From Defluviitaleaceae bacterium (GTDB lineage Bacteria > Bacillota > Clostridia > Lachnospirales > WRAX01): a stretch of 64,000 bases of DNA. Under the pieces are notes generated by a model. It had not been told where the DNA came from, did no database searches, and worked only from the letters and a program-made list of their open reading frames with translations. Location: contig WQWB01000001.1 in NCBI GenBank assembly GCA_009785555.1, forward strand, positions 1-64,000. Reading direction: 5' to 3'. Positions within the stretch are counted from its first letter, which is position 1, and each line of letters opens with the position of its first letter. The translations under genes and the position numbers were made by a program. Below are positions 1 to 64,000 of this stretch, one piece after another.

Positions 1-72
1 AACATATTATAAACCCATTCCATTTGGTGGCGGTTTAACGGCCATATCCTAGATTAGATACCAAAATTCCGC

Positions 73-1284
73 ATGATGAACTTAAATAAAAATGAAGAGG
101 TACATATGACGCAACCCGATAAACCAGAGATCCGTTCATCAACGGGCATAAGCGAGCTGGATCGCGTACTGTCCGGCGGCATCGTGCGCGGCTCCCTCAC
201 CCTTGTGGGCGGCGAGCCGGGCGTAGGCAAATCAACGCTTCTTTTGCAGCTATGTAAGGGTATCGGAATCTCGCCGATTTTATACGTTTCAGGGGAAGAA
301 TCTCTTACACAGGTCAAACTCCGTGCTTCCCGCCTTGGCGCGGCGCGGCAGGGGCTTTTTATGATATCGGAAACGTCACTTGCCGCCGTATCCGCCGCGG
401 TTGACAAACTAAGCCCCGGCCTCATTATAATTGATTCCATCCAAACCATGTGCGACGAAAACCTGCCCAACACCCCCGGCACACCCACGCAGATACGCGA
501 GTGCGCCGGCTTCCTCATGCGCCTGGCCAAATCCCGCGACATCAGCGTCGTGATGATAGGCCACGTTACAAAGGAAGGCAGCATCGCCGGGCCCAAGCTA
601 TTGGAGCATATGGTTGACACAGTCCTCTACTTTGAAGGCGACAAGCAGCTGCATTACCGCATTATCCGTGCCGCCAAAAACCGTTTCGGCGCGACGAACG
701 AGATAGGCGTGTTTGAGATGCAGAACGACGGCCTTATCGAAATCCCAAATCCATCGGCCTACATGCTTTCCGGCCGGCCATCCGATGCGCCCGGCTCCGT
801 CGTTACATGCGCGATGGAGGGGTCTAGACCGATATTGTCAGAAGTACAGGCACTTGCGAGCCGTACCAGCTTTGGCATGCCGCGCCGCGTGGCTGACGGG
901 TGCGACTATAACCGCGTTGTAATGCTTATCGCGATACTCGAAAAGCGCGGCGGCATAAACTTCGGCAACCACGACTGCTACGTAAACATAGCCGGAGGTA
1001 TGGAGATAAAGGAACCGGCGGTGGATTTGGCAATTGTCGCCGCCTTGGCGTCCAGCTACAAAAACAAGGCATTGCCGGAGGGTATGGTCGTTTTCGGCGA
1101 AACGGGGTTAACAGGCGAGGCACGCGCAGTGGCACACGCGGAAAAGCGCGTGTACGAGGCGGCGCGGCTTGGGTTTACACAATGCGTTTTGCCCCAAGCC
1201 AATTTAAAGGGGCTCAAGCCTCCGGAAGGTATTAAGGTATATGGCGCAGCAAATGTTGGTGAGATGCTTGCGTCGGTGTTGTAG
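73..1284 (+). CDS. radA: DNA repair protein RadA/Sms lacking the N-terminal C4 zinc finger
   Basis: Walker A GEPGVGKST, RadA-specific KNRFG motif and a Lon-like C-terminal domain. An in-frame stop at 55-57 means no zinc-finger region can be encoded upstream. Confidence 0.85.
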   Translation: MMNLNKNEEVHMTQPDKPEIRSSTGISELDRVLSGGIVRGSLTLVGGEPGVGKSTLLLQLCKGIGISPILYVSGEESLTQVKLRASRLGAARQGLFMISETSLAAVSAAVDKLSPGLIIIDSIQTMCDENLPNTPGTPTQIRECAGFLMRLAKSRDISVVMIGHVTKEGSIAGPKLLEHMVDTVLYFEGDKQLHYRIIRAAKNRFGATNEIGVFEMQNDGLIEIPNPSAYMLSGRPSDAPGSVVTCAMEGSRPILSEVQALASRTSFGMPRRVADGCDYNRVVMLIAILEKRGGINFGNHDCYVNIAGGMEIKEPAVDLAIVAALASSYKNKALPEGMVVFGETGLTGEARAVAHAEKRVYEAARLGFTQCVLPQANLKGLKPPEGIKVYGAANVGEMLASVL

Positions 1285-1334
1285 TTGGCAATATTCCTAT
1301 AATTAAAGAAGAAATTTGCTGAAAAAAGTTCTTG

Positions 1335-1366
1335 ACATGTATGACAAATAGTGCTAAAATTCACAT
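1335..1366 (+). promoter_or_regulatory. sigma-A type promoter (TTGACA-17-TGcTAAAAT) upstream of regulator 1
   Basis: Consensus -35 and extended -10 read directly from the sequence. Confidence 0.4.
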
Positions 1367-2662
1367 ATGTATATATTCAAGTTTGAAGATTTCCAACAAA
1401 TCCAGTATGAGAAAATAAAACAAATCAGAACAAGGCTTGAGCTTTCACAGGAAGACGTTGCCAAAAAGCTGGGGCTTTCGCTTGCAGAATATATGGATAT
1501 AGAGTGCGGCCAACAAAGAATTACACCGGAACTGTTGTCAAACTTGAAAACCGCTTTAAACCTGCACAGAGTACCTATAACGTCGGATGAAATTGCGGAG
1601 TTTGAAGCATCCCTATGGAACTGGCGGGACATGATAAACGGCTGGCTGGTAGACTCCGCCATCGAGGCGCAGCCCTATCTTGAGCATAGCGCGTACCTCT
1701 CCTGCGATCCGGATCTATTTGATATTTATACATTGATTAGCGTCGGATTTTACCGCTTGGTAAGAAACGAGAAAGCGGCCAGCGCGGCGATGCTGACTTT
1801 AGAAAATAATTTGTTTCGGCTTTCCCGCGCAAACGAAATACGCTTCCTCGTAATGCGGGGAACGGGTGCTATCAGTAAATATGACCACAGATCAGCCTAT
1901 TCGGATTTAATAGAAGCATATAAGCTAGATGAGGGATATAATATTGCCAATTATGGGTTATACCACCATCTCGCAATCTGCTTCACAAAATTTGGCTTTG
2001 CTTATATGGCTATAAACTTTATCATGAAAGCCCGCGAAAAGGCAAAGAATGATAAAAATTACGAAACATTGCTACATCATACAAATATTCTACTCGCAAC
2101 TAATTATGCGTCCATCGGGATGTTTAATGAATCTTTGGATATTATAAATACTTGTTCAACTTTTGAAAAGGCAAATTATATACACCAACCAACGATGATA
2201 TATATCCATTACGCACAAGCACATATTTTCTATGGGATGCATAAATACGATTTAGCGTTAAAATATTGCAATAGTGCCATTGAAAGAATGGCACATAAAG
2301 ATACGAATTATCTCACCTTTTTATTTTTAAAAACTAAGATATGTTCGATGCAAGGCAATTTAGCTGAATTTTTGATTAGTTTGAACGAGGGGCTTATTTC
2401 GTCGCAAAACAATTCAATATTTAGCATTAAATTTAATGCAATAAAGCATTTTGCTACCCTCCACGAGTACCAATCATTAGACTATATAGCAGAAGTAGCA
2501 ATACCGAATATGCTTTACGAAATGCGTTATGATTTCGCCATCGAATGTTTTGACAGGCTAAGTGAACATTACACAAGAACTAAACAATATGAATTATCAA
2601 ATAAATATGCGTTACTGGCAAGGCAATATACACAAAAATTATTTATGGGGGATTTATCATGA
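1367..2662 (+). CDS. XRE-family HTH + TPR transcriptional regulator (RNPP/NprR-like), paralog 1
   Basis: N-terminal HTH (LSQEDVAKKLGLS), long AT-rich TPR-like C-terminal region, ESLWNWR motif shared with the paralog at 21841. The stop codon overlaps the start of a small peptide gene. Confidence 0.7.
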   Translation: MYIFKFEDFQQIQYEKIKQIRTRLELSQEDVAKKLGLSLAEYMDIECGQQRITPELLSNLKTALNLHRVPITSDEIAEFEASLWNWRDMINGWLVDSAIEAQPYLEHSAYLSCDPDLFDIYTLISVGFYRLVRNEKAASAAMLTLENNLFRLSRANEIRFLVMRGTGAISKYDHRSAYSDLIEAYKLDEGYNIANYGLYHHLAICFTKFGFAYMAINFIMKAREKAKNDKNYETLLHHTNILLATNYASIGMFNESLDIINTCSTFEKANYIHQPTMIYIHYAQAHIFYGMHKYDLALKYCNSAIERMAHKDTNYLTFLFLKTKICSMQGNLAEFLISLNEGLISSQNNSIFSIKFNAIKHFATLHEYQSLDYIAEVAIPNMLYEMRYDFAIECFDRLSEHYTRTKQYELSNKYALLARQYTQKLFMGDLS

Positions 2663-2820
2663 AAAAAGTAATTAAATCGTTAATGCTTGTGGTCTTTTCG
2701 TTAATTTTAATCGTGGGTATAAGCGTTCCGTTGGCAGCGGATCCTCTCGATCCACCGCTTACACCATGTCCGATATGCAACCCGGACGGCAGATCAATTA
2801 TAGAATGTGAATACTGCTAG
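2659..2820 (+). CDS. small secreted Cys-rich propeptide (53 aa), translationally coupled to regulator 1
   Basis: ATGA start/stop overlap. Reads MKKVIKSLMLVVFSLILIVGISVPLAA|DPLDPPLTPCPICNPDGRSIIECEYC: a signal peptide then a Pro/Cys-rich mature region. Its core is conserved with the peptides at 23100 and 23405. Confidence 0.6.
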   Translation: MKKVIKSLMLVVFSLILIVGISVPLAADPLDPPLTPCPICNPDGRSIIECEYC

Positions 2821-2847
2821 GCAAAATGTAAAATACTTTGTTATGCT

Positions 2848-2883
2848 AGCCAAGCCCTTAGTTTTATATGGGCTTGGCTTTTT
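2848..2883. terminator. rho-independent terminator (bidirectional)
   Basis: AGCCAAGCCC...GGGCTTGGCT stem followed by a T-run. It lies between convergent genes. Confidence 0.5.
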
Positions 2884-2905
2884 GCTGAAGATCGCCGCTC
2901 CTACT

Positions 2906-4573
2906 CTACTGAGGGATAAGCCGCGGCGCTGGCCTGCCTCTTTCTATAGGTATAAAAAACGTGGATTCGACGTTGTCTTCCCGTTCGTTCACTTGTAAAT
3001 ATCTGGCAGAAAATATTATTGGGAAAACGCCGGTTTCCGCTCCATTTGTCACCATAAAATAAAACCCTGCCTCCACAATGCCGCGCGAGCCGATGGCTGG
3101 TACAATTACCGTGTTTGAGCCCAAAAGGCTTACACTCCCCTCCGTGCGCATCACAGTAATGATTATGTCGCTTGCCGGTGCGTTGCCAAGATTTCTAATG
3201 CTGGCGTAGACTTTAAACTTCTCTTCATTGATAGAAGTAATTCGGAAATCACTTATAACTAACCGCGGAAACGCATTTGCGTTACCTGCTTCACGTACAA
3301 AGGCCGGTATATAGAGCGTCCCGCTCTGCCTCACATTATTTACATCCGTAAATATGTAGTTTATTGGGATACTAACTTCACCCGAACGTATGTTACCGTC
3401 GGCAAGCGGATTTATATATACGGTAAAATCCGCCGTCCCGCCGCTGTGCAGCGTCCTCGCGGCGGCAGGGCGCATTTCATTGCGCCACCCAAACATCATG
3501 CCTGTGGAGAATGTTAAGTCCCTTGCATTAAACCTTCCTTCATTATAGATGGAAATAGTTACTGTTTGGGTTTCGCCTGGCGTAATCGTTAGATATTGCG
3601 TCGGCGTGGTAAGCGAAAGCCTTGCCGGGGCGACCGGGGTTGGGGTTGGTATTGGCGATGGGGCTGGCGTTGCAACAGGGGGCTGTGTTGGCATTACGGC
3701 AGGCAGATTTGGCGAAATTGGCTGAACGCTATAAGTAAGATAACCCGTAACAATACCACGCCTACCCTCGCCGGTTAGGAAGTTTGCGGTTACCTCAACA
3801 TAACCAAACTGCACACCCTGCACAGGTGCGGACGAACCCGCGCTTATACGCACCGTTTGCGCTCGCGTTTCACCGGGTTCTATAATAACCGGCTCGTTTA
3901 AAATTGGGGAAAGGTTTATGCCTGGAGAAGCAGTGGAAAAGCCAATACCGGTAAGCGTTATCGGCGCGGTGCTTATATTTGTCATAAGTATTGACGAATA
4001 TGTAGGAAACGTACGGTCGACGTGTACGTGGCCGCCCTGCAGCATAAGCCCAGCGCCGTCTTCCGGCAATAACGGCGGCAATCCGGCAAAGTCCTCAATA
4101 AATACAAAAATATGATGCTCGAAAGATATGTTTATGTCGAACGGGTCACCTTCGTCCGCCGCGTACCAGCCGTTCATCGCAAAGCCGAAAACACCGGGTC
4201 TGGCGTGTGTTGCGTCTACTACAACTTCCAGGCGTACGGTATCGTCAGGGTAACCTAAATGGCCGAGATGGCGGATAGAGATAAACTGAATGTTCGGATC
4301 ATTGACACCCGGGCCGATAAAGCTAAACCCGGTGATAGAAATATTGTATAAATCAACATATGGCACGGTACGCTCAAATGTAAATTGTATTATGATATGG
4401 CGCATTCCGCGTTCTATGCGCGCCTCGTTATGCTGGATAACCCTAAGGAATGGCGTATATGTCACGCGCTCTGGCGGCGCGGCGGCGACGGGCATTGAAG
4501 TGTAAGTCGCAAATAATGCCAATAATCCAACTAAAACAATTGAAAATATTATTGCCTTCATAATCATCACCAA
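2906..4573 (-). CDS. secreted protein of unknown function with a Pro/Thr-rich linker
   Basis: N-terminal signal peptide, PTQPPVATPAPSPIPTPTPVAPA linker, 555 aa. Confidence 0.55.
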   Translation of the reverse strand: MVMIMKAIIFSIVLVGLLALFATYTSMPVAAAPPERVTYTPFLRVIQHNEARIERGMRHIIIQFTFERTVPYVDLYNISITGFSFIGPGVNDPNIQFISIRHLGHLGYPDDTVRLEVVVDATHARPGVFGFAMNGWYAADEGDPFDINISFEHHIFVFIEDFAGLPPLLPEDGAGLMLQGGHVHVDRTFPTYSSILMTNISTAPITLTGIGFSTASPGINLSPILNEPVIIEPGETRAQTVRISAGSSAPVQGVQFGYVEVTANFLTGEGRRGIVTGYLTYSVQPISPNLPAVMPTQPPVATPAPSPIPTPTPVAPARLSLTTPTQYLTITPGETQTVTISIYNEGRFNARDLTFSTGMMFGWRNEMRPAAARTLHSGGTADFTVYINPLADGNIRSGEVSIPINYIFTDVNNVRQSGTLYIPAFVREAGNANAFPRLVISDFRITSINEEKFKVYASIRNLGNAPASDIIITVMRTEGSVSLLGSNTVIVPAIGSRGIVEAGFYFMVTNGAETGVFPIIFSARYLQVNEREDNVESTFFIPIERGRPAPRLIPQ

Positions 4574-4674
4574 TACAATAAATTTTTATTTGTATGTAAT
4601 GGTATCAGATAATTGAAATATTGTCAACTATTTTTGTCGAATTTTCTGATAAATTGCCGAAAGTATAGATAAAC

Positions 4675-4708
4675 ATCCCGAGAGCAATAAAATCTCTCGG
4701 GATGTTTT
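4675..4708 (-). terminator. hairpin terminator downstream of the fur-family gene
   Basis: CATCCCGAGAGC...GCTCTCGGGATG stem with flanking T/A runs. Confidence 0.35.
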
Positions 4709-4731
4709 GGTTATATAGAGGAGGAACACAA

Positions 4732-5106
4732 TCAATAACTGCATTTTTTGCATATCCCAGAAAAAGATATAAGGCACTCCGTAATCTCAAATTCATCTGA
4801 CGGCTGTACATTTTTCATCACAATGTCAGCCAGGCTTCCGTCCACGTCATATACGCACTCGCAGTTGCCGCAGATAAAATGGTAGTGTTCGTGGCAATTG
4901 TGGTCATAGTGGTTGGATCCGGACAGCGCGCCGACGGAGAGCAATTCACCGCCATCCGCAAGTTGCTTTAGGTTACGGTAAACGGTGGCTTTGCTGATGC
5001 TGGGATGAGTTTTGTGGACATACTCAAAAACCTGTTCCGCCGTTGCATGTATATTTAATTCGGCTACGGCGTTTAAGATTATCTGCCGTTGCAACGTGTT
5101 TCTCAT
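4732..5106 (-). CDS. Fur family transcriptional regulator (PerR-like)
   Basis: Fur-family winged helix, HxH and CxxC...CxxC metal sites. Adjacent to a rubrerythrin gene. Confidence 0.8.
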   Translation of the reverse strand: MRNTLQRQIILNAVAELNIHATAEQVFEYVHKTHPSISKATVYRNLKQLADGGELLSVGALSGSNHYDHNCHEHYHFICGNCECVYDVDGSLADIVMKNVQPSDEFEITECLISFSGICKKCSY

Positions 5107-5107
5107 G

Positions 5108-5650
5108 TTAGAAATACCGCTTTAACAAACCATCAAACGCCATGCCATGGCGCGCTTCATCCTTACACATTTCGTGCACAGTGTCGTGTATGGCGTCCAG
5201 GTTAAGTTGCTTTGCCCTTCTTGCGATATCCAATTTACCCTGTGTTGCGCCGTGTTCAGCCAGTACGCGCATTTCAAGGTTTTTCTTTGTGGAGGCATCA
5301 AGCACCTCACCCAAAAGTTCGGCGAACTTAGCAGCGTGCTCCGCCTCCTCAAAAGCGATACGCTTATACGCCTCAGCAACTTCTGGATAACCTTCACGGT
5401 CCGCTTGGCGGCTCATGGCAAGATACATGCCGACTTCGGTGCATTCGCCTAAGAAGTGCTGTCTAAGGCCTTCAACAATCTCCGGGTCAACGTCTTTTGC
5501 AACGCCGATTCTGTGTTCGTCGGCGTAGGCCAGCTTACCTTCGGCCTGCTCTACAAACTTTTCCGCCGGAACGTGGCATTGCGGGCATTTTTCCGGTGCC
5601 GCGTTACCCTCGTGTGCATAGCCGCAAATTGTACAGATAAATTTTTTCAT
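5108..5650 (-). CDS. reverse rubrerythrin (N-terminal rubredoxin-like CxxC..CxxC followed by a ferritin-like diiron domain)
   Basis: CTICGY...CPQC at the N-terminus, EExH diiron motifs downstream. Confidence 0.85.
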
Positions 5651-5761
5651 GGTGTTTCTCCCTTCAAGGATAAAAATTTTATATAAATCATAATGACAAT
5701 TGTTATTATACAGTAATGATTATCGTTTGTCAATAGGTTTTTGAAAAAAATTTGAAAACTT

Positions 5762-5816
5762 TTTGTCGAACAATAAGATTAAATGTTTGACAAGACTCGA
5801 CAAAATATTGTATAAT
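5762..5816 (+). promoter_or_regulatory. perfect Spo0A box (TTTGTCGAA) followed by a consensus sigma-A promoter (TTGACA-18-TATAAT), with no annotated gene for ~440 nt
   Basis: 0A box at 5762-5770, -35 at 5787-5792, -10 at 5811-5816. Confidence 0.4.
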
Positions 5817-6125
5817 GATGTTGTAAATTGTATAATGGTGTTATAAGATGTAAATCAATAAAAGAACGGACGTGCTAATGTCTGTTCAGTGCAGAGTTTA
5901 CCGCAAACGGTATAACGGTCGCACTCCTGAACTATTTTATTTCATTCAAGAAAACAAGCCACTATTACTCGCAAGTTTTGGGCGGCTTTTTTTCTTTCTG
6001 TTTTTATCTTTAACTTTTCTTTTCTTACGCTTTGTTTTGTATGTATGCCAAAACGCAAGAGCCGATAAAACTAACCAATGAGTTGTTAAAATTAGATAAA
6101 AAAATTTAAAAAAACTAAATCAAAT

Positions 6126-6172
6126 CATTGCATTGCGGTCATCCTCCTTTCTGGAGTGTCGACCGCAATATA
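6126..6172. repeat. CCGCAAT-type hairpin repeat (short copy)
   Basis: ATTGCGGTC...GACCGCAAT inverted repeat. Confidence 0.4.
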
Positions 6173-6259
6173 ATTTAATAGAAAAAGAATATACTCCTTG
6201 ACGAAAGTATGGATTCATAGTATTATAATGATTAAATAAAGTTTATCTTTGGAGAAAAC

Positions 6260-6772
6260 ATGGACATACGCGACAAGATACACGAAATGCGCGACTTTCC
6301 CAAGCCAGGCATAGTCTTCCGCGATATTACGCCGCTTCTTTCCGACCCGGCGTATTTTTCTCATGCGGTCAACCAAATTGTTGGTAAGCTTGACAGCGTT
6401 GAGTTTGATATGATAATAAGCCCAGAGTCCCGCGGGTTTATTTTCGGCGTACCCGTCGCTTTACGGATGAGCAAGCCATTCATACCGGCGCGCAAGCCAG
6501 GCAAGCTGCCGCGCGAGGTTTTGCGTGCGGAGTATGGGCTTGAGTACGGCAACGATATTTTGGAGATACATGCCGACGACATACCCCGCGGCGGCAAAGT
6601 TGTTATCGTTGACGATCTGCTGGCCACGGGAGGTACGGTGCGCGCTATGTGCGACATGATTGAGTCCGCCGGCGCAGAGGTTGTCGGCCTTGTATTTTTG
6701 ATAGAGCTTGCAAATTTGTACGGAAGGAAAAGGCTTGGCGGCTACGGCGTTAAGTCCTTGATAACATACTGA
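6260..6772 (+). CDS. apt: adenine phosphoribosyltransferase
   Basis: PRPP-binding motif VVIVDDLLATGGT, 170 aa. Its own TTGACG-17-TATAAT promoter sits at ~6199-6228. Confidence 0.9.
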   Translation: MDIRDKIHEMRDFPKPGIVFRDITPLLSDPAYFSHAVNQIVGKLDSVEFDMIISPESRGFIFGVPVALRMSKPFIPARKPGKLPREVLRAEYGLEYGNDILEIHADDIPRGGKVVIVDDLLATGGTVRAMCDMIESAGAEVVGLVFLIELANLYGRKRLGGYGVKSLITY

Positions 6773-7410
6773 TGTTTATAAACAACGTAAAGCTTGAGGC
6801 CACCGTCGTTGACAAAGCCGCCTTCCCCGCAGGCGACTTGCCGGAGGCATGTTTGTGCGGGCGGTCCAACGTCGGTAAGTCCAGCCTCGTAAATACCATG
6901 GTAAACCGTAAATCCCTTGCCCGTGTGTCGCAGAACCCGGGCAAAACAAGAACCATAAACTTCTTTAATGTGGAGGACAGAATGCGCCTCGTCGACCTGC
7001 CCGGCTACGGCTATGCCAAAACATCTAAAACGGAGAGCGCGAAATGGGGCAAGATGGTTGAAGGATATCTTAAGAACCGTGATTCTCTGCGCGCGATTAC
7101 CCTGCTTCTCGACATACGCCACGCACCAAACCAAAACGACAGGATGATGTACGATTTTGTAAGGCATTATAATTATGACCTTATCGTCGTTGCCACGAAA
7201 TGGGATAAAATACCTAAAAACAAGACGCAGACGCATCTCAACATGTTGCGTAAAGAGCTTGCGTTGCCCGGCCATGTACAGGTACTGCCTTTTTCATCGC
7301 ATAATAAGCAGGGGCGTGAAGAGCTTTGGCAAACTTTATTCGATATCTGTGAAGTTACTTTTGATAAAAATATTGATAAAAACATAAAGGAGAATATTAC
7401 AAATGAGTAA
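6772..7410 (+). CDS. engB: ribosome biogenesis GTP-binding protein YsxC/EngB
   Basis: G1 motif GRSNVGKSS, EngB fold and length. Confidence 0.85.
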   Translation: MFINNVKLEATVVDKAAFPAGDLPEACLCGRSNVGKSSLVNTMVNRKSLARVSQNPGKTRTINFFNVEDRMRLVDLPGYGYAKTSKTESAKWGKMVEGYLKNRDSLRAITLLLDIRHAPNQNDRMMYDFVRHYNYDLIVVATKWDKIPKNKTQTHLNMLRKELALPGHVQVLPFSSHNKQGREELWQTLFDICEVTFDKNIDKNIKENITNE

Positions 7411-7846
7411 TGCAAACGGATCATCGGTGGAATTTCGCGTGGACAAGCTTGAAAACGGCTTTGTTATCGACCATATCGCCGCTGGCAGCGGTGTGAGGAT
7501 TTACAAACACTTGAAATTGGACGAGCTCAAAAACGGCGTAGCACTTCTCCAAAACGTCCGCAGTGAAAAATATGGGCGCAAGGATCTAATCAAAATCGAA
7601 GGAAATTTGACGGTAGATTTGGACATGCTTGGATACATCGACCCAAACATCACCGTTGTCGTAGTTAGGGACGGCGAAGTAATTGATAAAAAGGAAACGA
7701 AGCTGCCAGACAAGCTGGTCAATATCGTGAACTGCAAAAATCCACGCTGCATTACATCCACGGAAGCGGAGCTTACGCAGGAATTTAACCTTACAGACAG
7801 AGCCAACAGGGTGTACCGCTGCACTTATTGCGAACAAAGCGCGTAG
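7403..7846 (+). CDS. pyrI: aspartate carbamoyltransferase regulatory subunit (no pyrB nearby)
   Basis: GFVIDHI, GRKDLIKIE and C-terminal Zn domain CKNPRCI...CTYCE. Confidence 0.85.
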   Translation: MSNANGSSVEFRVDKLENGFVIDHIAAGSGVRIYKHLKLDELKNGVALLQNVRSEKYGRKDLIKIEGNLTVDLDMLGYIDPNITVVVVRDGEVIDKKETKLPDKLVNIVNCKNPRCITSTEAELTQEFNLTDRANRVYRCTYCEQSA

Positions 7847-7866
7847 GCGCAGAGGGTTGATAATAT

Positions 7867-8577
7867 ATGAATAAAGTTCCTACACCACATATAAACGCCA
7901 AACTTGGGGATGTCGCCGAAACGGTGCTTATGCCGGGTGACCCACTTCGCGCCAAGTTTATCGCCGAAAAGTTTTTGGCAGATGTTGTTTGCTATAACGA
8001 AGTGCGCGGCATGCTTGGGTATACCGGTATTTATAACGGTAAGCGCGTTAGCGTACAAGGTTCCGGCATGGGTATGCCTTCCATGGGTATATACTGCCAT
8101 GAGCTTTATGCGTTTTACGGCGTTAAGCGTATTATCCGCATCGGTACGGCCGGAGCTTTGCAAGACGGGATGCAAATCGGTGACGTTATATTCGCCGCCG
8201 GCGCGTGTACGAACTCTTCTTGGGCCAATCAATATAATCTGCCCGGCTCGTTTGCCCCGCTCGCGGATTTTGGGCTGCTTGCAAGGGCAGCGCATAAAGC
8301 AAAGGAAACCAGGCTAAATTACCGCGTCGGAAACATACTCACGTCCGACACCTTTTACGACGCGGACAAAGCCGCCGCCGCACGCTGGCGCGAAATGGGC
8401 GTGCTTGCCGTGGAGATGGAAGCCGCCGCGCTGTACATGACGGCGGCGTTTCTTAAAAAAGAAGCATTGTGTATTTTGACGATATCCGACCATGTCTTTA
8501 CCGGCGAGGCCGCATCCGCCGAAACGCGCCAAACGGCTTTTATGGATATGTGCAGGATTGCGCTGGAGACGGCGTAA
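7867..8577 (+). CDS. deoD: purine nucleoside phosphorylase, DeoD type
   Basis: PNP/UDP family motifs, 236 aa. Confidence 0.85.
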   Translation: MNKVPTPHINAKLGDVAETVLMPGDPLRAKFIAEKFLADVVCYNEVRGMLGYTGIYNGKRVSVQGSGMGMPSMGIYCHELYAFYGVKRIIRIGTAGALQDGMQIGDVIFAAGACTNSSWANQYNLPGSFAPLADFGLLARAAHKAKETRLNYRVGNILTSDTFYDADKAAAARWREMGVLAVEMEAAALYMTAAFLKKEALCILTISDHVFTGEAASAETRQTAFMDMCRIALETA

Positions 8578-9434
8578 TGTCAAGTCTAGCCCTCAAACTC
8601 GTCGCCATCATTACTATGACGATAGACCATATCGGAGTGGTATACCAAAGCATGTGGCAATACGCCGGGCTCGCTAACTTTATGCGCGGCGTCGGGCGTA
8701 TTGCCTTTCCGCTTTACATATTCCTTATCGCCGAAGGGATGCGGAAAAGCAAAAACCGCCAGCGCTATTTGGCATGGCTCTTCATTTTCGCCGTAATATC
8801 TATCGTACCGTTCAGCCTCTTCCGCGGCATCAATAGCAGCGGGCTTTTGGCAACCGTGCAACCGCGTTTTTTGGATGTTTCAACCGCAAATATCCTATTC
8901 GAGCTTTTCCTAGGCGCGTTAGCCATATTTTTATTTGATTTATGCAGAAAGTACATCACGGCCGGAAGGGGCGTGGCCGGCCACGTCGTTGGTTTGGCCG
9001 CGCCGATTTTTTGCGCGTATTTGGCGCACCTCATCAATGTTGATTATACGTGGATGGGTATGGCGGCGATTTTCGCGACTTATTACATTATGTCATTTGA
9101 GGATAATAAATATTTAAAGAATCTACCTAAGGAATTTTGGCGATATGTACGCATTGTACCCATAACCGCTTGGGCTATTTACTATTATAACATACATTTG
9201 GGTTCACTTATGCGGCAGCGGATTGTTTTACCCGCGACCTTCGGCGACGTTAATTTGGAGTTCTCTGTATTCGCCGCCTTCGCGCTTATCGCGCCGCTCC
9301 TGATACTTTTATATAATGGCGAGCCCGGCAACGCTAAACTTCGGGGGCCGTTTAAAATTTGGTTCTATATCTACTACCCCGCCCATTTACTTGCTATATT
9401 CGCTTTTGCCTCTTACCTAAGGATTAACCAATAA
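8577..9434 (+). CDS. TraX family membrane protein
   Basis: MSSLALKLVAIITMTIDHIG N-terminus typical of the TraX family, multi-pass membrane protein. The start overlaps the deoD stop (TAATG). Confidence 0.7.
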   Translation: MSSLALKLVAIITMTIDHIGVVYQSMWQYAGLANFMRGVGRIAFPLYIFLIAEGMRKSKNRQRYLAWLFIFAVISIVPFSLFRGINSSGLLATVQPRFLDVSTANILFELFLGALAIFLFDLCRKYITAGRGVAGHVVGLAAPIFCAYLAHLINVDYTWMGMAAIFATYYIMSFEDNKYLKNLPKEFWRYVRIVPITAWAIYYYNIHLGSLMRQRIVLPATFGDVNLEFSVFAAFALIAPLLILLYNGEPGNAKLRGPFKIWFYIYYPAHLLAIFAFASYLRINQ

Positions 9435-9439
9435 TTATT

Positions 9440-11386
9440 ATGGACAACAAAACCACAGATAAATTTGACTTTAAGGCCGAAATAAGGCTCGTCCCCGACG
9501 GACCCGGCATTTATATATTTAGGGATAAAGACGACACCGTCATTTACGTCGGTCGTGCTGTTAATTTGCGTAACCGCTTGCGGTCGTACTTCCAGCCCTC
9601 ATCTACAGGCGAGAAGGCGACGGACCGAATGAAGGTTACGCAGATCCAAGTTACGGCTAAGCGGTTTGAATATATTATTACGGAAAACTTGTTGGAAGCC
9701 CTGATACTCGAATGCAATCTTATAAAGGAATACATGCCGCGCTACAACGTACGGCTTAAGGACGATAAGAACTTCCCATACATCTGCCTATCGCTTGCTG
9801 ACGATTTCCCCCGCGTCACCATGGCGCGCAAGGCGATGAAGGACGGCAACAAATATTTTGGGCCTTTTGTTTCGTCATATTTCGTATCGGAGGTTGTAAC
9901 CGTCGCAAACACGCTGTGGCCACTTAGGGTATGTACAAAACGGATATCGGCGGATGTGGCACGCAATGCACGACCCTGCCTTAACTATCACATAAGCAAA
10001 TGCCCCGCGCCGTGCGGCGGGCATATCGGAAAAGATGAATACCGCACAAATATTTCCGAGATACGGGACTTTCTATCCGGCAAGCGCAGCGATATCGCGA
10101 AAAAGCTTGAGAATGACATGGCCGCCGCAAGCGAAGCGATGGAGTATGAAAAAGCGGCCAGACTCAGGGATAAAGTAATCGCGTTGCGTAGGTTAGACGA
10201 AAAGCAGTCCGCAGACACGATATCAACGGGCGATCACGACGTTATCGCCCTCGCGCATGACGGGGAGACCGCGCTGGTGCAGGTTTTCTTCATCCGCGCA
10301 GGTAAGATGACAGGACATGAACATTATATAATGGCGGGGTTGAGCATTGAATATCCAGCCACAGATCACACGGATTACACGGATTCAAAGATTATGCAAG
10401 CGTTCATCACGCAGTTCTACAGCTCCGCCGCCGCCGTGCCAAAGGAGTTAAACGTAAGCGTTATGCCCGAAGATGACAGCATAATTGCGGAATGGCTGAC
10501 AAAGCAAGCCGGCCGTAAGATTACAATAAACGCGCCGGAGCGCGGCGACAGGAAAAGGCTTTGCGACCTAGCAAAGAAAAACGCGGCGCAAACTCTTGCC
10601 CAGTTCGGCGAGAAATACAAGCGCGAGGAAGAGCGGACGAAGGGTGCGGCGGCAGAGATTGCCGAAATGCTTGGCCTTGAAATAGAACTTAACAGAATAG
10701 AGGCGTTCGACATTTCCAATGTACAGGGATATGAAAACGTCGCATCCATGACGGTGTTTGAAAAAGGCAAACCAAAACGCGGGGATTACCGTAAATTTAA
10801 GCTCCGAACCTTTAAGGGCGCGAACGATTACGCCGCAATCGAAGAGGCTGTGACGCGGCGCTTCCAAAGGTACTTTACCGAACTTGAGGACGGCGCGGCG
10901 ATAGAGGACGGCAAGTTTACCATGCTGCCGGATATCGTGTTCGTTGACGGCGGTATTGGGCAGATTAATGTGGCCATCAAAGTGCTGGAAAAATTTGGAC
11001 TTAATATACCCGTATGCGGCATGGTGAAGGACAATAGGCATAGGACACGCGGCTTAATCTTCCAAGGCTCTGAATTTAATCCGCCGAAAAACGGTGAAGC
11101 CTTCCGCCTTATAACACGCATACAAGACGAAACGCACCGCTTTGCCGTTGAATACCACCGCAAGCTGCGCGAAAAAACCATGCTGCGCTCCGTGCTGGAC
11201 GATATACCCGGCGTAGGCCCCACGCGGCGCAAGGCACTGCTCAAATTCTTCGGTTCAACCGAGGGGATAGAAGCGGCGGACGTTGAAACTCTTATGAAGG
11301 TAAACGAAATTAACAAACCAGTTGCGCAGAAGATTTATGACTTTTTCCGAAAGGAAAATAGTGCGGAAGATATCAAAAGTAATTAA
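9440..11386 (+). CDS. uvrC: excinuclease ABC subunit C
   Basis: GIY-YIG N-terminus (GIYIFRD...VIYVGRAVNLRNRL), UvrC domains, 648 aa. Confidence 0.95.
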   Translation: MDNKTTDKFDFKAEIRLVPDGPGIYIFRDKDDTVIYVGRAVNLRNRLRSYFQPSSTGEKATDRMKVTQIQVTAKRFEYIITENLLEALILECNLIKEYMPRYNVRLKDDKNFPYICLSLADDFPRVTMARKAMKDGNKYFGPFVSSYFVSEVVTVANTLWPLRVCTKRISADVARNARPCLNYHISKCPAPCGGHIGKDEYRTNISEIRDFLSGKRSDIAKKLENDMAAASEAMEYEKAARLRDKVIALRRLDEKQSADTISTGDHDVIALAHDGETALVQVFFIRAGKMTGHEHYIMAGLSIEYPATDHTDYTDSKIMQAFITQFYSSAAAVPKELNVSVMPEDDSIIAEWLTKQAGRKITINAPERGDRKRLCDLAKKNAAQTLAQFGEKYKREEERTKGAAAEIAEMLGLEIELNRIEAFDISNVQGYENVASMTVFEKGKPKRGDYRKFKLRTFKGANDYAAIEEAVTRRFQRYFTELEDGAAIEDGKFTMLPDIVFVDGGIGQINVAIKVLEKFGLNIPVCGMVKDNRHRTRGLIFQGSEFNPPKNGEAFRLITRIQDETHRFAVEYHRKLREKTMLRSVLDDIPGVGPTRRKALLKFFGSTEGIEAADVETLMKVNEINKPVAQKIYDFFRKENSAEDIKSN

Positions 11387-11460
11387 TTACGAAATTAATG
11401 AGTTAAGACGGTCACAAACCGCCCATACGAAATCTAATAACCGCTACGAAAGGTTTTATA

Positions 11461-12405
11461 ATGGATATAGTACCCATTACGGATTTAATAAATGAGTTTA
11501 AGCTGCAGGTTTTAACCGGCGGCGTTGATATGACAAACCGCTATCTCGTAGGCCCGGAAGTTGATCGGCCAAGTTTACAACTTACAGGGTTTTTTGATAT
11601 CTTCCACCACCGCCGATTACAAATCCTTGGGCGTATAGAGCTTATTTATATGTCCAAATTGTCGCCGGAGATTAGAAAAGAACGTTTACAAAAACTTTTT
11701 TCATACAATATACCATGCGTAATCATCTGCGGGTCGAAGGAGATCCCGCAGGATCTGATTTGCGCCGCCACACAATCCGGCACACCGCTTCTTCTTTCTT
11801 CGGACCGCACGTCTGCCTTTATTGCCGAGGTTAACAAGTGGCTGCGTGTGCAGCTTGCCCCGTGCATGACGGTACACGGGGTATTGGTCGACGTTTTCGG
11901 CGAGGGGATTCTAATTATGGGAGAATCCGGCATCGGCAAAAGCGAGACAGCGCTGGAGCTTGTAAAACGCGGGCACCGCCTTGTAGCGGACGATGCTGTG
12001 GAGATAAAGAAAGTATCCAATACTACGCTCGTCGGTTCGTGCCCGGAAATAACGAGGCATCTTGTGGAACTTCGCGGCATAGGTATTGTTGATATACGCC
12101 ACATGTTCGGCGTGTCGTCCATAAAATCCACCCAAAACATAGATTTGGTCATAAGGCTTGAGATGTGGGAAGAAAAAAAGGAATACTGCCGCATGGAACC
12201 TTCGTCGGATACGATATCCTTTTTGGATAAAGATATCGCGTGCATAACCATACCCGTCCGCCCGGGGCGTAACCTGGCGATTATATGCGAGTCCGCCGCA
12301 ATAAACCATAGGATGAAAGCGATGGGTATAAACACGTCGGCATCTTTTATGGATAAGATAAATGCGGGATTTGGGATTGGAATTAACAATGATATCGGGA
12401 GTTGA
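11461..12405 (+). CDS. hprK: HPr kinase/phosphorylase
   Basis: Walker A GESGIGKSE, HprK signature. Confidence 0.9.
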   Translation: MDIVPITDLINEFKLQVLTGGVDMTNRYLVGPEVDRPSLQLTGFFDIFHHRRLQILGRIELIYMSKLSPEIRKERLQKLFSYNIPCVIICGSKEIPQDLICAATQSGTPLLLSSDRTSAFIAEVNKWLRVQLAPCMTVHGVLVDVFGEGILIMGESGIGKSETALELVKRGHRLVADDAVEIKKVSNTTLVGSCPEITRHLVELRGIGIVDIRHMFGVSSIKSTQNIDLVIRLEMWEEKKEYCRMEPSSDTISFLDKDIACITIPVRPGRNLAIICESAAINHRMKAMGINTSASFMDKINAGFGIGINNDIGS

Positions 12406-13331
12406 GAAATAGCGTGATCCAGACAAATATCGATGTTAAAAAATTCAAAAGTTTAGATCCAAGGCAAATAAATATACGATTAAACGAACCAATGGCTGGC
12501 CATTGCACCTTTAAGATCGGCGGTACGGCAGCCGTTTTTGTTGAACCCGCAACAAAGCAAGCATTGTTTGATCTACTTACCATCTGCCGAGCGGATAATT
12601 TACCCATATTCATTTTAGGGCGTGGCTCTAACACGCTCTTTGCCGACGGTTTTATTGACAGGATAATTATTTCAACGAATTTACTTGACAACATATCAGC
12701 GGCTAACGCAACAACCCTTCTTGCGGATGCGGGTGCCAAACTGCGTGATATAGCGTTTTTTGCTATGCAGCAAGGCCTTACAGGCTTTGAGTTTGCGTGC
12801 GGCATACCCGGCACGTTGGGGGGTGCGCTGTATATGAACGCGGGCGCGCACGGCGGCGAAATGGGGCATATCGTACAGTCGGCAACGGTTGTTGACAGAG
12901 ACGGCGCTGTTTCCACCCTCACAAACGCCGAGCTTGGGTTTGCCTACCGACGCAGCTTTGTGATGGACGGCGGGTTGTTTGTGTTGGACGCAACAGTCAA
13001 ACTCTCAACCGGCGACAAGGATGAGATAAACGCAAAGATGCAGGGACACTTGCAATTACGGAACGACAAGCAGCCCATCAACATGCCAAGCGCGGGTAGC
13101 GCGTTTAAGCGCCCCGGCGACAATATCTTTGCGGCGAAGCTAATTGATGACTGCGGGCTTAAAGGGTATGCCGTAGGCGGCGCGCAGGTTTCGGAAAAGC
13201 ACAGCGGCTTCATCGTGAACACCGGTGACGCAACAGCCGAAGACGTACTCACACTTATAAAATATATCCAAGATGTAGTTAGGCAAAAGGATGGCATTAC
13301 CCTTCATCCTGAGATTATCTATGTTGATTAA
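12402..13331 (+). CDS. murB: UDP-N-acetylenolpyruvoylglucosamine reductase
   Basis: FAD-binding FKIGG, MurB C-terminal domain. Confidence 0.9.
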   Translation: MRNSVIQTNIDVKKFKSLDPRQINIRLNEPMAGHCTFKIGGTAAVFVEPATKQALFDLLTICRADNLPIFILGRGSNTLFADGFIDRIIISTNLLDNISAANATTLLADAGAKLRDIAFFAMQQGLTGFEFACGIPGTLGGALYMNAGAHGGEMGHIVQSATVVDRDGAVSTLTNAELGFAYRRSFVMDGGLFVLDATVKLSTGDKDEINAKMQGHLQLRNDKQPINMPSAGSAFKRPGDNIFAAKLIDDCGLKGYAVGGAQVSEKHSGFIVNTGDATAEDVLTLIKYIQDVVRQKDGITLHPEIIYVD

Positions 13332-13356
13332 TACCGAAATTAATGGAGTTCGGTTT

Positions 13357-13887
13357 ATGTTTGACACCACCGACTCGCCATTTTCGCCGCGCGGAGTGGA
13401 TAGGGGTACGCTTGCCATGCTATCCGCCGTGGACATATCGTCGGCTGGCAAACTATTAGATTTAGGCTGTGCCTATGGCGTTGTAGGCATTTACGCAGCA
13501 AAGTTTATTGGTGAAGAAAATGTTGTTATGTCCGATATCGACCATAAATCCATAGTTTTATCGAACAAGAACGCGGAGCTTAACAACGTCTCAGGTATAA
13601 AAATTGTGCAGAGCGACGGCTTCAGAAACTTGGAGGATACTGGCTTCACGCATATCCTGTCCAATCCGCCGTACCACGCCGATTTTAGCATAGCCAAGCA
13701 TTTCATAGAAAAGGGATTTAACCGCCTCGCGATTGGCGGTTTTATGGTTATGGTAACGAAGCGGCGCGATTGGTACAAGAACAAGTTGGTATCCATATTC
13801 GGCGGCGTTATGATACAAGAAATCGACGGATATTTCGTCTTCGTTGCGGAAAAACGGAGTGAAAAATATGCAGGTGTAAAAAAATGA
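13357..13887 (+). CDS. class I SAM-dependent methyltransferase (RsmC/RlmG-like small domain, NPPY motif)
   Basis: LDLGCAYG SAM motif, ILSNPPYH motif. Confidence 0.65.
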   Translation: MFDTTDSPFSPRGVDRGTLAMLSAVDISSAGKLLDLGCAYGVVGIYAAKFIGEENVVMSDIDHKSIVLSNKNAELNNVSGIKIVQSDGFRNLEDTGFTHILSNPPYHADFSIAKHFIEKGFNRLAIGGFMVMVTKRRDWYKNKLVSIFGGVMIQEIDGYFVFVAEKRSEKYAGVKK

Positions 13888-14501
13888 CATTTTCAGCCAA
13901 GGTTAAATGTGAGATCGCAAGCGCGGATTTTGAAAATAATGCCAAACGCGCCGAATTGGCCGCTTTGTTTATTTCCTGCGGATATGTCAATGACCCCGTC
14001 CGCGCGTACCACGCTGAGTTCCGCCTGGCGGACGCAGCATCAGCATTAAGCGCGTTAAATTTGCTTGCCGACTTTGACCTAACACCGCTGCAGCTAACAA
14101 AACGCAGCGCGCGCGGCGTTACGTTATACTTTAAAGATAGCGAAAAGATCGGAGAGCTTCTTTGCATAATAGGGGCTCACCGTGCTTTTCTGGATTTTGA
14201 AAACGTAAAGATACGCAAATCCGTCGACAACCGCATAAACCGCCACGCCAATTTTGATGCGGCGAACGTGGACAAATCAATCTCCGCCGCCGTTAGGCAA
14301 ATTGAGTGCATTGATATTATAGACGCGGCCGTAGGTTTGCGCTCCTTAGGCAAACCATTAGAAGAAATAGCCGTTATAAGGCGGGAAAACCCGTCGATAC
14401 CTTTACAGGAACTTGGCGCAAAGCTATCGCCGCCAATCACAAAATCCGCCGCAAACCATAGGTTGCGAAAAATTATTGAAATAGCGGAAAAATACAAATG
14501 A
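13884..14501 (+). CDS. whiA: sporulation/cell-division regulator WhiA, shortened form with an internal deletion in the LAGLIDADG-like domain
   Basis: Conserved N-terminus (MTFSAKVKCEI..KRAELAALF) and C-terminal HTH (ANHRLRKIIEIAEK), but only 205 aa against the ~315 aa typical. Confidence 0.75.
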   Translation: MTFSAKVKCEIASADFENNAKRAELAALFISCGYVNDPVRAYHAEFRLADAASALSALNLLADFDLTPLQLTKRSARGVTLYFKDSEKIGELLCIIGAHRAFLDFENVKIRKSVDNRINRHANFDAANVDKSISAAVRQIECIDIIDAAVGLRSLGKPLEEIAVIRRENPSIPLQELGAKLSPPITKSAANHRLRKIIEIAEKYK

Positions 14502-14516
14502 CAAGGATGACTGATT

Positions 14517-14765
14517 ATGTCCAAATCCGAAATAAGATGTACCGTAAACTTAGAGGCACGCCTGGTTTCCCTTTTTGTGCAGACGGCCGGCCGGTATGAC
14601 GGCCGCATCATGATTAAGCGCGGAAGCACCGAGGTAAACTGCAAAAGCATAATGGCTATCGCCGCAATGGCTATACGCGCTGGGGACGAAGTCACAATCT
14701 CATCCACTGGTGCGGATGCGCCGGCTGCTATTTCCGCTCTCAGCGGTATCTTATCAAATAGATAA
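14517..14765 (+). CDS. crh: HPr-like phosphocarrier regulator Crh (Glu at the His15 position, Ser46 retained)
   Basis: HPr fold. NLEARLVSLFVQTA aligns to Crh GLQARPAALFVQEA. KSIMAI Ser46 motif present. Located downstream of whiA, as in Bacillus. Confidence 0.75.
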   Translation: MSKSEIRCTVNLEARLVSLFVQTAGRYDGRIMIKRGSTEVNCKSIMAIAAMAIRAGDEVTISSTGADAPAAISALSGILSNR

Positions 14766-14767
14766 AA

Positions 14768-14800
14768 ACAGGGCACGCGCCTTCGCGTACCCTGCCTTTT
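14768..14800. terminator. rho-independent terminator
   Basis: CAGGGCACGCG...CGCGTACCCTG stem then TTTT. Confidence 0.5.
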
Positions 14801-14809
14801 GCGGCCGTT

Positions 14810-14983
14810 TTATTTATCCGCCTCAAAACTTTCACATTCCGTCTCGCGCTTGGAACGCGCCTCTGCGGAAATGTTGGTGTTGCCTATAACTATGTCGGTA
14901 AGCGTACAGTGGCTTACCTTATCGTTATATTTGCAGCTGTGTACGCCGCAGTTAATATCCTGTTTGCCGTAATTGTCAGACAT
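14810..14983 (-). CDS. DUF1540-like small Cys-rich protein (57 aa), not in the ORF track
   Basis: MSDNYGKQDINCGVHSCKYNDKVSHCTLTDIVIGNTNISAEARSKRETECESFEADK, AGGAGG RBS 8 nt upstream. Coordinates are approximate, within +-3 nt. Confidence 0.5.
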   Translation of the reverse strand: MSDNYGKQDINCGVHSCKYNDKVSHCTLTDIVIGNTNISAEARSKRETECESFEADK

Positions 14984-15056
14984 TTGGCCTGCCTCCTAGT
15001 TTTTGATGTAATTAGGATGCGCATATCTGCCTATTTTATACATATGGCAATTATTT

Positions 15057-15308
15057 TTAACGCTGTACAAACAAGAAAATTAGAAACGCTATATCAAGCA
15101 CAAGATAGAACACGGCAGTTGGAACGCCGGTTTTATTTTTGATACAAATCCAAAGACCGATGGCCGTGGCAATGATACCGGCGATAACTAAGATAATACC
15201 CGTCCAGAACATGCCGTTCGACTCCGCAAATAAAGCTATGAAAAAGCCTACTAAGTCTAAAACCAAACCGATCATGAGGAATTTGTTAAGATCTCTAAAT
15301 TTACCCAT
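15057..15308 (-). CDS. small membrane protein, 2-3 TM helices
   Basis: Hydrophobic 83-aa ORF. Confidence 0.35.
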   Translation of the reverse strand: MGKFRDLNKFLMIGLVLDLVGFFIALFAESNGMFWTGIILVIAGIIATAIGLWICIKNKTGVPTAVFYLVLDIAFLIFLFVQR

Positions 15309-15388
15309 ATTAATATACTCCTTCCCATAAAATTTACAACGGAAAGGAGTATATCATATTTTGCGAAAAATGTCAAATCCAAACGAAA

Positions 15389-16339
15389 CTACCTAGGGGT
15401 TACCCGCTCCACGCTATATCCGTCTTGTATCAGTAGATTGACGATACCCATCTCGCCTATCAGGTTTGCCGCATTAATAACAAAAAATACGTTCCGCTTA
15501 TCGGCGAGAACGGCACGCGCGGCGGCGGCCATAATACGGTTGGGACCGAAGATCAGCGTCTCACTCGCTTCACGAAACAATTCTTCGTCAGCCCCGTCGG
15601 GCGCGTACATTATCGTATATAATATCTCCTCATAATCACCTCGGATAATCATCTCAAAAAGATAGATCATGCTGTTGACATATGCCTCCGTATCCAACCG
15701 TTCCTCAAGAAGCAGCAACTGCAGCTCGGCAGATATACTATACGTACTCCTAAATAAGTCAAGGATCGTTTGCGTACCGATAATCGTCATATACGCTTCC
15801 AACGCTAAGTTAAGGAAATGAGTTTCGACCATATACTCTGCGTAAAACCCGGCTAAGTAAGCGTTAATATTGCCAAATACCGAAAACCACATAGGGAAGG
15901 TGAACGCCGGCGAAGTAACGAAGTCCGGGCCAAAAATACCCCGCATTGCACTCATGTAAAACGGATCAAGTACGCGGTCGCGCACTATGTCCAAAATATC
16001 ATGACCCAAAGTGTCTGCTATTGTGGTATCGCTAATGAGCAGGTCGTTCAAGCGTTGCCGATCAATCCAACGCAGTTCCTCAAGCGGATTTGTTTCCATC
16101 AAAAGTACGTCAGAAGCGTGGAATGCGTCCATAACGATGTCCGGCAAAGGGTAGATGTCTGCTCGTCCAAGCACTGGCGAGCCGAAGAGGTATAGTATGT
16201 AGCCGTCTGGAGATGTAACCCGCCATATTAATGGGGTTACAGCGTGGTTGGCCGGTGTTCCATAATTCTGCACGGCGGTGACACAGGCTGTTAAAGACAG
16301 AAGCAAAACAGCGACAAGAATGATTGCGGTTTTACGCAT
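15389..16339 (-). CDS. lipoprotein, TraB/GumN-like (putative)
   Basis: Lipobox LSLTAC. The YILYLFGSPVLG region resembles the TraB/GumN family, but the canonical His is absent. Confidence 0.35.
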   Translation of the reverse strand: MRKTAIILVAVLLLSLTACVTAVQNYGTPANHAVTPLIWRVTSPDGYILYLFGSPVLGRADIYPLPDIVMDAFHASDVLLMETNPLEELRWIDRQRLNDLLISDTTIADTLGHDILDIVRDRVLDPFYMSAMRGIFGPDFVTSPAFTFPMWFSVFGNINAYLAGFYAEYMVETHFLNLALEAYMTIIGTQTILDLFRSTYSISAELQLLLLEERLDTEAYVNSMIYLFEMIIRGDYEEILYTIMYAPDGADEELFREASETLIFGPNRIMAAAARAVLADKRNVFFVINAANLIGEMGIVNLLIQDGYSVERVTPR

Positions 16340-16443
16340 GGTGGTTCCTCCTTTACGGTGAATTATTTTTACCTTTTATTTGAAAAAAAACGTCATTAGC
16401 CTTATAGAAAAATTATTAGTCCACAAAGCTTACTCCGTGCTTA

Positions 16444-16525
16444 ACCCGCAATCCCATACGTCGGAGATTGCGGGTCAAGTGAGGGTATGTCGCATTCGCT
16501 CCAACCCTCACTAGCCCGCAATAAC
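16444..16525. repeat. CCGCAAT-type hairpin element (~80 nt)
   Basis: CCCGCAATC..GATTGCGGGTCAAGTGAGGG...CCCTCACTAGCCCGCAATAACG. Reverse-complement copy at 37385. Confidence 0.5.
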
Positions 16526-16584
16526 GCTCTTCGTTGTCCACTCAATAAATTTCGCTACAAATCCAATGACATTCTAACGGAATA

Positions 16585-18129
16585 CTACTCTTCTTCGATA
16601 GCTACTTCTTCCTGTTTATTCCCTTGCAAAAACCCCGGCAGAGACAACCCGGTCATGTTAAGCAAGTCGTTAAGCGGCGGAAGCGACTTCATAAGGCCGC
16701 TGGCGAAGTTGGCCGTTGCGTCCTTGCCCGCTCCGTCCCATACGGTAATCTTGTCAAACTTGAGGTTCTTAATCGCTTCAACCTGCGTCTTTACAATGTT
16801 TTCAAGCTTGTCGGCAATCATCATTTTCACGGCCGTATCGGCGTCGCCGCCCGCAGATTCCATAATCTTCATCAAACCGGCGGCCTGTTTGGAAAGGAGT
16901 TCTTCCGTACCACGAGCCTGCGCGTTCATAACGGCGTATTGCGCGTGCGCGTCAGCCTCGGCCTTCATGTGATGTGCGTCCGCTTCGCCTTTGGCCATTT
17001 TTCGAAGTTTCTCAGCATTCGCTTCAGCGGCCTTGGCTTCGGCTTCCATGCGGATGATAACGACGTCCGCGTCTGCCTTAGCCTGGCGGCGTATTTTCTC
17101 GGCATTCGCCTCGGCGTCGATCTCTATCTTACGTTTTTCGATTTCAGCTTTAACGATGATGTCCGCCTCGGCTATGGCCTGTTCGCGTTTTGCACGGGCA
17201 AGCTCGGCTTCTTGCTGGGCTGCGTATGATTCTTCCAATGCCTTAGCTTCAGCAATCTTTTCCGCGGCAACGGCGGCGCGGTTTGCCTCAGCTTCGCTTT
17301 CGCGGCGCATTGCGTCGGTTTTGGCGATCTGCATCTGCGCCTCGTTTACGCCGCGCACGGCCTCGGCGTTTGCGCTGGCCACGGAGATACGCTGGTCACG
17401 CTCCGCGTTTGCCGCACCTATGTTACCGTCCCTATCCTTTTCAGCCACGCTTATCTTCGCGTCGTTTATCGCCTTCGCGGCAGCCTCTTTACCAAGTGCC
17501 TGTAAGTACCCGACCTCATCCGTAATGTCCGTCATATTAACGTTTATAAGGCGAAGTCCGATCTTTTTAAGCTCTGACTCCACGTTATGCGAAACGGCGG
17601 CAAGGAACTTATCGCGGTCTGTGTTGATTTCTTCAATATCCATCGTCGCGATAACAAGGCGCAGCTGGCCGAAAATAATGTCACGAGCCAAATCCTGCAC
17701 TTCGGTGGACTTAAGGCCAAGAAGACGCTCCGCCGCGTTCTGCATGATCGTCGGCTCGGTGGAGATGCCGACGGTGAACTTACTTGGTACATCAACGCGG
17801 ATGTTTTGGCGGGAAAGTGCGCCCTTGAGATCCACACCTATGGAGATAGGCGTAAGGTCCAGATACTGGTAAGACTGAATAACCGGCCACACGAACGTCG
17901 CGCCGCCGTGTACGCATTTCGCGGCGATAGACCCGCCCGGCTCCTTAACGCGGCCGTAAATAACCATAACCTTGTCCGACGGGCATTTCCTGTAGCGCGA
18001 CAAAATGGCCGCCGCCACGCAGAAGAACACGACGACAATGATACCTATGGCGATAAAGACCGACACGAGTGTGTTGCCCCCGTCCGCCTCCGCGGCGGAT
18101 GATAAGAACGTTAAACTGTTTTGTAGCAT
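16585..18129 (-). CDS. floT: flotillin family (SPFH/band 7) membrane protein
   Basis: N-terminal TM, SPFH domain, long Ala/Glu-rich coiled coil, 514 aa. Confidence 0.9.
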   Translation of the reverse strand: MLQNSLTFLSSAAEADGGNTLVSVFIAIGIIVVVFFCVAAAILSRYRKCPSDKVMVIYGRVKEPGGSIAAKCVHGGATFVWPVIQSYQYLDLTPISIGVDLKGALSRQNIRVDVPSKFTVGISTEPTIMQNAAERLLGLKSTEVQDLARDIIFGQLRLVIATMDIEEINTDRDKFLAAVSHNVESELKKIGLRLINVNMTDITDEVGYLQALGKEAAAKAINDAKISVAEKDRDGNIGAANAERDQRISVASANAEAVRGVNEAQMQIAKTDAMRRESEAEANRAAVAAEKIAEAKALEESYAAQQEAELARAKREQAIAEADIIVKAEIEKRKIEIDAEANAEKIRRQAKADADVVIIRMEAEAKAAEANAEKLRKMAKGEADAHHMKAEADAHAQYAVMNAQARGTEELLSKQAAGLMKIMESAGGDADTAVKMMIADKLENIVKTQVEAIKNLKFDKITVWDGAGKDATANFASGLMKSLPPLNDLLNMTGLSLPGFLQGNKQEEVAIEEE

Positions 18130-18363
18130 GTTTACCTCCTGAATATAGTGTTTTAAATTGATTAATCCCTAACGGTATGTTTACAACGATCTTTTTATTG
18201 CATTCTGGGTATATTAGTTTTATGTAATATTCTCTATTCCAACAATTCGAAAAAACAAGATACATTTGGTTGTTCCCATTTATAACCTTGTTGTGAATTA
18301 CAGTGAAACGTATAGTTTGAGCTTCATTTAAAGAATTGTAGATAACTCCTCGACTTACGCACC

Positions 18364-18434
18364 GTCATTGCGGGTTACTGGGAGTTAATTCACACGTCTC
18401 ACCGTGATTTTACTCCCAGTTAATTCGCAATCTC
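18364..18434. repeat. GTCATTGCGGG...CGCAAT hairpin element
   Basis: Internal inverted repeat CTGGGAGT/ACTCCCAG. Shares the GAGTTAATTCGC core with the copy at 53083. Confidence 0.45.
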
Positions 18435-18502
18435 ATCTTGTACGGTTATTATCTGTTATGAGATTACGAACCACCAGGGTTTCGTTACAACCATAGTAAC
18501 AC

Positions 18503-19234
18503 TCACCGCCAAACCCTCTTAATCTCACACCACTGCTCTCTGTCAATCCTGCGCCTGTTTTCCTTGTTGGCGGTATTGTTTTTTATCATCTTCGCAAACC
18601 GCTTAGGGCTGTATAACGTTTCCGTTAAGTATTTATGGCCAAAAGATAGCTGTACGGCTTCGTTTCCGGCCTCTTTACCAAATTCTGTATTTTTGGCCGA
18701 AGTGTAAAACCCATGCGGCGCAGGCGAAAACATCAGAATCGTCCGCACATCGTCTACGCCCTTCAATGCGCGGCTGTCCAATAAATTCTGCCTTTCCGTA
18801 TTAAGGTCAAACTGTATGGCTTTTTTCTTAACCTTCCCCCATGATTTAGCCGATCCGCTAAATCCTACCTTTCCAATATCGCGGCGACGGAAAATTATGC
18901 CGTTTCGCTTTACTTTATACGCCCACTCATCCGGCCGAGCGTATACCTCGCAAGTTTTGCGGAAGAACATGATCAACTTTATCAAATACAATGTATCGTT
19001 ATGCAGCACCAATATATCCGACGACCGGCCTCTTACCCCTGCCATAAACGTTCGAAAAGGTTTATAAGCAAACCTAATCCTACCGGTAATAGCGTTTAAA
19101 TACAACCATACGAACAATCTAACACGGCTGTGAACGCACCGCAAAACGTTTAACACGTCAACGATACGGTCTATAATAACTACGGTAACGGCAAACACCA
19201 ACAAGGCAAAAAGCCCGATCTGTATGATTCCCAT
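18503..19234 (-). CDS. membrane-anchored hypothetical protein, inserted between nfeD and floT
   Basis: N-terminal TM, 243 aa, no motif recognised. Confidence 0.35.
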   Translation of the reverse strand: MGIIQIGLFALLVFAVTVVIIDRIVDVLNVLRCVHSRVRLFVWLYLNAITGRIRFAYKPFRTFMAGVRGRSSDILVLHNDTLYLIKLIMFFRKTCEVYARPDEWAYKVKRNGIIFRRRDIGKVGFSGSAKSWGKVKKKAIQFDLNTERQNLLDSRALKGVDDVRTILMFSPAPHGFYTSAKNTEFGKEAGNEAVQLSFGHKYLTETLYSPKRFAKMIKNNTANKENRRRIDREQWCEIKRVWR

Positions 19235-19236
19235 AA

Positions 19237-19893
19237 TTAATTCTTAAGGTTTATAACATTGTGCATCTCAACGTCAAACGGTTCGGCGACCATCACGCCG
19301 TCACCCACGATATCCGTTACGCGTATCTTTGTGCCGGATTTTATGGCTTGCGGGTACTCGGTTATCGCGTCAACCTCGCGGAAGGTACCGTTTACAGTTA
19401 CGTGAATTTTGCCCCTTCCGCCCTCACCCGCCGCGGGTATTGTGAGGTACACCTCACCAACGCAGCCAAGCGCGGTGCGGTAATCCATCTTATGTACCAA
19501 TGCGAGGGACAGCAGCGCGCGCACAAGATACGCCACACCAACCATCGCCCCAAAACCGCAGGCAAACGCGATAAGCGAAGCCAAGCCCGCATGCAAACCG
19601 GCCTGCATGGATATAAACCCAGCCCAACCTGCAACGGTCAAAAACGCGATAATGCCGCGTGTTGTGATAAAGCGTAGGCCGACGTTGCCCGATTCACCTG
19701 TATCATCACCCAAGCCCCCGTCGCCGGATTCGTCCACTCCGGAAATCTCCGTATCCGTGCCTACACCAGCTCCCTCGTCCCCCACGCCAAAAAACAGCAT
19801 AACGGTCTGTATCAGCATAATAAGCGACGCGGGCAGCGCAATAAAGAAAAACACCCGCTCCATAAAGATAAGGCCTTCCCACCATGCAGTCAT
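19237..19893 (-). CDS. NfeD-family membrane protein with a C-terminal OB fold (flotillin partner)
   Basis: Multi-TM N-terminus, C-terminal beta-rich domain, upstream of floT as in yuaF-floT. Confidence 0.65.
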   Translation of the reverse strand: MTAWWEGLIFMERVFFFIALPASLIMLIQTVMLFFGVGDEGAGVGTDTEISGVDESGDGGLGDDTGESGNVGLRFITTRGIIAFLTVAGWAGFISMQAGLHAGLASLIAFACGFGAMVGVAYLVRALLSLALVHKMDYRTALGCVGEVYLTIPAAGEGGRGKIHVTVNGTFREVDAITEYPQAIKSGTKIRVTDIVGDGVMVAEPFDVEMHNVINLKN

Positions 19894-20048
19894 ACTATCA
19901 CCTTTTCCTTCTAATGGTAAGTTATATTTACATTATAGCATATTATAATCTTATGCACAAGAGCTTTTTTTATTTGTTATATTAACAAGCATTATCCCAT
20001 CGTATCCGCATATAATTGTACAAAACATGAATTTTTGGAGGTAACATT

Positions 20049-21617
20049 ATGCTTCTTAGGGAAGCTATTGAGCTTACGCAAAGCATAGGAACGGAAAAGA
20101 CCCAAATTCTGCTGGAGGGTGACATAATAGTGCCCGACACAAAGCCGGACATGCGCACCATCCTGCGCACGGACGCGGTTGTACAGATAGGCAAGGCGGA
20201 AAGCGCGCAGGATAAGGTTGTTTTTGCGGGAACACTTCAGATAAAGGCACTCTACTTGGCCAAGGAGTCGGTTAAGGACGCGGCCAAGGAAAAATATGTA
20301 CATAATCTCACCCTCACGGCTCCTATCGACGACTTCATCCGCATTGACGGCGCGGAAGCGAACATGCCCGTGGATATAACCGCCGAGGTGGCGCACGTCG
20401 AATACAAGATGGTTAACGACAGGAAGGTGAACTACCGCGCCGTCGTCAACGTAAGTTTCACCGTGTATTCGAAGACAGCCAAGGAGGCCGTCGTGGGTAT
20501 TGAAGGGTTGGGCGAGTCGCAGCACAAGAAAGTGCGCCACAGCTTTACCGGCGTCGTGGCCACGCTTACCGACAGCATCAGCTTAAAACATGACATGCTC
20601 CTACCGCCTGGTAAGCCAGCCATGTCGGTTATCCTCCAATCCGACACGCACCTGGCCAACAAAGAGGTTAAGATTGGCAACGGCAAGATAAGTGTAAGCG
20701 GCGAACTGCAGCTGCAAACCCTATACACAGCGGAAAACGGCGCGAGTTTTGACTTTGTGGAGTCGGAAATACCGTTTTCGGGCAATATAGAGATCCCGCA
20801 GATTAGGGATAATATGCAAGCCGACGTACGCCTGTCTGTAACGGAGTCGAACATCACCATCGGCAAGGACGACGACGGCGAAGAAAGAGTAATAAACGTT
20901 GACGTAACGGTGCTTGCCAATGTATGGGTACGCGACCACGGCGAGATAACGCTTTTAGAGGACGCGTACCATATAAACAAGGAGCTTGGCTTCACGCATG
21001 AGGCAGTGCAGTTCCCGCGCCAGGTGTGCCGCAACAAAAACCAATGCCCCATAAAAGAGATGATACGCATAGACGACGAACACCCAGAGATCCTCCAGAT
21101 CTACCAGGCAACCGGCAACCTAAATATCGAGACAGTGAAGCTGTATGAAGACAGGATGACCGTGGAGGGCGTTATCCACGCCGACATCCTATACATCGCG
21201 CGGGATGACGATACCCCGCTCTTCAACCACCGCGCCGTTATACCATTCAAGCAGACTATCGACGTAAAGGGCGCACAACCGCACATGGAAACGGCCATAG
21301 AGCACTCCATCGACCACATCGGCTTTAACATGCTCTCTGGGCGCGAAGTTGAGCTGCGCTTCCTCGTCTGCTTCACCGCCCGCGTAGTGGAGAACCGTTC
21401 CGTCAACATTATCACCGATATTGAGTTTGCAGACATCGACAAGGCAGTTTTGGATAAAATGGCGAGCGTAACCGTATACATCGTGCAAACCAACGACTGC
21501 GCCTGGACGATAGCCAAAAAGTTCAACACCAGCATCGATGACCTGTTGGCCGTAAACGAAATCGACGACCGCAACAACATAACACCCGGAACGCGGCTGT
21601 TAATTTTGAAGTCGTAG
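20049..21617 (+). CDS. SPOCS/DUF3794 domain protein with a C-terminal LysM (sporulation-associated)
   Basis: Repeated DUF3794-like beta modules. The C-terminal LysM reads VYIVQTNDCAWTIAKKFNTSIDDLLAVNEI. GGAGG RBS. Confidence 0.55.
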   Translation: MLLREAIELTQSIGTEKTQILLEGDIIVPDTKPDMRTILRTDAVVQIGKAESAQDKVVFAGTLQIKALYLAKESVKDAAKEKYVHNLTLTAPIDDFIRIDGAEANMPVDITAEVAHVEYKMVNDRKVNYRAVVNVSFTVYSKTAKEAVVGIEGLGESQHKKVRHSFTGVVATLTDSISLKHDMLLPPGKPAMSVILQSDTHLANKEVKIGNGKISVSGELQLQTLYTAENGASFDFVESEIPFSGNIEIPQIRDNMQADVRLSVTESNITIGKDDDGEERVINVDVTVLANVWVRDHGEITLLEDAYHINKELGFTHEAVQFPRQVCRNKNQCPIKEMIRIDDEHPEILQIYQATGNLNIETVKLYEDRMTVEGVIHADILYIARDDDTPLFNHRAVIPFKQTIDVKGAQPHMETAIEHSIDHIGFNMLSGREVELRFLVCFTARVVENRSVNIITDIEFADIDKAVLDKMASVTVYIVQTNDCAWTIAKKFNTSIDDLLAVNEIDDRNNITPGTRLLILKS

Positions 21618-21623
21618 GAAAAT

Positions 21624-21712
21624 GTCATTGTGAGGAAAGCTTTACTCCGAAGCAATCCAGTAAATGCCGATAAATCATCGTTTCTGGATTGCTTCTCTTC
21701 ACTCGCAATTAC
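21624..21712. repeat. GTCATTGYGAG / GAAGCAATCCAG palindromic element
   Basis: Unit + spacer + reverse-complement unit (GAAGCAATCCAG...CTGGATTGCTTC, GTCATTGTGAG...CTCGCAATTAC). Confidence 0.5.
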
Positions 21713-21748
21713 AAACAATATCTCATACCATTAATAGCCTCATTATTT

Positions 21749-21765
21749 TGTCGAAATATGTCGAA
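21749..21765 (+). promoter_or_regulatory. tandem Spo0A boxes (TGTCGAA x2, 10 bp apart) upstream of the regulator 2 promoter
   Basis: TTGTCGAAATATGTCGAAAA, 20-35 bp upstream of the -35. Confidence 0.4.
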
Positions 21766-21784
21766 AATTGTTGAACGATTTTTG

Positions 21785-21813
21785 TTGACACTTGTAATTA
21801 TGTGTAGTATAAT
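21785..21813 (+). promoter_or_regulatory. consensus sigma-A promoter TTGACA-17-TATAAT
   Basis: Read directly from the sequence. Confidence 0.5.
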
Positions 21814-21840
21814 CGCATCATAACAAATAACAACATACGG

Positions 21841-23103
21841 ATGACAAAAGTTATGACAATTTCCTCAAAATTGAACTCAATACGAAAAAAGCTGGGCATT
21901 TCGGAATCGACAGTTGCCTTAAACTTGGGATACCATATCAACAAGTTTATAGAGCTTGAAAACGGCGAGGCTACCATTTCCAACGAGCTTTTATCTAAGT
22001 GGAAGTTGGCTCTCGGCATCCCGGAAGTGCCAATAACAGACGTCGAGGTTCAGGCCTTTGAAGAATCGTTGTGGAACTGGCGCACGCTGATAAACTCATG
22101 GCTTGTTGACCTGGCTCGCGAAGGGCTGCACAAACTCAAACGCTGCGCCGAGCTGTCCTGCGAGCCGCATCTACAGCACGTCTACACGCTGATAAGCATA
22201 GGTTATTTCAGCATCGTTGACGATAATGAAGCAGCGGATAGGGCATTACAAATCCTAGCGGTTGATTATCTTAACCTTTCAACTATCAACAAAATACGCT
22301 TCCACACCATCCGCGGCAACCGTTATGCAAATAAGCATAACTACGCTAAGGCGTTTGAAGAACTGCATGAGGCATACATATTAAATGACGGCTCCAGCAT
22401 AGCTGGGCTTGGGTTATATTATGCGTTGGCGCAATGTTTAACTGTTTTTGGCTTTTCGTATAAAGCTATAGATCTATTGACAAAAACACGTGAAATGTAT
22501 AAAGCCGCGGGGGATGAAGTTACTTTAATATATTCAAACATTCCGCTTGCCTTAAACTATTCCCGTATCGGTGAGTTTGATAAGGCTATGCAGTTACTTA
22601 ACGAATCTTTAGACCAACAACCGGTTACGTCTTTATACCCCTCCATTTATTATGGTTATGCTAATCTATATAAAGCGATGGGTGATTATGATAAAGCGTT
22701 GGAGTTTTGTGAAAAAACTATAGAAAGCATTGATCTTAATAGCGAAATATATTTAAACGCTTTATATTTAAAAGCAGAAATTTTTACACTCCAAAATAAT
22801 ACAAAACCTCTATTAGAATGTATAGAAGAAGGACTAACCGCTTCCATCAATAATTACAGATCCTTGATAAGTTTCAACACAATAAAGCATATGAGAAATT
22901 TAAATAATGAAGAATCATTAAGTTACATAATAAATACATCAATTCCTTTTTTCGAGGAAGAGAAATATTATCGCACAGTTATAGAATATAATTTAAAACT
23001 ATGTGAGTATTTTGAAAAATGCGGTAACCATTCAATGGCTTTAAACCATCTAAAACAATCAATGAATTATGAACAAAAACTTTCAAAGGGTGATATTTCG
23101 TGA
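21841..23103 (+). CDS. XRE-family HTH + TPR transcriptional regulator (RNPP/NprR-like), paralog 2
   Basis: Homologous to 1367..2662 (HTH, ESLWNWRTLINSWLVD, TPR-like AT-rich C-terminal half). Its stop overlaps a peptide gene. Confidence 0.7.
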   Translation: MTKVMTISSKLNSIRKKLGISESTVALNLGYHINKFIELENGEATISNELLSKWKLALGIPEVPITDVEVQAFEESLWNWRTLINSWLVDLAREGLHKLKRCAELSCEPHLQHVYTLISIGYFSIVDDNEAADRALQILAVDYLNLSTINKIRFHTIRGNRYANKHNYAKAFEELHEAYILNDGSSIAGLGLYYALAQCLTVFGFSYKAIDLLTKTREMYKAAGDEVTLIYSNIPLALNYSRIGEFDKAMQLLNESLDQQPVTSLYPSIYYGYANLYKAMGDYDKALEFCEKTIESIDLNSEIYLNALYLKAEIFTLQNNTKPLLECIEEGLTASINNYRSLISFNTIKHMRNLNNEESLSYIINTSIPFFEEEKYYRTVIEYNLKLCEYFEKCGNHSMALNHLKQSMNYEQKLSKGDIS

Positions 23104-23279
23104 AAAAGGTTATTAAAATTAGTATTCCAATCTTAACAGTATTACTTTTATTTATAGCAATGACAAAGCCTATGTTTTCAGATCCAGGCCCTATCCTCCC
23201 ACCACTACCACCGTGCCCGATTTACGGTATAGACGGCAGAAGCATAGACCCATGCGAGCCGTGCGTCGAAGAAAGATAG
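23100..23279 (+). CDS. small secreted Cys-rich propeptide (59 aa, GTG start overlapping the regulator stop)
   Basis: VKKVIKISIPILTVLLLFIAMTKPMFS|DPGPILPPLPPCPIYGIDGRSIDPCEPCVEER. Confidence 0.5.
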   Translation: MKKVIKISIPILTVLLLFIAMTKPMFSDPGPILPPLPPCPIYGIDGRSIDPCEPCVEER

Positions 23280-23324
23280 CTTTCAAAAAAATAAGCCTGC
23301 CAAATAAAACGCACAACAAAAACG

Positions 23325-23353
23325 TCATTGCGAGCATCGCGAAACAATCCAGA
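23325..23353. repeat. GTCATTGCGAG...CAATCCAG unit (single arm)
   Basis: GTCATTGCGAGCATCGCGAAACAATCCAG. Confidence 0.4.
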
Positions 23354-23404
23354 AATTAAAATAATTAAAGATATATGAACAAAACCTATGGAAGGGGATT
23401 TGAC

Positions 23405-23587
23405 ATGAAAAAATTTATGAGATATATTTCTATACTTATAGTGACTATTGTTTTGTCTATTGGCTTTTCTATATCCTTAACCGCCGGAGGAGGAGATCCC
23501 GTTCTCCCACCACTACCGCCCTGCCCGATTTACGGCATAGACGGCAGAAGCATAGACCCATGCGGGCCATATACGGACGAAAAATAA
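23405..23587 (+). CDS. small secreted Cys-rich propeptide (60 aa), second copy
   Basis: MKKFMRYISILIVTIVLSIGFSISLTAGGG|DPVLPPLPPCPIYGIDGRSIDPCGPYTDEK. RBS-like AAGGGGA upstream. Confidence 0.55.
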   Translation: MKKFMRYISILIVTIVLSIGFSISLTAGGGDPVLPPLPPCPIYGIDGRSIDPCGPYTDEK

Positions 23588-23659
23588 CCGTAGGGGCGAA
23601 CTGTGTTCGCTTAAACCTATCGGTTGCACAATGCTTGACGAACACAGTTCGTCCCTACG
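23588..23659. repeat. CCGTAGGGGCG hairpin repeat (full palindrome)
   Basis: GTAGGGGCGAACTGTGTTCG...CGAACACAGTTCGTCCCTAC, 20-bp arms. Confidence 0.5.
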
Positions 23660-23758
23660 TTGGTAAGCGACTTACTCTTATCACTTACACTATGTCCAAT
23701 CTGCGACCCGTACGGTAAAAGCATAGACCCATGCGAACCGTATACGGACGAAAAATAA
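23660..23758 (+). pseudogene. remnant of a third peptide gene copy (no signal peptide): ...LCPICDPYGKSIDPCEPYTDEK
   Basis: The 3' end and the downstream CCGTAGGGGCG repeat duplicate those of the 23405 gene. Only a TTG start is available. Confidence 0.3.
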
Positions 23759-23765
23759 CCGTAAA

Positions 23766-23790
23766 CACGTAGGGGCGAACTGTGTTCGCC
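23766..23790. repeat. CCGTAGGGGCG repeat (half unit)
   Basis: ACGTAGGGGCGAACTGTGTTCGCC. Confidence 0.4.
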
Positions 23791-23935
23791 TGTATCTGCA
23801 TATACAAAAACGCTCCTCGCAATGACATTTCGTGACAAGCCGTACACCTAGAAAATAACCTTAAGCACTCCTTAAATATGAAAGCAAGCCTACGATTCAT
23901 TCCGTTGGCTTGCTTTATTTTTAATATAATATCGG

Positions 23936-24025
23936 CCACCGTAGGGGCGGTCTGTGACCGCCTTAACCCTTGAATATTTGTACACATCCTCTATCACGGG
24001 CGGTCATAGACCGCCCCTACGGTGG
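23936..24025. repeat. CCGTAGGGGCG repeat, 27-bp perfect-arm palindrome
   Basis: CCACCGTAGGGGCGGTCTGTGACCGCC...GGCGGTCATAGACCGCCCCTACGGTGG. Confidence 0.55.
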
Positions 24026-24050
24026 TATTACAACAACATCATCACTCACC

Positions 24051-24908
24051 CTAAAACTCATCCGGCAGCGTCTCCACCACATCGCACCTAAACACGGGGC
24101 CGTCTACGCAGGCGTATTTACTGCCTATATTGCACCGCCCGCACGTACCGACACCGCATTTCATACGCAGCTCCAGCGTCGTATACACTTGAGCCGGGGT
24201 GTAGCCCAGCTCATACAGGGCCGCCGCAACCGTCTTTATCATTATCGGCGGGCCGCACACCAAGGCGATCTTATCCTTATCTGGGTTTAATTCGCGTACG
24301 ATATTCGCCGCAAATCCAGTTCTGTGAGGCCAGCCGTCCTCCGGCCTGTCTACGGCCAGCGTAACTGTAAGGCCCTCACTCACCCAATGTTCCTCAATCT
24401 CTTTCCTAAAGACCAAGTCGGCAGACGAGCGCGCACAATACAATATATCCACCGCGCCGTAATTTTGGCGGTTATGCCTTACATAGTTAATGACGGAGCG
24501 TAGCGGCGCAAGGCCGATGCCACCCGCTATAAACATTAGATTTTTCCCCAAAAGCTCCCCCTCAACGGGGAAATGGTTGCCTAGCGGGCCGCGTATCGTT
24601 ATGCTTTGGCCAACCCCCACGCGGTGCAGCCAATTTGTAAGTTGCCCCACGGCCTTGATGGAAAATTCCATATTCTCCACATTCGTCGGGCTTGACGTTA
24701 TCGAAAACATCGCCTCGCCAACGCCTGGTATGGACAGCATCACGCAATGCCCCGGCATATGATCGATAGGCTTGCCCCCGCCGACGGCTTCTACGACAAA
24801 CGTCTTTACATCACCCGTTTCCTGCCGTATACCTACAATCTTCGCCACAGTCGGCACTAAAATATTTGAGTTACACATGAGTGGCCTCCTCTGTGCGTTT
24901 CCTTGCAT
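24051..24908 (-). CDS. FAD/NAD(P)-binding oxidoreductase with a C-terminal [2Fe-2S] (AsrB/PyrK-like electron-transfer subunit)
   Basis: FNR-like domain, C-terminal CGVGTCGRC...C. Confidence 0.75.
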   Translation of the reverse strand: MQGNAQRRPLMCNSNILVPTVAKIVGIRQETGDVKTFVVEAVGGGKPIDHMPGHCVMLSIPGVGEAMFSITSSPTNVENMEFSIKAVGQLTNWLHRVGVGQSITIRGPLGNHFPVEGELLGKNLMFIAGGIGLAPLRSVINYVRHNRQNYGAVDILYCARSSADLVFRKEIEEHWVSEGLTVTLAVDRPEDGWPHRTGFAANIVRELNPDKDKIALVCGPPIMIKTVAAALYELGYTPAQVYTTLELRMKCGVGTCGRCNIGSKYACVDGPVFRCDVVETLPDEF

Positions 24909-25871
24909 TAATAAATGCCAGCATAACTTTTACGATATTAATGTAAACCGGACACTTTGCTACGCAGCGCCCACAGCCTGTACAGGCATACATACCATTA
25001 TTTTGCATAAAATATACCAGCTTGTGCATATACCGCTGACGGAAGCGCGGAAGCGCGGCTAACCGCGGGTTGCCATGCGCCATTTGGGTAAAATCCCTAT
25101 AAATGCACGAATCCCATGTACGGCATCTTTCAACCTCGCCGTTACCTAGGCGCCTGTCACCAATATCATAGCAATGGCATGTCGGGCAGATAAACGTGCA
25201 CGTCCCGCAGGTTAGGCACGCTCTCTGCAACTCGTCCCATTCATCCGAATTAAACAAAGCCAGCATTTCCTCTTCGCCAATACTTTTAAGAGCCTCCGCA
25301 ACGTGCGGCACGAGCGGCATCTTTATATCCCCGACCGCAGCCGTACGCCGTTCCGCAAGGTTGGTGATGTCGCATTCGTTCACTTCGGTAAGCAAATGCT
25401 TATCTTTTCGGTAAGTTCCGCGCCTTTTTCCGTTACAACCTGCCAAAAGATTGTATCGCAAACCGCGGTAATAGTCACATCACCGTACGCGCCGCTAACC
25501 GGGTCCAGGCCAAACGCCGTGCAGAAGCATGTATCATCCTGCGTTAGGCAGGCTTCGGTTACGATAACTGCAGCTTCCCGCCTTGTTTTGTACATTGCGT
25601 CCACCGGTTCTTTCAAAAACACCTTGTCCAGCACGCGGATGGCCGCCTCGTCGCACGCGCTGACACCGAAAAGAACGAACGGCTCACAAACCACGTTGCC
25701 TCCAAGTACCTCAATTTCTTGTTTATGCGTGCGGAAAGACACAATTTTTTCATTTTGTGGAAAGAAAAAAGCCTTAATATTGCTGTTTTTATCAATAGTA
25801 TGGGTGACCATCTGCAAGCTAAGCGCCGCCAAAAGTTCTTCCTTTTTCCGTGCGGAGATTTTGTACGTCAT
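24871..25871 (-). pseudogene. AsrA-like Fe-S subunit encoded by two frame-shifted ORFs (25871..25380 and 25461..24871)
   Basis: N-terminal part, then a C-terminal part with CLTCGTCTFICPTCHC and CTGCGRCVAKCP ferredoxin motifs. The frames switch near an A5 run at ~25410. Confidence 0.5.
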
Positions 25872-26740
25872 TCTATCCCTCCCGGCTCCGGGTCGCTCAG
25901 TTCAAAACTATGGAGCGGCGACGTTTGGTCGGCCGCCTCGCCAGCTTGGAACTCTCCGTATAAATTATTGATATCCTTGATAAACTTGCGGTTGAGAAGA
26001 TACAGCGGAATACCCTCTGGACAGGCGCGGCTGCATTCGCCGCAATCCGTACACCGCCCTGCAACATGGTACGCGCGTATTATATGGTATATATTCTCCT
26101 CATCCTCGCCGGCGTTGGATTTGGCTGCTATGCCGGAGTTTGGGTTATCAAACACGCAACTCTTACAATTGCACGACACACAGATATTTCGGCAGGCGTG
26201 GCAACGCTGGCAACGCGATAGATGGCCGCGCCAAAACCCTTCGCGCTCGGCCTCTGTCAACCCCTCAAGGCGCGCAACCTCTTCAAACCTATTAACCTTA
26301 CCTGTCTCTTCTGAAATCTCCGCACCGATTACTTCGTCAAAAATTTTATGCTCCTTGTTGGTGCAAGCAAGGCACTTTTCCAAAGGCTCTCTACCCTTTC
26401 CCTGCATCCCAGGGCAGCCTACCCCAATGATATACATATCTTTACGGTTAAGCTGCCTTTCCCCAACCAAAAGGTTTAAGCCGTACGTTTCACACGGACG
26501 CGCCAAAACCAAAGTCTTACCCTCATCAATTTTATTTCTTGCAAGTGTTTTGGTAAGATTAACGCCGCAAAACCTGTTGTAGTCAATTTTATCGGCATTA
26601 TCAAGGAACGCAGGCTCGTAGTCATACTCAAGCAAACCACGCCGCCACGCGAGTATGCGCGACACCGCGCCGCTTTCCAACAATTCCGCCGCGCGGGTTT
26701 TTAGTTTCTCGTTCATAGAATCAAACATCATGCCGTACAC
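25868..26740 (-). CDS. 4Fe-4S dicluster domain protein (first gene of the AsrAB-like module)
   Basis: CQRCHACRNICVSC and CTDCGECSRACPEG motifs. Confidence 0.6.
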   Translation of the reverse strand: MYGMMFDSMNEKLKTRAAELLESGAVSRILAWRRGLLEYDYEPAFLDNADKIDYNRFCGVNLTKTLARNKIDEGKTLVLARPCETYGLNLLVGERQLNRKDMYIIGVGCPGMQGKGREPLEKCLACTNKEHKIFDEVIGAEISEETGKVNRFEEVARLEGLTEAEREGFWRGHLSRCQRCHACRNICVSCNCKSCVFDNPNSGIAAKSNAGEDEENIYHIIRAYHVAGRCTDCGECSRACPEGIPLYLLNRKFIKDINNLYGEFQAGEAADQTSPLHSFELSDPEPGGIE

Positions 26741-27332
26741 TCACTTTCCTATCCGTCTTCATATACAAAAAAAAGTTAAACCCACTACGCTTCGACGGTG
26801 ACGGCTTGCGGGAAAATTCGCGGAAACCGAGCTTTTCGTACAGCGAGATTGCCCCGGCATTTACGTCCACAACCTCAAGCATGTATCCATCAAAATGCAG
26901 TATTTCCATAACATGTGACAATAACTTAAAAGCAATACCCTTACGCGTATGTGCAAGCGACGTAGCCACAAACTCTATTATACACATATCCTCGGGTATT
27001 TCTACGGGCGCCGGCGGGTTTATAACAAACTTGTTTAACGCCCAATACGCAACCCTCCCACGGATAAATCCAAGCTCATTAATCAATATCTTCTTATCAG
27101 CCTTAGCAGGAGGCGGTTTCTGCGCAGTAACGCCAACCATCGCCATGATCTCGCCGTTTTCGACGGCCACGAAAAACTTGTCCAACACAAATATATGCGC
27201 CGTCGCTCTTGCCAATTTCGCTTTATCCTTAGACAAGAATTTCAAACCGTGCTCATAAAACCCTTCCGCAAAAATCCTGCCCATCTGCGGTCGCGGGTCG
27301 AATGGCAAATCGGATGCCTTTATATATTCCAT
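26721..27332 (-). CDS. GNAT family N-acetyltransferase
   Basis: Acetyl-CoA binding motif region RKGIAFKLL, GNAT fold. Confidence 0.7.
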   Translation of the reverse strand: MEYIKASDLPFDPRPQMGRIFAEGFYEHGLKFLSKDKAKLARATAHIFVLDKFFVAVENGEIMAMVGVTAQKPPPAKADKKILINELGFIRGRVAYWALNKFVINPPAPVEIPEDMCIIEFVATSLAHTRKGIAFKLLSHVMEILHFDGYMLEVVDVNAGAISLYEKLGFREFSRKPSPSKRSGFNFFLYMKTDRKVSVRHDV

Positions 27333-27404
27333 TATAATTTACCTCACGAGTTTAACTTCAATACCAGTATAACAAAATCATATAATAAAGTCACGAAAAA
27401 TTTA

Positions 27405-27434
27405 TTGACACACCACATAAATTGATGATATAAT
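27405..27434 (+). promoter_or_regulatory. sigma-A promoter upstream of gap (TTGACA-18-TATAAT)
   Basis: Read directly from the sequence. Confidence 0.45.
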
Positions 27435-27458
27435 TGAGAATCATAAGATAAAAGATAA

Positions 27459-28484
<1,026 letters not shown>

Positions 28485-28499
28485 AGGGAGGTTAGGTAA

Positions 28500-28673
28500 A
28501 TGGCAAAGGCAAAAAGAGGTAAGACCAACCTCACCGTTAAAGGCTGGCGCGGCTCCTGTCCGCAATGCAGCCGCACCGGCGTCCGTCTGCTCTGGGAAAC
28601 CAAGGGCGAAGACGACAAGAACATCAAAATTTGCAAGGTTTGTGACGCGGCTATTAGAAACAAAGCCAGCTAG
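28500..28673 (+). CDS. small zinc-ribbon protein (57 aa), not in the ORF track
   Basis: MAKAKRGKTNLTVKGWRGSCPQCSRTGVRLLWETKGEDDKNIKICKVCDAAIRNKAS. GGGAGG RBS. CxxC...CxxC. Confidence 0.5.
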   Translation: MAKAKRGKTNLTVKGWRGSCPQCSRTGVRLLWETKGEDDKNIKICKVCDAAIRNKAS

Positions 28674-28687
28674 CCACATATTATTTA

Positions 28688-28724
28688 GGGCGTACGGGGG
28701 TTTCCCTCGTACGCCTTTATTTTC
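28688..28724 (+). terminator. rho-independent terminator after gap / the zinc-ribbon gene
   Basis: GGGCGTACG...CGTACGCC stem then TTTATTTT. Confidence 0.5.
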
Positions 28725-28837
28725 ATTGAAAATATCAAGCCATTGCCTTCATCACCATTTTTATATTGTCTTTTGTATAATTTTATGATAAAATACGTTG
28801 TATATCAGAATATCCAAGTAAGGCAGGAGGCTAACTT

Positions 28838-29353
28838 ATGAGCGGCAAAATGTACAGGATGTCCCAACAATGGAATAATAATGTAGAATATTGGCACGGC
28901 CATGCTGCACCACCCATCGTACTGCACAGCAAGGCAGAACAGCGCGTGGCGCAGAATGCACATAACCTTGTATGGAGGAGGCTTCGCGCCGAACACGACG
29001 GCCTGACTGATGCCTACGAAGCGTTACGCAAGGATAACGAAGATTTAACTGAGATAATTGCCAAAATCGACGAACTGCATAAACGCGCGCAATGTGAAAT
29101 TGATGGATTAATAAAATCCGAAATTACAGCCTACCGCGTCAACATGGCAAGTAGCGGCGGTACCACCCGCATCGCCGAGCTTGAAGATCAAGTAAGCGAG
29201 CTTCTTGAGCGGATCGACGACCTCGAAAGCCGTGTAGACGAAGCGTACGATACGGCGCAGGACGCGCAAAATACGGCGGAAGAGGCGCAAAACACCGCAG
29301 AGGAAGCGCGTGACCTAGCGCAGTCCATATCTGACAATAATGGCGATGAATAG
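28838..29353 (+). CDS. coiled-coil hypothetical protein
   Basis: Heptad-rich C-terminal half (ELEDQVSELLERIDDLESRVDEAYD). Confidence 0.4.
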   Translation: MSGKMYRMSQQWNNNVEYWHGHAAPPIVLHSKAEQRVAQNAHNLVWRRLRAEHDGLTDAYEALRKDNEDLTEIIAKIDELHKRAQCEIDGLIKSEITAYRVNMASSGGTTRIAELEDQVSELLERIDDLESRVDEAYDTAQDAQNTAEEAQNTAEEARDLAQSISDNNGDE

Positions 29354-29786
29354 TAAGCGCGCTAAGATTATTGTTGATATTTGCATGGTCATTTTCATGG
29401 TACTGTCTTTCATAAGATGGGAGGAGAGCAACTTCGCTTTCCACGCAATCGTTGGCATTGGCTGTATGTTGTTCTTCGCCACTCATGTCTTCATCCACAG
29501 AAAATGGATAAAGGCCGTCACAAAATCGTGCTTTGCAGGTAAAATAAAGAAGGCTCTGCGCGGCAAATACATAATTAACATGCTTTTGCTGTTAGTCTGG
29601 GGTGTATGTATCACGGCGGGTTTTGTCACTATCCCGCCATTTTTAAGCGATGCTGGCAGCGGCTTTTGGTCTGCCCTCCACGGCGTTACAGCACGGGTTG
29701 GGCTAGGGCTTGTTGTTATCCACATTGTTCAGCATATCCCGGTGATAAAATCGTATTTTGGGGTTAAGAAAAAAGCTCAACCGTAG
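29340..29786 (+). CDS. membrane protein (DUF4405-like, 4 TM)
   Basis: Four hydrophobic helices with conserved His residues. The stop codon TAG lies inside a CCGTAGGGGCG repeat. Confidence 0.4.
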   Translation: MAMNSKRAKIIVDICMVIFMVLSFIRWEESNFAFHAIVGIGCMLFFATHVFIHRKWIKAVTKSCFAGKIKKALRGKYIINMLLLLVWGVCITAGFVTIPPFLSDAGSGFWSALHGVTARVGLGLVVIHIVQHIPVIKSYFGVKKKAQP

Positions 29787-29806
29787 GGGCGAACTGTGGT
29801 CGCCAG
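29781..29806. repeat. CCGTAGGGGCG repeat (half unit with internal mini-hairpin GGCGA..TCGCC)
   Basis: CCGTAGGGGCGAACTGTGGTCGCC. Confidence 0.4.
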
Positions 29807-29835
29807 TAACATATATGTTTTAGGAGGACATCAAA

Positions 29836-31014
29836 ATGATACTCATCAAAAACGGAAAAGTATTGACAATGGACGGACATGTCTATAAAAACGGCTCTGT
29901 TTTAATTAAGGACGGTAAAATTGCCGGCGTTGGCGGCGACGCCATCATGCCGGAGAGCGGCTGGACGGTTATCGACGCTACAGGCAAGATCGTTACACCC
30001 GGCCTTATCGACGCGCACACGCATTTAGGCATTTCCGAAAATTCCATCCGCTGGGAGGGTAACGACACCAACGAGGTTACCGACCCTGTCACCCCACACC
30101 TACGCGCTTTAGACGCCATAAACCCCATGTGCGAATCGTTGATGGAGGCCGTTATCGGCGGCGTTACGTCCGTTGTAACCAGCCCGGGTTCGGCAAACGT
30201 AATAGGCGGGCAGACAGTGGCTATGAAAACAGGCGGCAGCAACAGGATCGACGATTTGGTGATAAAATCCCCACACTCCATAAAATGCGCGTTGGGTGAG
30301 AACCCCAAAGGCGCATACGGCCAAGCCAAAAAGGTTGCGCCGTCCACTCGTATGGCCACGGCTGCCATTTTCCGCGAAACGTTGATAAAAGCTAAGGAGT
30401 ATTTAGATAAAAAAGACAGAGCGGGCGCCACAGAAGACGAAAAGGATAAAAAAGAACCGGATTATAACATGAAGTACGAGGCATTAATCCCCGTACTCCG
30501 GCGTGAAATACCAGTCCATTTCCACGCGCACCGTGCCGACGACATACATACTGCCATCCGCCTAACCAAGGAGTTTAACATCCGCTGCGTACTAATCCAC
30601 TCCACCGACGCGCATCTTATCTTAGACGATATCAAGGAATCCGGCTACGCGACGATCATCGGCCCGACGCTGACGAATAAGTCCAAGCCGGAAGTGAAGA
30701 ATAAAACCTTTGAAACCGCTGGCATAGTACAACGCGCCGGTATTTTGACGTGCATTACCACCGATCACCCCGTCACGCCGCTCCAGCACCTCAATGTATG
30801 CGCCGCCCTGTGCGTGCAGGCCGGGATGGATGAAGACGAAGCGTTGAAGGCGATAACTATCTATGCGGCACGCGTAATGCATTTAGATGACCGTATCGGC
30901 AGCATCGCGCCCGGCAAGGACGCGGATATAGTTATCTGGGACGCGCATCCGCTCCTAACCACGGCGCACGCGGAAACGGTTATTATTGACGGTAAGGTTT
31001 TATATAACAGATAA
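29836..31014 (+). CDS. amidohydrolase family protein
   Basis: Metal-binding HxH (DAHTHLG), TIM-barrel amidohydrolase pattern, N-terminal beta-sandwich. Confidence 0.75.
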   Translation: MILIKNGKVLTMDGHVYKNGSVLIKDGKIAGVGGDAIMPESGWTVIDATGKIVTPGLIDAHTHLGISENSIRWEGNDTNEVTDPVTPHLRALDAINPMCESLMEAVIGGVTSVVTSPGSANVIGGQTVAMKTGGSNRIDDLVIKSPHSIKCALGENPKGAYGQAKKVAPSTRMATAAIFRETLIKAKEYLDKKDRAGATEDEKDKKEPDYNMKYEALIPVLRREIPVHFHAHRADDIHTAIRLTKEFNIRCVLIHSTDAHLILDDIKESGYATIIGPTLTNKSKPEVKNKTFETAGIVQRAGILTCITTDHPVTPLQHLNVCAALCVQAGMDEDEALKAITIYAARVMHLDDRIGSIAPGKDADIVIWDAHPLLTTAHAETVIIDGKVLYNR

Positions 31015-31056
31015 TGTAGTGTCAATAGACTTGTAACGAAATTATAACCTCGACTA

Positions 31057-31080
31057 CCGTAGGGGCGGTCTACGACCGCC
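31057..31080. repeat. CCGTAGGGGCG repeat (half unit)
   Basis: CCGTAGGGGCGGTCTACGACCGCC. Confidence 0.4.
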
Positions 31081-31130
31081 ATGACCCTTAAGTTTGCATG
31101 TTTAAGTATAGGGTAATATTTGGAGACAGC

Positions 31131-31703
31131 ATGAAGACAGGTAAGATAATTTATCTAAACGGCATTTCCGGTGCGGGGAAAACTACACTAGCCAAAAAAT
31201 TACAAGAACAGGCAAGTGAACCATTTTATTGGCTTTCATTGGATATATTTTGCCAAACCCTTTCTCCAAAAAAGTTCTTGAGGGGTTATGATGCGTTTAC
31301 CTCACTTCTTAATACGGCAAAATTTTATTCGAGTATTGGGGTAAATTCAATCATTGATACTGTGCACATTCAAAAAGATACTTACGAAAAAGGCGGATTA
31401 TTTCATGCAGCCCTACAATTACTTAACGATTGCCCTGTTTTGTTTGTGCATGTAACCTGCCCGCCGGACGAACTGCGCCGCAGAAAAACCGAGCGCGGTG
31501 ATTACGATGCCGACAACCAACTGTCATTCTAATTAATGTATTTTATGCCATCTGAGCCGTATGATATAACGGTAGACACTCACAAGAACTCACCTGATGA
31601 ATGTGCAGATGCAATTATTGAAATATTAAATTTCCCGGAGAAACATACAGCGTTTCAGTCATTATTGATACAATACGACAAAAACAAGGAGGACAACAAA
31701 TGA
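31131..31703 (+). pseudogene. chloramphenicol-phosphotransferase-like P-loop kinase interrupted by an in-frame TAA (31530-31532)
   Basis: Walker A GISGAGKTT in 31131..31532. The same-frame ORF 31536..31703 (MYFMPSEPYDITVDTHKNSPDECADAIIEIL) resembles the CPT-family C-terminus. Confidence 0.45.
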
Positions 31704-32881
31704 TCAAACGCCCCTTCGGCAAAACCGGCGTAAACATATCCGCCCTAGGTTTCGGCGCGATGCGCCTGCCAACCATGCCAAACCCGGATCATAACCCGGA
31801 CGATAAAGACAGCAAGCAGAACATAATCAACGATGAGCTGGCCATCCCTTTGATGCACAAAGCCTTTGAGCTTGGCGTAAATTATATAGACACAGCCATT
31901 TACTATGTGGACGGGCTTTCAGAAATCTCCGTCGGCAAGGCCGTAAAGTCTTGGCATGCAAATGGCGGAAACCAGATTTACGTCGCCACAAAAAACCCCG
32001 TACCCGGCGACCCGGCGGACGATCTACCAAAGGTATGGTGGGAAAGGTTTGAGACGTCGCTACGCAAACTTGATTTGCCCCACATCGACTTTTACCATAT
32101 GTGGAGCTTAAACCTTGAATCCTACCAAAAAGGCGTTCTGTATAAAGAAGGCCCGCTTGCCCTCGCACTTAAGGCTAAGGAGCAAGGCCTTATAAAGCAC
32201 ATCTCCTTCAGCTGGCACGGCAAAACCGAGGATATGAAGATCCTTATCGACTCCGGCCATTTCGAGTCCGTCCTCTTGCAATACAATCTGCTTGACCGGT
32301 CTAACGAAGAAAACATCGAGCGCGCTTACGACAAGGGCTTAGGCGTCGTCGTTATGGGTCCCGTCGCAGGTGGAAGGTTGGGCGAGCCGTCGCCGGTTAT
32401 CCAAAAGGTTTTAGGTGGGAATAAAAAAGCCAGCACTGCGGAGATGGCTATGCGCTTCGTTCTTGCCAACCCTAAGGTACACGTGTCCCTCTCCGGTATG
32501 GAAAATATCGGTCAAGTTGTTGAAAACGCCGCGGTGGCCGGCATCGAGGGCGGCCTAACGGCCGACGAGGTAAGCAAAATCCATATTATGCTTGAAGAAA
32601 ACAAAAAGCTGATGGACTTGTATTGCACGGGGTGCAACTACTGCCTACCATGCCCCGCAAACATCAATATTCCACGCGTATTCACCTACATGAACTACCA
32701 CAAAGTCTACGGCCTTACGGACTATGCGAAACGCGAGTTTGCAAAAATAGGCAACGAGTCATGGGGGCCAAAGTACGCGAAAGTCTCAGAATGCGTGGAA
32801 TGCGGCGTATGCAGCGAAAAATGCCCGCAAAACATCGATATTATCAAACAATTGAAGGAAACAGAGGCGGCGCTTAGCTAA
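31700..32881 (+). CDS. aldo/keto reductase with a C-terminal 4Fe-4S ferredoxin domain
   Basis: AKR fold motifs, C-terminal CTGCNYCLPCP...CVECGVCSEKCP. Confidence 0.85.
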   Translation: MIKRPFGKTGVNISALGFGAMRLPTMPNPDHNPDDKDSKQNIINDELAIPLMHKAFELGVNYIDTAIYYVDGLSEISVGKAVKSWHANGGNQIYVATKNPVPGDPADDLPKVWWERFETSLRKLDLPHIDFYHMWSLNLESYQKGVLYKEGPLALALKAKEQGLIKHISFSWHGKTEDMKILIDSGHFESVLLQYNLLDRSNEENIERAYDKGLGVVVMGPVAGGRLGEPSPVIQKVLGGNKKASTAEMAMRFVLANPKVHVSLSGMENIGQVVENAAVAGIEGGLTADEVSKIHIMLEENKKLMDLYCTGCNYCLPCPANINIPRVFTYMNYHKVYGLTDYAKREFAKIGNESWGPKYAKVSECVECGVCSEKCPQNIDIIKQLKETEAALS

Positions 32882-33819
32882 TGCGGTATATTAACGAAAT
32901 GAGAGACGGCGAAAATGTTGTAGGTCACTACTTCTGCCGCGAAAAGCACAGCCTGAAAACCCGCGCGGGCAAGACTTATTTCAGTATTATACTGACCGAC
33001 CGCACAGGGGCCATGGAATGCAAAATCTGGGATTTAAATAACAATATACAGAGTTTTGAATCCGGCGACTACGTTAAGGTTGACGGGTCGGTAAACCTGT
33101 TTAACGACGCATTGCAAATGAAGGTCAACAAAATCCGCCGAAGCGACGCCGGCGAGTACGACCCGGCTGACTACATGCCCACGACGGCGCACAATATCGA
33201 CGATATGTTTGAAAGGCTGATGGCCTACCCCAAAACCTTCAAAAACGACTTTATCTATCAGCTTATTACAAACATTTTTACGAACGCGGAAATCTCAAAT
33301 ATGTTCAAGACATCCACGGCGGCGATGGCGATGCACCACGCATACGCCGGTGGATTGCTTGAACATACTTTGTCCGTCGTGGAGCTGTGCGACGTTTGCG
33401 CGGCAAAGTACAAATACGTCAACCGCGACGTGCTGCTTGCGTCCGCCATGCTTCACGACCTTGGCAAAATATGGGAGTTTACGGGCTTCCCCGGCAATAA
33501 ATATACCGACGCCGGGCAGCTTTTGGGCCACATATACATGGCCGCAGAGCTTGTTGGTAAGGAAGCCGCTAAGCTCGATAACTTCCCGCTACAGCTTGAA
33601 ATGGCGTTAAAGCATTGCCTCCTCGCCCACCACGGCGAGTACGAGTTCGGCTCACCCAAATTACCAGGCTTACTAGAAGCGTGGATCCTCTCCGCCTGCG
33701 ATAATTTAGACGCTAAAACGGCTGGTTTTACCGAGTTCTTAGAAAAAGACAAAAACCCCGGGCAGTGGAGCGAATACAAAAAAATGTTTGAGCGAAGTAT
33801 AAGAAGTACGGAGGTGTAG
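32881..33819 (+). CDS. yhaM: 3'-5' exoribonuclease YhaM (OB fold + HD domain)
   Basis: N-terminal OB fold, HD motif (HHAYAGGLLEHTLSV ... LHDLGK). Confidence 0.75.
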   Translation: MRYINEMRDGENVVGHYFCREKHSLKTRAGKTYFSIILTDRTGAMECKIWDLNNNIQSFESGDYVKVDGSVNLFNDALQMKVNKIRRSDAGEYDPADYMPTTAHNIDDMFERLMAYPKTFKNDFIYQLITNIFTNAEISNMFKTSTAAMAMHHAYAGGLLEHTLSVVELCDVCAAKYKYVNRDVLLASAMLHDLGKIWEFTGFPGNKYTDAGQLLGHIYMAAELVGKEAAKLDNFPLQLEMALKHCLLAHHGEYEFGSPKLPGLLEAWILSACDNLDAKTAGFTEFLEKDKNPGQWSEYKKMFERSIRSTEV

Positions 33820-33847
33820 GGGAGCACTATGTGCGCCTACAGATCAA

Positions 33848-34129
33848 ATGGATAAAGAAACGATCAGCGCAACCGAAATAAACAAATTCGTATACTGCCC
33901 TAAGCAGTGGTACTATATACGCATACACGGCGAAAAGGCCCTGCGCGAAATGTACCGGGAAATGTTCCCGGAGCGCGCGCATAAAACAAACGAATCGTTT
34001 GTAAAGGGCAACGCCTTCCACGAAAACTTCATGCGGCGGGAGAAAGCGCGCATCCTCAAACGCCGCCTTCTTATTTTTGCCGCCCTCGTCATCCTTTTCG
34101 GCGGCCTGCTTATTTTATTTGCGTTATGA
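33848..34129 (+). CDS. Cas4-like N-terminal segment (YCPKQWYY Cys motif, G..FHE motif) with a hydrophobic tail
   Basis: Matches the Cas4/DUF83 N-terminal region. Ends in an ATGA overlap with the next ORF. Confidence 0.4.
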   Translation: MDKETISATEINKFVYCPKQWYYIRIHGEKALREMYREMFPERAHKTNESFVKGNAFHENFMRREKARILKRRLLIFAALVILFGGLLILFAL

Positions 34130-34617
34130 AGACGATAAAACAAAAAAGACCCAAACTGCAAATACGCGGCTACAAACTGATATACACCGACACTAAAGCC
34201 GGCGGCGGCGATATGGAAATTAGCGGCCGGTTATTGCGTTGCCCTAAATACGAGCTAAGCGGCAAACCCGACTTCATCTTTGCCCGCCGCAAACGCTTCA
34301 TCCCCGTAGAATTAAAAAGCGGCAAGCTTGGCGAAGCAACCGAACCGCGCCGCAACGACCTCATGCAGCTAATCTGCTATTTTTTCCTCATCCAAAGCGA
34401 ATTCGGCATCAAAGTACGCAAAGCCCACTTACTCTACGGCGACACAATGTTCGTGATTAAAAATTACCGTAACCTTCGTAACGAATTTCTGACGGTTTTA
34501 GCTGAAATGCGTGAAATGCTTGAAGCCGGAGAAAGTTTCATTAACGTAGAAAAAGAATACACAAAATGCCGCTACTGCGTCTGCCGTGAAACAGTATGCG
34601 GCGTTTTAGACTCTTAA
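34126..34617 (+). CDS. Cas4-like PD-(D/E)xK nuclease core (DUF83) with a C-terminal Fe-S Cys cluster
   Basis: GKPDFIF (motif II), VELKSGK (motif III), QLICYF (QhxxY), C-terminal CRYCVCRETVC. Confidence 0.6.
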   Translation: MKTIKQKRPKLQIRGYKLIYTDTKAGGGDMEISGRLLRCPKYELSGKPDFIFARRKRFIPVELKSGKLGEATEPRRNDLMQLICYFFLIQSEFGIKVRKAHLLYGDTMFVIKNYRNLRNEFLTVLAEMREMLEAGESFINVEKEYTKCRYCVCRETVCGVLDS

Positions 34618-34667
34618 CGAGATGATAAAATCTAATAAATCTGTTTTAATGTTAAATAAGTATAGAG

Positions 34668-34730
34668 GAATTACTTTGAAATAGTAAAAAATTTAGCTTG
34701 CTAAAATTTTATTGCTATTTCAAAGTATGG
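34668..34730. promoter_or_regulatory. conserved ~60-nt palindromic element (copy 1) upstream of rlmD
   Basis: AATTACTTTGAAATAGTAAAAAATTTAGCTTGCTAAAATTTTATTGCTATTTCAAAG, near-perfect 24-bp inverted repeat. Paralog at 46378. Confidence 0.45.
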
Positions 34731-34829
34731 CTGGGCAACGCGCAAGCGTCCCAGCCTGTTCGTAGAATAACTACGCATGTAGTTATTCTACGAACATTCC
34801 TCTGTATAACCATAACTTTGGAGATAGCT

Positions 34830-36194
34830 ATGAGCACAATAGACCTTGAGATTACAAATATTAACGGCGATGGGCATGGCGTGGGGCGTGCAGATGGTTT
34901 TGTATTTTTTGTTGACGGCGGCCTGCCCGGCGATTTCCTTAGCGTCGAAGTCATAAAAACAAAAAAACACTACGCAAATTGCCGTATACTCGAAGTCATA
35001 ACACCGTCCAAGCATCGCGTCGCGCCTCCGTGCCCTGCATTTGCTCCTCTTCGTTCGCTTCACTCACCAACCCTCCCAGATGCCGGATACCCAAGTGCCA
35101 GGCAGCAATCGAGCCGCTGCGGTGGCTGTCAATTATTACATTGCGATTATGCTTCTCAGTTAATATTTAAAAAGCAAATCGTCGTTGATGCGATAACCCG
35201 CATCGGCGGTATACCAAAGCCCCCCATCGCTGATGTCGTTGGCATGGACAACCCGCTCAATTACCGTAACAAAGGCGTATTTCCAGTCTTTTTTCACGAA
35301 AACAAGGGATTTATCGGCATGAATGAGCCGCGAAGCGATAGACTTATACCCGTCGACAACTGCCTTCTCCAACATCCCGCTCATAAAGCCATCTTGGATG
35401 CCATCCGCAAATATACAAACCGCCAATGCAGGGGTATACACCGTATAATGGTTCGCGTCGGGTTTATGACCGGCGACGTGATGGCAGCAATTTCCGCCGA
35501 CAGTTCCGTTGATGCCTATGCCGATTCTATCACAGCCGACCTTGTATCCGCCGGAGCGGCCACCGTGCTGTTCAGCAGATCAAAGACGTCGGGTAATCAA
35601 TACATTGATGATTTCCATCCAACATATGGAGCTGGGTACATTACAGATTATATCGGCGACCTTAAGTTCAAAATCTCCGCTTCATCTTTCTTCCAAGTCA
35701 ACCCGATACAAACCAAGGTGTTATATGACATCGCTCTCGCCCAAGCTAACCTTACGGGCCACGAGAATGTAATAGACGCTCATTGCGGCGTTGGGAGCAT
35801 CGCACTCTGTGCATCCCGCCGCACAAACGAAGTAGTCGGCATAGACATATCCGCCTCATCTATCCGCGATGCAAACACTAATGCAAAAATTAATAACATT
35901 ACAAATGCACGCTTTATTTGTAAGCCATCCGATGCCGCTATCCCGCATTTGTTAACAGATAATTCAGTTGTCATACTTGACCCTCCCCGCGCAGGATGCG
36001 AGACGGCTCTGCTAAATGCTCTCATTGCCACCCCCCCAAAGCGTATCGTTTACATATCTTGCGACCCGGGTACGCTGGCGCGTGACCTAAAAATACTTAC
36101 GAACAGCTGCTTTTCACTGGTTGATGTACGGCCTGTTGACATGTTTCCGATGACGTCGAAGATTGAAGTTTCTTGCCTACTCGAACGGAAATAA
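34830..36194 (+). CDS. rlmD: 23S rRNA (uracil-C5)-methyltransferase RlmD/RumA family (TRAM + Fe-S + SAM MTase)
   Basis: TRAM N-terminus, Cys cluster CP...CGGCQLLHC, SAM motif HCGVGSIAL, C-terminal DPPR. Confidence 0.8.
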   Translation: MSTIDLEITNINGDGHGVGRADGFVFFVDGGLPGDFLSVEVIKTKKHYANCRILEVITPSKHRVAPPCPAFAPLRSLHSPTLPDAGYPSARQQSSRCGGCQLLHCDYASQLIFKKQIVVDAITRIGGIPKPPIADVVGMDNPLNYRNKGVFPVFFHENKGFIGMNEPRSDRLIPVDNCLLQHPAHKAILDAIRKYTNRQCRGIHRIMVRVGFMTGDVMAAISADSSVDAYADSITADLVSAGAATVLFSRSKTSGNQYIDDFHPTYGAGYITDYIGDLKFKISASSFFQVNPIQTKVLYDIALAQANLTGHENVIDAHCGVGSIALCASRRTNEVVGIDISASSIRDANTNAKINNITNARFICKPSDAAIPHLLTDNSVVILDPPRAGCETALLNALIATPPKRIVYISCDPGTLARDLKILTNSCFSLVDVRPVDMFPMTSKIEVSCLLERK

Positions 36195-36338
36195 AATAAA
36201 TACATATTACACCAAGCGATCAGATATCTTCGTTTTTATATCCTTCCATTCTCCTTTATGCAAGCAGGTTTGCCGTTGACAGCCACTATGTAAAATGATA
36301 TACTCAATAATATCAATGTTAAACAACACTAAGGAGAA

Positions 36339-37370
36339 ATGATGACAAAAATCCTCCTCCTCGCCACCGGCGGCACTATAGCAAGCGTAAAGAAAGCGGA
36401 TGGCCTTGCACCCGCCGCGTCTTCAAACATTTTGACGGGATATATAAAAGAGCTGTACAGCAACGTCGAAGTGGATTGCCGCGACATCTTAAACCTCGAC
36501 AGCTCCAACATCCAGCCGGAAGAATGGCAGCAAATAGCCCGCCACGTCTATAACTCATTGCCCGGATACGACGGCATCATCATCACCCACGGCACGGACA
36601 CTATGGCCTACACCGCTTCCGCCATCAGCTTCATGTTGCGCAACATCACAAAACCCGTCGTCATAACCGGTTCCCAACTGCCAATAACCGAGCCGCTAAC
36701 AGACGGTAAAACAAATCTGTACACCGCAGTGAGTGCCGTTTTGAGTAATATGCGCGGGGTTATGGTCGCCTTCGATAGAAAAGTAATAAACGGCACCCGC
36801 GCCGTAAAGGTCTCCACCATGGGGATGAACGCGTTTGAAAGCGTAAACGCCCCCTACATGGGGCAAGTCATGGCAGACGGCATGAGGGTAAAATCTTTAT
36901 CAACCACTGAATTGGCATGTCACAGGCGTCTTTACACGGATTACACAGAAAATTCGCCAACCAAGTTATTAGACAAACTTTGCAAAGACGTTTTCCTCTT
37001 AAAGCTCATCCCGGGCACTAAACCCGGACTGTTTGACGCACTTGCAGGTATGGGTTACCGCGGCATCGTCATCGAGGCATTCGGCAGCGGTGGTATGCAT
37101 TACCTAACGCGCGATTTAACCGAAAAGCTCGACGAACTCACTAAAAGCGGCATCGCCATCGTAGTATGCAGCCAATGCCTGTATGAAAAAACGGATCTAA
37201 CCACCTACACCGTCGCCCGCAAAGTGCTTAACACAGGCGTTATCTCCGGCCGCGATATGACGACGGAGGCGGCGGTTACAAAACTTATGTGGGCGCTTGG
37301 GCAATACGACGATATAAAAGACATCGTACGCACTTTCAATGAAAATATAGCGGGGGAAGTCACTTTATAA
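36339..37370 (+). CDS. ansA: type I L-asparaginase
   Basis: LLATGGTIAS active-site threonine motif, HGTDTMAYTA. Confidence 0.9.
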   Translation: MMTKILLLATGGTIASVKKADGLAPAASSNILTGYIKELYSNVEVDCRDILNLDSSNIQPEEWQQIARHVYNSLPGYDGIIITHGTDTMAYTASAISFMLRNITKPVVITGSQLPITEPLTDGKTNLYTAVSAVLSNMRGVMVAFDRKVINGTRAVKVSTMGMNAFESVNAPYMGQVMADGMRVKSLSTTELACHRRLYTDYTENSPTKLLDKLCKDVFLLKLIPGTKPGLFDALAGMGYRGIVIEAFGSGGMHYLTRDLTEKLDELTKSGIAIVVCSQCLYEKTDLTTYTVARKVLNTGVISGRDMTTEAAVTKLMWALGQYDDIKDIVRTFNENIAGEVTL

Positions 37371-37384
37371 TAACCAATAGCCCC

Positions 37385-37461
37385 CGCCGTTATTGCGGAC
37401 TAGTGAGAGTTTGTCTGCGCCGCACTTTGCGCAGGCTTACTCTCACTTGATCCGCAATCTC
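37385..37461. repeat. CCGCAAT-type hairpin element (reverse-complement copy of the 16444 element)
   Basis: GTTATTGCGGACTAGTGAGAG...CTCTCACTTGATCCGCAATCTC. Confidence 0.5.
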
Positions 37462-37480
37462 AAACTTAAAGGAGGCCAAT

Positions 37481-38023
37481 ATGCCTAACTTAAAAGGAAC
37501 AAAGACGGAAAAGAACTTGATGGAAGCCTTCGCTGGTGAATCCATGGCCCGCGGCAAGTACACTTATTTCGCCGGCCGCGCGAAAAAAGCCGGTTTTGAG
37601 CAGATAGCCGCGATATTTTTGGAAACCGCGTTTAACGAACAGGAACACGCCAAGCTGTGGTTCAAACTCCTCCACGGCGGTGAAGTGCCCGAGCTTGAAG
37701 AATGCCTAAAAATAGCCGCCGAGGGTGAACGCGAGGAATGGACGGAAATGTACAAACGTATGGCTGAGGAAGCCCGTGATGAAGGCTTCACCGACATAGC
37801 CCGACAGTTTGAAATGGTAGGCCAAATCGAAAAGGAGCATGAGGAACGATACCTCAGGCTGCTCAAAAGCGTCAACGAGTCCACAACATTTAAAAAAGAG
37901 GAAAACCACACATGGCTGTGCCGCAACTGCGGCTTTACGCACACCGCCTCCGCCGCGCCAGTCTTATGCCCCGTGTGCAAGCACCCACAGGCGTATTTTG
38001 AGATGAAATCGGAAAACTATTAG
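37481..38023 (+). CDS. rbr: rubrerythrin (ferritin-like diiron domain + C-terminal rubredoxin)
   Basis: EQEH diiron motifs, C-terminal CRNCGF...CPVCKHP. Confidence 0.9.
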   Translation: MPNLKGTKTEKNLMEAFAGESMARGKYTYFAGRAKKAGFEQIAAIFLETAFNEQEHAKLWFKLLHGGEVPELEECLKIAAEGEREEWTEMYKRMAEEARDEGFTDIARQFEMVGQIEKEHEERYLRLLKSVNESTTFKKEENHTWLCRNCGFTHTASAAPVLCPVCKHPQAYFEMKSENY

Positions 38024-38044
38024 TATCTAGCATAAAAAGAAGAT

Positions 38045-38080
38045 GAGCAAATTATGCTCATCTTCTTTTTAGCACCTAAG
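38045..38080. terminator. bidirectional rho-independent terminator
   Basis: AAGAAGATGAGCA...TGCTCATCTTCTT stem then TTTT. Confidence 0.55.
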
Positions 38081-38087
38081 ATAATAC

Positions 38088-38582
38088 TTAATGCCAGTAC
38101 TTTTCCCGCGGTATTTTTATATTATCCAAAGGCTTAACAAAAAGCAACGCGATCAACGCGGCCCACGTACCCATCGACATGACGATGCCCGACCGCACCG
38201 ACCCGCCGCTAAAATCCGGTAAATAAGCTAACTCACCTGTTATTATATGCCTCATCAAAATCCAATCGCCGCTTCTTAAATCCGTCATAAACAAATTTAT
38301 GTTTACTGCAATTAGCGTTATCCCAACAAGCCCTAATACTATAATTGCTTTTTGCTGGCCGTCAGACACACCAAACATTCTTTCCCCGCAGACGGATAAA
38401 ATTATAACGGCAATGAAACCCACCATCGAAGCCAGCACAGCTGGAACGTGTGCCGCACTGTAGCCAAGTAATTGGAATAAATAATAATTGCCCGTCGCAT
38501 CATGCCTCCACAACGGCAAAAACATCAAGCTAAGCAACCCAATTGCCGCCGTAATAAACAAAACTTTTCTTTGGTTATTCAT
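38088..38582 (-). CDS. membrane protein, unknown function
   Basis: 4-5 TM helices, 164 aa. Confidence 0.4.
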   Translation of the reverse strand: MNNQRKVLFITAAIGLLSLMFLPLWRHDATGNYYLFQLLGYSAAHVPAVLASMVGFIAVIILSVCGERMFGVSDGQQKAIIVLGLVGITLIAVNINLFMTDLRSGDWILMRHIITGELAYLPDFSGGSVRSGIVMSMGTWAALIALLFVKPLDNIKIPREKYWH

Positions 38583-38645
38583 AACGCCACCCCGTAAATT
38601 ATATGGGTTAATGATAACATAATTTAAGTTGTATGTAAACCATGT

Positions 38646-38942
38646 TTAACAAAACTCCGCTGTCATTCCACGCTTCTTGCACTCCAGCAACAAATAATCA
38701 TACTTTATATGCAAGGATTTCAGTTCATAGATATACGACTCTATAAGCAATTGATTGCTGACGTGGTTCATATTCGCGTTGGCCACATCCATACGCTCCT
38801 TTACATGCGCCACGGCGTCTAAAAGCCGTCGGTCGTCCATGTCCTCCGCATCATCAATATTGCCGTTGCTTCGAACACGCAGCCTTATATCCTTTATCCC
38901 GCTGAATTTTATTTTATGTAACACCTCAACACCCCTTCGCAC
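38646..38942 (-). CDS. small hypothetical protein (possibly a DUF2508/YaaL-like origin-region protein)
   Basis: 98 aa, charged helical. The assignment is weak. Confidence 0.3.
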   Translation of the reverse strand: MRRGVEVLHKIKFSGIKDIRLRVRSNGNIDDAEDMDDRRLLDAVAHVKERMDVANANMNHVSNQLLIESYIYELKSLHIKYDYLLLECKKRGMTAEFC

Positions 38943-39058
38943 TTGTACCGCAGCTTGTCTACAATCATATATATTGTCATGAAGATTTATTTATACCATT
39001 GTTTTACGCCGAATATTATGCTATAATCTTGATAACTAATTATTTATAGGAGTAAATT

Positions 39059-39700
39059 ATGTTAGAAAACGCAGAATTTATTTCACTAGAGAAAAACCCG
39101 CTCATCTCCATACGCGTCACACGCGGGCATTTTACCACAAACATGTCCCATTACAATCATTATTTAGATATGGGCCAACTTAAGTTTAATGCGCTTATCG
39201 CAAAGGATGTTGCGCGCGAATTTGCCATACCATACGTCAATACAACCCTTATAGACACTATATTCTGCATGGAGCGCACGGAGGTAATAGGCGCGTTCTT
39301 GGCGCAGGAGCTGATGACGGACGGTATATGCGTCGTAAACAGCGAACAGCGTATCTACGTCCTAACCCCCGTTACCGGGGCAGACAATAAACTCCTCCTG
39401 CCGGACAATAGAGTAGACAAACTCTCCGGCAAAAACGTCCTGCTCCTCATGGCATCCATCACGTCCGGCGTTATGGTTGAGACGGCGTTGGACTGCATCA
39501 ATTATTACGGCGGCAACCTCGTAGGCGTGTCCACGATTCTTATGACGAAACCTAGGGAGAATTTGGACAACGTAAACGCACTTTTCACGCCCGATAATTT
39601 TGAGGGTTTCGCCTCCTACCGAGCGGACGACTGCGAGATGTGCAGACGCGGCGAGAAATTGGACGGGCTGATTTATAGTGAAGGGTATAGGAGGTTGTAG
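39059..39700 (+). CDS. phosphoribosyltransferase-fold protein (hypothetical)
   Basis: NVLLLMASITSGVMVETA resembles the PRTase type I PRPP loop. C-terminal CEMC. Confidence 0.3.
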   Translation: MLENAEFISLEKNPLISIRVTRGHFTTNMSHYNHYLDMGQLKFNALIAKDVAREFAIPYVNTTLIDTIFCMERTEVIGAFLAQELMTDGICVVNSEQRIYVLTPVTGADNKLLLPDNRVDKLSGKNVLLLMASITSGVMVETALDCINYYGGNLVGVSTILMTKPRENLDNVNALFTPDNFEGFASYRADDCEMCRRGEKLDGLIYSEGYRRL

Positions 39701-39705
39701 AATGG

Positions 39706-39810
39706 CGAACGCAGTTCGCCCCTACGTGTTGATATAGCCAATGGTCATTGCGAGCGCACACGAAGCAATCCAGGAACTTTGATTTTACAGCATTTTCTGG
39801 ATTGCTTCTG
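39706..39810. repeat. composite repeat: inverted CCGTAGGGGCG unit followed by a GTCATTGCGAG...GAAGCAATCCAG palindromic element
   Basis: CGAACGCAGTTCGCCCCTACG, then GTCATTGCGAGCGCACACGAAGCAATCCAG...CTGGATTGCTTC. Confidence 0.5.
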
Positions 39811-39894
39811 GGAAAGATGTCTGCGGCGCGCTAAACGCCCCTTACAATGACGGTGTAAATTACCAGCCATTTCACGGCTGTTAGGAGGATACAT

Positions 39895-41442
39895 ATGATA
39901 AAAATGTTAGCTATATTGCTATCCATAGTTGTGATTGTCGCTGTATTGGCACCTTATAGCCTTGATGCGCTTAGCGAAGATGGCGGGCAATCGCTTAACA
40001 TTCGAGGAAGCAGGCTAAGCTCAACTTCAACCCATACCCTTTCCATTAAAGAAGATGGTGGTTTATGGGCCTGGGGTGTAAATCAATATGGTCAATTAGG
40101 CGACGGCACAACAATAAACCGTTATGTTCCTACACGTATCGGTACAGCTTACAATTGGATAAATATCTCCGCCGGAAGGACTCATACATTGGCAATCAAC
40201 GACGGCGGAGAGTTATGGGCTTGGGGTTCAAACGCTGCCGGACAATTGGGCGATGGCACAATAACAGATCGCCACACCCCAACACGGATAGGAACTTCCA
40301 GCAACTGGATAGATATTTCTGCAAATGGTTTCTATTCCATAGCAATTAACGCTGAAGGCGAGTTATGGGCTTGGGGTTCAAACACTTTCGGTCAATTAGG
40401 TGACGGCACAACGCTAGACAGGCACACTCCAACGCGCATAGGTACCGCCAACAATTGGATGAGTATTTCCACGGGAATCAATTTTTCCTCCCTAGCAATT
40501 AACGCTGATGGCGAATTATGGGCTTGGGGTTCAAACGTTTTTGGACAATTAGGCGACGGCACAACGCTAGACAGGCACACTCCAACACGCATAGGTGCCG
40601 CCAGCAATTGGATAAATGCTTCTGCAGGGGCTAACCACTCAATAGCAATCGACGCTAGTGGAGAATTGTGGGCTTGGGGTTGGAATTCGTTCGGACAATT
40701 AGGTGATGGTACAACAATAGACAAACACACCCCAACGCGTATAGGTACAGCCAGCAATTGGGTAGATATTTCTGCTGGGAGCAGCCATTCGTTTGCATTT
40801 AACTCCTATGGTGAGTTATGGACTTGGGGCAGTAATTGGTTTGGCCAATTAGGCGACGGTACAATTACAAACAGCTACACCCCAATGCTTCTAGACACAA
40901 CAGGTAATTGGATATTTGTTTCCGCGGGAAGCCAATTATCCGTAGCAGTTAATTATAATAATGAATTATGGGCTTGGGGTTTGAATAGCGACGGACAATT
41001 AGGCGACGGTACGAAGATAAGCAGGCTTTTACATGTGAGGATATTCCCACTAACAACTATCCCTGACCCGCCAATAAACGTACACGCATCCCCCGGCGAC
41101 GGATACGCAACGGTATACTTCGACCCGCCCGATAACGACGGCAACAGCTCTATCCTATATTTCACCGTAACGGCAAACCCCGGTGGCTACACGGCTACAA
41201 GCGTGTTCACCCCAATAGTTATATCCGGCCTTACAAACGGCGTAGAGTACACGTTTACGGTTACTGCCACAAATTCAGCCGGGGCTGGTGCACCCTCAGA
41301 AGCATCCAACCCCGTAACGCCAACGGACTTTGGCACAAACCCACCAACTGGTTTGCCAAACATTACTTTATATTTAATCCCCTTATTAGCCTTTGCTGCT
41401 ATTTCGGCTATTTCATGGGGTCTCTATTCAAAAAAACGATAA
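39895..41442 (+). CDS. RCC1-repeat (7-bladed beta-propeller) surface protein with an FN3-like domain and a C-terminal TM anchor
   Basis: Signal peptide, 7x [28 protein letters not shown] repeats, C-terminal hydrophobic anchor + KKR. Confidence 0.8.
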
Positions 41443-41470
41443 AACTAAGGAAAATTAGGGGGACAAAACC

Positions 41471-42601
41471 GTGGACGGTTTTTGGCAGTCTTTGGTAGAC
41501 ACAATGGGTATTACAGGCATGGATTGGCAGTATGGCGTAATGATATTGATCGCGCTTCTACTGGTGTATTTATCTATTTTTAAGAAGGTGGAACCTCTTC
41601 TACTTCTACCCCTCGCCTTCGGCATTTTGGTTGCCAACATCCCCGGCGCTGGCATGAGCGCACAGGATACGGGCGGCGTTATGTGGTTTTTATACCAAGG
41701 TATTGAGCGGATCATATACCCGCCGCTTATCTTCCTCTGCATCGGCGCGATGACGGACTTCGGCCCGCTTCTCTCCAACCCTAAAACCGCGTTTATAGGA
41801 ATAGGCGGCCAACTTGGCATATTCGCAGCATTTGGGCTGGCCCTTATTATGCCTGAATCGCTCGGCTTCGGCTTCGGCGAGGCGGCGTCCATCGGCATTA
41901 TCGGCAGCTCCGACGGACCCACTGCGATTTTCACCGCCAGCACCCTCTCACCAGACCTTCTAGCTGCCATATCAATCGCGGCATATTCGTACATGGCCCT
42001 CACCCCCTTCATCCAGCCGCCTATCATGAAGCTGCTTACAACCCACAAGGAGCGGGTTATCGTTATGCCGCAACCAAAGCGCGTACCCAAAACTGTAAAG
42101 ATAATCTTCCCCATATCCGTGACCTTGGTCGTTGCCTTAATCATACCCGCCGCCGCGCCACTTATCGGCATGTTGATGCTTGGCAACCTAATACGCGAAT
42201 CCGGCGTATCAGACCGCCTCACCCGTGCCCTCACAGGCGACGTGCTGTCGATTTTAACCATGCTTATAGGTATATCCATCGGCGCGTCCGCGCGGGGTGA
42301 CGTTTTCCTTACGGCCCAAACGCTTATAATTACGGGCCTTGGGCTTGCCGCCTTTACAATAGGTACGATCGGCGGCGTAACGATGGCAAAGATACTTAAC
42401 GTGATTTCCGGCGGCAAGATAAACCCACTTATCGGCAACGCCGGCGTATCCGCCATGCCAATCGTCGCGCGCATCTCCCAGCGCGAGGGGCAAAAATACA
42501 ACGAACAGAACCACCTGCTTATGCACGCAATGGGGCCGATAGTATCGTCCACCATAGGCTCGGCGATAGTTGCTGGTGTTTTCGTGGCCATCTTCGGCTG
42601 A
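41471..42601 (+). CDS. oadB: Na+-transporting decarboxylase beta subunit (OadB/GcdB/MmdB family), with no alpha or gamma subunit nearby
   Basis: Characteristic N-terminus MDGFWQSLVDTMGITGMDWQYGVMIL, ~9 TM helices, 376 aa. Confidence 0.8.
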   Translation: MDGFWQSLVDTMGITGMDWQYGVMILIALLLVYLSIFKKVEPLLLLPLAFGILVANIPGAGMSAQDTGGVMWFLYQGIERIIYPPLIFLCIGAMTDFGPLLSNPKTAFIGIGGQLGIFAAFGLALIMPESLGFGFGEAASIGIIGSSDGPTAIFTASTLSPDLLAAISIAAYSYMALTPFIQPPIMKLLTTHKERVIVMPQPKRVPKTVKIIFPISVTLVVALIIPAAAPLIGMLMLGNLIRESGVSDRLTRALTGDVLSILTMLIGISIGASARGDVFLTAQTLIITGLGLAAFTIGTIGGVTMAKILNVISGGKINPLIGNAGVSAMPIVARISQREGQKYNEQNHLLMHAMGPIVSSTIGSAIVAGVFVAIFG

Positions 42602-42710
42602 TAATTAATGATCGGTATAAACCATAGAGATAAAGCCTCCAGATAATATCCGGGGGTTTTATAATATAATTATACTTTACAAACCTAATAAAAACTGTTA
42701 AAATACTTAC

Positions 42711-43055
42711 ATGATTATAACAAACAATCCCATGGTAAATAATGCTTGCCATATAAATGGCCTTATTTTTATTGACGGAAGCCTACTGGATGTATTAACC
42801 GCCGTACGCGATTACGTCCACCGCGGATATACCTTACAAACACACCCGCTCTCCGGCTCCGTTAAGCCAGGTGAAACGCCGTATAAAACGGTCGTATTAG
42901 AAAGTGGGGAATCAGTTTGCTTTAAGAGTTTGAATATAATCGAGGAAAGTATCCTTACTGCCCGTAAACTAACCGCCGATCGAAATTATACAGACAAAAT
43001 GCTTAAGGATTTTCAGCTTATAGACCACACATTAATATTTGAGAGGAAAAATTGA
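42711..43055 (+). CDS. GrdX-like small protein (hypothetical) preceding trxB
   Basis: 114 aa, overlaps the trxB start. The position mirrors the grdX-trxB arrangement. Confidence 0.3.
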   Translation: MIITNNPMVNNACHINGLIFIDGSLLDVLTAVRDYVHRGYTLQTHPLSGSVKPGETPYKTVVLESGESVCFKSLNIIEESILTARKLTADRNYTDKMLKDFQLIDHTLIFERKN

Positions 43056-43990
43056 TTATGTTATATGACGTTGCTATTATAGGTGCGGGGCCCGCAGGCC
43101 TTGCCGCCGGCCTGTACGCCGCACGCGCAAAGATGAACTGCGTTGTTTTTGAAAGGTTGGGTGAGGGCGGCCAAATCGCCATTACAAACGAGATAGAAAA
43201 CTATCCAGGCGCGCCGGAGCATTCGTCCGGCCCGTCCCTTACCGCTCGCATGGGCGAACAGGCGCGCTCCTTCGGCGCGAACTTTATTAAGGACGATATA
43301 ATCGGCGTAAGCCTCGAAGGCGACGTTAAAGTATTAAACGGCAAAGGCGGCGAATACCAGGCCAAAACCGTTATCATCGCAAACGGCGGTAAACCGCGCC
43401 CAATAGGCTGCCCAGGCGAAACGGAACTTATAGGCAAAGGGGTTTCCTACTGCGCCACGTGTGACGCGGGCTTCTTTACCGACCTTGAGGTTTTTGTCGT
43501 CGGCGGCGGTGACTCGGCTGTAGAGGAGGCCATGTTCATCACCAAGTTCGCCAGAAAGGTAACTATAGTGCATAGGCGCGACGAGCTGCGCGCGGCGAAA
43601 TCCATCCAAGAAAAAGCGTTCGCAAATGAAAAGATCGCATTTATGTGGGATACGGTTATCGAAGAAATCAAAGGCGACGGAATGGTAGAATCCGCCGTTT
43701 TCAAAAACCTCAAAACCGGCGAAGTAACCGAATATACAGCAGACGAAGAGGACGGCACCTTCGGCATTTTCCCCTTCATCGGCTTTGATCCGGTTTCAGA
43801 CCTTTACAAAGGCAAAGTAGATATGGATGCCGCTGGCTACATCCCCACGGACGACAATATGAAGACGAACGTACCCGGCGTTTTCGCTGCGGGCGACATA
43901 CGCGTTAAATCCCTTCGCCAGGTCATCACCGCTTGCGCCGACGGGGCTATAGCGGCCGTACAGGCGGAGAAGTTTATTGAAGGGCATTAA
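43052..43990 (+). CDS. trxB: thioredoxin-disulfide reductase
   Basis: GAGPAG FAD motif, redox-active CATC, NADPH motif GGGDSA. Confidence 0.9.
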   Translation: MIMLYDVAIIGAGPAGLAAGLYAARAKMNCVVFERLGEGGQIAITNEIENYPGAPEHSSGPSLTARMGEQARSFGANFIKDDIIGVSLEGDVKVLNGKGGEYQAKTVIIANGGKPRPIGCPGETELIGKGVSYCATCDAGFFTDLEVFVVGGGDSAVEEAMFITKFARKVTIVHRRDELRAAKSIQEKAFANEKIAFMWDTVIEEIKGDGMVESAVFKNLKTGEVTEYTADEEDGTFGIFPFIGFDPVSDLYKGKVDMDAAGYIPTDDNMKTNVPGVFAAGDIRVKSLRQVITACADGAIAAVQAEKFIEGH

Positions 43991-44127
43991 ATTCTTGGGT
44001 GACTTGCATTCCCTTACAATAACAGATACCGGACCTTTGCCCGGAATAACATAAATTAACCGGCAAATTTAATTGATATAAGTGCGAATAGACGGTAATA
44101 ACTTATAGAGAAGCAAAGAGGGCTATT

Positions 44128-44352
44128 ATGGACAGGTTCGAATACACTACCATGGTATACAAAGCCAAGGGCGTCTTCGCCGCAAAATATGACGACGCGG
44201 AGCTTAGGCAGGAACTTAACAAAATGGGTGAGGATGGCTGGGAGCTTGTAAATTTCGCTACCTGCGCGTCTTCCGGTACAACGTACCAGCTGGTTTTTGT
44301 ATTTAAGCGCAAAACGTCCGGTGCGATTGGTGGCTACAAGGTTTACAACTAG
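44128..44352 (+). CDS. DUF4177 domain protein
   Basis: EY..M.YKAKGVF....D.AELRQELNKMGEDGWELV pattern. Confidence 0.55.
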   Translation: MDRFEYTTMVYKAKGVFAAKYDDAELRQELNKMGEDGWELVNFATCASSGTTYQLVFVFKRKTSGAIGGYKVYN

Positions 44353-44366
44353 AGAAGGAAATTGTT

Positions 44367-44822
44367 ATGAAAATTGTGGAAGCCCTCAAAAATAACCTAG
44401 ATGGCGAAGAACTAAAAAACGCTTTGAGTTTTGTTGATTATATGGTATCGAATGGATTTACGCCAAAAATGGAATGGGATAACGGTTGCCGCTTCGTTAA
44501 AGACGGTAAGTCGCCTTGTTTGCTCGTGAATATACAAGGCGATGGGGAATGGTTTTTGTGTGACGTACCAGTCATCACCGAACCAGAATGGAATCTATTG
44601 GAAAACAGCTTAAAACAGTTTATCGTTGAAAATATCAAGGTATGCAGCGTTCACAAAGGCGATAAATGCAGCTGCGGCAACGAACCTGGCACGACCAAGA
44701 AAATCTTCGGCAAGTATTATGATAATGTTTGCTCTTCGGAAATCCAATTCATCAACCCTACTTCTGATGTACTTGATAGGTTTAGGGAAATTGTTGAATG
44801 GTGGCTAACCAATAAGGAGTAG
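44367..44822 (+). CDS. Cys-rich hypothetical protein
   Basis: 151 aa, several Cys pairs (CSVHKGDKCSCG). Confidence 0.35.
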   Translation: MKIVEALKNNLDGEELKNALSFVDYMVSNGFTPKMEWDNGCRFVKDGKSPCLLVNIQGDGEWFLCDVPVITEPEWNLLENSLKQFIVENIKVCSVHKGDKCSCGNEPGTTKKIFGKYYDNVCSSEIQFINPTSDVLDRFREIVEWWLTNKE

Positions 44823-44826
44823 AATT

Positions 44827-46245
44827 ATGAAGAAAGCAATTTTGGCATTAGTATTGGTATTTATTTTTGTTCTCTCTTCCTGTTACGGCATTACCCATGA
44901 TGACTACAACCGCGGCGTTACCGAGTATTACCGCCTCGTCGGCGAACTTGACCGCCTTATTGGTGAAATCGACGGCGTTATACAAGAACTTGCCGCAATG
45001 CGCGCCGGGATCCATATCGCGCCCGCGTCGGCCGACGTTCCATACGGCTTTGACGCCGTGCCGCGCGCGGAATATACCTACAGCTTCAGCTCCGCACACG
45101 GCGGGATGATGATAACGGGATTTACCGGCTCCGCACAAAACCCGGCTGTTTTAGACAATGTACCCGTTACGGCTATCGGCAACGGCGCTTTCCGTAACCT
45201 ACCCATAACCTCCGTACACATCCCGGAAACGGTTATCCACATCGGAAGCGACGCGTTCAGCAATACCGGGCTTGAAGGCGTCGTCCTGCCGCCACGCTTG
45301 CAATCCGTCGGCAATAATGCCTTCGCCGGCACTAACATTACGGAGCTGATTATACCAGGAAGCATGACGGAGATACCTACTGGCAGCTTTCGCAACATGC
45401 CATATCTAGAGTCCGTAACGGTAAGCTACGGCGTGAGAAGGATCGCCGAGGGCGCATTCAACTCAAACCCAGCACTTTACCGCGTAATTTTACCGGAAAG
45501 CGTTACGGAAATTGGCGCACAAGCCTTTCAACAAGCCCACAACCTAAGATATATAAATATTCCGCACGGCATTACGGAAATAGCGCACAGCACTTTCTTG
45601 CAGACAACCAACCTACGTAAGTTAATTATACCGGAAAGTATAACGGTTATAGGGCTCTCCGCTTTTTTCCAATCAGGCTTAACCGAAGTTATCATCCCCG
45701 CAACCGTTGGACTTATAGTTGACAACGCGTTCGCAGAAATGCCGTATTTACGGAGCTTCACCATAAAAAGCGCGGAAACAGTTATTTCTCCGGGTGCGTT
45801 TAGAAATAATCGTGCTTTGGAGACCGCCATCCTTCCCGATGGTATGGTAAATATACCGGAATCTATGTTCCGCGGTGCGATATCGCTAAGCGATATCAAT
45901 CTGCCCAATACTGTTATCGAAATAGGCGTACAAGCATTTAACGACACTCCTAGCTTAACCTCAATCCATTTGCCGCATGGGCTTGAGAGGATTGAAAATA
46001 TGGCGTTTTCTGGCAGCGGTCTTACGGAAATTACAATACCTGCCACAGTTACATTCATTGGGAGCAATGCTTTTGGGGCTAATGCAAACCTCACACGCGT
46101 ATATTTTGAAGGAAACGCACCGGAAATGGTAGGCCAAGTATTTTGGAACCATCACCCCGGCCTGGTAATCGTCCACTACGCCGACGCGGAAGGATTTACG
46201 AACCCGTGGAACGGCGTGCCAACGATGATAAGGGAACGGCAATAG
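44827..46245 (+). CDS. BspA-type leucine-rich-repeat lipoprotein
   Basis: Lipobox VLSSC, ~22-aa LRR repeats (IPxSVTxIGxxAFxxxxxLxxI). Confidence 0.75.
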   Translation: MKKAILALVLVFIFVLSSCYGITHDDYNRGVTEYYRLVGELDRLIGEIDGVIQELAAMRAGIHIAPASADVPYGFDAVPRAEYTYSFSSAHGGMMITGFTGSAQNPAVLDNVPVTAIGNGAFRNLPITSVHIPETVIHIGSDAFSNTGLEGVVLPPRLQSVGNNAFAGTNITELIIPGSMTEIPTGSFRNMPYLESVTVSYGVRRIAEGAFNSNPALYRVILPESVTEIGAQAFQQAHNLRYINIPHGITEIAHSTFLQTTNLRKLIIPESITVIGLSAFFQSGLTEVIIPATVGLIVDNAFAEMPYLRSFTIKSAETVISPGAFRNNRALETAILPDGMVNIPESMFRGAISLSDINLPNTVIEIGVQAFNDTPSLTSIHLPHGLERIENMAFSGSGLTEITIPATVTFIGSNAFGANANLTRVYFEGNAPEMVGQVFWNHHPGLVIVHYADAEGFTNPWNGVPTMIRERQ

Positions 46246-46377
46246 GGTTTCATTCAAAATATCTCAAAACTACAAATTTTTATAACCCATTTTATTTTTA
46301 GTAGCAACTGTATATATATAAAGCCGTTTAATTTGAAAACAAATACCGTTTTCATGTTAAGCGGCTTTATTATATAG

Positions 46378-46440
46378 AGAAATTACTTTATAAACAGTAA
46401 AAAAATTAGCTTGCAAAAATTTTTACTGTTTTTGTATTAC
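46378..46440. promoter_or_regulatory. conserved ~60-nt palindromic element (copy 2) upstream of murC
   Basis: AATTACTTTATAAACAGTAAAAAAATTAGCTTGCAAAAATTTTTACTGTTT. Preceded by the hairpin AAGCCGTTTAA...TTAAGCGGCTTT. Confidence 0.45.
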
Positions 46441-46517
46441 GGACATGGAAATTGTCAATAAACTATGTTATACTTATCTGACCATTATTTATTTGAATTT
46501 TAGAATGGGAGCTATAT

Positions 46518-47846
46518 ATGGATAGATTTACCTTGCAAGGCAAAAAAATACACTTTATAGGCATCGGCGGCGCTCATATGAGCGGGTTGGCCGAAATGTG
46601 CCGCCTCTGGGGTTTAAGCGTCAGCGGATCAGACGCGGTAACCAGCGACGCCACGGCAAAACTTATGTCAAGCGGTGTACGCATCCAGATAGGCCATAGT
46701 GCGGATAATATTGATGATAACACCGACTTGGTTGTCTACACATCCGCCGTCAAGCCCGGCAACCCGGAATTTGAGCGAGCAAAAGAGCTTTCTAACAGCG
46801 GCGCGGTACTTATGGATAAAGCAGGCCTTGTCGGTTTAATTATGGAGAATTACGAAAAGTGTATTTGTATAGCCGGCTCCCACGGGAAGACGACGACAAC
46901 GGCGATGATAGGCGAAACCATTTGGGGACTTGGGATGAACCCTACAGTCGTAAACGGCGGCGTCTGCACGCGCCTTGGCACGTCCATGCTCCTCGGCGGC
47001 GATAAATACTTCGTGGTAGAGGCGGACGAATATTACGACGCTTTCCTCAAAATGCATCCAACCGTCGGCGTAATCCTTAATATAGAGCACGACCATACCG
47101 ACTATTTCCCAACAGAAATGTCCATATATGAAAGTTTTAGGAAATTTGCGGAAAACATTAACCCGGACGGTGCGCTTATCGTTAATAAGGATGTAAATCA
47201 TTTAGAATATCTTACGGACGGGTTAAAATGCCGCGTTATTACTTTCGGTGAGGACGGTGCGGATTTTAATGCCGGCAACGTAAAGAACCTTAACCTATCC
47301 GTACCCGGCAAGCATAATGTGATGAACGCGCTGGCGGCAGTTGCAGCCTGCTTCGCGCTTAATATTGATATAGAAGATATTGTTTGCGAACTTACCAAAT
47401 TTACGGGTGCAGGACGACGGTTCCAACTGCGCGGCGAACTTAATGGCGCAAAGATCTACGATGACTACGCACACAACCCAACAGAGATACGCGCAACATT
47501 GTCGGCTGCAAAAAGCCTAAATCCAAGCCGCCTCATCGCCGTTTTACAGCCTCATACGCGATCACGCACTTTAGAGTTTTTCGACGATTTTGCGGCATGT
47601 ATGGATAATGCTGATGAAATCGTGCTTTTAGATATATTTACCCCAGCCGGCCGCGAAGAGGGGCATATCAATATTTCATCCGAAGATTTATGCAAAGCCT
47701 TTACGGATAGAGGTATAAATGCCGTCTACCGCGGCTTGGTTGACGGCAAATTTACCGCCGCAAACGAATATTTACGCCAAATTATTAAACCGGGAGACAT
47801 GGTTATAATTATGGGCGCTGGGGATAACACAAAAGTTTTAGCATAA
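46518..47846 (+). CDS. murC: UDP-N-acetylmuramate--L-alanine ligase
   Basis: IHFIGIGGAHMSGLA N-terminus, Mur ligase ATP motif GSHGKTTTT. Confidence 0.9.
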   Translation: MDRFTLQGKKIHFIGIGGAHMSGLAEMCRLWGLSVSGSDAVTSDATAKLMSSGVRIQIGHSADNIDDNTDLVVYTSAVKPGNPEFERAKELSNSGAVLMDKAGLVGLIMENYEKCICIAGSHGKTTTTAMIGETIWGLGMNPTVVNGGVCTRLGTSMLLGGDKYFVVEADEYYDAFLKMHPTVGVILNIEHDHTDYFPTEMSIYESFRKFAENINPDGALIVNKDVNHLEYLTDGLKCRVITFGEDGADFNAGNVKNLNLSVPGKHNVMNALAAVAACFALNIDIEDIVCELTKFTGAGRRFQLRGELNGAKIYDDYAHNPTEIRATLSAAKSLNPSRLIAVLQPHTRSRTLEFFDDFAACMDNADEIVLLDIFTPAGREEGHINISSEDLCKAFTDRGINAVYRGLVDGKFTAANEYLRQIIKPGDMVIIMGAGDNTKVLA

Positions 47847-47916
47847 ACTTTCTCATATTTCCCCGTTTAAAAACATTGAATTTCTTTCCGGTTTATGCTA
47901 TAATTATCACCATAAG

Positions 47917-48147
47917 ATATCAACAAATTGTTGATATCTATGTTGATAAATAAGTGGATAACCTAATAAAATATTGTAAAATTAACTATTTATATGTTGA
48001 TAACTGTCGAGTTGCCTAATTATCCTTGATTTTATCGCATTTTGGCAAAATCATTTGTGGATAATCAACAGTTATCAACATAGATTTTGTGGATAACTGT
48101 TGATAACTATACCAAACATTACTATAGCACTAACTAACCTATCCACA
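47917..48147. other. oriC: oriC part 1: cluster of ~10 DnaA boxes (TTATCCACA and one-mismatch TTATCAACA) upstream of dnaA
   Basis: Boxes at 47953, 48057, 48088 and 48139 match 8-9/9. TTATCAACA variants at 47917, 47929, 47941, 47995, 48072 and 48098. Confidence 0.7.
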
Positions 48148-48175
48148 TCAATGTTCACATTAATTGGAGAATAAA

Positions 48176-49579
48176 ATGACAAAAGCAAAAATAACAGCTT
48201 CCGAATTGTGGGAGCAAACCATCAATGAACTGGCGGAAACAGGTGAATTATCAGACATCGGATACAACGCTTGGTTATCAAACGTCACGCCGGTTAGTTT
48301 TGATGGAAATAATTTAGATTTACTTGCGGCTGATGAATATGTTAAGGAAACAATTGAAAACAGGTATTTAAAAAAAATAGATAAAATCACGGCCATTAAA
48401 CTTGGCCGAAAGATTATCATTAATATTGACCATCGCCGTACGGGTGCCGCAGATGTTACGGCAGATTCCGAATACGATGACGAAAACACCTCCACCCCAC
48501 CGGCAATTTCTCCACAACAGGCGCGTACAAAAAATTCTCATATAAACAACACTCTTATACGCAGATATACATTCGATACATTTGTAAAAGGCAAGCATAA
48601 TGAGCTGGCCTTCGGCGCATGCAGAGCTGTGGCAGAAAACCCGGGCGTTACTTCATACAACCCGTTATTTCTGTACGGCGGCGTCGGCCTCGGCAAAACG
48701 CATCTTATGCACGCCATCGGCAATTACGTTACCGAATTTGACAAAAACCTCAACGTCATCTACGTTACATCCGAAGATTTCGTAAACGACTTCGTAGCCG
48801 CCATCCGTGCCGACAGGCCTCAAAAATTCCGCGAAAAATACCGTGACGTAGACGTTCTAATGGTTGACGACGTGCAGTTCCTCGTCAACAAAATACTCTC
48901 ACAGGAAGAGTTTTTCAACACCTTTAACGCGCTTTTCCATACAAACAAGCAAATCGTTCTCTCAAGCGACAAGCCGCCATCCCACCTTACCACGCTTGAA
49001 GAACGCCTTACCTCACGATTCGGTTCCGGCTTGGTCGTAGATATCTCATTGCCGGATTACGAAACGCGCCTCGCGATACTTGAAAAAAAGGCGGAAAAAG
49101 AAAAAATACATATACCAAACGAAATATTGCGTCACCTTGCCGCAAATATAGATTCAAACATTCGTGTACTTGAAGGCGCGTACAACCAAATAATAGCCCG
49201 CGCAAAACTCACCAATACGGAGGTTAATATAAACCTAGCATATGAGGCTTTAAAGGATATATCAAACACGGCAGCAAAGACGGAGCTTAACATACCGCAT
49301 ATCCTTAAATTCATAGCGGATAAATACGTCTGTACGCCGGACGAATTGCGGTCTAAGAAACGCACGGCCAATCTATCCCATGCGCGGCAGGTTGCCATGT
49401 TTATTACCCGTAAAATACTTAATTGCCAACTTACATCTATCGGCAAGGAGCTTGGAGACAGAGACCACTCCACAGTTCTCCATGGTATAAACCGGATTAC
49501 AGAATTGCTTGAAACCGATAAAAAACTGCAGGCTGAGCTGGAGGTTTTGGAAGAGGAAATTAGGCATGCCGCAAAATAA
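48176..49579 (+). CDS. dnaA: chromosomal replication initiator DnaA
   Basis: AAA+ Walker A GGVGLGKTHL, C-terminal DnaA box-binding HTH. ATG at 48176 with a GGAGA RBS; the track ORF opens at TTG 48164. Confidence 0.95.
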   Translation: MTKAKITASELWEQTINELAETGELSDIGYNAWLSNVTPVSFDGNNLDLLAADEYVKETIENRYLKKIDKITAIKLGRKIIINIDHRRTGAADVTADSEYDDENTSTPPAISPQQARTKNSHINNTLIRRYTFDTFVKGKHNELAFGACRAVAENPGVTSYNPLFLYGGVGLGKTHLMHAIGNYVTEFDKNLNVIYVTSEDFVNDFVAAIRADRPQKFREKYRDVDVLMVDDVQFLVNKILSQEEFFNTFNALFHTNKQIVLSSDKPPSHLTTLEERLTSRFGSGLVVDISLPDYETRLAILEKKAEKEKIHIPNEILRHLAANIDSNIRVLEGAYNQIIARAKLTNTEVNINLAYEALKDISNTAAKTELNIPHILKFIADKYVCTPDELRSKKRTANLSHARQVAMFITRKILNCQLTSIGKELGDRDHSTVLHGINRITELLETDKKLQAELEVLEEEIRHAAK

Positions 49580-49682
49580 TATTTTATGAAAGTTGTTTTA
49601 TATATTTATAGTAAGAGTTGTACTAGGGTTTGTGGATATGTTTAAAATTTAATATATTATTGTAGTAATGGGATTATATGGT

Positions 49683-49803
49683 GTGGACAATTATAGGATA
49701 ACTTGTGAAAAGTAAGAAACTTATCCACATTATAGATGAAATATTGAAAAGGCTTATAATTATCAACATTTGATTAATGTTATCCACAATGTTTTGTTGA
49801 TAA
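49683..49803. other. oriC: oriC part 2: DnaA-box cluster between dnaA and dnaN, with an AT-rich candidate unwinding region at ~49580-49680
   Basis: TTGTCCACA (rc) at 49683, TTATCCACA at 49721 and 49780, TTATCAACA at 49761 and 49795 (rc). Confidence 0.6.
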
Positions 49804-49826
49804 GTATAAGGAGAAGGAGAATATAT

Positions 49827-50969
49827 ATGAAGCTTAGTTGTTCAAAGGATTTATTGGTGCATGGTATAGGTATCGTCGGTAAGGCTGTTACGGGGCGCAG
49901 TACGCAGCCGATACTGGAATGTATATTACTTGAAACAAACAGTGATGGTTTGGTTTTAACGGGTAACGATTTAGAACTTGGTATAGAAAGCCGCACGATC
50001 GCTGCCGACGTTGATGAAGGTGGCAAGGTTGCGCTTAATGCGCGTATATTTTCCGATATCGTAAGGAAGATGCCAGGAGACAAAGTTGAGATAGAATGCA
50101 TGGGTAATTTCGTTACGATGTTGCGTGGGGGAGGTGCGGAGTTCCGTATACTTGGAAGCGATGGCGATGAATTCCCCGGCTTACCGGAAATGGATGGCGG
50201 TGACGTAAACGACAGGTTTGAGATAACTGCCGCCGAAATATCTGGCATGATAAAGCAGGTTCTTTTTTCTGTCTCTACAGACGAATCCAAACCAGCTCTA
50301 ACTGGCGTACTGTTTGAGTCGAAGGAAGGTAAGTTGAGGCTTGTATCGCTTGACACGCTTAGGGTTAGCGTAAGGGAGGCCGATATCGACAATAAGGAAC
50401 TAAGTGTTTACGCAATTATCCCTGGAAAGGTGCTTGGAGAGATTACCAAAGTGCTTGGCACAAGCGATAAAAACATAGTAACGATTCAATTTATGAAGAA
50501 TCTAGTATTGTTTGAGACGGATGAAGCGCGTATCATATCTAGGCTTATTGACGGTAAATTTATAGACTATGAACGGCTTTTTGCGACGGAGGCTACTACA
50601 TACCTAACCCTTCATTCCAAGTTTTTGGAAGATGGGCTTGAACGCGCATCCCTCATATCGCGAGAAGCGCGGAAAAACCCGGTCAGGCTTACTGCTGAGG
50701 AAAGAGACGGCGCGTTCGCCCTGACCGTTGAATCAAAAGCTGAGACGGGTACGTTTATAGAAGAAATCGGCCAAGAGGCTGCATTGTCGCTTGATGGGCA
50801 AGGTATAAAGATTAGCTTTAACCCTAAGTTTCTACTTGATGTACTAAAGGTTGTGAATGACGGTTCAATCTGCCTAAAATTTACGACGCCGATTAGCCCG
50901 TGTATTATTACCGGTACGGAAGATGAAAGCTATAGGTACGTGATTATGCCGCTTAGGGAGTATATGTAG
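49827..50969 (+). CDS. dnaN: DNA polymerase III beta sliding clamp
   Basis: Three-domain beta clamp, AAGGAGAAGGAGA RBS, 380 aa from ATG 49827. Confidence 0.9.
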   Translation: MKLSCSKDLLVHGIGIVGKAVTGRSTQPILECILLETNSDGLVLTGNDLELGIESRTIAADVDEGGKVALNARIFSDIVRKMPGDKVEIECMGNFVTMLRGGGAEFRILGSDGDEFPGLPEMDGGDVNDRFEITAAEISGMIKQVLFSVSTDESKPALTGVLFESKEGKLRLVSLDTLRVSVREADIDNKELSVYAIIPGKVLGEITKVLGTSDKNIVTIQFMKNLVLFETDEARIISRLIDGKFIDYERLFATEATTYLTLHSKFLEDGLERASLISREARKNPVRLTAEERDGAFALTVESKAETGTFIEEIGQEAALSLDGQGIKISFNPKFLLDVLKVVNDGSICLKFTTPISPCIITGTEDESYRYVIMPLREYM

Positions 50970-51022
50970 AAAAGTTGGACCATGTTAGGTAATTAAAAGG
51001 ATTACTACTAGTCTCAATAAAA

Positions 51023-53068
51023 TCATATAATATGTCTAACAGGTAAAGCCAATAACATGCCTTCGTAAGGTTTTATAGTAAGCGGCAGAAAGCCGCCAGA
51101 AGCTTGGGCCCGGTGGGTTAGGTCATTGCAGCTATATATGCAACAAGAAAAAAGTATATCAAAATCCGAATTGTCAACATTTACCAACCAAACCGGAATT
51201 TTAATATCAACCTCCCTATCTGTGTTATTTACAGCAACAACCATAATATTGTTTCCAAGCGTCCGTGCGTAGCATAGGACGCCGTTTTCTTTTATCAAAT
51301 AGATCAATGAGCCATACCTGACCGCATCGAGTATCTGCGGAAGATTACGCACGGCTATTATCGATTTGTGGAAATGGATTAATTCAACGTCCTCGTTACC
51401 CCAAGGGTAAGGACGGCGGTTGTCCGGATCCGTCCAGCCTGTCATGCCTGCCTCGTCTCCGTAATAGATGCACGGCGCGCCCGGCCACGTCATTTGGATA
51501 AGTACAGCTAGTTTAAAGATATTTTTATCAATATTAATGTCAGCTTCAAAACGCCCATGAGTGTGAAGGCGGCCTATATGTTTATTTGTGCGGGTTAAAA
51601 ATCTGGAGTGGTCATGGTTTGAAAGTTGGTTCATGGCGGATAGAACCGAAGCGTGCGGCATTCTTGCCATGTGGTGCGACATGGCGGTTTCGAATGCCTC
51701 TACGTTGTTTAATAGGTTAGGCTGATAATTTTCACTGTGTTTCTGCATACCCGTCAAAAACCACGTCACAGGCTCCATAAACGCGTCATAGTTCATAACG
51801 GTATCCCACCCTTTGCCGGATAGCCACGGCTCTGGATCGCCGTAATGCTCCGCAATTATAATAGCATTTGGGTTTGCGGATTTTACCGCATCCCTAAACA
51901 TTTGCCAAAACCTAATATTGTAATCTAAAGAAAACCCAAGATCAGCTGCCACGTCCAACCGCCACCCATCGGCATTGTATGGTGGCGATACCCATTTTTT
52001 TGCCATATTTAGTATATATTCCAACAACTCCGGCGAGTTTTCGAAATTAAGTTTTGGGTGGTTCTTATGCCCCCACCAACTATCGTAGCTGTCGTTGTTA
52101 GGCCACGTGCCGCCGCTCCAATTAAAGTAACTATGGTACGGGCTGCTTTTGCATAAAAATGCGCCAGGCGCATCGATGCTTTCATAAAACCCTTCCGTAT
52201 CCATCCATTTATTAAACGCGCCGCAGTGATTAAATACGCCATCTAAAATAACACGTATATCCAAACGGTGTGCTTCATTTACAAGTTCGGTAAAAAGCGC
52301 GTCGCTTGCATCAAGGTTTTCTTTATCCGTAACACGTTTTATATATTTTGTAGCGTGTTTGTTATCCCATTTTTCGAAATACAGGCGGTCACCACCGTCG
52401 TTCTTTATTACGCCAAGGTGAGGGTCTACATGGTTATAATCTTGTATATCGTATTTATGTGATGAAGGAGAGACGAAAATTGGGTTAAGGTAGATGACCT
52501 CAACGCCGAGATTTTTTAGATAAGGTAATTTAAGGATGATGCCGCGCAGGTCGCCGCCGTAGAAGTTGGCGATATCCACAGCCTCTACGGGGTCTTGCCA
52601 ATCCTTTTTCTTGGCGGCCTTGCCTAAATAGGCGTATTCGTTGTCAATTATATCATTTGCCGTGTCTCCGTTATAAAACCTATCCACGAAGATTTGGTAC
52701 ATAACCGCGCCTTTTAACCAATTTGGTACGTCAAAACACGGGATTAGCTTAAAGTCATATTGGGGTAAATGACTGTTTTTAAGCCCGATTTGGTTATAGA
52801 AATGCTTTGTTTTTTCGGTTTGGATTATGAAATGATAATTATATGGCTTATCTGTTTCCGGTAGGTCAGCTTCATAAAAATCAAAAAAGCCCTCGGTGCG
52901 GATATATTCCATTTTTTTGCGTAATGGTGGTATACAAAGAAAAGCCGCTACATCTACTTTGTTAGATTTATATAAACGCAAACGGATTTTGTTATTTGAA
53001 AGATAGTCCGCCGTTTGGTCAGAGTGTATAGCTGCTGTGAAGTTGGCGGCAAGTGACATATTTATCAT
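51023..53068 (-). CDS. GH13 alpha-amylase family hydrolase (cyclomaltodextrinase/neopullulanase-like) with an N-terminal domain
   Basis: GH13 regions GDLRGI, DGWRLDVA, EHYG, NHD, 681 aa. Confidence 0.85.
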   Translation of the reverse strand: MINMSLAANFTAAIHSDQTADYLSNNKIRLRLYKSNKVDVAAFLCIPPLRKKMEYIRTEGFFDFYEADLPETDKPYNYHFIIQTEKTKHFYNQIGLKNSHLPQYDFKLIPCFDVPNWLKGAVMYQIFVDRFYNGDTANDIIDNEYAYLGKAAKKKDWQDPVEAVDIANFYGGDLRGIILKLPYLKNLGVEVIYLNPIFVSPSSHKYDIQDYNHVDPHLGVIKNDGGDRLYFEKWDNKHATKYIKRVTDKENLDASDALFTELVNEAHRLDIRVILDGVFNHCGAFNKWMDTEGFYESIDAPGAFLCKSSPYHSYFNWSGGTWPNNDSYDSWWGHKNHPKLNFENSPELLEYILNMAKKWVSPPYNADGWRLDVAADLGFSLDYNIRFWQMFRDAVKSANPNAIIIAEHYGDPEPWLSGKGWDTVMNYDAFMEPVTWFLTGMQKHSENYQPNLLNNVEAFETAMSHHMARMPHASVLSAMNQLSNHDHSRFLTRTNKHIGRLHTHGRFEADINIDKNIFKLAVLIQMTWPGAPCIYYGDEAGMTGWTDPDNRRPYPWGNEDVELIHFHKSIIAVRNLPQILDAVRYGSLIYLIKENGVLCYARTLGNNIMVVAVNNTDREVDIKIPVWLVNVDNSDFDILFSCCIYSCNDLTHRAQASGGFLPLTIKPYEGMLLALPVRHII

Positions 53069-53082
53069 GGATTTTTAACCTA

Positions 53083-53170
53083 GAGATTACGGGTCAACGT
53101 AGAGTTAATTCGCGAGATTCCGGATATAGCCCGGAACGCGAATTAACTCTACGTAGCCAGCAATGACGGT
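53083..53170. repeat. CCGCAAT/GTCATTG-type hairpin element with a 17-bp perfect stem
   Basis: GATTACGGGTCAACGTAGAGTTAATTCGCG...CGCGAATTAACTCTACGTAGCCAGCAATGAC. Confidence 0.5.
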
Positions 53171-53228
53171 GCGAGCCGTGTAGTGTTTTACTTCAACTTT
53201 AATTTCGGTAAACTATATATTATATATC

Positions 53229-55700
53229 TTAAATCTCAACCTTTTTTAAATCCCAAATCTCCGTAATATACTCCATAATCGTCCTATCGCTTGAAAATTT
53301 GCCGGCGGCGGCGATATTGGCGGCGCAGGAGCGTAGCCATGCTTGTTTGTCCTTATATTTATCCGCAATGGCGTCCTGTGCGTTTGCGTAATCCTCAAAG
53401 TCCTTGAGCACGTAATACTCGTCAGGCCTGTTTGAGCCGTAACCGTTTAAGAGTGCGTCGTACAGGTCGCGGAAAAGGTCGTGGTTATCACTTAATTGGC
53501 CGTTTATAAGCATCGTCATCACACTGCGCACATTTGGGTTAAGGTTTGCTATATCCCACGGGTCATATCCGCCACGCATATTAAATTCATGCACTTCGTG
53601 CGCCTTAAGGCCGAAGATAAACATATGTTCTTCGCCGACTTCTTCAAGCATCTCAACGTTTGCCCCGTCAAGTGTGCCTATTGTAAGCGCGCCGTTGAGC
53701 ATAAATTTCATATTGCCCGTACCGCTTGCCTCCTTGCCGGCCGTTGATATTTGTTCGCTGACGTCGGCGGCGGGGATGAGGCGCTCGGCGAGTGAAACGC
53801 GGTAGTTCTCAAGGAAAAGAACCTTTATGCGCCCGTCTATCACAGGGTCTTTATTAACAAGGTTAGCCACATTGTTTATAAGCTTTATAATCTGCTTGGC
53901 CCGCGTATAGTTCGCCGCCGCCTTTGCGCTGAAAAAGAATGTACGCGGCGCGACATCAAGCCAAGGTTGGGTTTTGATACGGTTGTAAAGAGCCAGTACA
54001 TGCAAAATATTAAGCAACTGGCGCTTGTACTCATGCAAACGTTTTATCTGCATATCAAAGATAGAGTGTTCGTCTATTACAATACCTGTCTTATTGCGGA
54101 TATAAGCGGTTAAATCTGCTTTATTCGCTTGTTTTACCCGTCCAAGTTCCGTTAGAAACCCGCTGTCATCCATAAACCCTCTTAAATCGCGGAGGCGGGA
54201 GAGGTCTTTAATCCAACCATCGCCGATTGCGCCGGTAATGAGGCTTGCAAGGCGTGGGTTGCATAGGGCAAGCCAGCGGCGTTGCGTAATGCCGTTGGTT
54301 TTATTGTTGAATCTTTCTGGATAGATATCGTAGAAATCGCGCAGCTCTTGTTTCTTAAGTATCTCCGAATGTATCGCCGCCACGCCATTGACAGAGTGCG
54401 ATCCGACGATGGCGAGGTGCGCCATCTTGACGTACCCGTCGGCGATTATGGCCATGCGGCGTACGACGTCCGCGTCATGGCCGAAGCGGTTGATGAGGTT
54501 TACGCAAAAGCGGCGGTTTATCTCCTCAATAATCATATAGATGCGAGGCAAAACGCGGGAGAATAGCTCAACCGGCCATTTTTCAAGAGCTTCCGATAGA
54601 ATTGTGTGGTTCGTGTAGGCGCAGGTGGCTTTGGTGATTTCCCACGCGTCATCCCATTCTAAGTCATTCACATCAACCAAGATACGCATAAGTTCGGCGA
54701 CTGCGACGGCAGGGTGCGTATCGTTAAGCTGGAATTGCACCTTGGATGCAAAATTTTTAAAAATACTTAAGTTATTACTAAGGTTTCCGCCGTTCAATTC
54801 CTTATGGCGCTCAATTACTCGTTGCAATGTTGCCGATATAAAGAAATACTGTTGGCGTAACCTAAGTTCTTTACCGCTAACGTTATCATCGGCTGGGTAA
54901 AGTACGTCACACAGGCTTTCGGCAAGGTTTTTCTCTGCCTGTGCCTGGGAGATATTGCCTTTATTAAAAGAAGCGAGGTCGAACTTGTTGATGGCTTCCG
55001 CTTCCCAAAGGCGGAGGGTATTGATGACATCGCTGCCGTAACCGACGACGGGGTAATCATACGGTATGGCTGTAACGGATGTACCGCCGCGCTGCTCAAA
55101 TCGGTATTTGCCGTCGCTGCCCTTGACGGCAACGGGGGTTGCACCGAAAGTAACGGTAACGGCATATTCCGTCCGTTTAACTCCCCAAAGGTCGCCTTTT
55201 CTGAGCCAGTTGTCTGGCCGTTCAATCTGGTAGCCGTTTTCTATGCCCTGTTCGAAGATGCCGTAACGGTAGCGTATGCCCGCACCGTATGCGGGATATC
55301 CAAGGGTTGATAGGGAATCCAAGAAGCATGCGGCAAGCCGCCCAAGGCCGCCGTTACCGAGGCCGGGGTCTTCCTCCGCATCCTCAATTAGGTTATAGTC
55401 CACATTAAGCTCCGCAAGTACCTCGCGCAGATCATTAGCCAAGCATAGGTTTACCACGTTATTGCCTAGGAAACGGCCTGTCAAAAACTCCATGGACAGG
55501 TAATAAACGACCTTTACATCGTTCTTGAAGTAATGGTCGTGGGTTTTTATCCAATAATCGGTAATGACGTCTCGCACGGTGAAGGCAAGTGCCTCGTATA
55601 TTTGGTCTGGCGTGGCGGAATTTATGGTTTTGCGGGAAAGAATCTTTACGTTTTCTATGATTTTTTCTTTTAGTTTTGATTTGTCTATTAATAGTTTCAT
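53229..55700 (-). CDS. glgP: alpha-glucan (glycogen/maltodextrin) phosphorylase
   Basis: 823 aa, PLP-binding EASGTGNMKFMLNGALTIGTLDGANVE. Confidence 0.9.
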   Translation of the reverse strand: MKLLIDKSKLKEKIIENVKILSRKTINSATPDQIYEALAFTVRDVITDYWIKTHDHYFKNDVKVVYYLSMEFLTGRFLGNNVVNLCLANDLREVLAELNVDYNLIEDAEEDPGLGNGGLGRLAACFLDSLSTLGYPAYGAGIRYRYGIFEQGIENGYQIERPDNWLRKGDLWGVKRTEYAVTVTFGATPVAVKGSDGKYRFEQRGGTSVTAIPYDYPVVGYGSDVINTLRLWEAEAINKFDLASFNKGNISQAQAEKNLAESLCDVLYPADDNVSGKELRLRQQYFFISATLQRVIERHKELNGGNLSNNLSIFKNFASKVQFQLNDTHPAVAVAELMRILVDVNDLEWDDAWEITKATCAYTNHTILSEALEKWPVELFSRVLPRIYMIIEEINRRFCVNLINRFGHDADVVRRMAIIADGYVKMAHLAIVGSHSVNGVAAIHSEILKKQELRDFYDIYPERFNNKTNGITQRRWLALCNPRLASLITGAIGDGWIKDLSRLRDLRGFMDDSGFLTELGRVKQANKADLTAYIRNKTGIVIDEHSIFDMQIKRLHEYKRQLLNILHVLALYNRIKTQPWLDVAPRTFFFSAKAAANYTRAKQIIKLINNVANLVNKDPVIDGRIKVLFLENYRVSLAERLIPAADVSEQISTAGKEASGTGNMKFMLNGALTIGTLDGANVEMLEEVGEEHMFIFGLKAHEVHEFNMRGGYDPWDIANLNPNVRSVMTMLINGQLSDNHDLFRDLYDALLNGYGSNRPDEYYVLKDFEDYANAQDAIADKYKDKQAWLRSCAANIAAAGKFSSDRTIMEYITEIWDLKKVEI

Positions 55701-55703
55701 AAA

Positions 55704-56609
55704 TTACTCCATATTTATACTTAGTGAAAGCTGGTGTATGCCATTTGATAAACGTTTTTTTGCGATTTCTGCGTAATTTTCGTCTATTTCAATTCCAATG
55801 TAATGCCTATTTAAATTTTTTGCGGCTAAACATGTTGTACCTGAACCGGCAAAAGGATCGATAATAATCGCACCCTCTTGTGTAACAAGTGATACAAGAC
55901 GCTCCATTAATTTTAGCGGTTTCTGTGTTTCATGTAATCCATGGTCTTCTTTATCGTAGCAAACAGAAAATATGTTTGTGTTGGCTATGCTTTCATTCCA
56001 AGCACCAACATTATGTTCAATAACATTGTCTGCAAGCGTTCCACCTGTTTTATAAGGTTTTTGAAACCATAAAATAGGTTCAAATAGTGGACGTAAATTT
56101 GCAACACGCCAACCTTCCCAATCCTCAGCTCTTGTGTTATCGCCACGTCTTTTATATATTTCTGAAATACGTTGAGCGCGGTGCGGGGCTGTTGTTTTTT
56201 CCCAAGCTAACATATCTTTAAATGTAAAACCTGCATCTTCAAGAGCTACTATACATCTATGAGCAAAACGACGACCAGCAAAAATAAAACATGAAGCACC
56301 TGGTTTTAATATTCTAAGCCAGTCAAATGCCCATGATGAACACCATTCTTGGTATTCAAAGGGTATCTTTTTATCCGCATCGCTCCATCCGTTTAAAGGT
56401 TTGCCACGGCGTTTAAATAATGTTCCGCCGTTAATTTGTGCCGTTGATGCACCGCCTAAGGCAGAGTTAGTGTTATTATGTAATATATCCCATTCATTAT
56501 AAGATATTCCATAAGGAATGTCAGAAATAATGGCATGAGCATATTCGTTGGGCAATTTTTTCATTAATTCTATAGAATCGCCGCAAATAATGTTATCTAA
56601 ATTAATCAC
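55704..56609 (-). CDS. beta-class DNA methyltransferase (N6-adenine or N4-cytosine), partner of the adjacent endonuclease
   Basis: Motif IV SDIPYG precedes motif I IIDPFAGSGTT. GTG start at 56609 with an AGGAGG RBS. Low GC. Confidence 0.8.
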   Translation of the reverse strand: MINLDNIICGDSIELMKKLPNEYAHAIISDIPYGISYNEWDILHNNTNSALGGASTAQINGGTLFKRRGKPLNGWSDADKKIPFEYQEWCSSWAFDWLRILKPGASCFIFAGRRFAHRCIVALEDAGFTFKDMLAWEKTTAPHRAQRISEIYKRRGDNTRAEDWEGWRVANLRPLFEPILWFQKPYKTGGTLADNVIEHNVGAWNESIANTNIFSVCYDKEDHGLHETQKPLKLMERLVSLVTQEGAIIIDPFAGSGTTCLAAKNLNRHYIGIEIDENYAEIAKKRLSNGIHQLSLSINME

Positions 56610-57474
56610 GGCAAATCCTCCTACTAACATAAGAATTAATTTGCCGGATTTTTTCATCTATTTTTTTATTTTTTATTAATTCGTCAATTGCTTGATCACG
56701 TGAATATGATAAAATTATTTTACGTTCATTTTCCCAATATGTCTTTTCCTTTTCGCTTCTGCTTGTTATATTTTGTGAATATGAAGTTAGTGCTTTTTCA
56801 AATTCATCGTATGTATATCCGATAAGAAAAGAAAAACATCGATCAAATATAGGAATAAAACATATTTTTCTTTGTGCAGCTGTTATTATGTGGGAATGAG
56901 TTTCACTAAAATTCCATATACGAGATAAATTAATTTTTCCATTTTCGGTTATATTATTTTTTAGTAAAAAAATCAAATGCTCCCAACTCAACAAACAAAC
57001 ATTATTATCAATAGACTGTGCAAAAATTTGACTTTGTTTAATTGGATAATGAAAATAAGGAGCGCAAAGAACTGCATAATCACTATCTTTACGCCATCCG
57101 GATAAAGCTGTAACTTTGAAATCTTTTTGGTTTTTAGCGGTTCTGCTCATACGAAATGATTTGGCATCTGCTACAAGAGTGTATCCATGTATATTTGATT
57201 TTGCAATTACGTCAGCCGAATCAGCACGTTTTGAAACAATAGTTGAGTTTAAGCCTAATTCACGAAAAGCGCGTGATAATATCGCATCAAATGATTTTGC
57301 AAATAATTTTTCTTCTGTGGAATCATGGGCAATGCTTTCCGGTATTGTGCCGATTTGTGAGATTATATCCAAAAAATTATTTGTATCTGATATAAAAAGG
57401 TTCAGCCTTTCAAAAGCACTATTAAAACCGTATTTTGCGTATTCATTAATTAAATGCACAAATTCATTAAACAT
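56602..57474 (-). CDS. type II restriction endonuclease, HindIII-like PD-(D/E)xK
   Basis: D..(15)..DAK catalytic spacing (SADVIAK...TLVADAKSF), low GC, 8-nt overlap with the methyltransferase gene. Confidence 0.55.
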   Translation of the reverse strand: MFNEFVHLINEYAKYGFNSAFERLNLFISDTNNFLDIISQIGTIPESIAHDSTEEKLFAKSFDAILSRAFRELGLNSTIVSKRADSADVIAKSNIHGYTLVADAKSFRMSRTAKNQKDFKVTALSGWRKDSDYAVLCAPYFHYPIKQSQIFAQSIDNNVCLLSWEHLIFLLKNNITENGKINLSRIWNFSETHSHIITAAQRKICFIPIFDRCFSFLIGYTYDEFEKALTSYSQNITSRSEKEKTYWENERKIILSYSRDQAIDELIKNKKIDEKIRQINSYVSRRICRD

Positions 57475-57492
57475 ATTTTGCCCTCGTAAATT

Positions 57493-58212
57493 TTAAGTAT
57501 ACATTTTTTGTAACGTTCTAACCTCTGTTTTTGACAAATGCCGCCATTTGCCCGACTCCAAGTCGCCAAGGTACAGAGTGCCTGTGGCTATGCGTTTTAG
57601 GGTTATTACAGGTAGGCCAAGTGCTTCTAACATTTTGCGTACTTGGCGGTTTCGCCCTTCGTGTATCGTTATCTTTATGGATGTCGATCCAGGTTGCTGC
57701 TTTATTATAAAGGCCTTGGCTGGTGCGGTTACTTTGCCGTCAATCTCGATGCCTGTGCGGAGCTTGCCGATGGCCTCCTCGTCCGCCGTGCCTTTTACAC
57801 GTGCGATGTAGACCTTTTCAACCTCATATTTTGGGTGTGTGAGTTTGTAGGTCAAATCGCCATCGTTCGTCATCAGAAGGAGGCCGGACGTGTCAAAGTC
57901 CAAACGGCCGACGGGGTTTAGGCGGTGCGGGATGTCGGCGACGAGTGCGGCTACGTCCGGCCGGCCAAATTGGTCTTTTGCGCTAGTTATATAGCCTTTT
58001 GGTTTATGGAGCATGATGTAGATCTTTTCGGAAGCGCTGGGGGAGGTAAGCCTTTCGCCGTTGACGGTTACGCTATCTTTCATAGGGTCGACAACGGAAC
58101 CCATTTCGCGGATAGTTGCGCCGTTGACTTTTACGCGCCCAGCCGAAATGAGCTCCTCCGCCTTACGGCGTGATGCTACGCCGCATTCCGCGATAAATTT
58201 TTGTAAACGCAT
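57493..58212 (-). CDS. rluB: rRNA pseudouridine synthase RluB/RsuA family (S4 domain + catalytic domain)
   Basis: MRLQKFIAECGVASRRKAEELI S4 N-terminus, catalytic Asp motif GRLDFDTSGLLL. Confidence 0.85.
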   Translation of the reverse strand: MRLQKFIAECGVASRRKAEELISAGRVKVNGATIREMGSVVDPMKDSVTVNGERLTSPSASEKIYIMLHKPKGYITSAKDQFGRPDVAALVADIPHRLNPVGRLDFDTSGLLLMTNDGDLTYKLTHPKYEVEKVYIARVKGTADEEAIGKLRTGIEIDGKVTAPAKAFIIKQQPGSTSIKITIHEGRNRQVRKMLEALGLPVITLKRIATGTLYLGDLESGKWRHLSKTEVRTLQKMYT

Positions 58213-58216
58213 CCGC

Positions 58217-58909
58217 TTATTGTAGGTGGCGTGCTTCGAGAGCATTTATTGCACTTTCGATATGCCCACTGTTTACAGCACCGATAATTTGCTCGCCAAC
58301 CATGTTGCCGTACCTGTCAATTATAATGCTGGTTGGCACAAATTGGGAACGAGCCATGTTGCGGAGAACGGTAAGTTCCGGCAATTCGCTGTAGACGCTG
58401 ATAAAATCTACGCCTATGAAGCCTTTATGCAGGTGAGCGGTGCGCCATCCACCGTCCATATCGATTAAAAGGCCGAGGAATCCGACCCTGCCCTCAAACT
58501 GCTCTTCCAGTTCAGCGAAGCGTCTAAGCCCTTCCATGCAAGCCTGGCACCATGTTGCCCAAAGGTATATAAAGAACAAATCCCTTTCACCCAAATCCGC
58601 GGAATTAAAAACCTCACGGTTGTGGCCGATAGTCTCAAAAGAGAAGGGGAATGGGCCGGGTGCGACATTGTTTGGGGAAGGCAGCGCGAGCGGTGGGCGG
58701 GTTGCGATTTCGTCAGTAACGTTATTATTAGTACCTTGGCCTTGGTTTTGGCCTATAAGGTTATTATCATCATTATTGTTATTGGCATAATTATTTGTTA
58801 CATCAGATCCGGAATCGGTATCATTTTCATCACCGTTATTTCTTAAACAAGCGGAAAGCAGCACAGGTATTAGGATTGCGCAGATAGTAAATGTAAATAA
58901 TTTCTTCAT
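58217..58909 (-). CDS. TlpA/ResA-like thiol-disulfide oxidoreductase lipoprotein
   Basis: Lipobox LLSAC, Asn/Asp-rich low-complexity linker, WCQAC thioredoxin motif. Confidence 0.75.
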   Translation of the reverse strand: MKKLFTFTICAILIPVLLSACLRNNGDENDTDSGSDVTNNYANNNNDDNNLIGQNQGQGTNNNVTDEIATRPPLALPSPNNVAPGPFPFSFETIGHNREVFNSADLGERDLFFIYLWATWCQACMEGLRRFAELEEQFEGRVGFLGLLIDMDGGWRTAHLHKGFIGVDFISVYSELPELTVLRNMARSQFVPTSIIIDRYGNMVGEQIIGAVNSGHIESAINALEARHLQ

Positions 58910-58935
58910 AATGACTCCTCCGTCGTACAGATTTA

Positions 58936-59406
58936 TTATATAATTTGGCTTACGTATGATTCATATAAAGAGGCAAAGATGGCGGCGGCGGACACAAACA
59001 ACACACCCACAATAATAAGATTCCATGCGGGTTTCTTACCGTTTTCTATTTTTTTCTGTTTATATTCATAGAATGATGTCGGGGCGTTTTGTGGGTTTAA
59101 AAATGGGATAAAACGCATTTTATAGAAAAACGTCTTCATAGAAAAGGCAAGCATGTCAAACGCGCCAAAAAACGTGGTTATCGTTAGTAGGCCGAAACAT
59201 AACGACAATCCGCCAACAATAAACAACCCATCGGACATAATGCGGGCTACAACGTTAAAGTCGTCCTCCCTAAATATCCCGCGGGAATTTATAATAAGAA
59301 GCACAAAAACTGCCGCAATAACGGCAGTAATCGTGCTTCCAATTATTATCTTCTTTAAAGGTGATCTTTCCTCACGCAGAAGTTTACGTTGTTTGTTCAA
59401 TCGCAT
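58936..59406 (-). CDS. DUF3899-like membrane protein
   Basis: 3 TM helices, 156 aa. Confidence 0.45.
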   Translation of the reverse strand: MRLNKQRKLLREERSPLKKIIIGSTITAVIAAVFVLLIINSRGIFREDDFNVVARIMSDGLFIVGGLSLCFGLLTITTFFGAFDMLAFSMKTFFYKMRFIPFLNPQNAPTSFYEYKQKKIENGKKPAWNLIIVGVLFVSAAAIFASLYESYVSQII

Positions 59407-60449
59407 TAGGATATAAGCGGGGTGTGCTGTTTCATGGAGATGCGGTACTGCTCAAACTCCTGAGTATTGCACATTACGAAATGCCCGGGAGTAATTTCGC
59501 GGAGTGTGGGCATTTCCTCTCTATAATCGTGTACAAGGGCGGGCACGTAGTGTATGCGCTTGCGGCTCTTCTCCGTAATCGGGTTTGGTTGCGGGATGGC
59601 GGAAAGTAAGGCGCGCGTGTACGGATGTAAGGGGTTTTCAAATAAGTCCTTCGCGGAGGCAAGCTCTACAATTTTACCGAAATACATAACTGCGATCCTG
59701 TCGCTGAAGTATTTGACTACGCTTAGGTCGTGAGCGATGAAGAGGATGGTTAGCCCCATGCGTTCCCGCAGGTCATTAAGCAGGTTTATAACCTGTGCCT
59801 GGATGGATACGTCAAGCGCGGATACGGGTTCATCGGCGATTATCATGTCTGGCTCAAGCAGTACTGCGCGTGCGATGCCGATACGTTGGCGCTGCCCGCC
59901 GGAGAACTCGTGCGGGTAGCGCTCGGCATGCTCCGGCACAAGGCCGACCATGTCCAAGGCGGCGCGCACTTTCTCCTCAACGAATTTCTTATCCTTAATG
60001 CCTCGTATGGTTAGCCCTTCCGCAATGATCTCACGCACCGTCATCCTTGGGTTAAGGCTTGCGATCGGGTCTTGGAAAATCATCTGCATCTTGCTCATTA
60101 TACCGCCATGTACAGCATCCTCTACCTCGGATTTTGCCTGTACAAGGTTGCGGGCAAGCTCAGCCGCAAGCGCGGTATTGCCGGCTTTGCGTGCGGCGGC
60201 GATCTCCCTCTTCTTTTCCCTTACGCCGACACCGATACGCTGGCCGTTAAAGATAACGTCGCCGCCTGTTATGTCGTATAGACGGATGATGGCGCGCCCG
60301 GTTGTGGTTTTGCCGCAACCGGATTCACCCACAAGGCCTAATACTTCGCCTTTGGCAACGTCAAAGCTGATATCGTCAACGGCTTTAAGGTCCATACCTT
60401 TAAGCCTAAAATAATGCTTTAAATTCTTTACTTGTAATAATGGTTCCAT
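59406..60449 (-). CDS. oppF: oligopeptide/dipeptide ABC transporter ATP-binding protein (OppF-like)
   Basis: Walker A GESGCGKTT, signature FSGGQRQR, Walker B IIADEP, C-terminal oligopeptide domain. Confidence 0.85.
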   Translation of the reverse strand: MEPLLQVKNLKHYFRLKGMDLKAVDDISFDVAKGEVLGLVGESGCGKTTTGRAIIRLYDITGGDVIFNGQRIGVGVREKKREIAAARKAGNTALAAELARNLVQAKSEVEDAVHGGIMSKMQMIFQDPIASLNPRMTVREIIAEGLTIRGIKDKKFVEEKVRAALDMVGLVPEHAERYPHEFSGGQRQRIGIARAVLLEPDMIIADEPVSALDVSIQAQVINLLNDLRERMGLTILFIAHDLSVVKYFSDRIAVMYFGKIVELASAKDLFENPLHPYTRALLSAIPQPNPITEKSRKRIHYVPALVHDYREEMPTLREITPGHFVMCNTQEFEQYRISMKQHTPLIS

Positions 60450-60467
60450 AATTTTTCTCCTCCCCCT

Positions 60468-62564
60468 CTATTTACCAGCCGCGTCAGCGTTGTTTATCCT
60501 GTTCATTCTCTCTATACGTTCAGTGAGAATGCGGGGACGCTCCACTTTTGGCGCGTTGGGATGAAGAAGCCAGGTTGCCGCTTTATGTGTTTCAGAAAGT
60601 TCAAAAAGAGGCGGCTCTTCCTCAAAGTCTATTTCTAATGCGTATTTGTTACGGATAGCAAAGGCGTCGCCCTTGGGCGGATAAATCATGTTTGGAGGCG
60701 CACCGGGTATGGATTCCAATTTTTCTTCCGTTTCAAGATCCGGCATGGATGAAAGCAGAGCCCATGTATACGGATGCTGCGGGTTGAAGAATACTTCTTC
60801 CGCCGTACCAGTCTCGACGATTTTGCCTGCATACATAACAGCAAGCCTATCCGCAACATTAGCTACGACGCCAAGGTCATGTGTGATGAAGATTACGCTT
60901 AGGCCGCGCTTTTCCTTTAAGTTGTTGATAAGATCGAGGATCTGAGCTTGGATGGTAACGTCCAAGGCCGTTGTCGGCTCATCGCATATCAGGAGATCCG
61001 GGCTTGCGGCAAGGGCGATGGCGATGACGACGCGCTGGCGCATACCGCCTGAGAACTGGAAGGGATATTGGGTGTATCTGGCACGTGCTTCCGGTATGCC
61101 AACCTCTTCCATAAGGCTTATGGCGCGGGATTTAGCAAGGCGTTTCGTAACTTTGTAGACGGTACGGCTTGCGTCTTCCCTAATCCGCTTTACTGTTTTG
61201 CGGGCAAGGTCCGCGTAATCTAGATCCGCGGTATTTTCCAGTTCGTACTGATAACTTTCACACAGGCGTGTAAGCACGGTAACGACGTTTTCACGGTATA
61301 GATCCACGTCGGCGCGTTCTGCAAACTCTTTTTTCTTGCGGCCGCGAACGTTTTTGCCTTGGATTTTCTTGGCTAAAATCAGCTTATCCAATTCGTTTTT
61401 TATACCTGTTTTAAATGTGTAAGAAATACTGTCTTTTTGAAGGTCGAGTTTGTTGATACCAGCCTCAACAGCTTGGATAAGGGTTTTGATGGTATTTTGA
61501 AGCTCGTTTAAGTCGGCGTTCGGGTTTTCAAACTGCGGAATTTTCTGCATGATGAGATCAAGCGCAATTTGCTTCTTTTCAATTGATTGTGTTTGCGATA
61601 GCTCTAGGGCAGACGCGGTTTCCTGTATAAAGCCATTCATGAAGCCGTCATCAAAGATTTTTTGTATTTCATCATTGATAGTTCCGATGTCCGAACCGGT
61701 CGGTATTGCTATGCCGGCAAAGGAGCAATAACCCATGGCGAAGAATCTTGGTTCCGGCAACTCCAAAGCGGAGGCAAGGATGGCGCGTACGGAGTTAAGT
61801 GCGGAGCGCACCGCGTCCTTACCGACTTCATCGCCCGATGCAAGGTATTGTGCCGATGCCGCCTTTAATTCCGAAACTGCAGAATCGAAGGCGGAGTTAT
61901 CCTGTATGAGGTACTCGTGCTTACAACGGCCAAGCAGGCCGATAACGTGATTTATCTCACGCACAATGGCTTTCGGCTCACCACGGATAATATCAATAAG
62001 TATGCCGTCGATAGTACTTATTTCGGCGATAACCGTGTTTTTAGCGGCCTGGTACGGTTTCTCAAGGTTTGCGCCGCGTACGGCAAATTGCTCCAGCTCT
62101 TTAACATGGGAGCTTTTATTAGCGGCAAGGGCAGAAATGCGGTTCTTTAGGTTCCTCTTCGCATTCCGCCTACTGATTTTATTGTTGAGGAACATGGCTT
62201 CTGTGAGTTGGCGGCCAATACGCACGATTGGGTTAAGGGACGAGAACGGGTCCTGGAAAATCATGGAGACCTTATTGCCCCTAAGCAATTGGAAGTCCTC
62301 TTCGGAGATTTTTGCAAGATCCATCCCATCGAAGAAAATTTCACCTGATTCGTAGATTGCGTTGCCGGACGAGATGCCCATAATTGCCTTTGCCGTAACG
62401 GATTTACCCGAACCGGATTCGCCAACGATGGCAAGCGTCTCACCACGATCAAGCGTAAAGTCTATGTTCCTAACGGCTTTAACAGTACCGTTGTTTGTGC
62501 GGAAGAGAACACGCAAGTTCTTAACTTCCAAAATACGTTCATTGTTGTTTTTATCGATTGCCAT
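60468..62564 (-). CDS. oppD: oligopeptide ABC transporter ATP-binding protein (OppD-like) with a ~330-aa insertion between the Q-loop and the signature motif
   Basis: Walker A GESGSGKS and Q-loop IFQDP, then ~330 aa of helical sequence, then FSGGMRQR, LICDEP and the H-loop. 698 aa against the ~340 typical. Confidence 0.8.
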   Translation of the reverse strand: MAIDKNNNERILEVKNLRVLFRTNNGTVKAVRNIDFTLDRGETLAIVGESGSGKSVTAKAIMGISSGNAIYESGEIFFDGMDLAKISEEDFQLLRGNKVSMIFQDPFSSLNPIVRIGRQLTEAMFLNNKISRRNAKRNLKNRISALAANKSSHVKELEQFAVRGANLEKPYQAAKNTVIAEISTIDGILIDIIRGEPKAIVREINHVIGLLGRCKHEYLIQDNSAFDSAVSELKAASAQYLASGDEVGKDAVRSALNSVRAILASALELPEPRFFAMGYCSFAGIAIPTGSDIGTINDEIQKIFDDGFMNGFIQETASALELSQTQSIEKKQIALDLIMQKIPQFENPNADLNELQNTIKTLIQAVEAGINKLDLQKDSISYTFKTGIKNELDKLILAKKIQGKNVRGRKKKEFAERADVDLYRENVVTVLTRLCESYQYELENTADLDYADLARKTVKRIREDASRTVYKVTKRLAKSRAISLMEEVGIPEARARYTQYPFQFSGGMRQRVVIAIALAASPDLLICDEPTTALDVTIQAQILDLINNLKEKRGLSVIFITHDLGVVANVADRLAVMYAGKIVETGTAEEVFFNPQHPYTWALLSSMPDLETEEKLESIPGAPPNMIYPPKGDAFAIRNKYALEIDFEEEPPLFELSETHKAATWLLHPNAPKVERPRILTERIERMNRINNADAAGK

Positions 62565-62567
62565 AAA

Positions 62568-63998
62568 TTATTCCCCCGTTCCGCGAAGTGACGGGTTAAA
62601 CGCGTCACGCAGCCCGTTACCAAATAAGTTAAATGCAATAAGCAGGAGCGACAGCATGATCGCCGGGAATATGAATACGTGAGGACCCTCCCGGAAAACT
62701 TCGGGGCCAACGGCAAGCATTGTACCCAAGGATGCTGTATACCTGTCTTGTAGGCTGATAATACCGAGGAAGTTAAGTGTTGCTTCCATTGTAATAGTGC
62801 CGGGTATAATCAGTATCATGGACGTTATAATCGTGCCGATAGCGTTGGGGAAGATGTGGCGGAACATTATGCGCGGGTCTTTTGCGCCTAATGTCCTTGC
62901 AGCCATTACGTACTCTTGGTTTTTAAAGCGGTAGAATTGTGTACGCGTAAGGGACATCATACCCATCCATCCAAAGGCGACAAATACAAAGAGAACACCG
63001 CCAAACGGGCCAATTCTATTTGTCGCTATTAAATGTATGTTGACTAGCATGAAAACAGCAATGGTTGGAATGTTTACCAAAATTTCGCGGAAACGCTCCA
63101 TGAAAAGGTCAACTTTGCCGCCGTAGTAACCGGCGATAGCACCAAGTATAGCACCAATAAGCAGGTTAAGAATAGATACGGCTGTCGCAAGCATTATACT
63201 GAGGCGGAAACCGGCGGCCATACGCGCCCAAATGTCAAATCCGTCTGGACTTGCGCCTAGGGCGAAGAACGGTTCCATACCGTGCGTCATGTAGAAGAAG
63301 TTGTAATAGTTGACACGCACCTCAAACATTGGGTTTTGTGGCGTGCCGACGCGGCGCTCAAATTGGATAACGCCTGCTGCGTTGCGTAAATAGTTATCCA
63401 CAAGACCGTAGAGCATAACTTCTTCAAGCGTCATCGGGTTGCCGTTGCGATCCAATGGGTTGCCGAAACGGTCGTGCCGCCACCATATTTGTGCATGGTC
63501 GTTTGGATCAAACCAGAATGCATGGTGGAAGAATGGGCTTTCCTGCCCAGGCCGTGTCCCGCCGTAATCGATGACGGGAAATAAAACTTGCCTTCTGTCC
63601 GGGTTTTGTATCTCGCAGTCTTCCCACGCGCGTATTTCCGCGACGCGCTCTGGCATAAGCTGCATTGAGACAAAACCTATCCGGTGGTAGGAAGATACCC
63701 TTGCGTTCCATAAACGGCGGTATATGTTTTCTATAACCCTGTTACCATATTCGTCATCAACAAATCTGATACCGGTAGCGGCATTAAATGATTCGTTGAT
63801 TCGGATTAAAGGGGACATATTGGAGTTTACGGAATTATACCAGATTGCCCCTTCGCCATCCCTTGTAGGCTCAACGAAATCCCAAACTGGCTGCCAAAAA
63901 CGGTCGGACCCGTCTTCTGGGTATACCCACCTGCCTTCGCCAAGACCCGGGCGTTCACCCCAAACGGTTTGCTGTGCGATACCTATGTAGAAGAGCAA
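62568..63998 (-). CDS. oppC: oligopeptide ABC permease (OppC-like) with a large extracytoplasmic loop. Open to 63998, 2 nt from the window edge, so the N-terminal extent is uncertain.
   Basis: C-terminal ABC TM permease domain with the EAA-like motif MAARTLGAKDPRIMFRHIFPNA. Confidence 0.75.
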   Translation of the reverse strand: MLFYIGIAQQTVWGERPGLGEGRWVYPEDGSDRFWQPVWDFVEPTRDGEGAIWYNSVNSNMSPLIRINESFNAATGIRFVDDEYGNRVIENIYRRLWNARVSSYHRIGFVSMQLMPERVAEIRAWEDCEIQNPDRRQVLFPVIDYGGTRPGQESPFFHHAFWFDPNDHAQIWWRHDRFGNPLDRNGNPMTLEEVMLYGLVDNYLRNAAGVIQFERRVGTPQNPMFEVRVNYYNFFYMTHGMEPFFALGASPDGFDIWARMAAGFRLSIMLATAVSILNLLIGAILGAIAGYYGGKVDLFMERFREILVNIPTIAVFMLVNIHLIATNRIGPFGGVLFVFVAFGWMGMMSLTRTQFYRFKNQEYVMAARTLGAKDPRIMFRHIFPNAIGTIITSMILIIPGTITMEATLNFLGIISLQDRYTASLGTMLAVGPEVFREGPHVFIFPAIMLSLLLIAFNLFGNGLRDAFNPSLRGTGE

Positions 63999-64000
63999 AC

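Follow-up and report, generated by a model that had tools for sequence, protein, structure and literature searches.

Background

In Firmicutes, sporulation, competence, virulence, solvent production and phage lysogeny are all under the control of RRNPP systems, and to our knowledge almost all studies of these systems have been made in Bacilli and a few clostridia. Here we describe a regulator-peptide gene pair, reg1-pep1, and its relatives from a Defluviitaleaceae bacterium; the window is the whole stretch of DNA that was analysed (64,000 nucleotides of contig WQWB01000001.1, assembly GCA_009785555.1). The closest solved homologue of reg1, in sequence as well as in fold, is NprR of the NprR/NprX system of the Bacillus cereus group. 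Like reg1 (431 aa), NprR (422 aa) joins an N-terminal XRE-type HTH to an all-helical TPR domain, and its gene is followed at once, on the same strand, by that of its propeptide, as reg1 is by pep1. The GLYY(N)IA..T motif and N306 of NprR align with the regulators found here, and the pheromone site within NprX, which is composed of a signal sequence, SSKPDIVG and an 11-aa tail, matches the location that we propose below for the signal.

The two systems are nevertheless distant from each other. Identity between NprR and the regulators found here is only 17-22%, the residues N275, Y193/N194, E241 and D309 of NprR are replaced, and NprX, with its heptapeptide of the form x-K-P-D-x-x-G, shows no sequence similarity by eye to pep1, pep2 or pep3 (the peptides of the three cassettes described below), apart from a loose likeness of N-P-D-G to K-P-D-I. 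Arg126 of NprR, in the KRD motif, binds the conserved Asp and the C-terminal carboxylate of NprX; it is aligned with an Arg only in reg1 (V-R133-N), the same position reading V-D-D in reg2 and N, K or G in other relatives, in a loop segment where the alignment is uncertain. Moreover, nprR and nprX are 2 nt apart, whereas the genes here overlap by 4 nt, and NprX has 43 aa, whereas the propeptides here have 53-61 aa, are Pro-rich and Cys-bearing and occur in 1-3 tandem copies. The nprA target, which encodes an M4 metalloprotease, adjoins NprR/NprX, whereas no M4 protease gene lies downstream of the pair described here.

Qsr/Qsp of Clostridium acetobutylicum (QssA-H) and QssR/QssP of C. saccharoperbutylacetonicum likewise consist of an HTH+TPR regulator followed by a small, usually unannotated ORF, and there too several paralogous systems occur per genome. 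The Qsp precursors (39-50 aa) have a conserved Leu, Pro and terminal or near-terminal Trp, the paralogous signal regions have a few residues in common, a Pro among them, and the active form of QspB is AEPTWGW (PMC7376267). In contrast, Trp occurs in none of the 11 propeptides examined here, and their Cys, acidic tails and tandem copies have no reported counterpart in Qsp; the likeness to Qsr is one of description. Rap/Phr systems of Bacillus, phages and pLS20 give the second-best fold and profile matches to our regulators, and phr overlaps or directly follows rap, as the peptide genes do here. However, Rap proteins have no HTH, and their targets are response regulators or ComA, whereas reg1 and reg2 carry an intact HTH_3; a Rap-like domain content is seen in one HTH-less relative, P0003 on L005. 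The likeness to streptococcal Rgg/SHP pairs beside RaS-RiPP operons is limited to two relatives, L008 and L009, where a radical SAM gene diverges from the pair. Rgg belongs to a different receptor subfamily, SHPs are exported by PptAB and not by Sec, and no radical SAM gene was found beside the cassettes of the window.

Results and discussion

Regulator gene, promoter and predicted fold

The gene reg1 (1367..2662, + strand) encodes a 431-aa receptor or regulator with an XRE-type HTH and TPRs, known at NCBI as MCL2406288.1 with 'helix-turn-helix transcriptional regulator' as its sole annotation. Pfam HTH_3 was found on residues 17-66 (E = 5e-7), and TPR_1 and TPR_12 matched weakly, under their gathering scores. 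An RNPP fold had been proposed for this protein in the initial annotation, and Foldseek, phmmer and a family profile all agree with that proposal. The best phmmer match of reg1 in the PDB is NprR (4gpk, E = 2.9e-11, residues 114-417, single sequence), while a 10-sequence family profile matches NprR over the entire TPR domain (E = 2.4e-28 and 1.6e-27), followed by pLS20 Rap and RapI. The AF2 model of reg1 (pLDDT 90.5, 22 helices) also retrieved NprR first in Foldseek (5dbk/4gpk, apo form and NprX complex, E = 2.5e-9); Rap proteins came next, and PlcR ranked far lower. The TM scores against NprR and Rap structures, normalised to the target, are 0.72-0.82. Sequence and predicted fold together indicate that reg1 is a true NprR homologue. 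The lengths of reg1 (431 aa) and of its paralogue reg2 (420 aa) lie inside the RRNPP criterion of 250-500 aa, validated receptors having 285-473 aa (PMC10075063).

The tblastn search of plasmids (72,556 records) gave a single match, to nprR in an nprR-nprX-M4 peptidase locus, and the search of phages gave zero matches, hence no pointer to an arbitrium-like or phage Rap origin. A word-indexed homologue search was null for reg1, which is clustered under a 46-aa representative, though present in the collection; the same kind of search with a 13-sequence regulator profile found 2 proteins among 8,000 scored candidates, and a regulator-pattern scan of genome contigs yielded no confirmed match. Roughly 80 regulators have E values under 1e-30. 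The results document that uncultured bacteria resembling Defluviitaleaceae possess a lineage of NprR homologues that is small and rare.

A promoter-like site precedes reg1 (1332..1360, + strand; TTGACA, 17-nt spacer, TAAAAT and a TG extension), a consensus match only, with 11 of 12 positions agreeing. It ends 6 nt 5' of the ATG, and there is no Shine-Dalgarno sequence between the two; the reg1 mRNA may therefore be leaderless. The N-terminal extension that the position of this site implies is conserved in the relative P0004.

Propeptide gene and its coupling to the regulator

As the initial annotation had described, reg1 ends in ATGA (2659-2662), and the same ATG starts a 53-aa ORF with 4 Cys, so that the stop of reg1 and the start of pep1 (2659..2820, + strand; MKKVIKSLMLVVFSLILIVGISVPLAA|DPLDPPLTPCPICNPDGRSIIECEYC) overlap by 4 nt. 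At NCBI this propeptide is MCL2406289.1, a 'hypothetical protein'. Its Shine-Dalgarno sequence, GGGGGA (2647..2652, + strand, read directly), lies within the last codons of reg1 (..MGDLS*); a Shine-Dalgarno sequence inside the 3' end of the regulator gene is also found at reg2, reg3 and the relatives, the proteins of which mostly end in GDL[ST]. By inspection of the n-, h- and c-regions, with Ala at -1, the signal sequence of pep1 comprises codons 1-27 (2659-2739) and is followed by a predicted exported part of 26 aa (DPLDPPLTPCPICNPDGRSIIECEYC, 2740-2817). All 11 propeptides, likewise by inspection, have an n-region with 2-3 Lys or Arg, a hydrophobic segment 15-20 residues long and Ala at -1 (Ser in pep2a) before D, G or N. 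A lipoprotein reading of the invariant Cys was rejected, because this Cys is placed in P-C-P, 10-15 residues past the hydrophobic region, and there is no L-x-x-C lipobox.

Downstream of pep1 is a terminator-like hairpin (2848..2884, + strand; AGCCAAGCCC / GGGCTTGGCT, then a T-run). Its stem is G+C-rich and 10 bp long (2848-2857 / 2870-2879), the T-run to 2883 is short (4-5 T), and the region 2820-2895 folds with -24.6 kcal/mol (z = -2.9). It escaped the consensus terminator scan, plausibly because its loop is above the limit of 3-8 nt. The earlier claims of a terminator after the pair, and of a discrete regulator-then-peptide unit encoding a propeptide with a signal sequence, both hold, the signal again by inspection. 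Downstream of pep1 there is a convergent gene whose product, a secreted protein of 555 aa, carries NPCBM_assoc and CARDB domains.

Paralogous cassettes and tandem peptide copies

The second cassette of the window starts with a promoter-like site (21785..21813, + strand; TTGACA, 17-nt spacer, TATAAT; read directly) and reg2 (21841..23103, + strand), a paralogous HTH+TPR regulator of 420 aa that is 39% identical to reg1 and that NCBI calls as 416 aa from the ATG at 21853 (MCL2406311.1). The first peptide gene, pep2a (23100..23279, + strand), encodes a 59-aa propeptide from a GTG that overlaps the reg2 stop (GTGA); it is annotated in no source and its exact sequence is absent from the protein collection. 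The second copy, pep2b (23405..23587, + strand; P0151, FWC95_00130), encodes 60 aa, and a 5'-truncated remnant of a third copy (23684..23758, + strand; ..LTLCPICDPYGKSIDPCEPYTDEK*), without start codon or signal sequence, follows with a palindromic repeat element directly upstream of it. Oxidoreductase genes are found downstream of this cassette. A third cassette, located on L002 of the same MAG, is composed of reg3 and three tandem peptide genes (pep3a/b/c). The organism has at least three cassettes, with one, two (plus one remnant) and three peptide genes, respectively.

A core common to pep1 and the peptides at 23100-23760 had been noticed before, and PCPI...DGRSI..C is indeed present in pep2a, pep2b and the remnant; a degenerate DNA pattern for this core hits exactly the 3 intact genes (pep1, pep2a and pep2b) in the window and nothing in 100 shuffles. 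Alignment of the region upstream of pep2b shows that it is preceded by a duplicated 3' end of reg2, including the Shine-Dalgarno sequence. This arrangement indicates that the extra peptide copies go back to tandem duplications in which the regulator 3' end and the peptide gene were copied as one unit, and the duplicated unit makes the route of peptide-gene amplification visible.

Recurrence and selection

The initial annotation had asked whether the peptide recurs beside HTH-TPR genes, and it does: a coupled small ORF stands beside a homologous regulator at nine loci, with synteny kept. The second cassette of the window and the third one of this MAG share the layout, and so do five relatives at a greater distance, where the regulators P0003 (L005), P0005 (L008), P0008 (L009), P0006 (L010) and P0010 (L012) are each followed by a start/stop-overlapping ORF with a signal sequence. 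By coordinates, the 4-nt overlap also occurs on L002, L005, L008 and L009, and the overlaps on L010 and L012 are 8 and 7 nt; validated receptor-propeptide spacings extend from -50 to +191 bp (PMC10075063). Two further relatives, P0012 and P0011, have no coupled ORF directly 3' of the regulator.

The exported regions of pep3a/b/c have pN/pS values of 0.04-0.16, while their signal sequences reach about 0.7-0.9 in two of the three pairs, the third pair having no synonymous change there. Comparison of pep2a with pep2b over the 20-codon core gives 0 nonsynonymous and 3 synonymous changes. These values point to purifying selection on the exported part and to drift in the signal sequences. Since the coupled small ORF recurs beside homologous regulators and is under purifying selection, it is more than a chance ORF, and we take pep1 to be a real gene on these comparisons.

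Outside this one MAG and its neighbours, no relatives of the propeptide family were found in 5.8 billion protein clusters or in 185,579 species-representative genomes. The peptide DNA pattern gave 2 matches in genome contigs, both of them out-of-frame chance hits (in GC-rich Thermoanaerobaculia and Steroidobacteraceae MAGs), and the metagenome contig scan gave a single locus. These propeptides form a Cys-bearing, Pro-rich precursor family that has not been described previously.

Pro-rich module, cysteines and charge

The only element common to all relatives is a Pro-rich module directly after the signal sequence, which is about DPPLTPCPI in pep1 and LPPLPPCPI in pep2 and pep3; in the family this module recurs, joined to an acidic tail that is enriched in Cys. 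The view of the initial annotation that such a peptide does not fit the RNPP type is not upheld, as the propeptides (53-61 aa) are just above the validated 21-50 aa and inside the search range of 10-100 aa (PMC10075063). The objection from length fails because it is the processed pheromone that is short, not the precursor, and NprX has an 11-aa tail as well.

Cys makes up 7.7% of the exported residues (one peptide per cassette) against 1.2% in 23 proteins of the window (P = 3e-9), and given this family-wide enrichment some role for thiols may exist. Most or all of the 26-33-aa exported peptide could then be a thiol-dependent signal, its Cys acting through disulfide, metal or redox switching on a remodelled TPR pocket or in sensing at the cell surface. 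Besides the enrichment, such a signal would be consistent with tails that are acidic throughout, with purifying selection that within cassettes covers the whole 30-aa exported region and not just 5-10 residues, and with the loss of the canonical backbone-binding Asn from the regulators of the window. This Asn contacts the peptide backbone and is reported to be conserved in all RNPP proteins (N275 in NprR; PMC3763537); sequence alignment puts A283 or Q284 of reg1 and a G or Y of reg2 at its position, according to the aligner used, and P0006 and P0008 keep the Asn. However, the Cys number is 4, 3, 2, 2, 2, 2 and 1 in the close copies and 0-4 in the more distant ones, and outside P-C-P no Cys position is conserved between cassettes, the Cys after DGRSIxx being replaced by Pro in cassette 3. 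The P-C-P Cys is the only one invariant among the close copies, and even this column holds Ile in L008 and L010 in the MAFFT alignment (L009 is gapped and L012 not in the alignment), while the exported part of L009 is the Cys-free decapeptide DSTPTIPIAF. Pockets of RNPP proteins of known structure take 5-10 residues, and Defluviitaleaceae are anaerobes, a lifestyle that argues against routine extracellular disulfides. We therefore consider a long thiol-dependent signal quite improbable, and the two disulfides or metal site suggested earlier find no match in this variable Cys pattern.

The exported peptides are anionic (net charge -1 to -6), which also bears on the bacteriocin-like reading of the initial annotation. 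The peptide would in that case be a Sec-exported antimicrobial or other extracellular effector, controlled by an orphan NprR-like regulator of which it is not the ligand. Amplification to 2-3 peptide copies per cassette and the Cys-rich tails could be taken in this sense, and RRNPP regulators are known to control adjacent operons for peptide products, e.g. Rgg/SHP with RaS-RiPPs. The known Sec-dependent bacteriocins are cationic and amphipathic, however, whereas these peptides are acidic and Pro-rich. Class II bacteriocins have an adjacent immunity gene, whereas the scanned adjacent ORFs here include no gene for a small membrane protein or ABC transporter; no immunity, ABC-export or maturation gene was seen among the scanned flanking ORFs of at least 110 aa (several without a Pfam match) in either window cassette, or called on L002. 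In addition, every locus that has such a peptide retains translational coupling to the receptor, even where receptor identity has fallen to about 27%, as would be expected for a receptor paired with its ligand. Taken together, these features make an effector very unlikely and speak against the bacteriocin-like reading.

The sequences are rich in Cys, and on L008 and L009 radical SAM genes are divergent from the regulator, the one on L009 with a SPASM domain; the peptide could on this view be a RiPP precursor into which an enzyme encoded at an unlinked site introduces a thioether, sactionine or similar modification, either ahead of export or afterwards. Against this, no maturase (radical SAM, LanB/C/M, YcaO or similar) was seen among the scanned ORFs of at least 110 aa in the 64-kb window, and the L009 radical SAM gene has its own adjacent 36-aa leader-type ORF and needs no coupled peptide as substrate. 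A Sec signal sequence is atypical for RiPPs matured in the cytoplasm, and the Cys positions are not conserved; this is the least credible of the readings that we considered, and we give it hardly any weight.

A probable peptide quorum-sensing pair

On the balance of these observations, the unit is probably an RRNPP-type (NprR-like) peptide quorum-sensing pair. Four of the five features of the published RRNPP signature are present in the pair (PMC10075063), and the fifth, a Sec/SPase I signal sequence on the propeptide, is predicted by inspection. We infer export, processing, re-import and binding of pep1, as well as a reg1 regulon, along the following lines. The promoter at 1332-1360 would drive reg1 and pep1 as one transcript, with translational coupling via the ATGA overlap; pep1 would leave the cell by Sec, signal peptidase I would cleave it before 'DP', and its 26-aa exported part would be trimmed extracellularly to a shorter peptide. 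An oligopeptide permease would then re-import the trimmed peptide, which would bind the concave face of the reg1 TPR superhelix and thereby alter the DNA engagement of the N-terminal HTH. Parts of an Opp/Dpp-type importer are encoded in the window (59406..63998), which are generic and prove nothing for this peptide. Comparison of the upstream regions of seven regulators revealed no convincing shared operator or palindrome, and no target gene or operator was identified from it.

The acidic, Cys-enriched tails and the lost canonical RNPP Asn remain unexplained by an RRNPP-type pair. They could mark a distinct RRNPP lineage with a bipartite long signal (Pro module plus acidic thiol tail), an Asn-less TPR pocket and an activity that depends on thiol state (redox, metal or dimerisation), which we regard as unlikely. 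If the tail or thiol belongs to the signal, the rule of short, unmodified linear RRNPP ligands would be widened, and a signal truly dependent on thiol state would couple quorum sensing to the exposure of the habitat to oxygen or metal. If neither belongs to the signal, the pair is one more among many genome-mined candidate RRNPP subfamilies.

Within an RRNPP-type pair, we give about even odds to the signal being contained in the Pro-rich module that directly follows the signal sequence, since this module is common to all relatives, makes up the whole exported part of L009 and corresponds in position to SKPDIVG in NprX. Alternatively, the signal could lie in N-P-[DE]-G-R-S-[IV], a stretch similar to the P-D core of NprX. 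The sequence LPPLPPCPI is identical in pep2 and pep3, and with it as the signal these two systems would cross-talk.

An NprR-related regulator coupled to a propeptide gene

The regulator gene of the first cassette, reg1 (1367..2662, + strand), encodes 431 aa with an HTH_3 domain at residues 17-66 and weak TPR matches at residues 279-334 (Pfam). Its stop overlaps, as ATGA, the start of the 53-aa ORF pep1 (2659..2820, + strand), and its last codons hold a GGGGGA Shine-Dalgarno for the peptide. The N-terminus of pep1 has two Lys, a hydrophobic stretch of ~18 residues and ..PLAA, followed by DPLDPPLTPCPICNPDGRSIIECEYC. A terminator-like hairpin with a 10-bp G+C-rich stem and a short T-run lies 3' of pep1 (2848-2884; folding of 2820-2895 = -24.6 kcal/mol, z -2.9); it received no call in a consensus terminator scan. 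The HTH+TPR ORF, the ATGA-coupled small ORF with a putative signal sequence and the hairpin after the pair, as described in the initial annotation, are thus all present in the window. A strong, TG-extended promoter-like site (1332..1360; TTGACA-17-TAAAAT) ends 6 nt 5' of the reg1 ATG, and no Shine-Dalgarno was seen between the two (window 1332..1369); hence the reg1 mRNA may be leaderless, judging from the sequence. The N-terminal extension implied by this start is conserved in the relative P0004. Convergent with the cassette is a possible surface protein of 555 aa (2906..4573, - strand), in which NPCBM_assoc and CARDB domains accompany a Pro/Thr-rich linker and a hydrophobic segment at the N-terminus.

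NprR was the best match of reg1 in all PDB sequences (phmmer, E 2.9e-11, residues 114-417), and a profile of ten family members matched NprR over the whole TPR domain (E 2.4e-28), followed by pLS20 Rap and RapI. The AF2 model of reg1 is confident (pLDDT 90.5, pTM 0.85, 22 helices), and Foldseek against PDB ranked apo NprR and NprR-NprX first (target-normalised TM 0.72-0.82), Rap proteins next and PlcR far below. Since sequence and fold both give NprR first, reg1 is an NprR homologue and the TPR/RNPP fold predicted earlier is confirmed. One homologue search with reg1 came back empty because its 90% cluster is represented by an unrelated 46-aa DUF4160 fragment, which is a database artefact and not biology. 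By tblastn, 72,556 plasmid records gave a single match, to nprR in an nprR-nprX-M4 peptidase locus, and phages gave no relative of the regulator.

The regulator-peptide unit is probably a quorum-sensing pair of the RRNPP type. The pair shows all five features of the published RRNPP signature, of which the signal sequence is putative and recognised by eye only, and the propeptides, at 53-61 aa, are slightly longer than the validated range of 21-50 aa (PMC10075063). Taken strictly, it falls outside both the NprR/NprX and the Qsr/Qsp subfamily, given its departures from them in peptide type, target gene and the Asn of the binding pocket.

Additional cassettes and distant relatives

The second cassette consists of reg2 (21841..23103; 420 aa, 39% identical to reg1, E 8e-91), the 59-aa ORF pep2a coupled to it by GTGA (23100..23279), a second peptide copy, pep2b (23405..23587), and a remnant of a third copy lacking its 5' half (23684..23758). 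In contrast to the possibly leaderless reg1, reg2 has a 5' UTR of ~20-30 nt. Searched with a profile built from the window's three peptides, 5.8 billion protein clusters yielded five proteins, all of them belonging to the window's own MAG. Tandem genes on another contig account for three (pep3a-c), the first of which overlaps the stop codon of reg3, a third regulator paralogue (49% identical to reg2). The DNA pattern of the peptide core gave only two matches, both by chance, in 185,579 species-representative genomes. An exhaustive HMM search with the regulator returned 884 clusters at E <= 1e-3, about nine of them with at least 30% identity.

Five relatives possess a coupled ORF with a likely signal-peptidase site. 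They are P0003 (locus L005, 40% identity; ..AHA before the site, then NDPDPPIPDPPPCPFRSLPETETE), P0005 (L008, 33%; ..VLA, then DAHPPAVPIPFLDITVDYCYIYQYYTLNNGFECADESLEKLR), P0006 (L010, 31-33%; ..VIA, then DDAPPEIIPISAPIIICICDDTCSCDI), P0008 (L009, 30%; ..AYA, then DSTPTIPIAF) and P0010 (L012, 27% relative to reg1; ..VFA, then DEDPPIRHTPFSIVVPPPCDDGSDIDM..). Most coupled regulators end in GDL[ST], because these codons hold the Shine-Dalgarno and the overlapping peptide start. We conclude that the small ORF is a genuine partner of the regulator and conserved with it. The lineage, NprR-related and rare, has three or more cassettes in this organism, and its propeptide family is previously undescribed. 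P0003 (L005, 789..2011; 356 aa) is of the reg1 lineage but Rap-like by domain content, as it has no HTH domain; it has a promoter-like site right upstream and has kept its coupled propeptide.

Extra peptide copies have copies of the regulator 3' end upstream, indicating that the duplication unit was this 3' end plus the peptide gene. In pairs among pep3a, pep3b and pep3c, pN/pS is 0.04-0.16 for the 30 codons of the predicted exported part and ~0.7-0.9 for the first 24 codons (signal sequence) in two of the three pairs, the third having no synonymous change there. Similarly, the 20-codon core of pep2a and pep2b differs by three synonymous and no nonsynonymous changes. Within a cassette, the constraint spans the whole exported region and not a heptapeptide alone.

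Candidate pheromone and binding pocket

Cysteines in the exported part number four in pep1, three in pep2a and two each in pep2b and pep3a-c, and in the relatives one (L005), two (L008), four (L010), at least one (L012) and none (L009). The Cys following DGRSIxx is replaced by Pro in the third cassette, and the seven close copies (pep1, pep2a/b, pep3a-c and L005) have just one invariant Cys, that of P-C-P. At its column in the MAFFT alignment, L008 and L010 have Ile and L009 a gap, with L012 outside the alignment; by eye, P-I-A-F of L009 and T-P-F of L012 lie near its position. The two disulfides or metal site proposed previously are therefore unsupported as a fixed fold. Common to all members is an exported part beginning D-x-x-P-P ... 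P-[C/I]-[P/A/S]-[F/I], and the exported L009 peptide is this Pro-rich module alone. In a B. thuringiensis record, NprX has SSKPDIVG directly after the signal sequence, then an 11-aa tail. Homology and analogy would make the Pro-rich module our first candidate for the pheromone and N-P-[DE]-G-R-S-[IV] the second.

With one peptide counted per cassette, exported residues are 7.7% Cys and 22% Pro, against 1.2% (P = 3e-9) and 3.8% in 23 window proteins, and all exported peptides are anionic. NprX is contacted by R126, Y193, N194, E241, S274, N275, N306 and D309 of NprR, of which N275 is described as conserved across all RNPP proteins (PMC3763537). In our alignment most of these are replaced in this lineage. 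At the N275 position, reg1 has A283 or Q284 and reg2 has G or Y, the Asn being kept in P0006 and P0008; R126 has an equivalent in reg1 only (R133), and N306 aligns with reg1 N314. The replaced pocket residues, the composition and charge of the peptides and the constraint over the whole exported region sit less easily with a typical RRNPP pair and would be compatible with a longer or thiol-dependent signal read in a remodelled pocket, a reading that we consider improbable.

Other roles for the peptide and possible targets

The initial annotation also entertained a bacteriocin-like effector. This seems unlikely given the anionic charge, the absence of an immunity or export gene among scanned neighbours and a receptor coupling that persists down to 27% identity. 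A RiPP precursor is likewise unlikely, as the window ORFs that were scanned include no maturase, a Sec signal sequence is predicted for the peptides and their Cys positions vary.

For the RRNPP-type pair, no target gene or operator was identified for the window cassettes. L009 (839..2192, - strand) and L008 (821..1876, - strand) each have a radical SAM gene in divergent orientation to the pair. The L009 enzyme has a SPASM domain, a 36-aa ORF (MLIVNQEQLKVSLEAAPVDAAGSNVCGASKSLESVM) before its gene and a membrane protein downstream. The arrangement is similar to streptococcal Rgg/SHP beside RaS-RiPP operons, which suggests what such regulators may target elsewhere; the L009 genes have the look of a RaS-RiPP operon controlled by quorum sensing.

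Genomic setting

The contig belongs to an ENA metagenome assembly and to the NCBI MAG 'Defluviitaleaceae bacterium', in which the cassette proteins bear no more specific names than HTH regulator, TPR protein or hypothetical protein; pep2a is unannotated in every source. Both window cassettes have a G+C of 36-39% (~47% for the window) and core chromosomal neighbours (radA, uvrC, hprK, murB, whiA, gap, a SipL/LysM sporulation gene, dnaA and dnaN). dnaA and dnaN (48164..50969, + strand) mark a chromosomal replication-origin region. Two REP/MITE-like palindromic families, GTAGGGGCG.. (seven copies) and CATTGCGAG..GCAATCCAG (four copies), occur at 21626-21692, 23326, 23590-24030, 29783, 31059 and 39717-39805. 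They are densest in the 23.3-24.05 kb intergenic region, where one lies directly 5' of the truncated third peptide copy.

Between the cassettes is a TraB/PrgY/GumN-family gene (15389..16339, - strand; Pfam E 1.9e-28); in the enterococcal pCF10 system, PrgY restricts how far cells are induced by their own pheromone. Two oligo_HPY-domain ATPases and a BPD_transp_1 permease (59406..63998, - strand) make up part of an Opp/Dpp-type ABC importer. RRNPP signalling needs an importer of this kind, but it is generic. A HindIII-type restriction endonuclease and N6/N4 DNA methylase pair (55704..57474, - strand) coincides with the window's lowest-GC kilobase (33.5%) and was probably acquired horizontally. 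Rubrerythrin and Fur/PerR-type oxidative-stress genes are typical of anaerobes. By eye, a 124-aa ORF (4732..5106) is Fur/PerR-like and is followed by a rubrerythrin-like ORF of 180 aa (together 4732..5650, - strand), while a second rubrerythrin (37481..38023, + strand) is Pfam-confirmed.

Follow-up and report, generated by a model that had tools for sequence, protein, structure and literature searches.

The window analyzed here, a stretch of 64,000 nucleotides from a Defluviitaleaceae MAG, carries two cassettes in which a gene for an HTH- and TPR-containing receptor is directly followed by small peptide genes (Table 1). Cassette 1 holds the receptor gene Reg1 and one propeptide gene, P1, and cassette 2 holds the receptor gene Reg2 and an array of four peptide copies, P2a to P2d, with hairpin repeats lying among them. 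A sequence-only reading of this DNA had described a GTG-start gene for a 59-aa propeptide overlapping the Reg2 stop, a second full gene and a truncated third copy, and all three were recovered at the same positions. The stop and start codons of receptor and peptide genes overlap by 4 bp (ATGA or GTGA) in both window cassettes and in a third cassette of the same MAG, L014. For Reg2, the downstream ATG at 21853 is the start used in the public annotation and in the close homolog L017 (416 aa). The remnant P2c lacks a signal peptide, a Shine-Dalgarno (SD) motif and an upstream ATG; it resembles P2b in the tail and is closer to P1 in the core (CPIC). The segment 23852-23916, which includes P2d, is homologous to the array end and terminator of L014 (score 44 vs a shuffle maximum of 26).

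Table 1. Features of the two receptor-peptide cassettes, in window coordinates.
Feature	Position	Strand	Description
Cassette 1 promoter	1332..1360	+	TTGACA-17-TAAAAT with TG; 11/12 consensus
Reg1	1367..2662	+	HTH_3 + TPR receptor paralogous to Reg2, 431 aa
P1 propeptide gene	2659..2820	+	53 aa; ATGA overlaps Reg1 stop; FWC95_00015
Cassette 1 intrinsic terminator	2848..2884	+	dG -20.3, z -3.3
Direct repeats TGTCGAA(A), three copies	21749..21778	+	10-bp spacing, just upstream of -35 box
Reg2 operon promoter, sigma-70-type	21785..21813	+	TTGACA-17-TATAAT; 12/12 consensus; conserved in L017
Reg2	21853..23103	+	XRE-HTH + TPR receptor/regulator, 416 aa; 420 aa from the alternative start 21841
P2a propeptide gene	23100..23279	+	59 aa; GTG start within GTGA overlapping Reg2 stop; unannotated publicly
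Family-B nested-palindrome repeat, left half	23320..23355	+	GTCATTGCGAG...CAATCCAG
Receptor-gene 3'-end relic	23356..23404	+	~50 nt, ...MEGDLT* in one frame; bears P2b SD
P2b propeptide gene	23405..23587	+	60 aa; annotated as hypothetical protein FWC95_00130
Family-A inverted pair	23587..23660		21-nt arms; very stable hairpin without U-run; dG -42.1, z -9.6
P2c peptide-gene remnant	23660..23758	+	5'-truncated, frame kept for ~32 codons
Solo family-A unit	23766..23795		small hairpin, dG -14.8
Family-B repeat, right end	23807..23830		CTCGCAATGAC
P2d relic	23852..23868	+	last bases and relic stop of a fourth peptide gene, joined to terminator
Reg2 operon intrinsic terminator	23881..23923	+	10+3 bp stem, then AUUUUU; dG -19.1, z -6.0; homologous in L014
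Second family-A inverted pair	23935..24026		27-nt arms; dG -63.6, z -10.5

Both cassettes are bounded by consensus-like promoters and intrinsic terminators. In cassette 1 the promoter ends 6 nt before the ATG, and the mRNA would therefore be leaderless or nearly so. In cassette 2 no terminator-like site was found between P2a and P2b. A promoter-like site at 23400-23428 (11/12) was considered as a P2b promoter and rejected, as it overlaps the P2b start codon and transcription would begin inside the gene. The three TGTCGAA repeats occur nowhere else in the window at 0-1 mismatch, and they are kept upstream of the Reg2-like gene in L017 though the rest of that upstream region has diverged, which makes them a candidate operator or activator site. 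From this arrangement, one transcript starting at the strong sigma-70 promoter would cover Reg2, P2a and P2b, pass through the repeat hairpins and the dead peptide copies and end at the intrinsic terminator. The SD motif of the peptide genes is located inside the conserved C-terminal ...GD(L/I)(S/T) codons of the receptor, and the peptide genes would be translationally coupled to the receptor gene via the overlapping stop and start codons.

The array in cassette 2 records a history of duplication and decay, with two of its four peptide copies now truncated. Its primary tandem unit is the last ~50-70 nt of the receptor gene plus a peptide gene (23356-23587, and the units of L014). The receptor-end relic in front of P2b scored 38 (shuffles: mean 16.9, maximum 32), and L014 has a like architecture. 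As the sequence-only reading had pointed out, a GTAGGGGCG hairpin follows the stops of both P2b (23590) and P2c (23769), but its proposal that peptide plus hairpin was the duplicated unit did not hold, the sister array L014 being free of hairpins. Only the 3' ends of P2b and P2c with the adjoining hairpin arm (score 96, with an 8-nt indel) look co-duplicated or gene-converted. A match of 23091-23106 to 23823-23838 was discarded as a further unit, as it overlaps a family-B repeat arm.

The CCGTAGGGGCG hairpins (family A) are intergenic repeats dispersed in the genome; judging from their distribution they invaded the array, and their positions coincide with its decay. More family-A copies lie at 23936-24025, 29783, 31059 and 39717 and also in L017, and hairpin copies elsewhere are free of peptide sequence; the second inverted pair sits between the terminator and a convergent oxidoreductase gene. 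The family-B repeat, GTCATTGCGAG...GAAGCAATCCAG, lies both beside and within the array (21620-21712, 23320-23355 and 23807-23830). The GTAGGGGCG hairpins share several traits with REP/MITE-like repeats: they fold strongly, are short and GC-rich, and lie between genes, singly or in inverted pairs dispersed in the genome. They differ in matching no Rfam family (an Rfam scan of the whole window gave zero matches), and their mobility is suggested by distribution only.

The small ORFs had been taken for real peptide genes rather than chance frames, and codon-level comparison bears this out. An 83-nt peptide-core repeat is present in three copies (86% and 67% identity), and P2a and P1 share the N-terminus MKKVIK. 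Between P2a and P2b the core shows a pN of 0.05 vs a pS of 0.38; across the six intact paralogous peptide genes, core pS is 0.33-0.74 vs a pN of 0-0.28, while the signal region is relaxed. The Pro/Cys-rich core is thus under purifying selection, indicating that the small ORFs are coding. The conserved frames and SD motifs point in the same direction, as do the hand-computed signal-peptide features (derived without SignalP): two to three K/R in the first seven residues and a 15-aa hydrophobic stretch with a KD of 2.5-3.0. Secretion is accordingly a prediction, with a hand-derived cleavage context of A or S at -1 before (G)(G)xDP, and M or L at -3 in some copies.

[quoted passage not shown] Among seven copies from the window and L014 one Cys is invariant, and none is conserved family-wide. 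A four-Cys metal site (CPIC...CEYC in P1) was dropped as a family feature, only a single Cys being invariant. In the literature surveyed, no cysteine in an RRNPP pheromone was reported. The supplements of the RRNPP_detector paper hold zero Defluviitalea entries and zero PCPIC or LPPLPP peptides. The peptide-core DNA pattern gave six matches in viral contigs, all by chance and inside unrelated proteins.

Reg2 proved to be a paralog of Reg1, as had been proposed from their shared architecture: the two are 39% identical over the full length (BLASTP, E 8e-91) and both contain SLWNWR. In Pfam searches, TPRs were detected in Reg2 (TPR_12, E 1.5e-12; TPR_2, 3e-10) and weakly in Reg1 (TPR_1/TPR_12, 1.4e-4), which is yet 39% identical to Reg2 throughout. 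HTH_3 was matched in Reg1 (E 5e-7), and PADLOC HTH_VI and NCBIfam RstR-type models matched both receptors. A profile of the receptor family found the NprR chains 5dbk/4gpk (E ~5e-27) over profile positions 73-407 in a single stretch, and the same profile also matched RapJ, RapI and RapH. The AF2 model of Reg2 (pLDDT 88.7) has four HTH helices and 18 further helices; its top Foldseek matches in the PDB were NprR, both apo and bound to NprX, and Rap-pheromone complexes of phages and Bacillus (TM up to 0.83), and the model has the NprR-type layout of HTH, helical bundle and nine TPRs. Taken together, these results assign the receptors by fold and family to the RRNPP group, as NprR/Rap-like proteins. 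A defence-system or prophage reading was dropped, as PADLOC and PHROGs gave only generic HTH matches and one phage family of unknown function. With Reg2 as tblastn query, phages gave zero matches, and plasmids gave only a 24%-identical regulator (Mesobacillus plasmid) and an unrelated cyanobacterial CHAT protein.

The published RRNPP signature consists of a receptor of 250-500 aa with HMM-detectable TPRs and a propeptide of 10-100 aa with a Sec/SPI signal, encoded by adjacent genes (Bernard et al. 2023, PMC10075063) at a reference distance of -50 to +191 bp (PMC10075063). Reg2 (416/420 aa) and Reg1 (431 aa) fall within the receptor range and both carry TPRs, the propeptides measure 53, 59 and 60 aa, and the 4-bp overlaps of the window cassettes and L014 lie within the adjacency range. 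Two ligand-contacting sites of NprR were compared in addition. The Asn that contacts the peptide backbone (NprR Asn275) is said to be conserved in all RNPP proteins (PMC3763537). By hmmalign, Reg2 has Gly and Reg1 has Ala at the corresponding position, in an alignment that is uncertain because identity is ~16%; Asn is kept there in P0003, P0014, P0015 and P0005, and Reg2 has an Asn three residues further on in the same helix. All NprR proteins strictly conserve the KRD motif, whose Arg126 binds the peptide Asp and carboxylate (PMC3763537). At the aligned position Reg2 has VDD, Reg1 has VRN and most relatives have a GD-type triplet, and the locus is therefore filed as NprR-like, not NprR. Both receptors are excluded from the Rap subfamily by their XRE HTH, Rap proteins having an N-terminal 3-helix bundle only and no HTH.

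Further copies were found elsewhere in the genome: the MAG encodes at least five receptors of this type, and peptide cassettes were read for three of them. The third, L014, contains three intact tandem peptide genes with the tails SY(S/F/T)EEK; cassettes 2 and 3 have an identical peptide core, and their receptors are only ~49% identical. Beyond these, five of the six distant receptors checked (21-34% identity) have a downstream ORF with a signal peptide (L001, L016, L025, L026, L027), which overlaps the receptor stop in four and begins 9 nt past it in L016; the downstream overlapping ORF of L015 has no signal peptide. The peptides of the distant receptors have the motif xP-x-(I/L)-P-(P/I) in common, directly after the signal peptide, and in L027 the entire secreted part is DSTPTIPIAF, which is pheromone-sized and Cys-free. 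A linker-motif DNA pattern hit two loci in metagenome contigs (L016 and L017), a word-index protein search with a 38-sequence alignment gave five proteins, and a generic TPR-pattern scan of the genome contigs returned unrelated TPR proteins only (L002-L013). The family is thus real, but it had also been called lineage-specific, and this does not apply to the receptors, which have 342 representatives at E<1e-30; within the data searched, only the Pro/Cys-rich peptide type is restricted to this organism.

On the basis of the gene structures, paralogy, coding constraint, operon signals and the fold and family of the receptor, we consider it likely that the two cassettes encode RRNPP-type peptide quorum sensing of the NprR-like kind, and the following course of secretion, processing, import, binding and regulation is proposed. 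The 53-60 aa products would leave the cell through the Sec pathway, and signal peptidase would cleave them before (G)(G)xDP, giving Pro-rich peptides of ~26-33 aa. These would probably be trimmed further and re-imported via an oligopeptide permease; an Opp/Dpp-type ABC transporter is encoded in the window at 59406-63998. The peptide may then dock into the concave groove that the TPR superhelix of the receptor forms and switch the activity of the N-terminal HTH domain on DNA; the three TGTCGAA repeats that precede the receptor's own promoter are a candidate target for autoregulation. The tandem peptide genes arose by repeated duplication of the unit of receptor 3' end and peptide gene. This unit carries its own SD, and new copies would therefore be translated immediately, so that duplication could provide several slightly different signals for one receptor; the dispersed hairpin repeats presumably invaded the array later.

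Some observations were counted against signalling. The residues aligned with Asn275 and KRD/Arg126 differ in Reg2 and Reg1, the L015 ORF has no signal peptide, and no target genes were identified for the cassettes, both of which are flanked by unrelated housekeeping genes. Also, conservation of the peptides is highest in the long Pro/Cys-rich core that follows the signal peptide and not in a short tail at the C-terminus, and the fact that this core is identical in cassettes 2 and 3, with receptors only ~49% identical, is awkward if it is the specific ligand. One rather improbable proposal is that the ligand is not a short unmodified C-terminal oligopeptide, as in classical RRNPP systems, but this Pro-rich segment (DPxLPPLPPCPI...), perhaps dimerised or modified via the invariant Cys; the variable tails supplied by the tandem genes would then adjust which HTH-type receptors, among the five or more paralogs, respond. 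If true, it would mean a multi-signal, cross-talking network built by "receptor-tail + peptide" duplication, and the first "chatterer" arrays outside Rap.

Alternatively, the peptides could be secreted effectors, bacteriocin- or toxin-like or RiPP-type via the conserved Cys, beside an HTH-TPR protein that is only their transcriptional regulator and does not sense them. The length (26-33 aa) of the secreted part, its Pro/Cys-rich composition and conservation throughout, and the diversification of tails among copies would fit, as would a relative's peptide ending in CICDDTCSCDI and the radical-SAM/SPASM maturase-like genes beside two related receptors (L025 and L027 only). However, maturase, immunity gene and dedicated exporter are all absent beside the window cassettes and L014, the signal peptides are of the Sec type rather than leader peptides, the short secreted part of L027 is Cys-free, and the single Cys invariant in the seven copies is not kept family-wide. 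The receptor is homologous to the peptide-binding NprR and Rap, which makes "signal" the best reading of what had been called a signal or toxin family; the toxin half found no support, and we regard effectors as improbable.

Still less probable are membrane-anchored small proteins, with an uncleaved signal anchor and an extracellular tail rich in Pro, or a system that is orphaned or a decaying remnant and has no present function. The M or L at -3 of the hand-derived cleavage site in some copies would suit an anchor; decay would suit the two dead array copies, the invasion by repeats and the position of the cassettes as AT-rich islands (37.7% GC vs 52-56% in neighbours). Against both, the core is under purifying selection in six intact genes, the receptors are intact and full-length with consensus promoters, and the arrangement is retained at 21-34% receptor identity. 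That the repeated ORFs are non-coding debris made together with the hairpins, which the interleaved hairpins and the fragments P2c and P2d might suggest and which the sequence-only reading had itself envisaged, has a negligible chance of being right, as the peptide genes keep their start codons, SD motifs and signal-peptide properties, the sister array holds three intact genes and no hairpins, hairpins are found elsewhere without peptide sequence, and core pN far below pS refutes it for P1, P2a and P2b, leaving it to hold only for P2c and P2d.

RRNPP quorum sensing has been studied extensively in Bacilli and in a small number of clostridia, and far less in uncultured gut Clostridia. Read as peptide quorum-sensing modules, the cassettes leave the accepted view of how RRNPP systems work unchanged, and they offer a clean, partly unannotated RRNPP-type example, P2a being missing from public protein sets. 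They would also show evolution in progress, in which signal genes arise by duplication of a self-sufficient unit and are lost where dispersed hairpins sit. Tandem propeptide ORFs, earlier reported only for Rap, are extended to an HTH-bearing receptor, and a receptor family with hundreds of representatives gains a testable candidate pheromone motif.

Among known systems, NprR-NprX of the Bacillus cereus group is the best profile and fold match. Both have a receptor of ~420 aa in which an XRE HTH at the N-terminus precedes a helical bundle and a TPR superhelix, and a small gene for a Sec-exported propeptide (export being predicted here) directly downstream in the same operon. In contrast to NprR-NprX, the present receptors are only ~16-18% identical to it, do not conserve KRD/Arg126 and Asn275 (Reg2 and Reg1) and come from a member of the Clostridia (Defluviitaleaceae) rather than of the Bacilli; the peptides, which are unrelated to NprX, would be longer after cleavage and have a Pro/Cys-rich conserved core, several propeptide genes stand in tandem, and an adjacent nprA-like target is absent. 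Another comparison is with the eight paralogous Qsr/Qsp systems of C. acetobutylicum, whose peptides have conserved Pro/Trp and whose active heptapeptide is internal (PMC7376267). Compared by description, these systems (QssA-H) and QssR of C. saccharoperbutylacetonicum are likewise clostridial, expanded HTH+TPR paralogs, each followed by a signal-peptide ORF, with conserved peptide residues (Pro and Trp in Qsp) and, in Qsp, an active peptide that is not strictly C-terminal; they differ in their peptide motifs and in having one peptide gene per Qss system as described, without tandem arrays. More than one propeptide ORF per receptor is known from the Rap-Phr "chatterers": two propeptide genes differing at one position adjoin 71 Rap receptors, and multiple propeptide ORFs were found only in the Rap subfamily in that survey (PMC9765709). 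Copies differing at one or a few positions recall the SY(S/F/T)EEK tails of cassette 3. Unlike Rap, which has no HTH and acts by protein-protein interaction, the receptor here has an HTH, its arrays reach three intact genes (four counting relics), and the units each bear a receptor 3'-end relic. Set beside these systems, the locus most likely represents a lineage-expanded addition of the RRNPP kind, with signalling as its probable role, and not a new type of system.

The layout of cassette 2 proposed in the sequence-only reading, a regulator followed by an overlapping GTG-start propeptide gene, a second propeptide gene and a truncated third, was recovered as read (see table). The stop codon TGA of the receptor gene Reg2 lies inside a GTGA, whose GTG starts P2a. 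For Reg2, the ATG at 21853 (416 aa) is favoured as the start by the public annotation and by the start of a close homologue with a good ribosome-binding site. Reg2 had been called a paralogue of Reg1 with the same layout, and indeed the two receptors share 39% identity along their whole length (E 8e-91), and they were the only members returned by a family HMM search of the window.

Features of the two cassettes, the dispersed repeats and the surrounding region (family-A, hairpin repeat; family-B, nested-palindrome repeat)
Feature	Position	Description
Reg1	1367-2662	431 aa; cassette 1, ~20 kb upstream of cassette 2
P1	2659-2820	53 aa; joined to Reg1 via ATGA overlap
Cassette 1 terminator	2848-2884	own terminator
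Family-B, complete	21620-21712; 39743-39840	
Reg2 ORF	21841-23103	420 aa from first start
P2a	23100-23279	59-aa ORF, GTG start
Family-B, partial	23320-23355; 23807-23830	left half; right end
P2b	23405-23587	60-aa ORF after P2a
Family-A, inverted pairs	23587-23660; 23935-24026	
P2c	23660-23758	32-codon open frame; matches C-terminal half of peptides only
Family-A, single copies	23766-23795; 29783; 31059; 39717	
Cassette 2 operon terminator	23881-23923	
DnaA and DnaN	48164-50969	chromosomal origin region
Opp/Dpp-type ABC transporter	59406-63998	two ATPases with oligo_HPY domains and a permease

Pfam searches identified an XRE-type HTH in Reg1 (HTH_3, E 5e-7) and TPRs in Reg2 (TPR_12, E 1.5e-12). 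A profile of the paralogues matched NprR (PDB 5dbk and 4gpk) in a single stretch, positions 73-407, with E about 5e-27, while the matches to Rap phosphatases were weaker. The AlphaFold receptor model consists of helices only, four in the HTH and 18 after it (pLDDT 88.7, pTM 0.79), and its top Foldseek matches in the PDB were apo NprR, the NprR-NprX complex (TM up to 0.83, on target), and phage and Bacillus Rap-pheromone complexes. The 'ESLWNWR' motif is the form taken here by a linker motif common to the whole family, P(L/I)TxxExxxFxxxLxxW(R/K)D. Searched exhaustively with HMMER, 1.84 billion representatives yielded 342 full-length receptor relatives at E<1e-30, and therefore the receptor family is broad; the idea of a lineage-specific family fails for the receptors and survives for the peptides, whose family search matched only five database proteins, every one from the same MAG. 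These are P1, P2b and the tandem FWC95_04520, 04525 and 04530, which adjoin a third, partial receptor (cassette 3, peptides P3a-c). P2a was found neither in a 15-billion-protein collection nor in the public annotation of the MAG, despite being intact and under coding constraint. Further copies exist elsewhere in the genome, among them the three tandem genes of cassette 3. The paralogous receptors number five in all (MCL2406288, 2406311, 2407176, 2407667 and 2407945), and their accessions form one block in a single 'Defluviitaleaceae bacterium' MAG.

The small ORFs behave as real genes. Every intact peptide starts with MKK or MKN and has a hydrophobic stretch (KD 2.5-3.0) ~15-20 residues long; a small residue precedes (G)(G)xDP, and the aligned secreted parts read DP(I/V)LPPL(P/T)PCPI(C/Y)..(D/E)GR(S/N)(I/V)... 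followed by a variable tail. Nei-Gojobori counts over the six intact genes gave, for the core, pS 0.38 and pN 0.05 between P2a and P2b, pS 0.33 and pN 0.00 between P3a and P3c, and pS about 0.7 and pN 0.18 between P1 and P3. Purifying selection on the core is strong, whereas the signal region is under relaxed amino-acid constraint and the tail falls between the two. Since core pN lies far below pS, the alternative that these ORFs are repeat debris is ruled out for P1, P2a and P2b.

The same arrangement recurs in more distant loci. A signal-peptide ORF follows the receptor in all five loci with receptors of 31-34% (L025, L026, L027) or 21-24% identity (L001, L016); it overlaps the receptor stop in four and starts 9 nt after it in L016. 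Their secreted parts begin DAHPPAVPIPF... (L025), DDAPPEIIPIS... (L026), DGVRFPIIPAM... (L001) and ...GENPPPSGF... (L016), and the whole secreted part in L027 is DSTPTIPIAF. In the family alignment one Pro is invariant and another nearly so, within a motif, xP-x-(I/L)-P-(P/I), that immediately follows the signal peptide. The exception is L015, another locus with a related receptor, in which the overlapping ORF is not signal-peptide-like. Divergent radical-SAM peptide-maturase-like genes lie beside the L025 and L027 receptors, two of the three closest non-paralogous ones (L025 821-1876 (-); L027 839-1951 (-), with SPASM), and L027 also carries a 36-aa ORF, a short candidate precursor (MLIVNQEQLKVSLEAAPVDAAGSNVCGASKSLESVM), at 2082-2192 (-). 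These two loci may be RiPP clusters under the control of the quorum-sensing system; no comparable maturase-like gene neighbours the cassettes in the window.

The array of the sister locus L014, cassette 3, indicates how such cassettes grow. Three intact peptide genes lie 3' of the receptor and an intrinsic terminator closes the array; in front of each peptide gene, 50-70 nt repeat the final codons of the receptor gene together with the G-rich SD (GGGGTGAT...) and the ATGA junction. Similarly, upstream of P2b lie the diverged remains of a receptor 3' end (23356-23404), reading ...MEGDLT and a stop; this ending is the C-terminal consensus among related receptors, whereas Reg2 itself ends in ...KGDIS and a stop. 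These receptor-tail copies show that the duplication unit is 'receptor 3' end + peptide gene', which is translatable once copied. The region 23852-23916, 3' of P2c, is homologous to the L014 array end and terminator (score 44 versus a shuffle maximum of 26), and therefore a fourth copy, P2d, was once present there. The earlier proposal that a peptide-plus-hairpin unit was duplicated in tandem is partly right, for the 3' ends of P2b and P2c with the adjoining hairpin arm, which are ~93% identical bar an 8-nt indel (score 96), and not for the whole unit. Towards its 5' side P2c shows much stronger divergence and resembles P1 (CPIC); this mosaic suggests that tail and hairpin were locally co-duplicated or gene-converted together. 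The start of P2c coincides with the end of the left hairpin, which therefore marks the point of truncation. In L001, the distant receptor P0005 is flanked upstream (2555-2732) by a second, frameshifted version of the propeptide that follows it, with the signal peptide in one frame and ...DGVRFLIIPA... in another; propeptide-gene duplication and decay thus occurred in distant family members as well. Recombination among paralogues is suggested by a Reg2-like fragment of a mosaic sixth type in the JGI metagenome locus L017 (1-440 (-)), in which identity to Reg2 is 100% over residues 52-128, the HTH portion is diverged and the flanks of the identical stretch resemble the receptor homologues P0002 and P0003; its genomic neighbour differs too.

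The family-A element (CCGTAGGGGCG...) is a small hairpin, GGCG(A/G)(A/T)C-TGT-G(T/A)(T/C)CGCC, that matches no Rfam family. Every copy is intergenic, the inverted pairs form very stable structures (-42 and -64 kcal/mol, z about -10), and the element is also present in L017. No family-A hairpin was found in the L014 array, and we therefore regard the hairpins as secondary invaders. Family-B is a nested palindrome, GTCATTGCGAG...GAAGCAATCCAG...CTGGATTGCTTC...CTCGCAATGAC, which folds at -34 kcal/mol (z -6.7) and also occurs in L017 at ~7490; at 39717-39840 it directly adjoins a family-A hairpin. The partial family-B copies bracket a segment of P2b, hairpin, P2c and second hairpin, which either was inserted within one family-B element or lies between two partial ones.

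Cassette 2 is preceded by a perfect promoter, TTGACA-17-TATAAT, at 21785-21813, and 5' of it by three TGTCGAA repeats with 10-bp spacing (21749-21778). These repeats are kept upstream of the L017 Reg2-like gene, where the flanks have diverged, and represent a candidate operator. No terminator-like site was found between Reg2 and P2b. A promoter-like site at 23400-23428 (TTGACA-17-TATATT, 11/12) overlaps the P2b start codon, so that transcription from it would begin within P2b; the AT-rich SD/start region probably produced it by chance. The cassette 1 promoter (11/12 consensus) ends 6 nt before the ATG, suggesting a leaderless mRNA.

Both cassettes are chromosomal, near oriC (DnaA 48164-49579, DnaN), among housekeeping genes (RadA-like, SipL, UvrC, HprK, MurB, WhiA, GAPDH). 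They form AT-rich islands of 37.7% GC and GC3 ~39%, against 52-56% and 64-69% in their neighbours, and along both receptor genes GC drops steadily, from ~0.48 close to the start to ~0.27 at the finish of the gene. Foreign origin, the amino-acid composition of the TPR part and fast evolution are candidate causes. Phage and viral sequence searches found no phage relative, and plasmid searches gave distant matches only. A TraB/PrgY/GumN-family protein (E 1.9e-28) is encoded at 15389-16339 (-), 5.5 kb upstream of cassette 2; Enterococcus PrgY limits self-induction by endogenous pheromone. A HindIII-like restriction endonuclease and an N6/N4 DNA methylase lie at 55704-57474.

The cassette anatomy agrees with the five-point signature of RRNPP systems (PMC10075063), the Sec signal being predicted from computed features. 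By homology with NprR and Rap (PMC3763537; PMC9765709), the peptide would be exported, cleaved and trimmed outside the cell, then imported by Opp to bind the TPR groove and change HTH activity. One ATPase of the Opp/Dpp-type transporter in the window is unusually long (698 aa). Two parts of the peptide are candidate ligands. The core is favoured by the motif seen across the family, by the L027 peptide with its 10 residues and by the pN/pS pattern; the tail, by the C-terminal location that is the classical rule and by SY(S/F/T)EEK in cassette 3, where variation at a single position mirrors Rap double-propeptide cases. Positions aligned with the NprR peptide-contact residues are highly variable among the paralogues, which fits diversifying specificity. 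The NprR-R126 position is Arg in Reg1, whose peptide has an acidic tail without terminal Lys (ECEYC), and Asp in Reg2, whose peptides end ...EER and ...DEK; this is a weak lead drawn from only two data points.

By fold and architecture, we file the locus as RRNPP-type and NprR-like. The lack of an adjacent maturase sets it apart from RiPP clusters, and the presence of an HTH from Rap. Nor do we file it as NprR itself, because the strictly conserved KRD/Arg126 of NprR is not kept in Reg2 (Reg1 keeps only the Arg) and Asn275 is kept in neither receptor. Several paralogous RRNPP systems in one clostridium are already known (PMC7376267), and multiple propeptide ORFs have been reported for Rap only, in a survey that noted none in the other subfamilies (PMC9765709). 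Given these precedents, the kind of system is known, and it is found here in expanded form with one modestly unusual trait.

Follow-up and report, generated by a model that had tools for sequence, protein, structure and literature searches.

The stretch of DNA considered here (hereafter the window: the whole 64,000 nucleotides, positions 1 to 64,000 of contig WQWB01000001.1 of an uncultured Defluviitaleaceae bacterium) carries on its + strand the genes rlmD (34830-36194; TIGR00479, 330.5 bits) and murC (46518-47846; TIGR01082, 385.6 bits), each of which is preceded by a copy of one and the same intergenic palindromic element. Copy 1, in front of rlmD, follows a cas4-like gene with its stop codon at 34617, and copy 2, in front of murC, follows an LRR gene with its stop codon at 46245, the product of which returned only distant proteins in a similarity search. 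The flanking genes all lie on the + strand and both copies have the same orientation, each between co-directional genes. The end of the hairpin is separated from the start codon by 103 nt at rlmD and by 82 nt at murC, in agreement with the original prediction, which had placed the element about 100 nt upstream of two + strand genes. DnaA boxes also occur in the window, outside the element, and cluster at 47941-48147 and 49631-49803; the window holds in addition a family of GTAG-headed, G+C-rich REP-like palindromes, in seven copies.

The element had been predicted at 34668-34730 and 46378-46440, and both loci were found there: the core pattern AGTAAAAAANTTAGCTTGCNAAAANTTT has exactly two matches in the 64-kb window, at 34683-34710 and 46396-46423, and none across 100 dinucleotide-preserving shuffles. 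Using blastn, 34661-34710 could be aligned with 46373-46423 (51 nt, 88% identity, E 7e-8), and a local alignment of 34634-34710 with 46338-46423 reached a score of 80 against 24 +/- 4 for shuffled sequences, the maximum of which was 41; the length and conservation of the two copies therefore exceed what chance would give, as was originally claimed. The shared unit begins about 27-35 nt further to the left than first reported (at 34634 and 46338), and we delimit the repeat as 34634-34727 on the + strand for copy 1, composed of the left flank and of a hairpin that we call A (nhmmer 72.7 bits), and as 46338-46436 on the + strand for copy 2, which has a shortened right arm and carries the insertion GCGGCTTT, seen as an 8-nt indel in the alignment (nhmmer 77.7 bits). 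These are the only two nhmmer hits in the window.

The common left flank includes a block that is not palindromic, TATAGAGRAATTACTTT, and is, together with the loop, better preserved between the copies than are the arms; the loop region TTAGCTTGC is identical at 9 of 9 positions. The right arms, by contrast, have diverged by indels, and the homology stops within the right arm, with no significant similarity between the two loci 3' of the hairpins and no significant alignment of the two upstream regions 5' of the unit. Homology that extends over about 77-95 nt with indels, and that has a one-sided, non-palindromic flank, argues for common descent and not for two sites kept by one binding protein. 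These alignments show the two loci to be paralogues of a single AT-rich intergenic module, about 95 nt long, that are related by duplication or transposition and not by convergence.

No third copy was found in about 81 kb, comprising the window with 8.5 kb to its right and 8.6 kb to its left and leaving about 97% of the genome outside if a size of about 3 Mb is assumed; the source DNA is present unchanged in an ENA assembly and in a Logan assembly. Across one genome for each of 185,579 species, the 21-base core has four chance matches, three of which read like coding sequence, and there are eight more in the JGI metagenomes. Neither the arms nor the left flank are present at any of these matches, their nhmmer scores are at most 16.7 bits compared with 73-78 for the true copies, and their numbers fit the chance estimate for an A/T-rich 21-mer. 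As the window's own organism was not matched, it is absent from these genome and metagenome collections, and the scans are consequently silent on further copies in its own genome. Searches of viral contigs with two patterns gave chance or coding matches only, and blastn against phages and plasmids gave only matches with E of 0.2 or higher.

The MurC and RlmD proteins of the window are 100% identical to proteins of an NCBI MAG of a Defluviitaleaceae bacterium. The nearest other relatives have MurC proteins that are 55-59% identical and RlmD proteins that are 47-48% identical; with the next-best MurC at 59% and the next-best RlmD at 48%, sampling of the lineage is poor. The element is missing from the DNA around murC and rlmD in these nearest relatives, which are not syntenic (47-59% protein identity). 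Rfam has no match in the window at the gathering score and, at E up to 10, only generic hairpins far below the threshold, and a literature search for the string TTAGCTTGCTAA found it in no other context than that of 16S primers and probes for Bacteroides. Conservation was seen in no other genome, so that any selection on a function is putative. The original prediction had associated two copies only, not conserved in related genomes, with a local duplication of no function, and this is the distribution found within about 81 kb and among distant relatives, no close relative being present in the data. The element is thus a real, non-chance, lineage-specific, two-copy intergenic hairpin repeat.

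In copy 1, inverted-repeat search and folding as RNA and as DNA all delimit hairpin A (34672-34727, + strand), whose inverted repeat has arms of 23 nt at 34672-34694 and 34705-34727 that are 87% complementary. The predicted stem has about 25 bp, nearly all A-U, with two 1-nt bulges, and is topped by a CUUG loop (34697-34700) with G34696-C34701 as the closing pair. Its RNA minimum free energy (MFE) is -21.4 kcal/mol on the + strand (z -4.45) versus -17.4 on the - strand, and the fold as DNA has a z of -5.8. Copy 2 has arms of 19 nt (46392-46410 and 46413-46431, 84% complementary), so that the palindromes of the original prediction are present in both copies and the description "near-perfect" was generous. 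The corresponding hairpin A' (46392-46431, + strand; inverted repeat and RNA folding) consists of a perfect 12-bp lower stem and a G(CUUG)C cap (46409-46414) with three A.A mismatches under the cap, and is weaker than hairpin A, with an MFE of -11.6 kcal/mol and z of -2.2; the 51-nt segment around it (46388-46438) reaches -8.6 kcal/mol, with z -1.7. The outer stem of copy 1 is absent from copy 2, where three top pairs have also been lost. A U5 tract (46429-46433) comes directly after the lower stem of hairpin A', whereas at the matching position of copy 1 we find UAUUUC after the upper stem, following which the pairing continues. Palindromes of such length are rare, 14 in total in the window, and the stem of the hairpin has only two to three G-C pairs.

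Both copies present G(CUUG)C as the cap when the + strand is read; the - strand would give a CAAG loop, which is no special tetraloop. The non-Watson-Crick pairs that can still pair are G.U pairs on the + strand only, one of them in hairpin A (T34685.G34714) and two in the pairing P1 described below. Because MAFFT misaligns the right arms, the upper-stem pairs of the two copies were matched by hand (n = 18); 13 of the 18 are identical, and in copy 2 three loop-adjacent pairs have become A.A mismatches. There is one compensatory double change (T34682-A34717 to C46395-G46428) and one change from a wobble to a Watson-Crick pair (T34685.G34714 to T46398-A46425). For one compensatory pair out of six substitutions in the stem, p is about 0.14, a rough estimate that is not significant with two sequences. 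Selection on the base pairing of the stem is suggested by this comparison.

Upstream of rlmD, hairpin A is one arm of a predicted four-way junction of 149 nt (34660-34808), and the region 34630-34835 folds with -86.6 kcal/mol and a z of -12.9. The pairing P1, the stem that closes the junction, joins a left strand, GTATAGAGGAAT (34660-34671, + strand), which lies within the conserved left flank, to a right strand, ATTCCTCTGTAT (34796-34807, + strand), and includes two G.U pairs that are possible on the + strand only. P1 has 11 contiguous pairs that abut the hairpin block, and at least 10 were obtained in 8 of 100,000 shuffles of the flanks (p about 1e-4). The two other arms, both on the + strand and in copy 1 only, are hairpin B (34729-34756, predicted by folding), which is G+C-rich and has a GCAA loop of the GNRA type, and hairpin C (34757-34796, found as an inverted repeat and by folding), which has a perfect 18-bp stem (100% complementary) and a GCAU loop; neither has a second copy in the genome DNA searched. 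Copy 2 is without P1, hairpin B and hairpin C, and the corresponding fold has a z of -2.0. The four-way junction is thus a single instance, for which covariation has no comparison sequence. Fold prediction, which had been proposed as a check on the element, gave stronger folds for copy 1 (z -4.45 for the hairpin, -12.9 for the junction) than for copy 2 (z -1.7 to -2.2).

The signals around the two copies are arranged differently. At copy 2, the LRR gene is followed by a long terminator-like hairpin, hairpin X (46314-46375, + strand; MFE -27.5 kcal/mol, z -7.9), which includes a match of the terminator scan (46346-46364). Of hairpin X, the loop and the 3' arm (46338-46372) fall within the shared unit, and the base is made by the insertion GCGGCTTT of copy 2. 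The best sigma-70-like promoter for murC, TGGAAA-17-TGtTATACT (46446-46474, + strand; 10.5 points in the consensus scan), is outside and downstream of the repeat, giving the order LRR gene, hairpin X, element, promoter, murC, and murC probably has, on this consensus match, its own promoter downstream of the element. Another promoter-like sequence, TTTTTA-16-TATAAA, ends at 46322, just upstream of the copy 2 unit. Between the stop codon of the cas4-like gene (34617) and rlmD, scans found no consensus terminator and no good promoter; the best promoter-like site in this spacer, TTTAGA-15-TGaTAAAAT (34605-34631, + strand), is a consensus match only and is located just upstream of the unit. The terminator scan reports neither hairpin A nor hairpin A'. 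Classic G+C-rich terminators are not enriched in the region (22 found for 26 expected), and another long hairpin flanked by A/U tracts is seen at 38033-38071, between two convergent genes, where a terminator is expected. Strong promoters with TGn-extended -10 boxes occur in the window, for example at 36276-36304 and 42676-42704.

The explanation that we tentatively favour is that the element could be a duplicated RNA hairpin module acting as a weak terminator, a 3'-end protector or an insulator. Transcripts from the upstream gene (cas4-like or LRR) would read into the module and fold there, the + strand RNA forming a long A-U stem, A-rich on its 5' side and U-rich on its 3' side, capped by the stable G(CUUG)C. 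Such a hairpin might be a weak terminator of the bidirectional type, a barrier to 3' exonucleases, or both, and the upstream unit would thereby be insulated from rlmD and murC. The hairpin in front of rlmD would have been built into the larger four-way-junction RNA, as an intercistronic or leader structure, while the one at murC would be partly decayed and followed by the U5 tract and then by murC's own promoter.

A reading at the RNA level is supported by the G(CUUG)C cap and the G.U pairs on the + strand, by the compensatory change, by the stronger fold of the + strand and by the P1 junction, and the terminator-like part of it fits with the hairpin at 38033-38071, situated where a terminator is expected, and with the lack of enrichment of classic terminators. 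Further points in its favour are the + strand orientation of all the flanking genes, the lack of a consensus terminator from the cas4-like stop codon to rlmD and, at copy 2, the U5 tract after the lower stem with the murC promoter beyond it. Against a terminator or protector, the fold of copy 2 barely beats that of shuffled sequences (z -1.7 to -2.2), both hairpins fail the criteria of the terminator scan, copy 1 having only UAUUUC after its upper stem, and the stronger hairpin X is already present upstream of the copy 2 hairpin. Against RNA pairing, the covariation is not significant and the three loop-adjacent pairs are broken in copy 2. A structured RNA, which was among the candidates of the original prediction, or a terminator-like element gains from the better fit and the + strand fold, and is held back by a record of one compensatory and one wobble change versus three broken pairs.

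It is also possible, if on balance doubtful, that the element has no cellular role and is a low-copy remnant of a REP- or MITE-like palindrome, or a neutral ectopic duplication, that is now decaying. Its lineage-specific distribution is as this would have it, with only chance matches in the 185,579 species genomes, the JGI metagenomes, the viral contigs, the phages and the plasmids and with no element around murC or rlmD in the nearest relatives, and so is the loss from copy 2 of the outer stem and of three top pairs. In addition, rlmD and murC share no obvious pathway, and the seven-copy GTAG-headed family mentioned above indicates that mechanisms spreading palindromes may operate in this same genome. 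However, a spreading repeat agrees poorly with just two copies in about 81 kb, with the lack of terminal inverted repeats and of a target-site duplication and with the absence of any transposase or RAYT gene from the window; the loop and left flank are preserved better than the arms, and copy 1 sits in a very stable and precisely abutting four-way junction, which looks used and not decaying.

The junction could also be viewed as part of a transcript that starts at the element itself. A leader or small RNA with a promoter just upstream, which we consider rather unlikely, would at rlmD have the unit as the 5' portion of a leader with structure (P1 with hairpins A, B and C) and at murC would be a short independent transcript ending at hairpin A' and the U5 tract. 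Promoter-like sites are indeed found directly upstream of both units (with ends at 34631 and 46322), murC's own promoter comes only after hairpin A', and a structured RNA is what the z of -12.9, the CUUG and GNRA loops and the + strand G.U pairs of the junction would indicate. However, the two upstream promoter-like sites are not homologous to each other, and sites of this kind are expected by chance in AT-rich DNA. A hairpin followed by a U5 tract is present in copy 2 and not in copy 1; copy 2, for its part, has none of P1, hairpin B and hairpin C. No Rfam family corresponds, even at E up to 10, and the junction has one instance only.

A promoter within the palindrome appears quite unlikely. 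It would place an extended -10 box at the centre of the palindrome, the A-rich left arm being spacer or UP-like DNA, and would drive rlmD and serve as a second promoter for murC. TG-n-TAAAAT in copy 1 (34699-34707, TGcTAAAAT) and TG-n-AAAAAT in copy 2 (46412-46420, TGcAAAAAT) do occur at homologous positions, no other promoter-like site is seen from the element to rlmD, the strong promoters of the window use TGn-extended -10 boxes, and some of the chance core matches elsewhere sit in AT-rich, intergenic-looking DNA beside TTGCNA. By contrast, the -35 hexamers are poor (GAAATA, 2/6; TAAACA, 4/6), the -10 box of copy 2 is without its first T, neither site was reported by the consensus scan, and the match cannot be separated from the shared ancestry of the copies. 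Moreover, a start within the right arm would exclude the left strand of P1 from the transcript, yet the P1 pairing is highly non-random.

An operator, at which a dimeric regulator would co-regulate rlmD and murC, has turned out to be the least supported of the three candidates put forward in the original prediction, and we judge it very unlikely. The palindrome has two-fold symmetry around GC-TT-GC, with TTAGC/GCTAA perfect in copy 1 and mismatched at one position in copy 2. Each copy precedes a + strand gene, and at murC the predicted start follows the centre at a distance of about 70 nt, from which activators could act. However, the conserved stretch is far too long and asymmetric for an operator, the YAG...CTR arm motifs are 33 nt apart in copy 1 and 31 nt apart in copy 2, and the joint change of both arms (T-A to C-G) is a better fit to pairing than to half-sites recognised by their sequence. 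The two genes also differ in where the element lies relative to the promoter, with no comparable promoter after it at rlmD; there is no CodY, CIRCE, parS or DnaA-box match, and nothing similar is found close to murC or rlmD in distant, non-syntenic relatives (loci L007, L008, L023 and L025; 47-59% identity). A + strand RNA hairpin therefore fits better than an operator, which two sequences do not amount to proving, and a role at the RNA level is more likely than an operator.

The weakest proposal, which we regard as highly improbable and which depends on the modelled fold, is that the junction at 34660-34808 would be a new cis-acting structured RNA controlling or stabilising the rlmD mRNA, the CUUG-capped A-U hairpin being a module that can be used repeatedly for recognition by a protein or an RNase and is also found upstream of murC, next to the replication origin; the junction before rlmD is nevertheless the sole part that could hold something new.

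Several known sites and systems were compared with the element and rejected. For parS and the DnaA box (TGTTNCACGTGAAACA and TTATCCACA) there is no match in the element, the sole parS-like match (3 mismatches) being at 55881; the CodY box AATTTTCWGAAAATT has no match overlapping either copy at up to 3 mismatches, and CIRCE (TTAGCACTC-N9-GAGTGCTAA) has no match at up to 3 mismatches. Sites for sigma-54, sigma-H and the sporulation sigma factors, for LexA, Fur/PerR, Rex, TnrA and WalR, and hix-like sites were dropped, as they showed no fit by eye. As attL and attR of an integrated element, the copies would enclose 11.7 kb of housekeeping genes with no integrase or recombinase. The short ORFs that might have encoded a leader peptide are unlike between the copies, and a minus-strand promoter, TTTACT-18-TATACT, would run antisense into the upstream gene and has a spacing of 19 nt in copy 2.

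The value of the element is mainly one of annotation: it shows that two housekeeping genes may share a striking upstream palindrome that is no regulon signal. If the hairpin does shape transcript ends, A-U-rich, tetraloop-capped hairpins would be substituting for canonical terminators in a poorly sampled lineage of the Clostridia.

Among known systems, the cap G(CUUG)C is identical to that at the apex of helix 6 of 16S rRNA, AGCUUGCU, the whole of which is present in copy 1; no other part of the rRNA is present, and what the two have in common is a stable loop motif and not homology. The CIRCE operator of HrcA has the same inverted outer pentamers, TTAGC...GCTAA. By contrast with CIRCE, these are here 2 nt apart and not 17, the ACTC/GAGT parts are absent and the downstream genes are not chaperone genes. 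The BOX, RUP and SPRITE elements of Streptococcus pneumoniae and the bcr elements of the Bacillus cereus group are lineage-specific intergenic repeats of about 100 nt that have hairpin potential and in some cases influence how neighbouring genes are expressed. Their copy numbers run from tens to hundreds, and RUP and bcr1 have terminal inverted repeats, whereas the present element has two copies and neither terminal repeats nor target duplications, and nothing similar in sequence to it turned up in the collections scanned. It differs likewise from a MITE, as the ends of the unit (34634/34727 and 46338/46436) are not mutual inverted repeats and there is no flanking direct repeat.

Two systems come closer. 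A bidirectional intrinsic terminator resembles the element in its stem-loop, which has A-rich sequence on the 5' side and U-rich sequence on the 3' side, in its position 3' of the stop codon of a co-directional gene and, as far as copy 2 is concerned, in the U5 tract. An intrinsic terminator would have a G+C-rich stem of 5 or more pairs, a loop of 3-8 and a U-tract after it; the element has no G+C-rich stem, the A-U stem having mismatches in copy 2 and copy 1 being without a proper U-tract. The terminators of unrelated genes are, moreover, normally not homologous over 80-95 nt. The REP/BIME sequences of enterobacteria and Pseudomonas are, like this element, dispersed imperfect palindromes limited to intergenic DNA. 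They are transcribed as hairpins and can stabilise the upstream mRNA or attenuate read-through. However, the REP palindrome has 20-40 nt with a 5' GTAG head, whereas here a 56-nt hairpin lies in a 95-nt unit that is nearly pure A/T and starts with TACTTTG, with no GTAG; there are two copies in about 81 kb, and no RAYT (Y1 transposase) is found among the genes called there. A member of neither family, the element is closest in its features to REP-type palindromes or to hairpin terminators.

The upstream region of rlmD, in which copy 1 of the shared ~95-nt AT-rich hairpin module is found (34634-34727), is predicted to fold into a compact four-way junction (34660-34808, + strand). Its 12-bp closing stem, which includes two G.U pairs (34660-34671 paired with 34796-34807; p about 1e-4), carries three arms, namely the AT-rich hairpin of copy 1 (34672-34727), a G+C hairpin capped by a GCAA loop, and a hairpin whose 18-bp stem is perfectly paired; linker bases are nearly absent between the helices. 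The fold of 34630-34835 reaches -86.6 kcal/mol (z -12.9). The junction has no match in Rfam and no second instance of it was found.

Copy 2 of the module (46338-46436, upstream of murC) overlaps a long, mostly A/T hairpin (46314-46375; -27.5 kcal/mol, z -7.9) located 3' of the gene for an LRR (BspA-like) surface protein (44827-46245). The shared unit includes the loop and the 3' arm of this hairpin, and copy 2 therefore bears two long AT-rich hairpins in tandem; because of an 8-nt indel, an insertion in copy 2, copy 1 is without the G+C base of such a stem. A further hairpin (38033-38071; -25.8 kcal/mol), which has a perfect 17-bp stem together with an A-tract and a U-tract and is situated between the convergent genes for rubrerythrin and a 164-aa protein, is likely a bidirectional terminator.

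A REP element of classic appearance occurs seven times in the window (23590, 23769, 23941, 24020(-), 29783, 31059 and 39725(-)); it is made up of a GTAG head and a G+C hairpin, CCGTAGGGGCG(A/G)(A/T)C....G(T/A)(T/C)CGCC, the stems of which show compensatory variants (GCGAAC/GTTCGC versus GCGGTC/GACCGC). A REP copy follows each of three small paralogous units arranged in tandem (23051-23757), whose repeats measure about 300 and 170 nt and share 67-86% identity. A CGTAG head is also present on an inverted repeat at 53097-53154, in which two perfectly matching 18-bp arms (ACGTAGAGTTAATTCGCG and CGCGAATTAACTCTACGT) are separated by 22 nt. Repetition within a coding sequence is seen in the RCC1-repeat protein gene (39895-41442), which has seven internal repeats of 150 nt.

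A stand-alone Cas4-like PD-(D/E)XK nuclease gene (34126-34617; it scores 71 bits with TIGR00372, where the cut-off is 65) adjoins a YhaM-like exoribonuclease gene, and neither a CRISPR array nor further cas genes were seen within the window. On the - strand (~55704-57474), genes for a HindIII-like restriction endonuclease and an N6/N4 DNA methyltransferase are identified by the Pfam labels of genes called on the matching contig.

Finally, the window has 43 DnaA boxes with at most one mismatch, where 15 +/- 4 would be expected. Clusters of DnaA boxes on either side of dnaA (48164-49579), at 47941-48147 and 49631-49803, constitute a bipartite oriC. The first cluster is about 1.5 kb from copy 2 of the module, and the gene immediately upstream of dnaA is murC rather than rpmH, an unusual arrangement.
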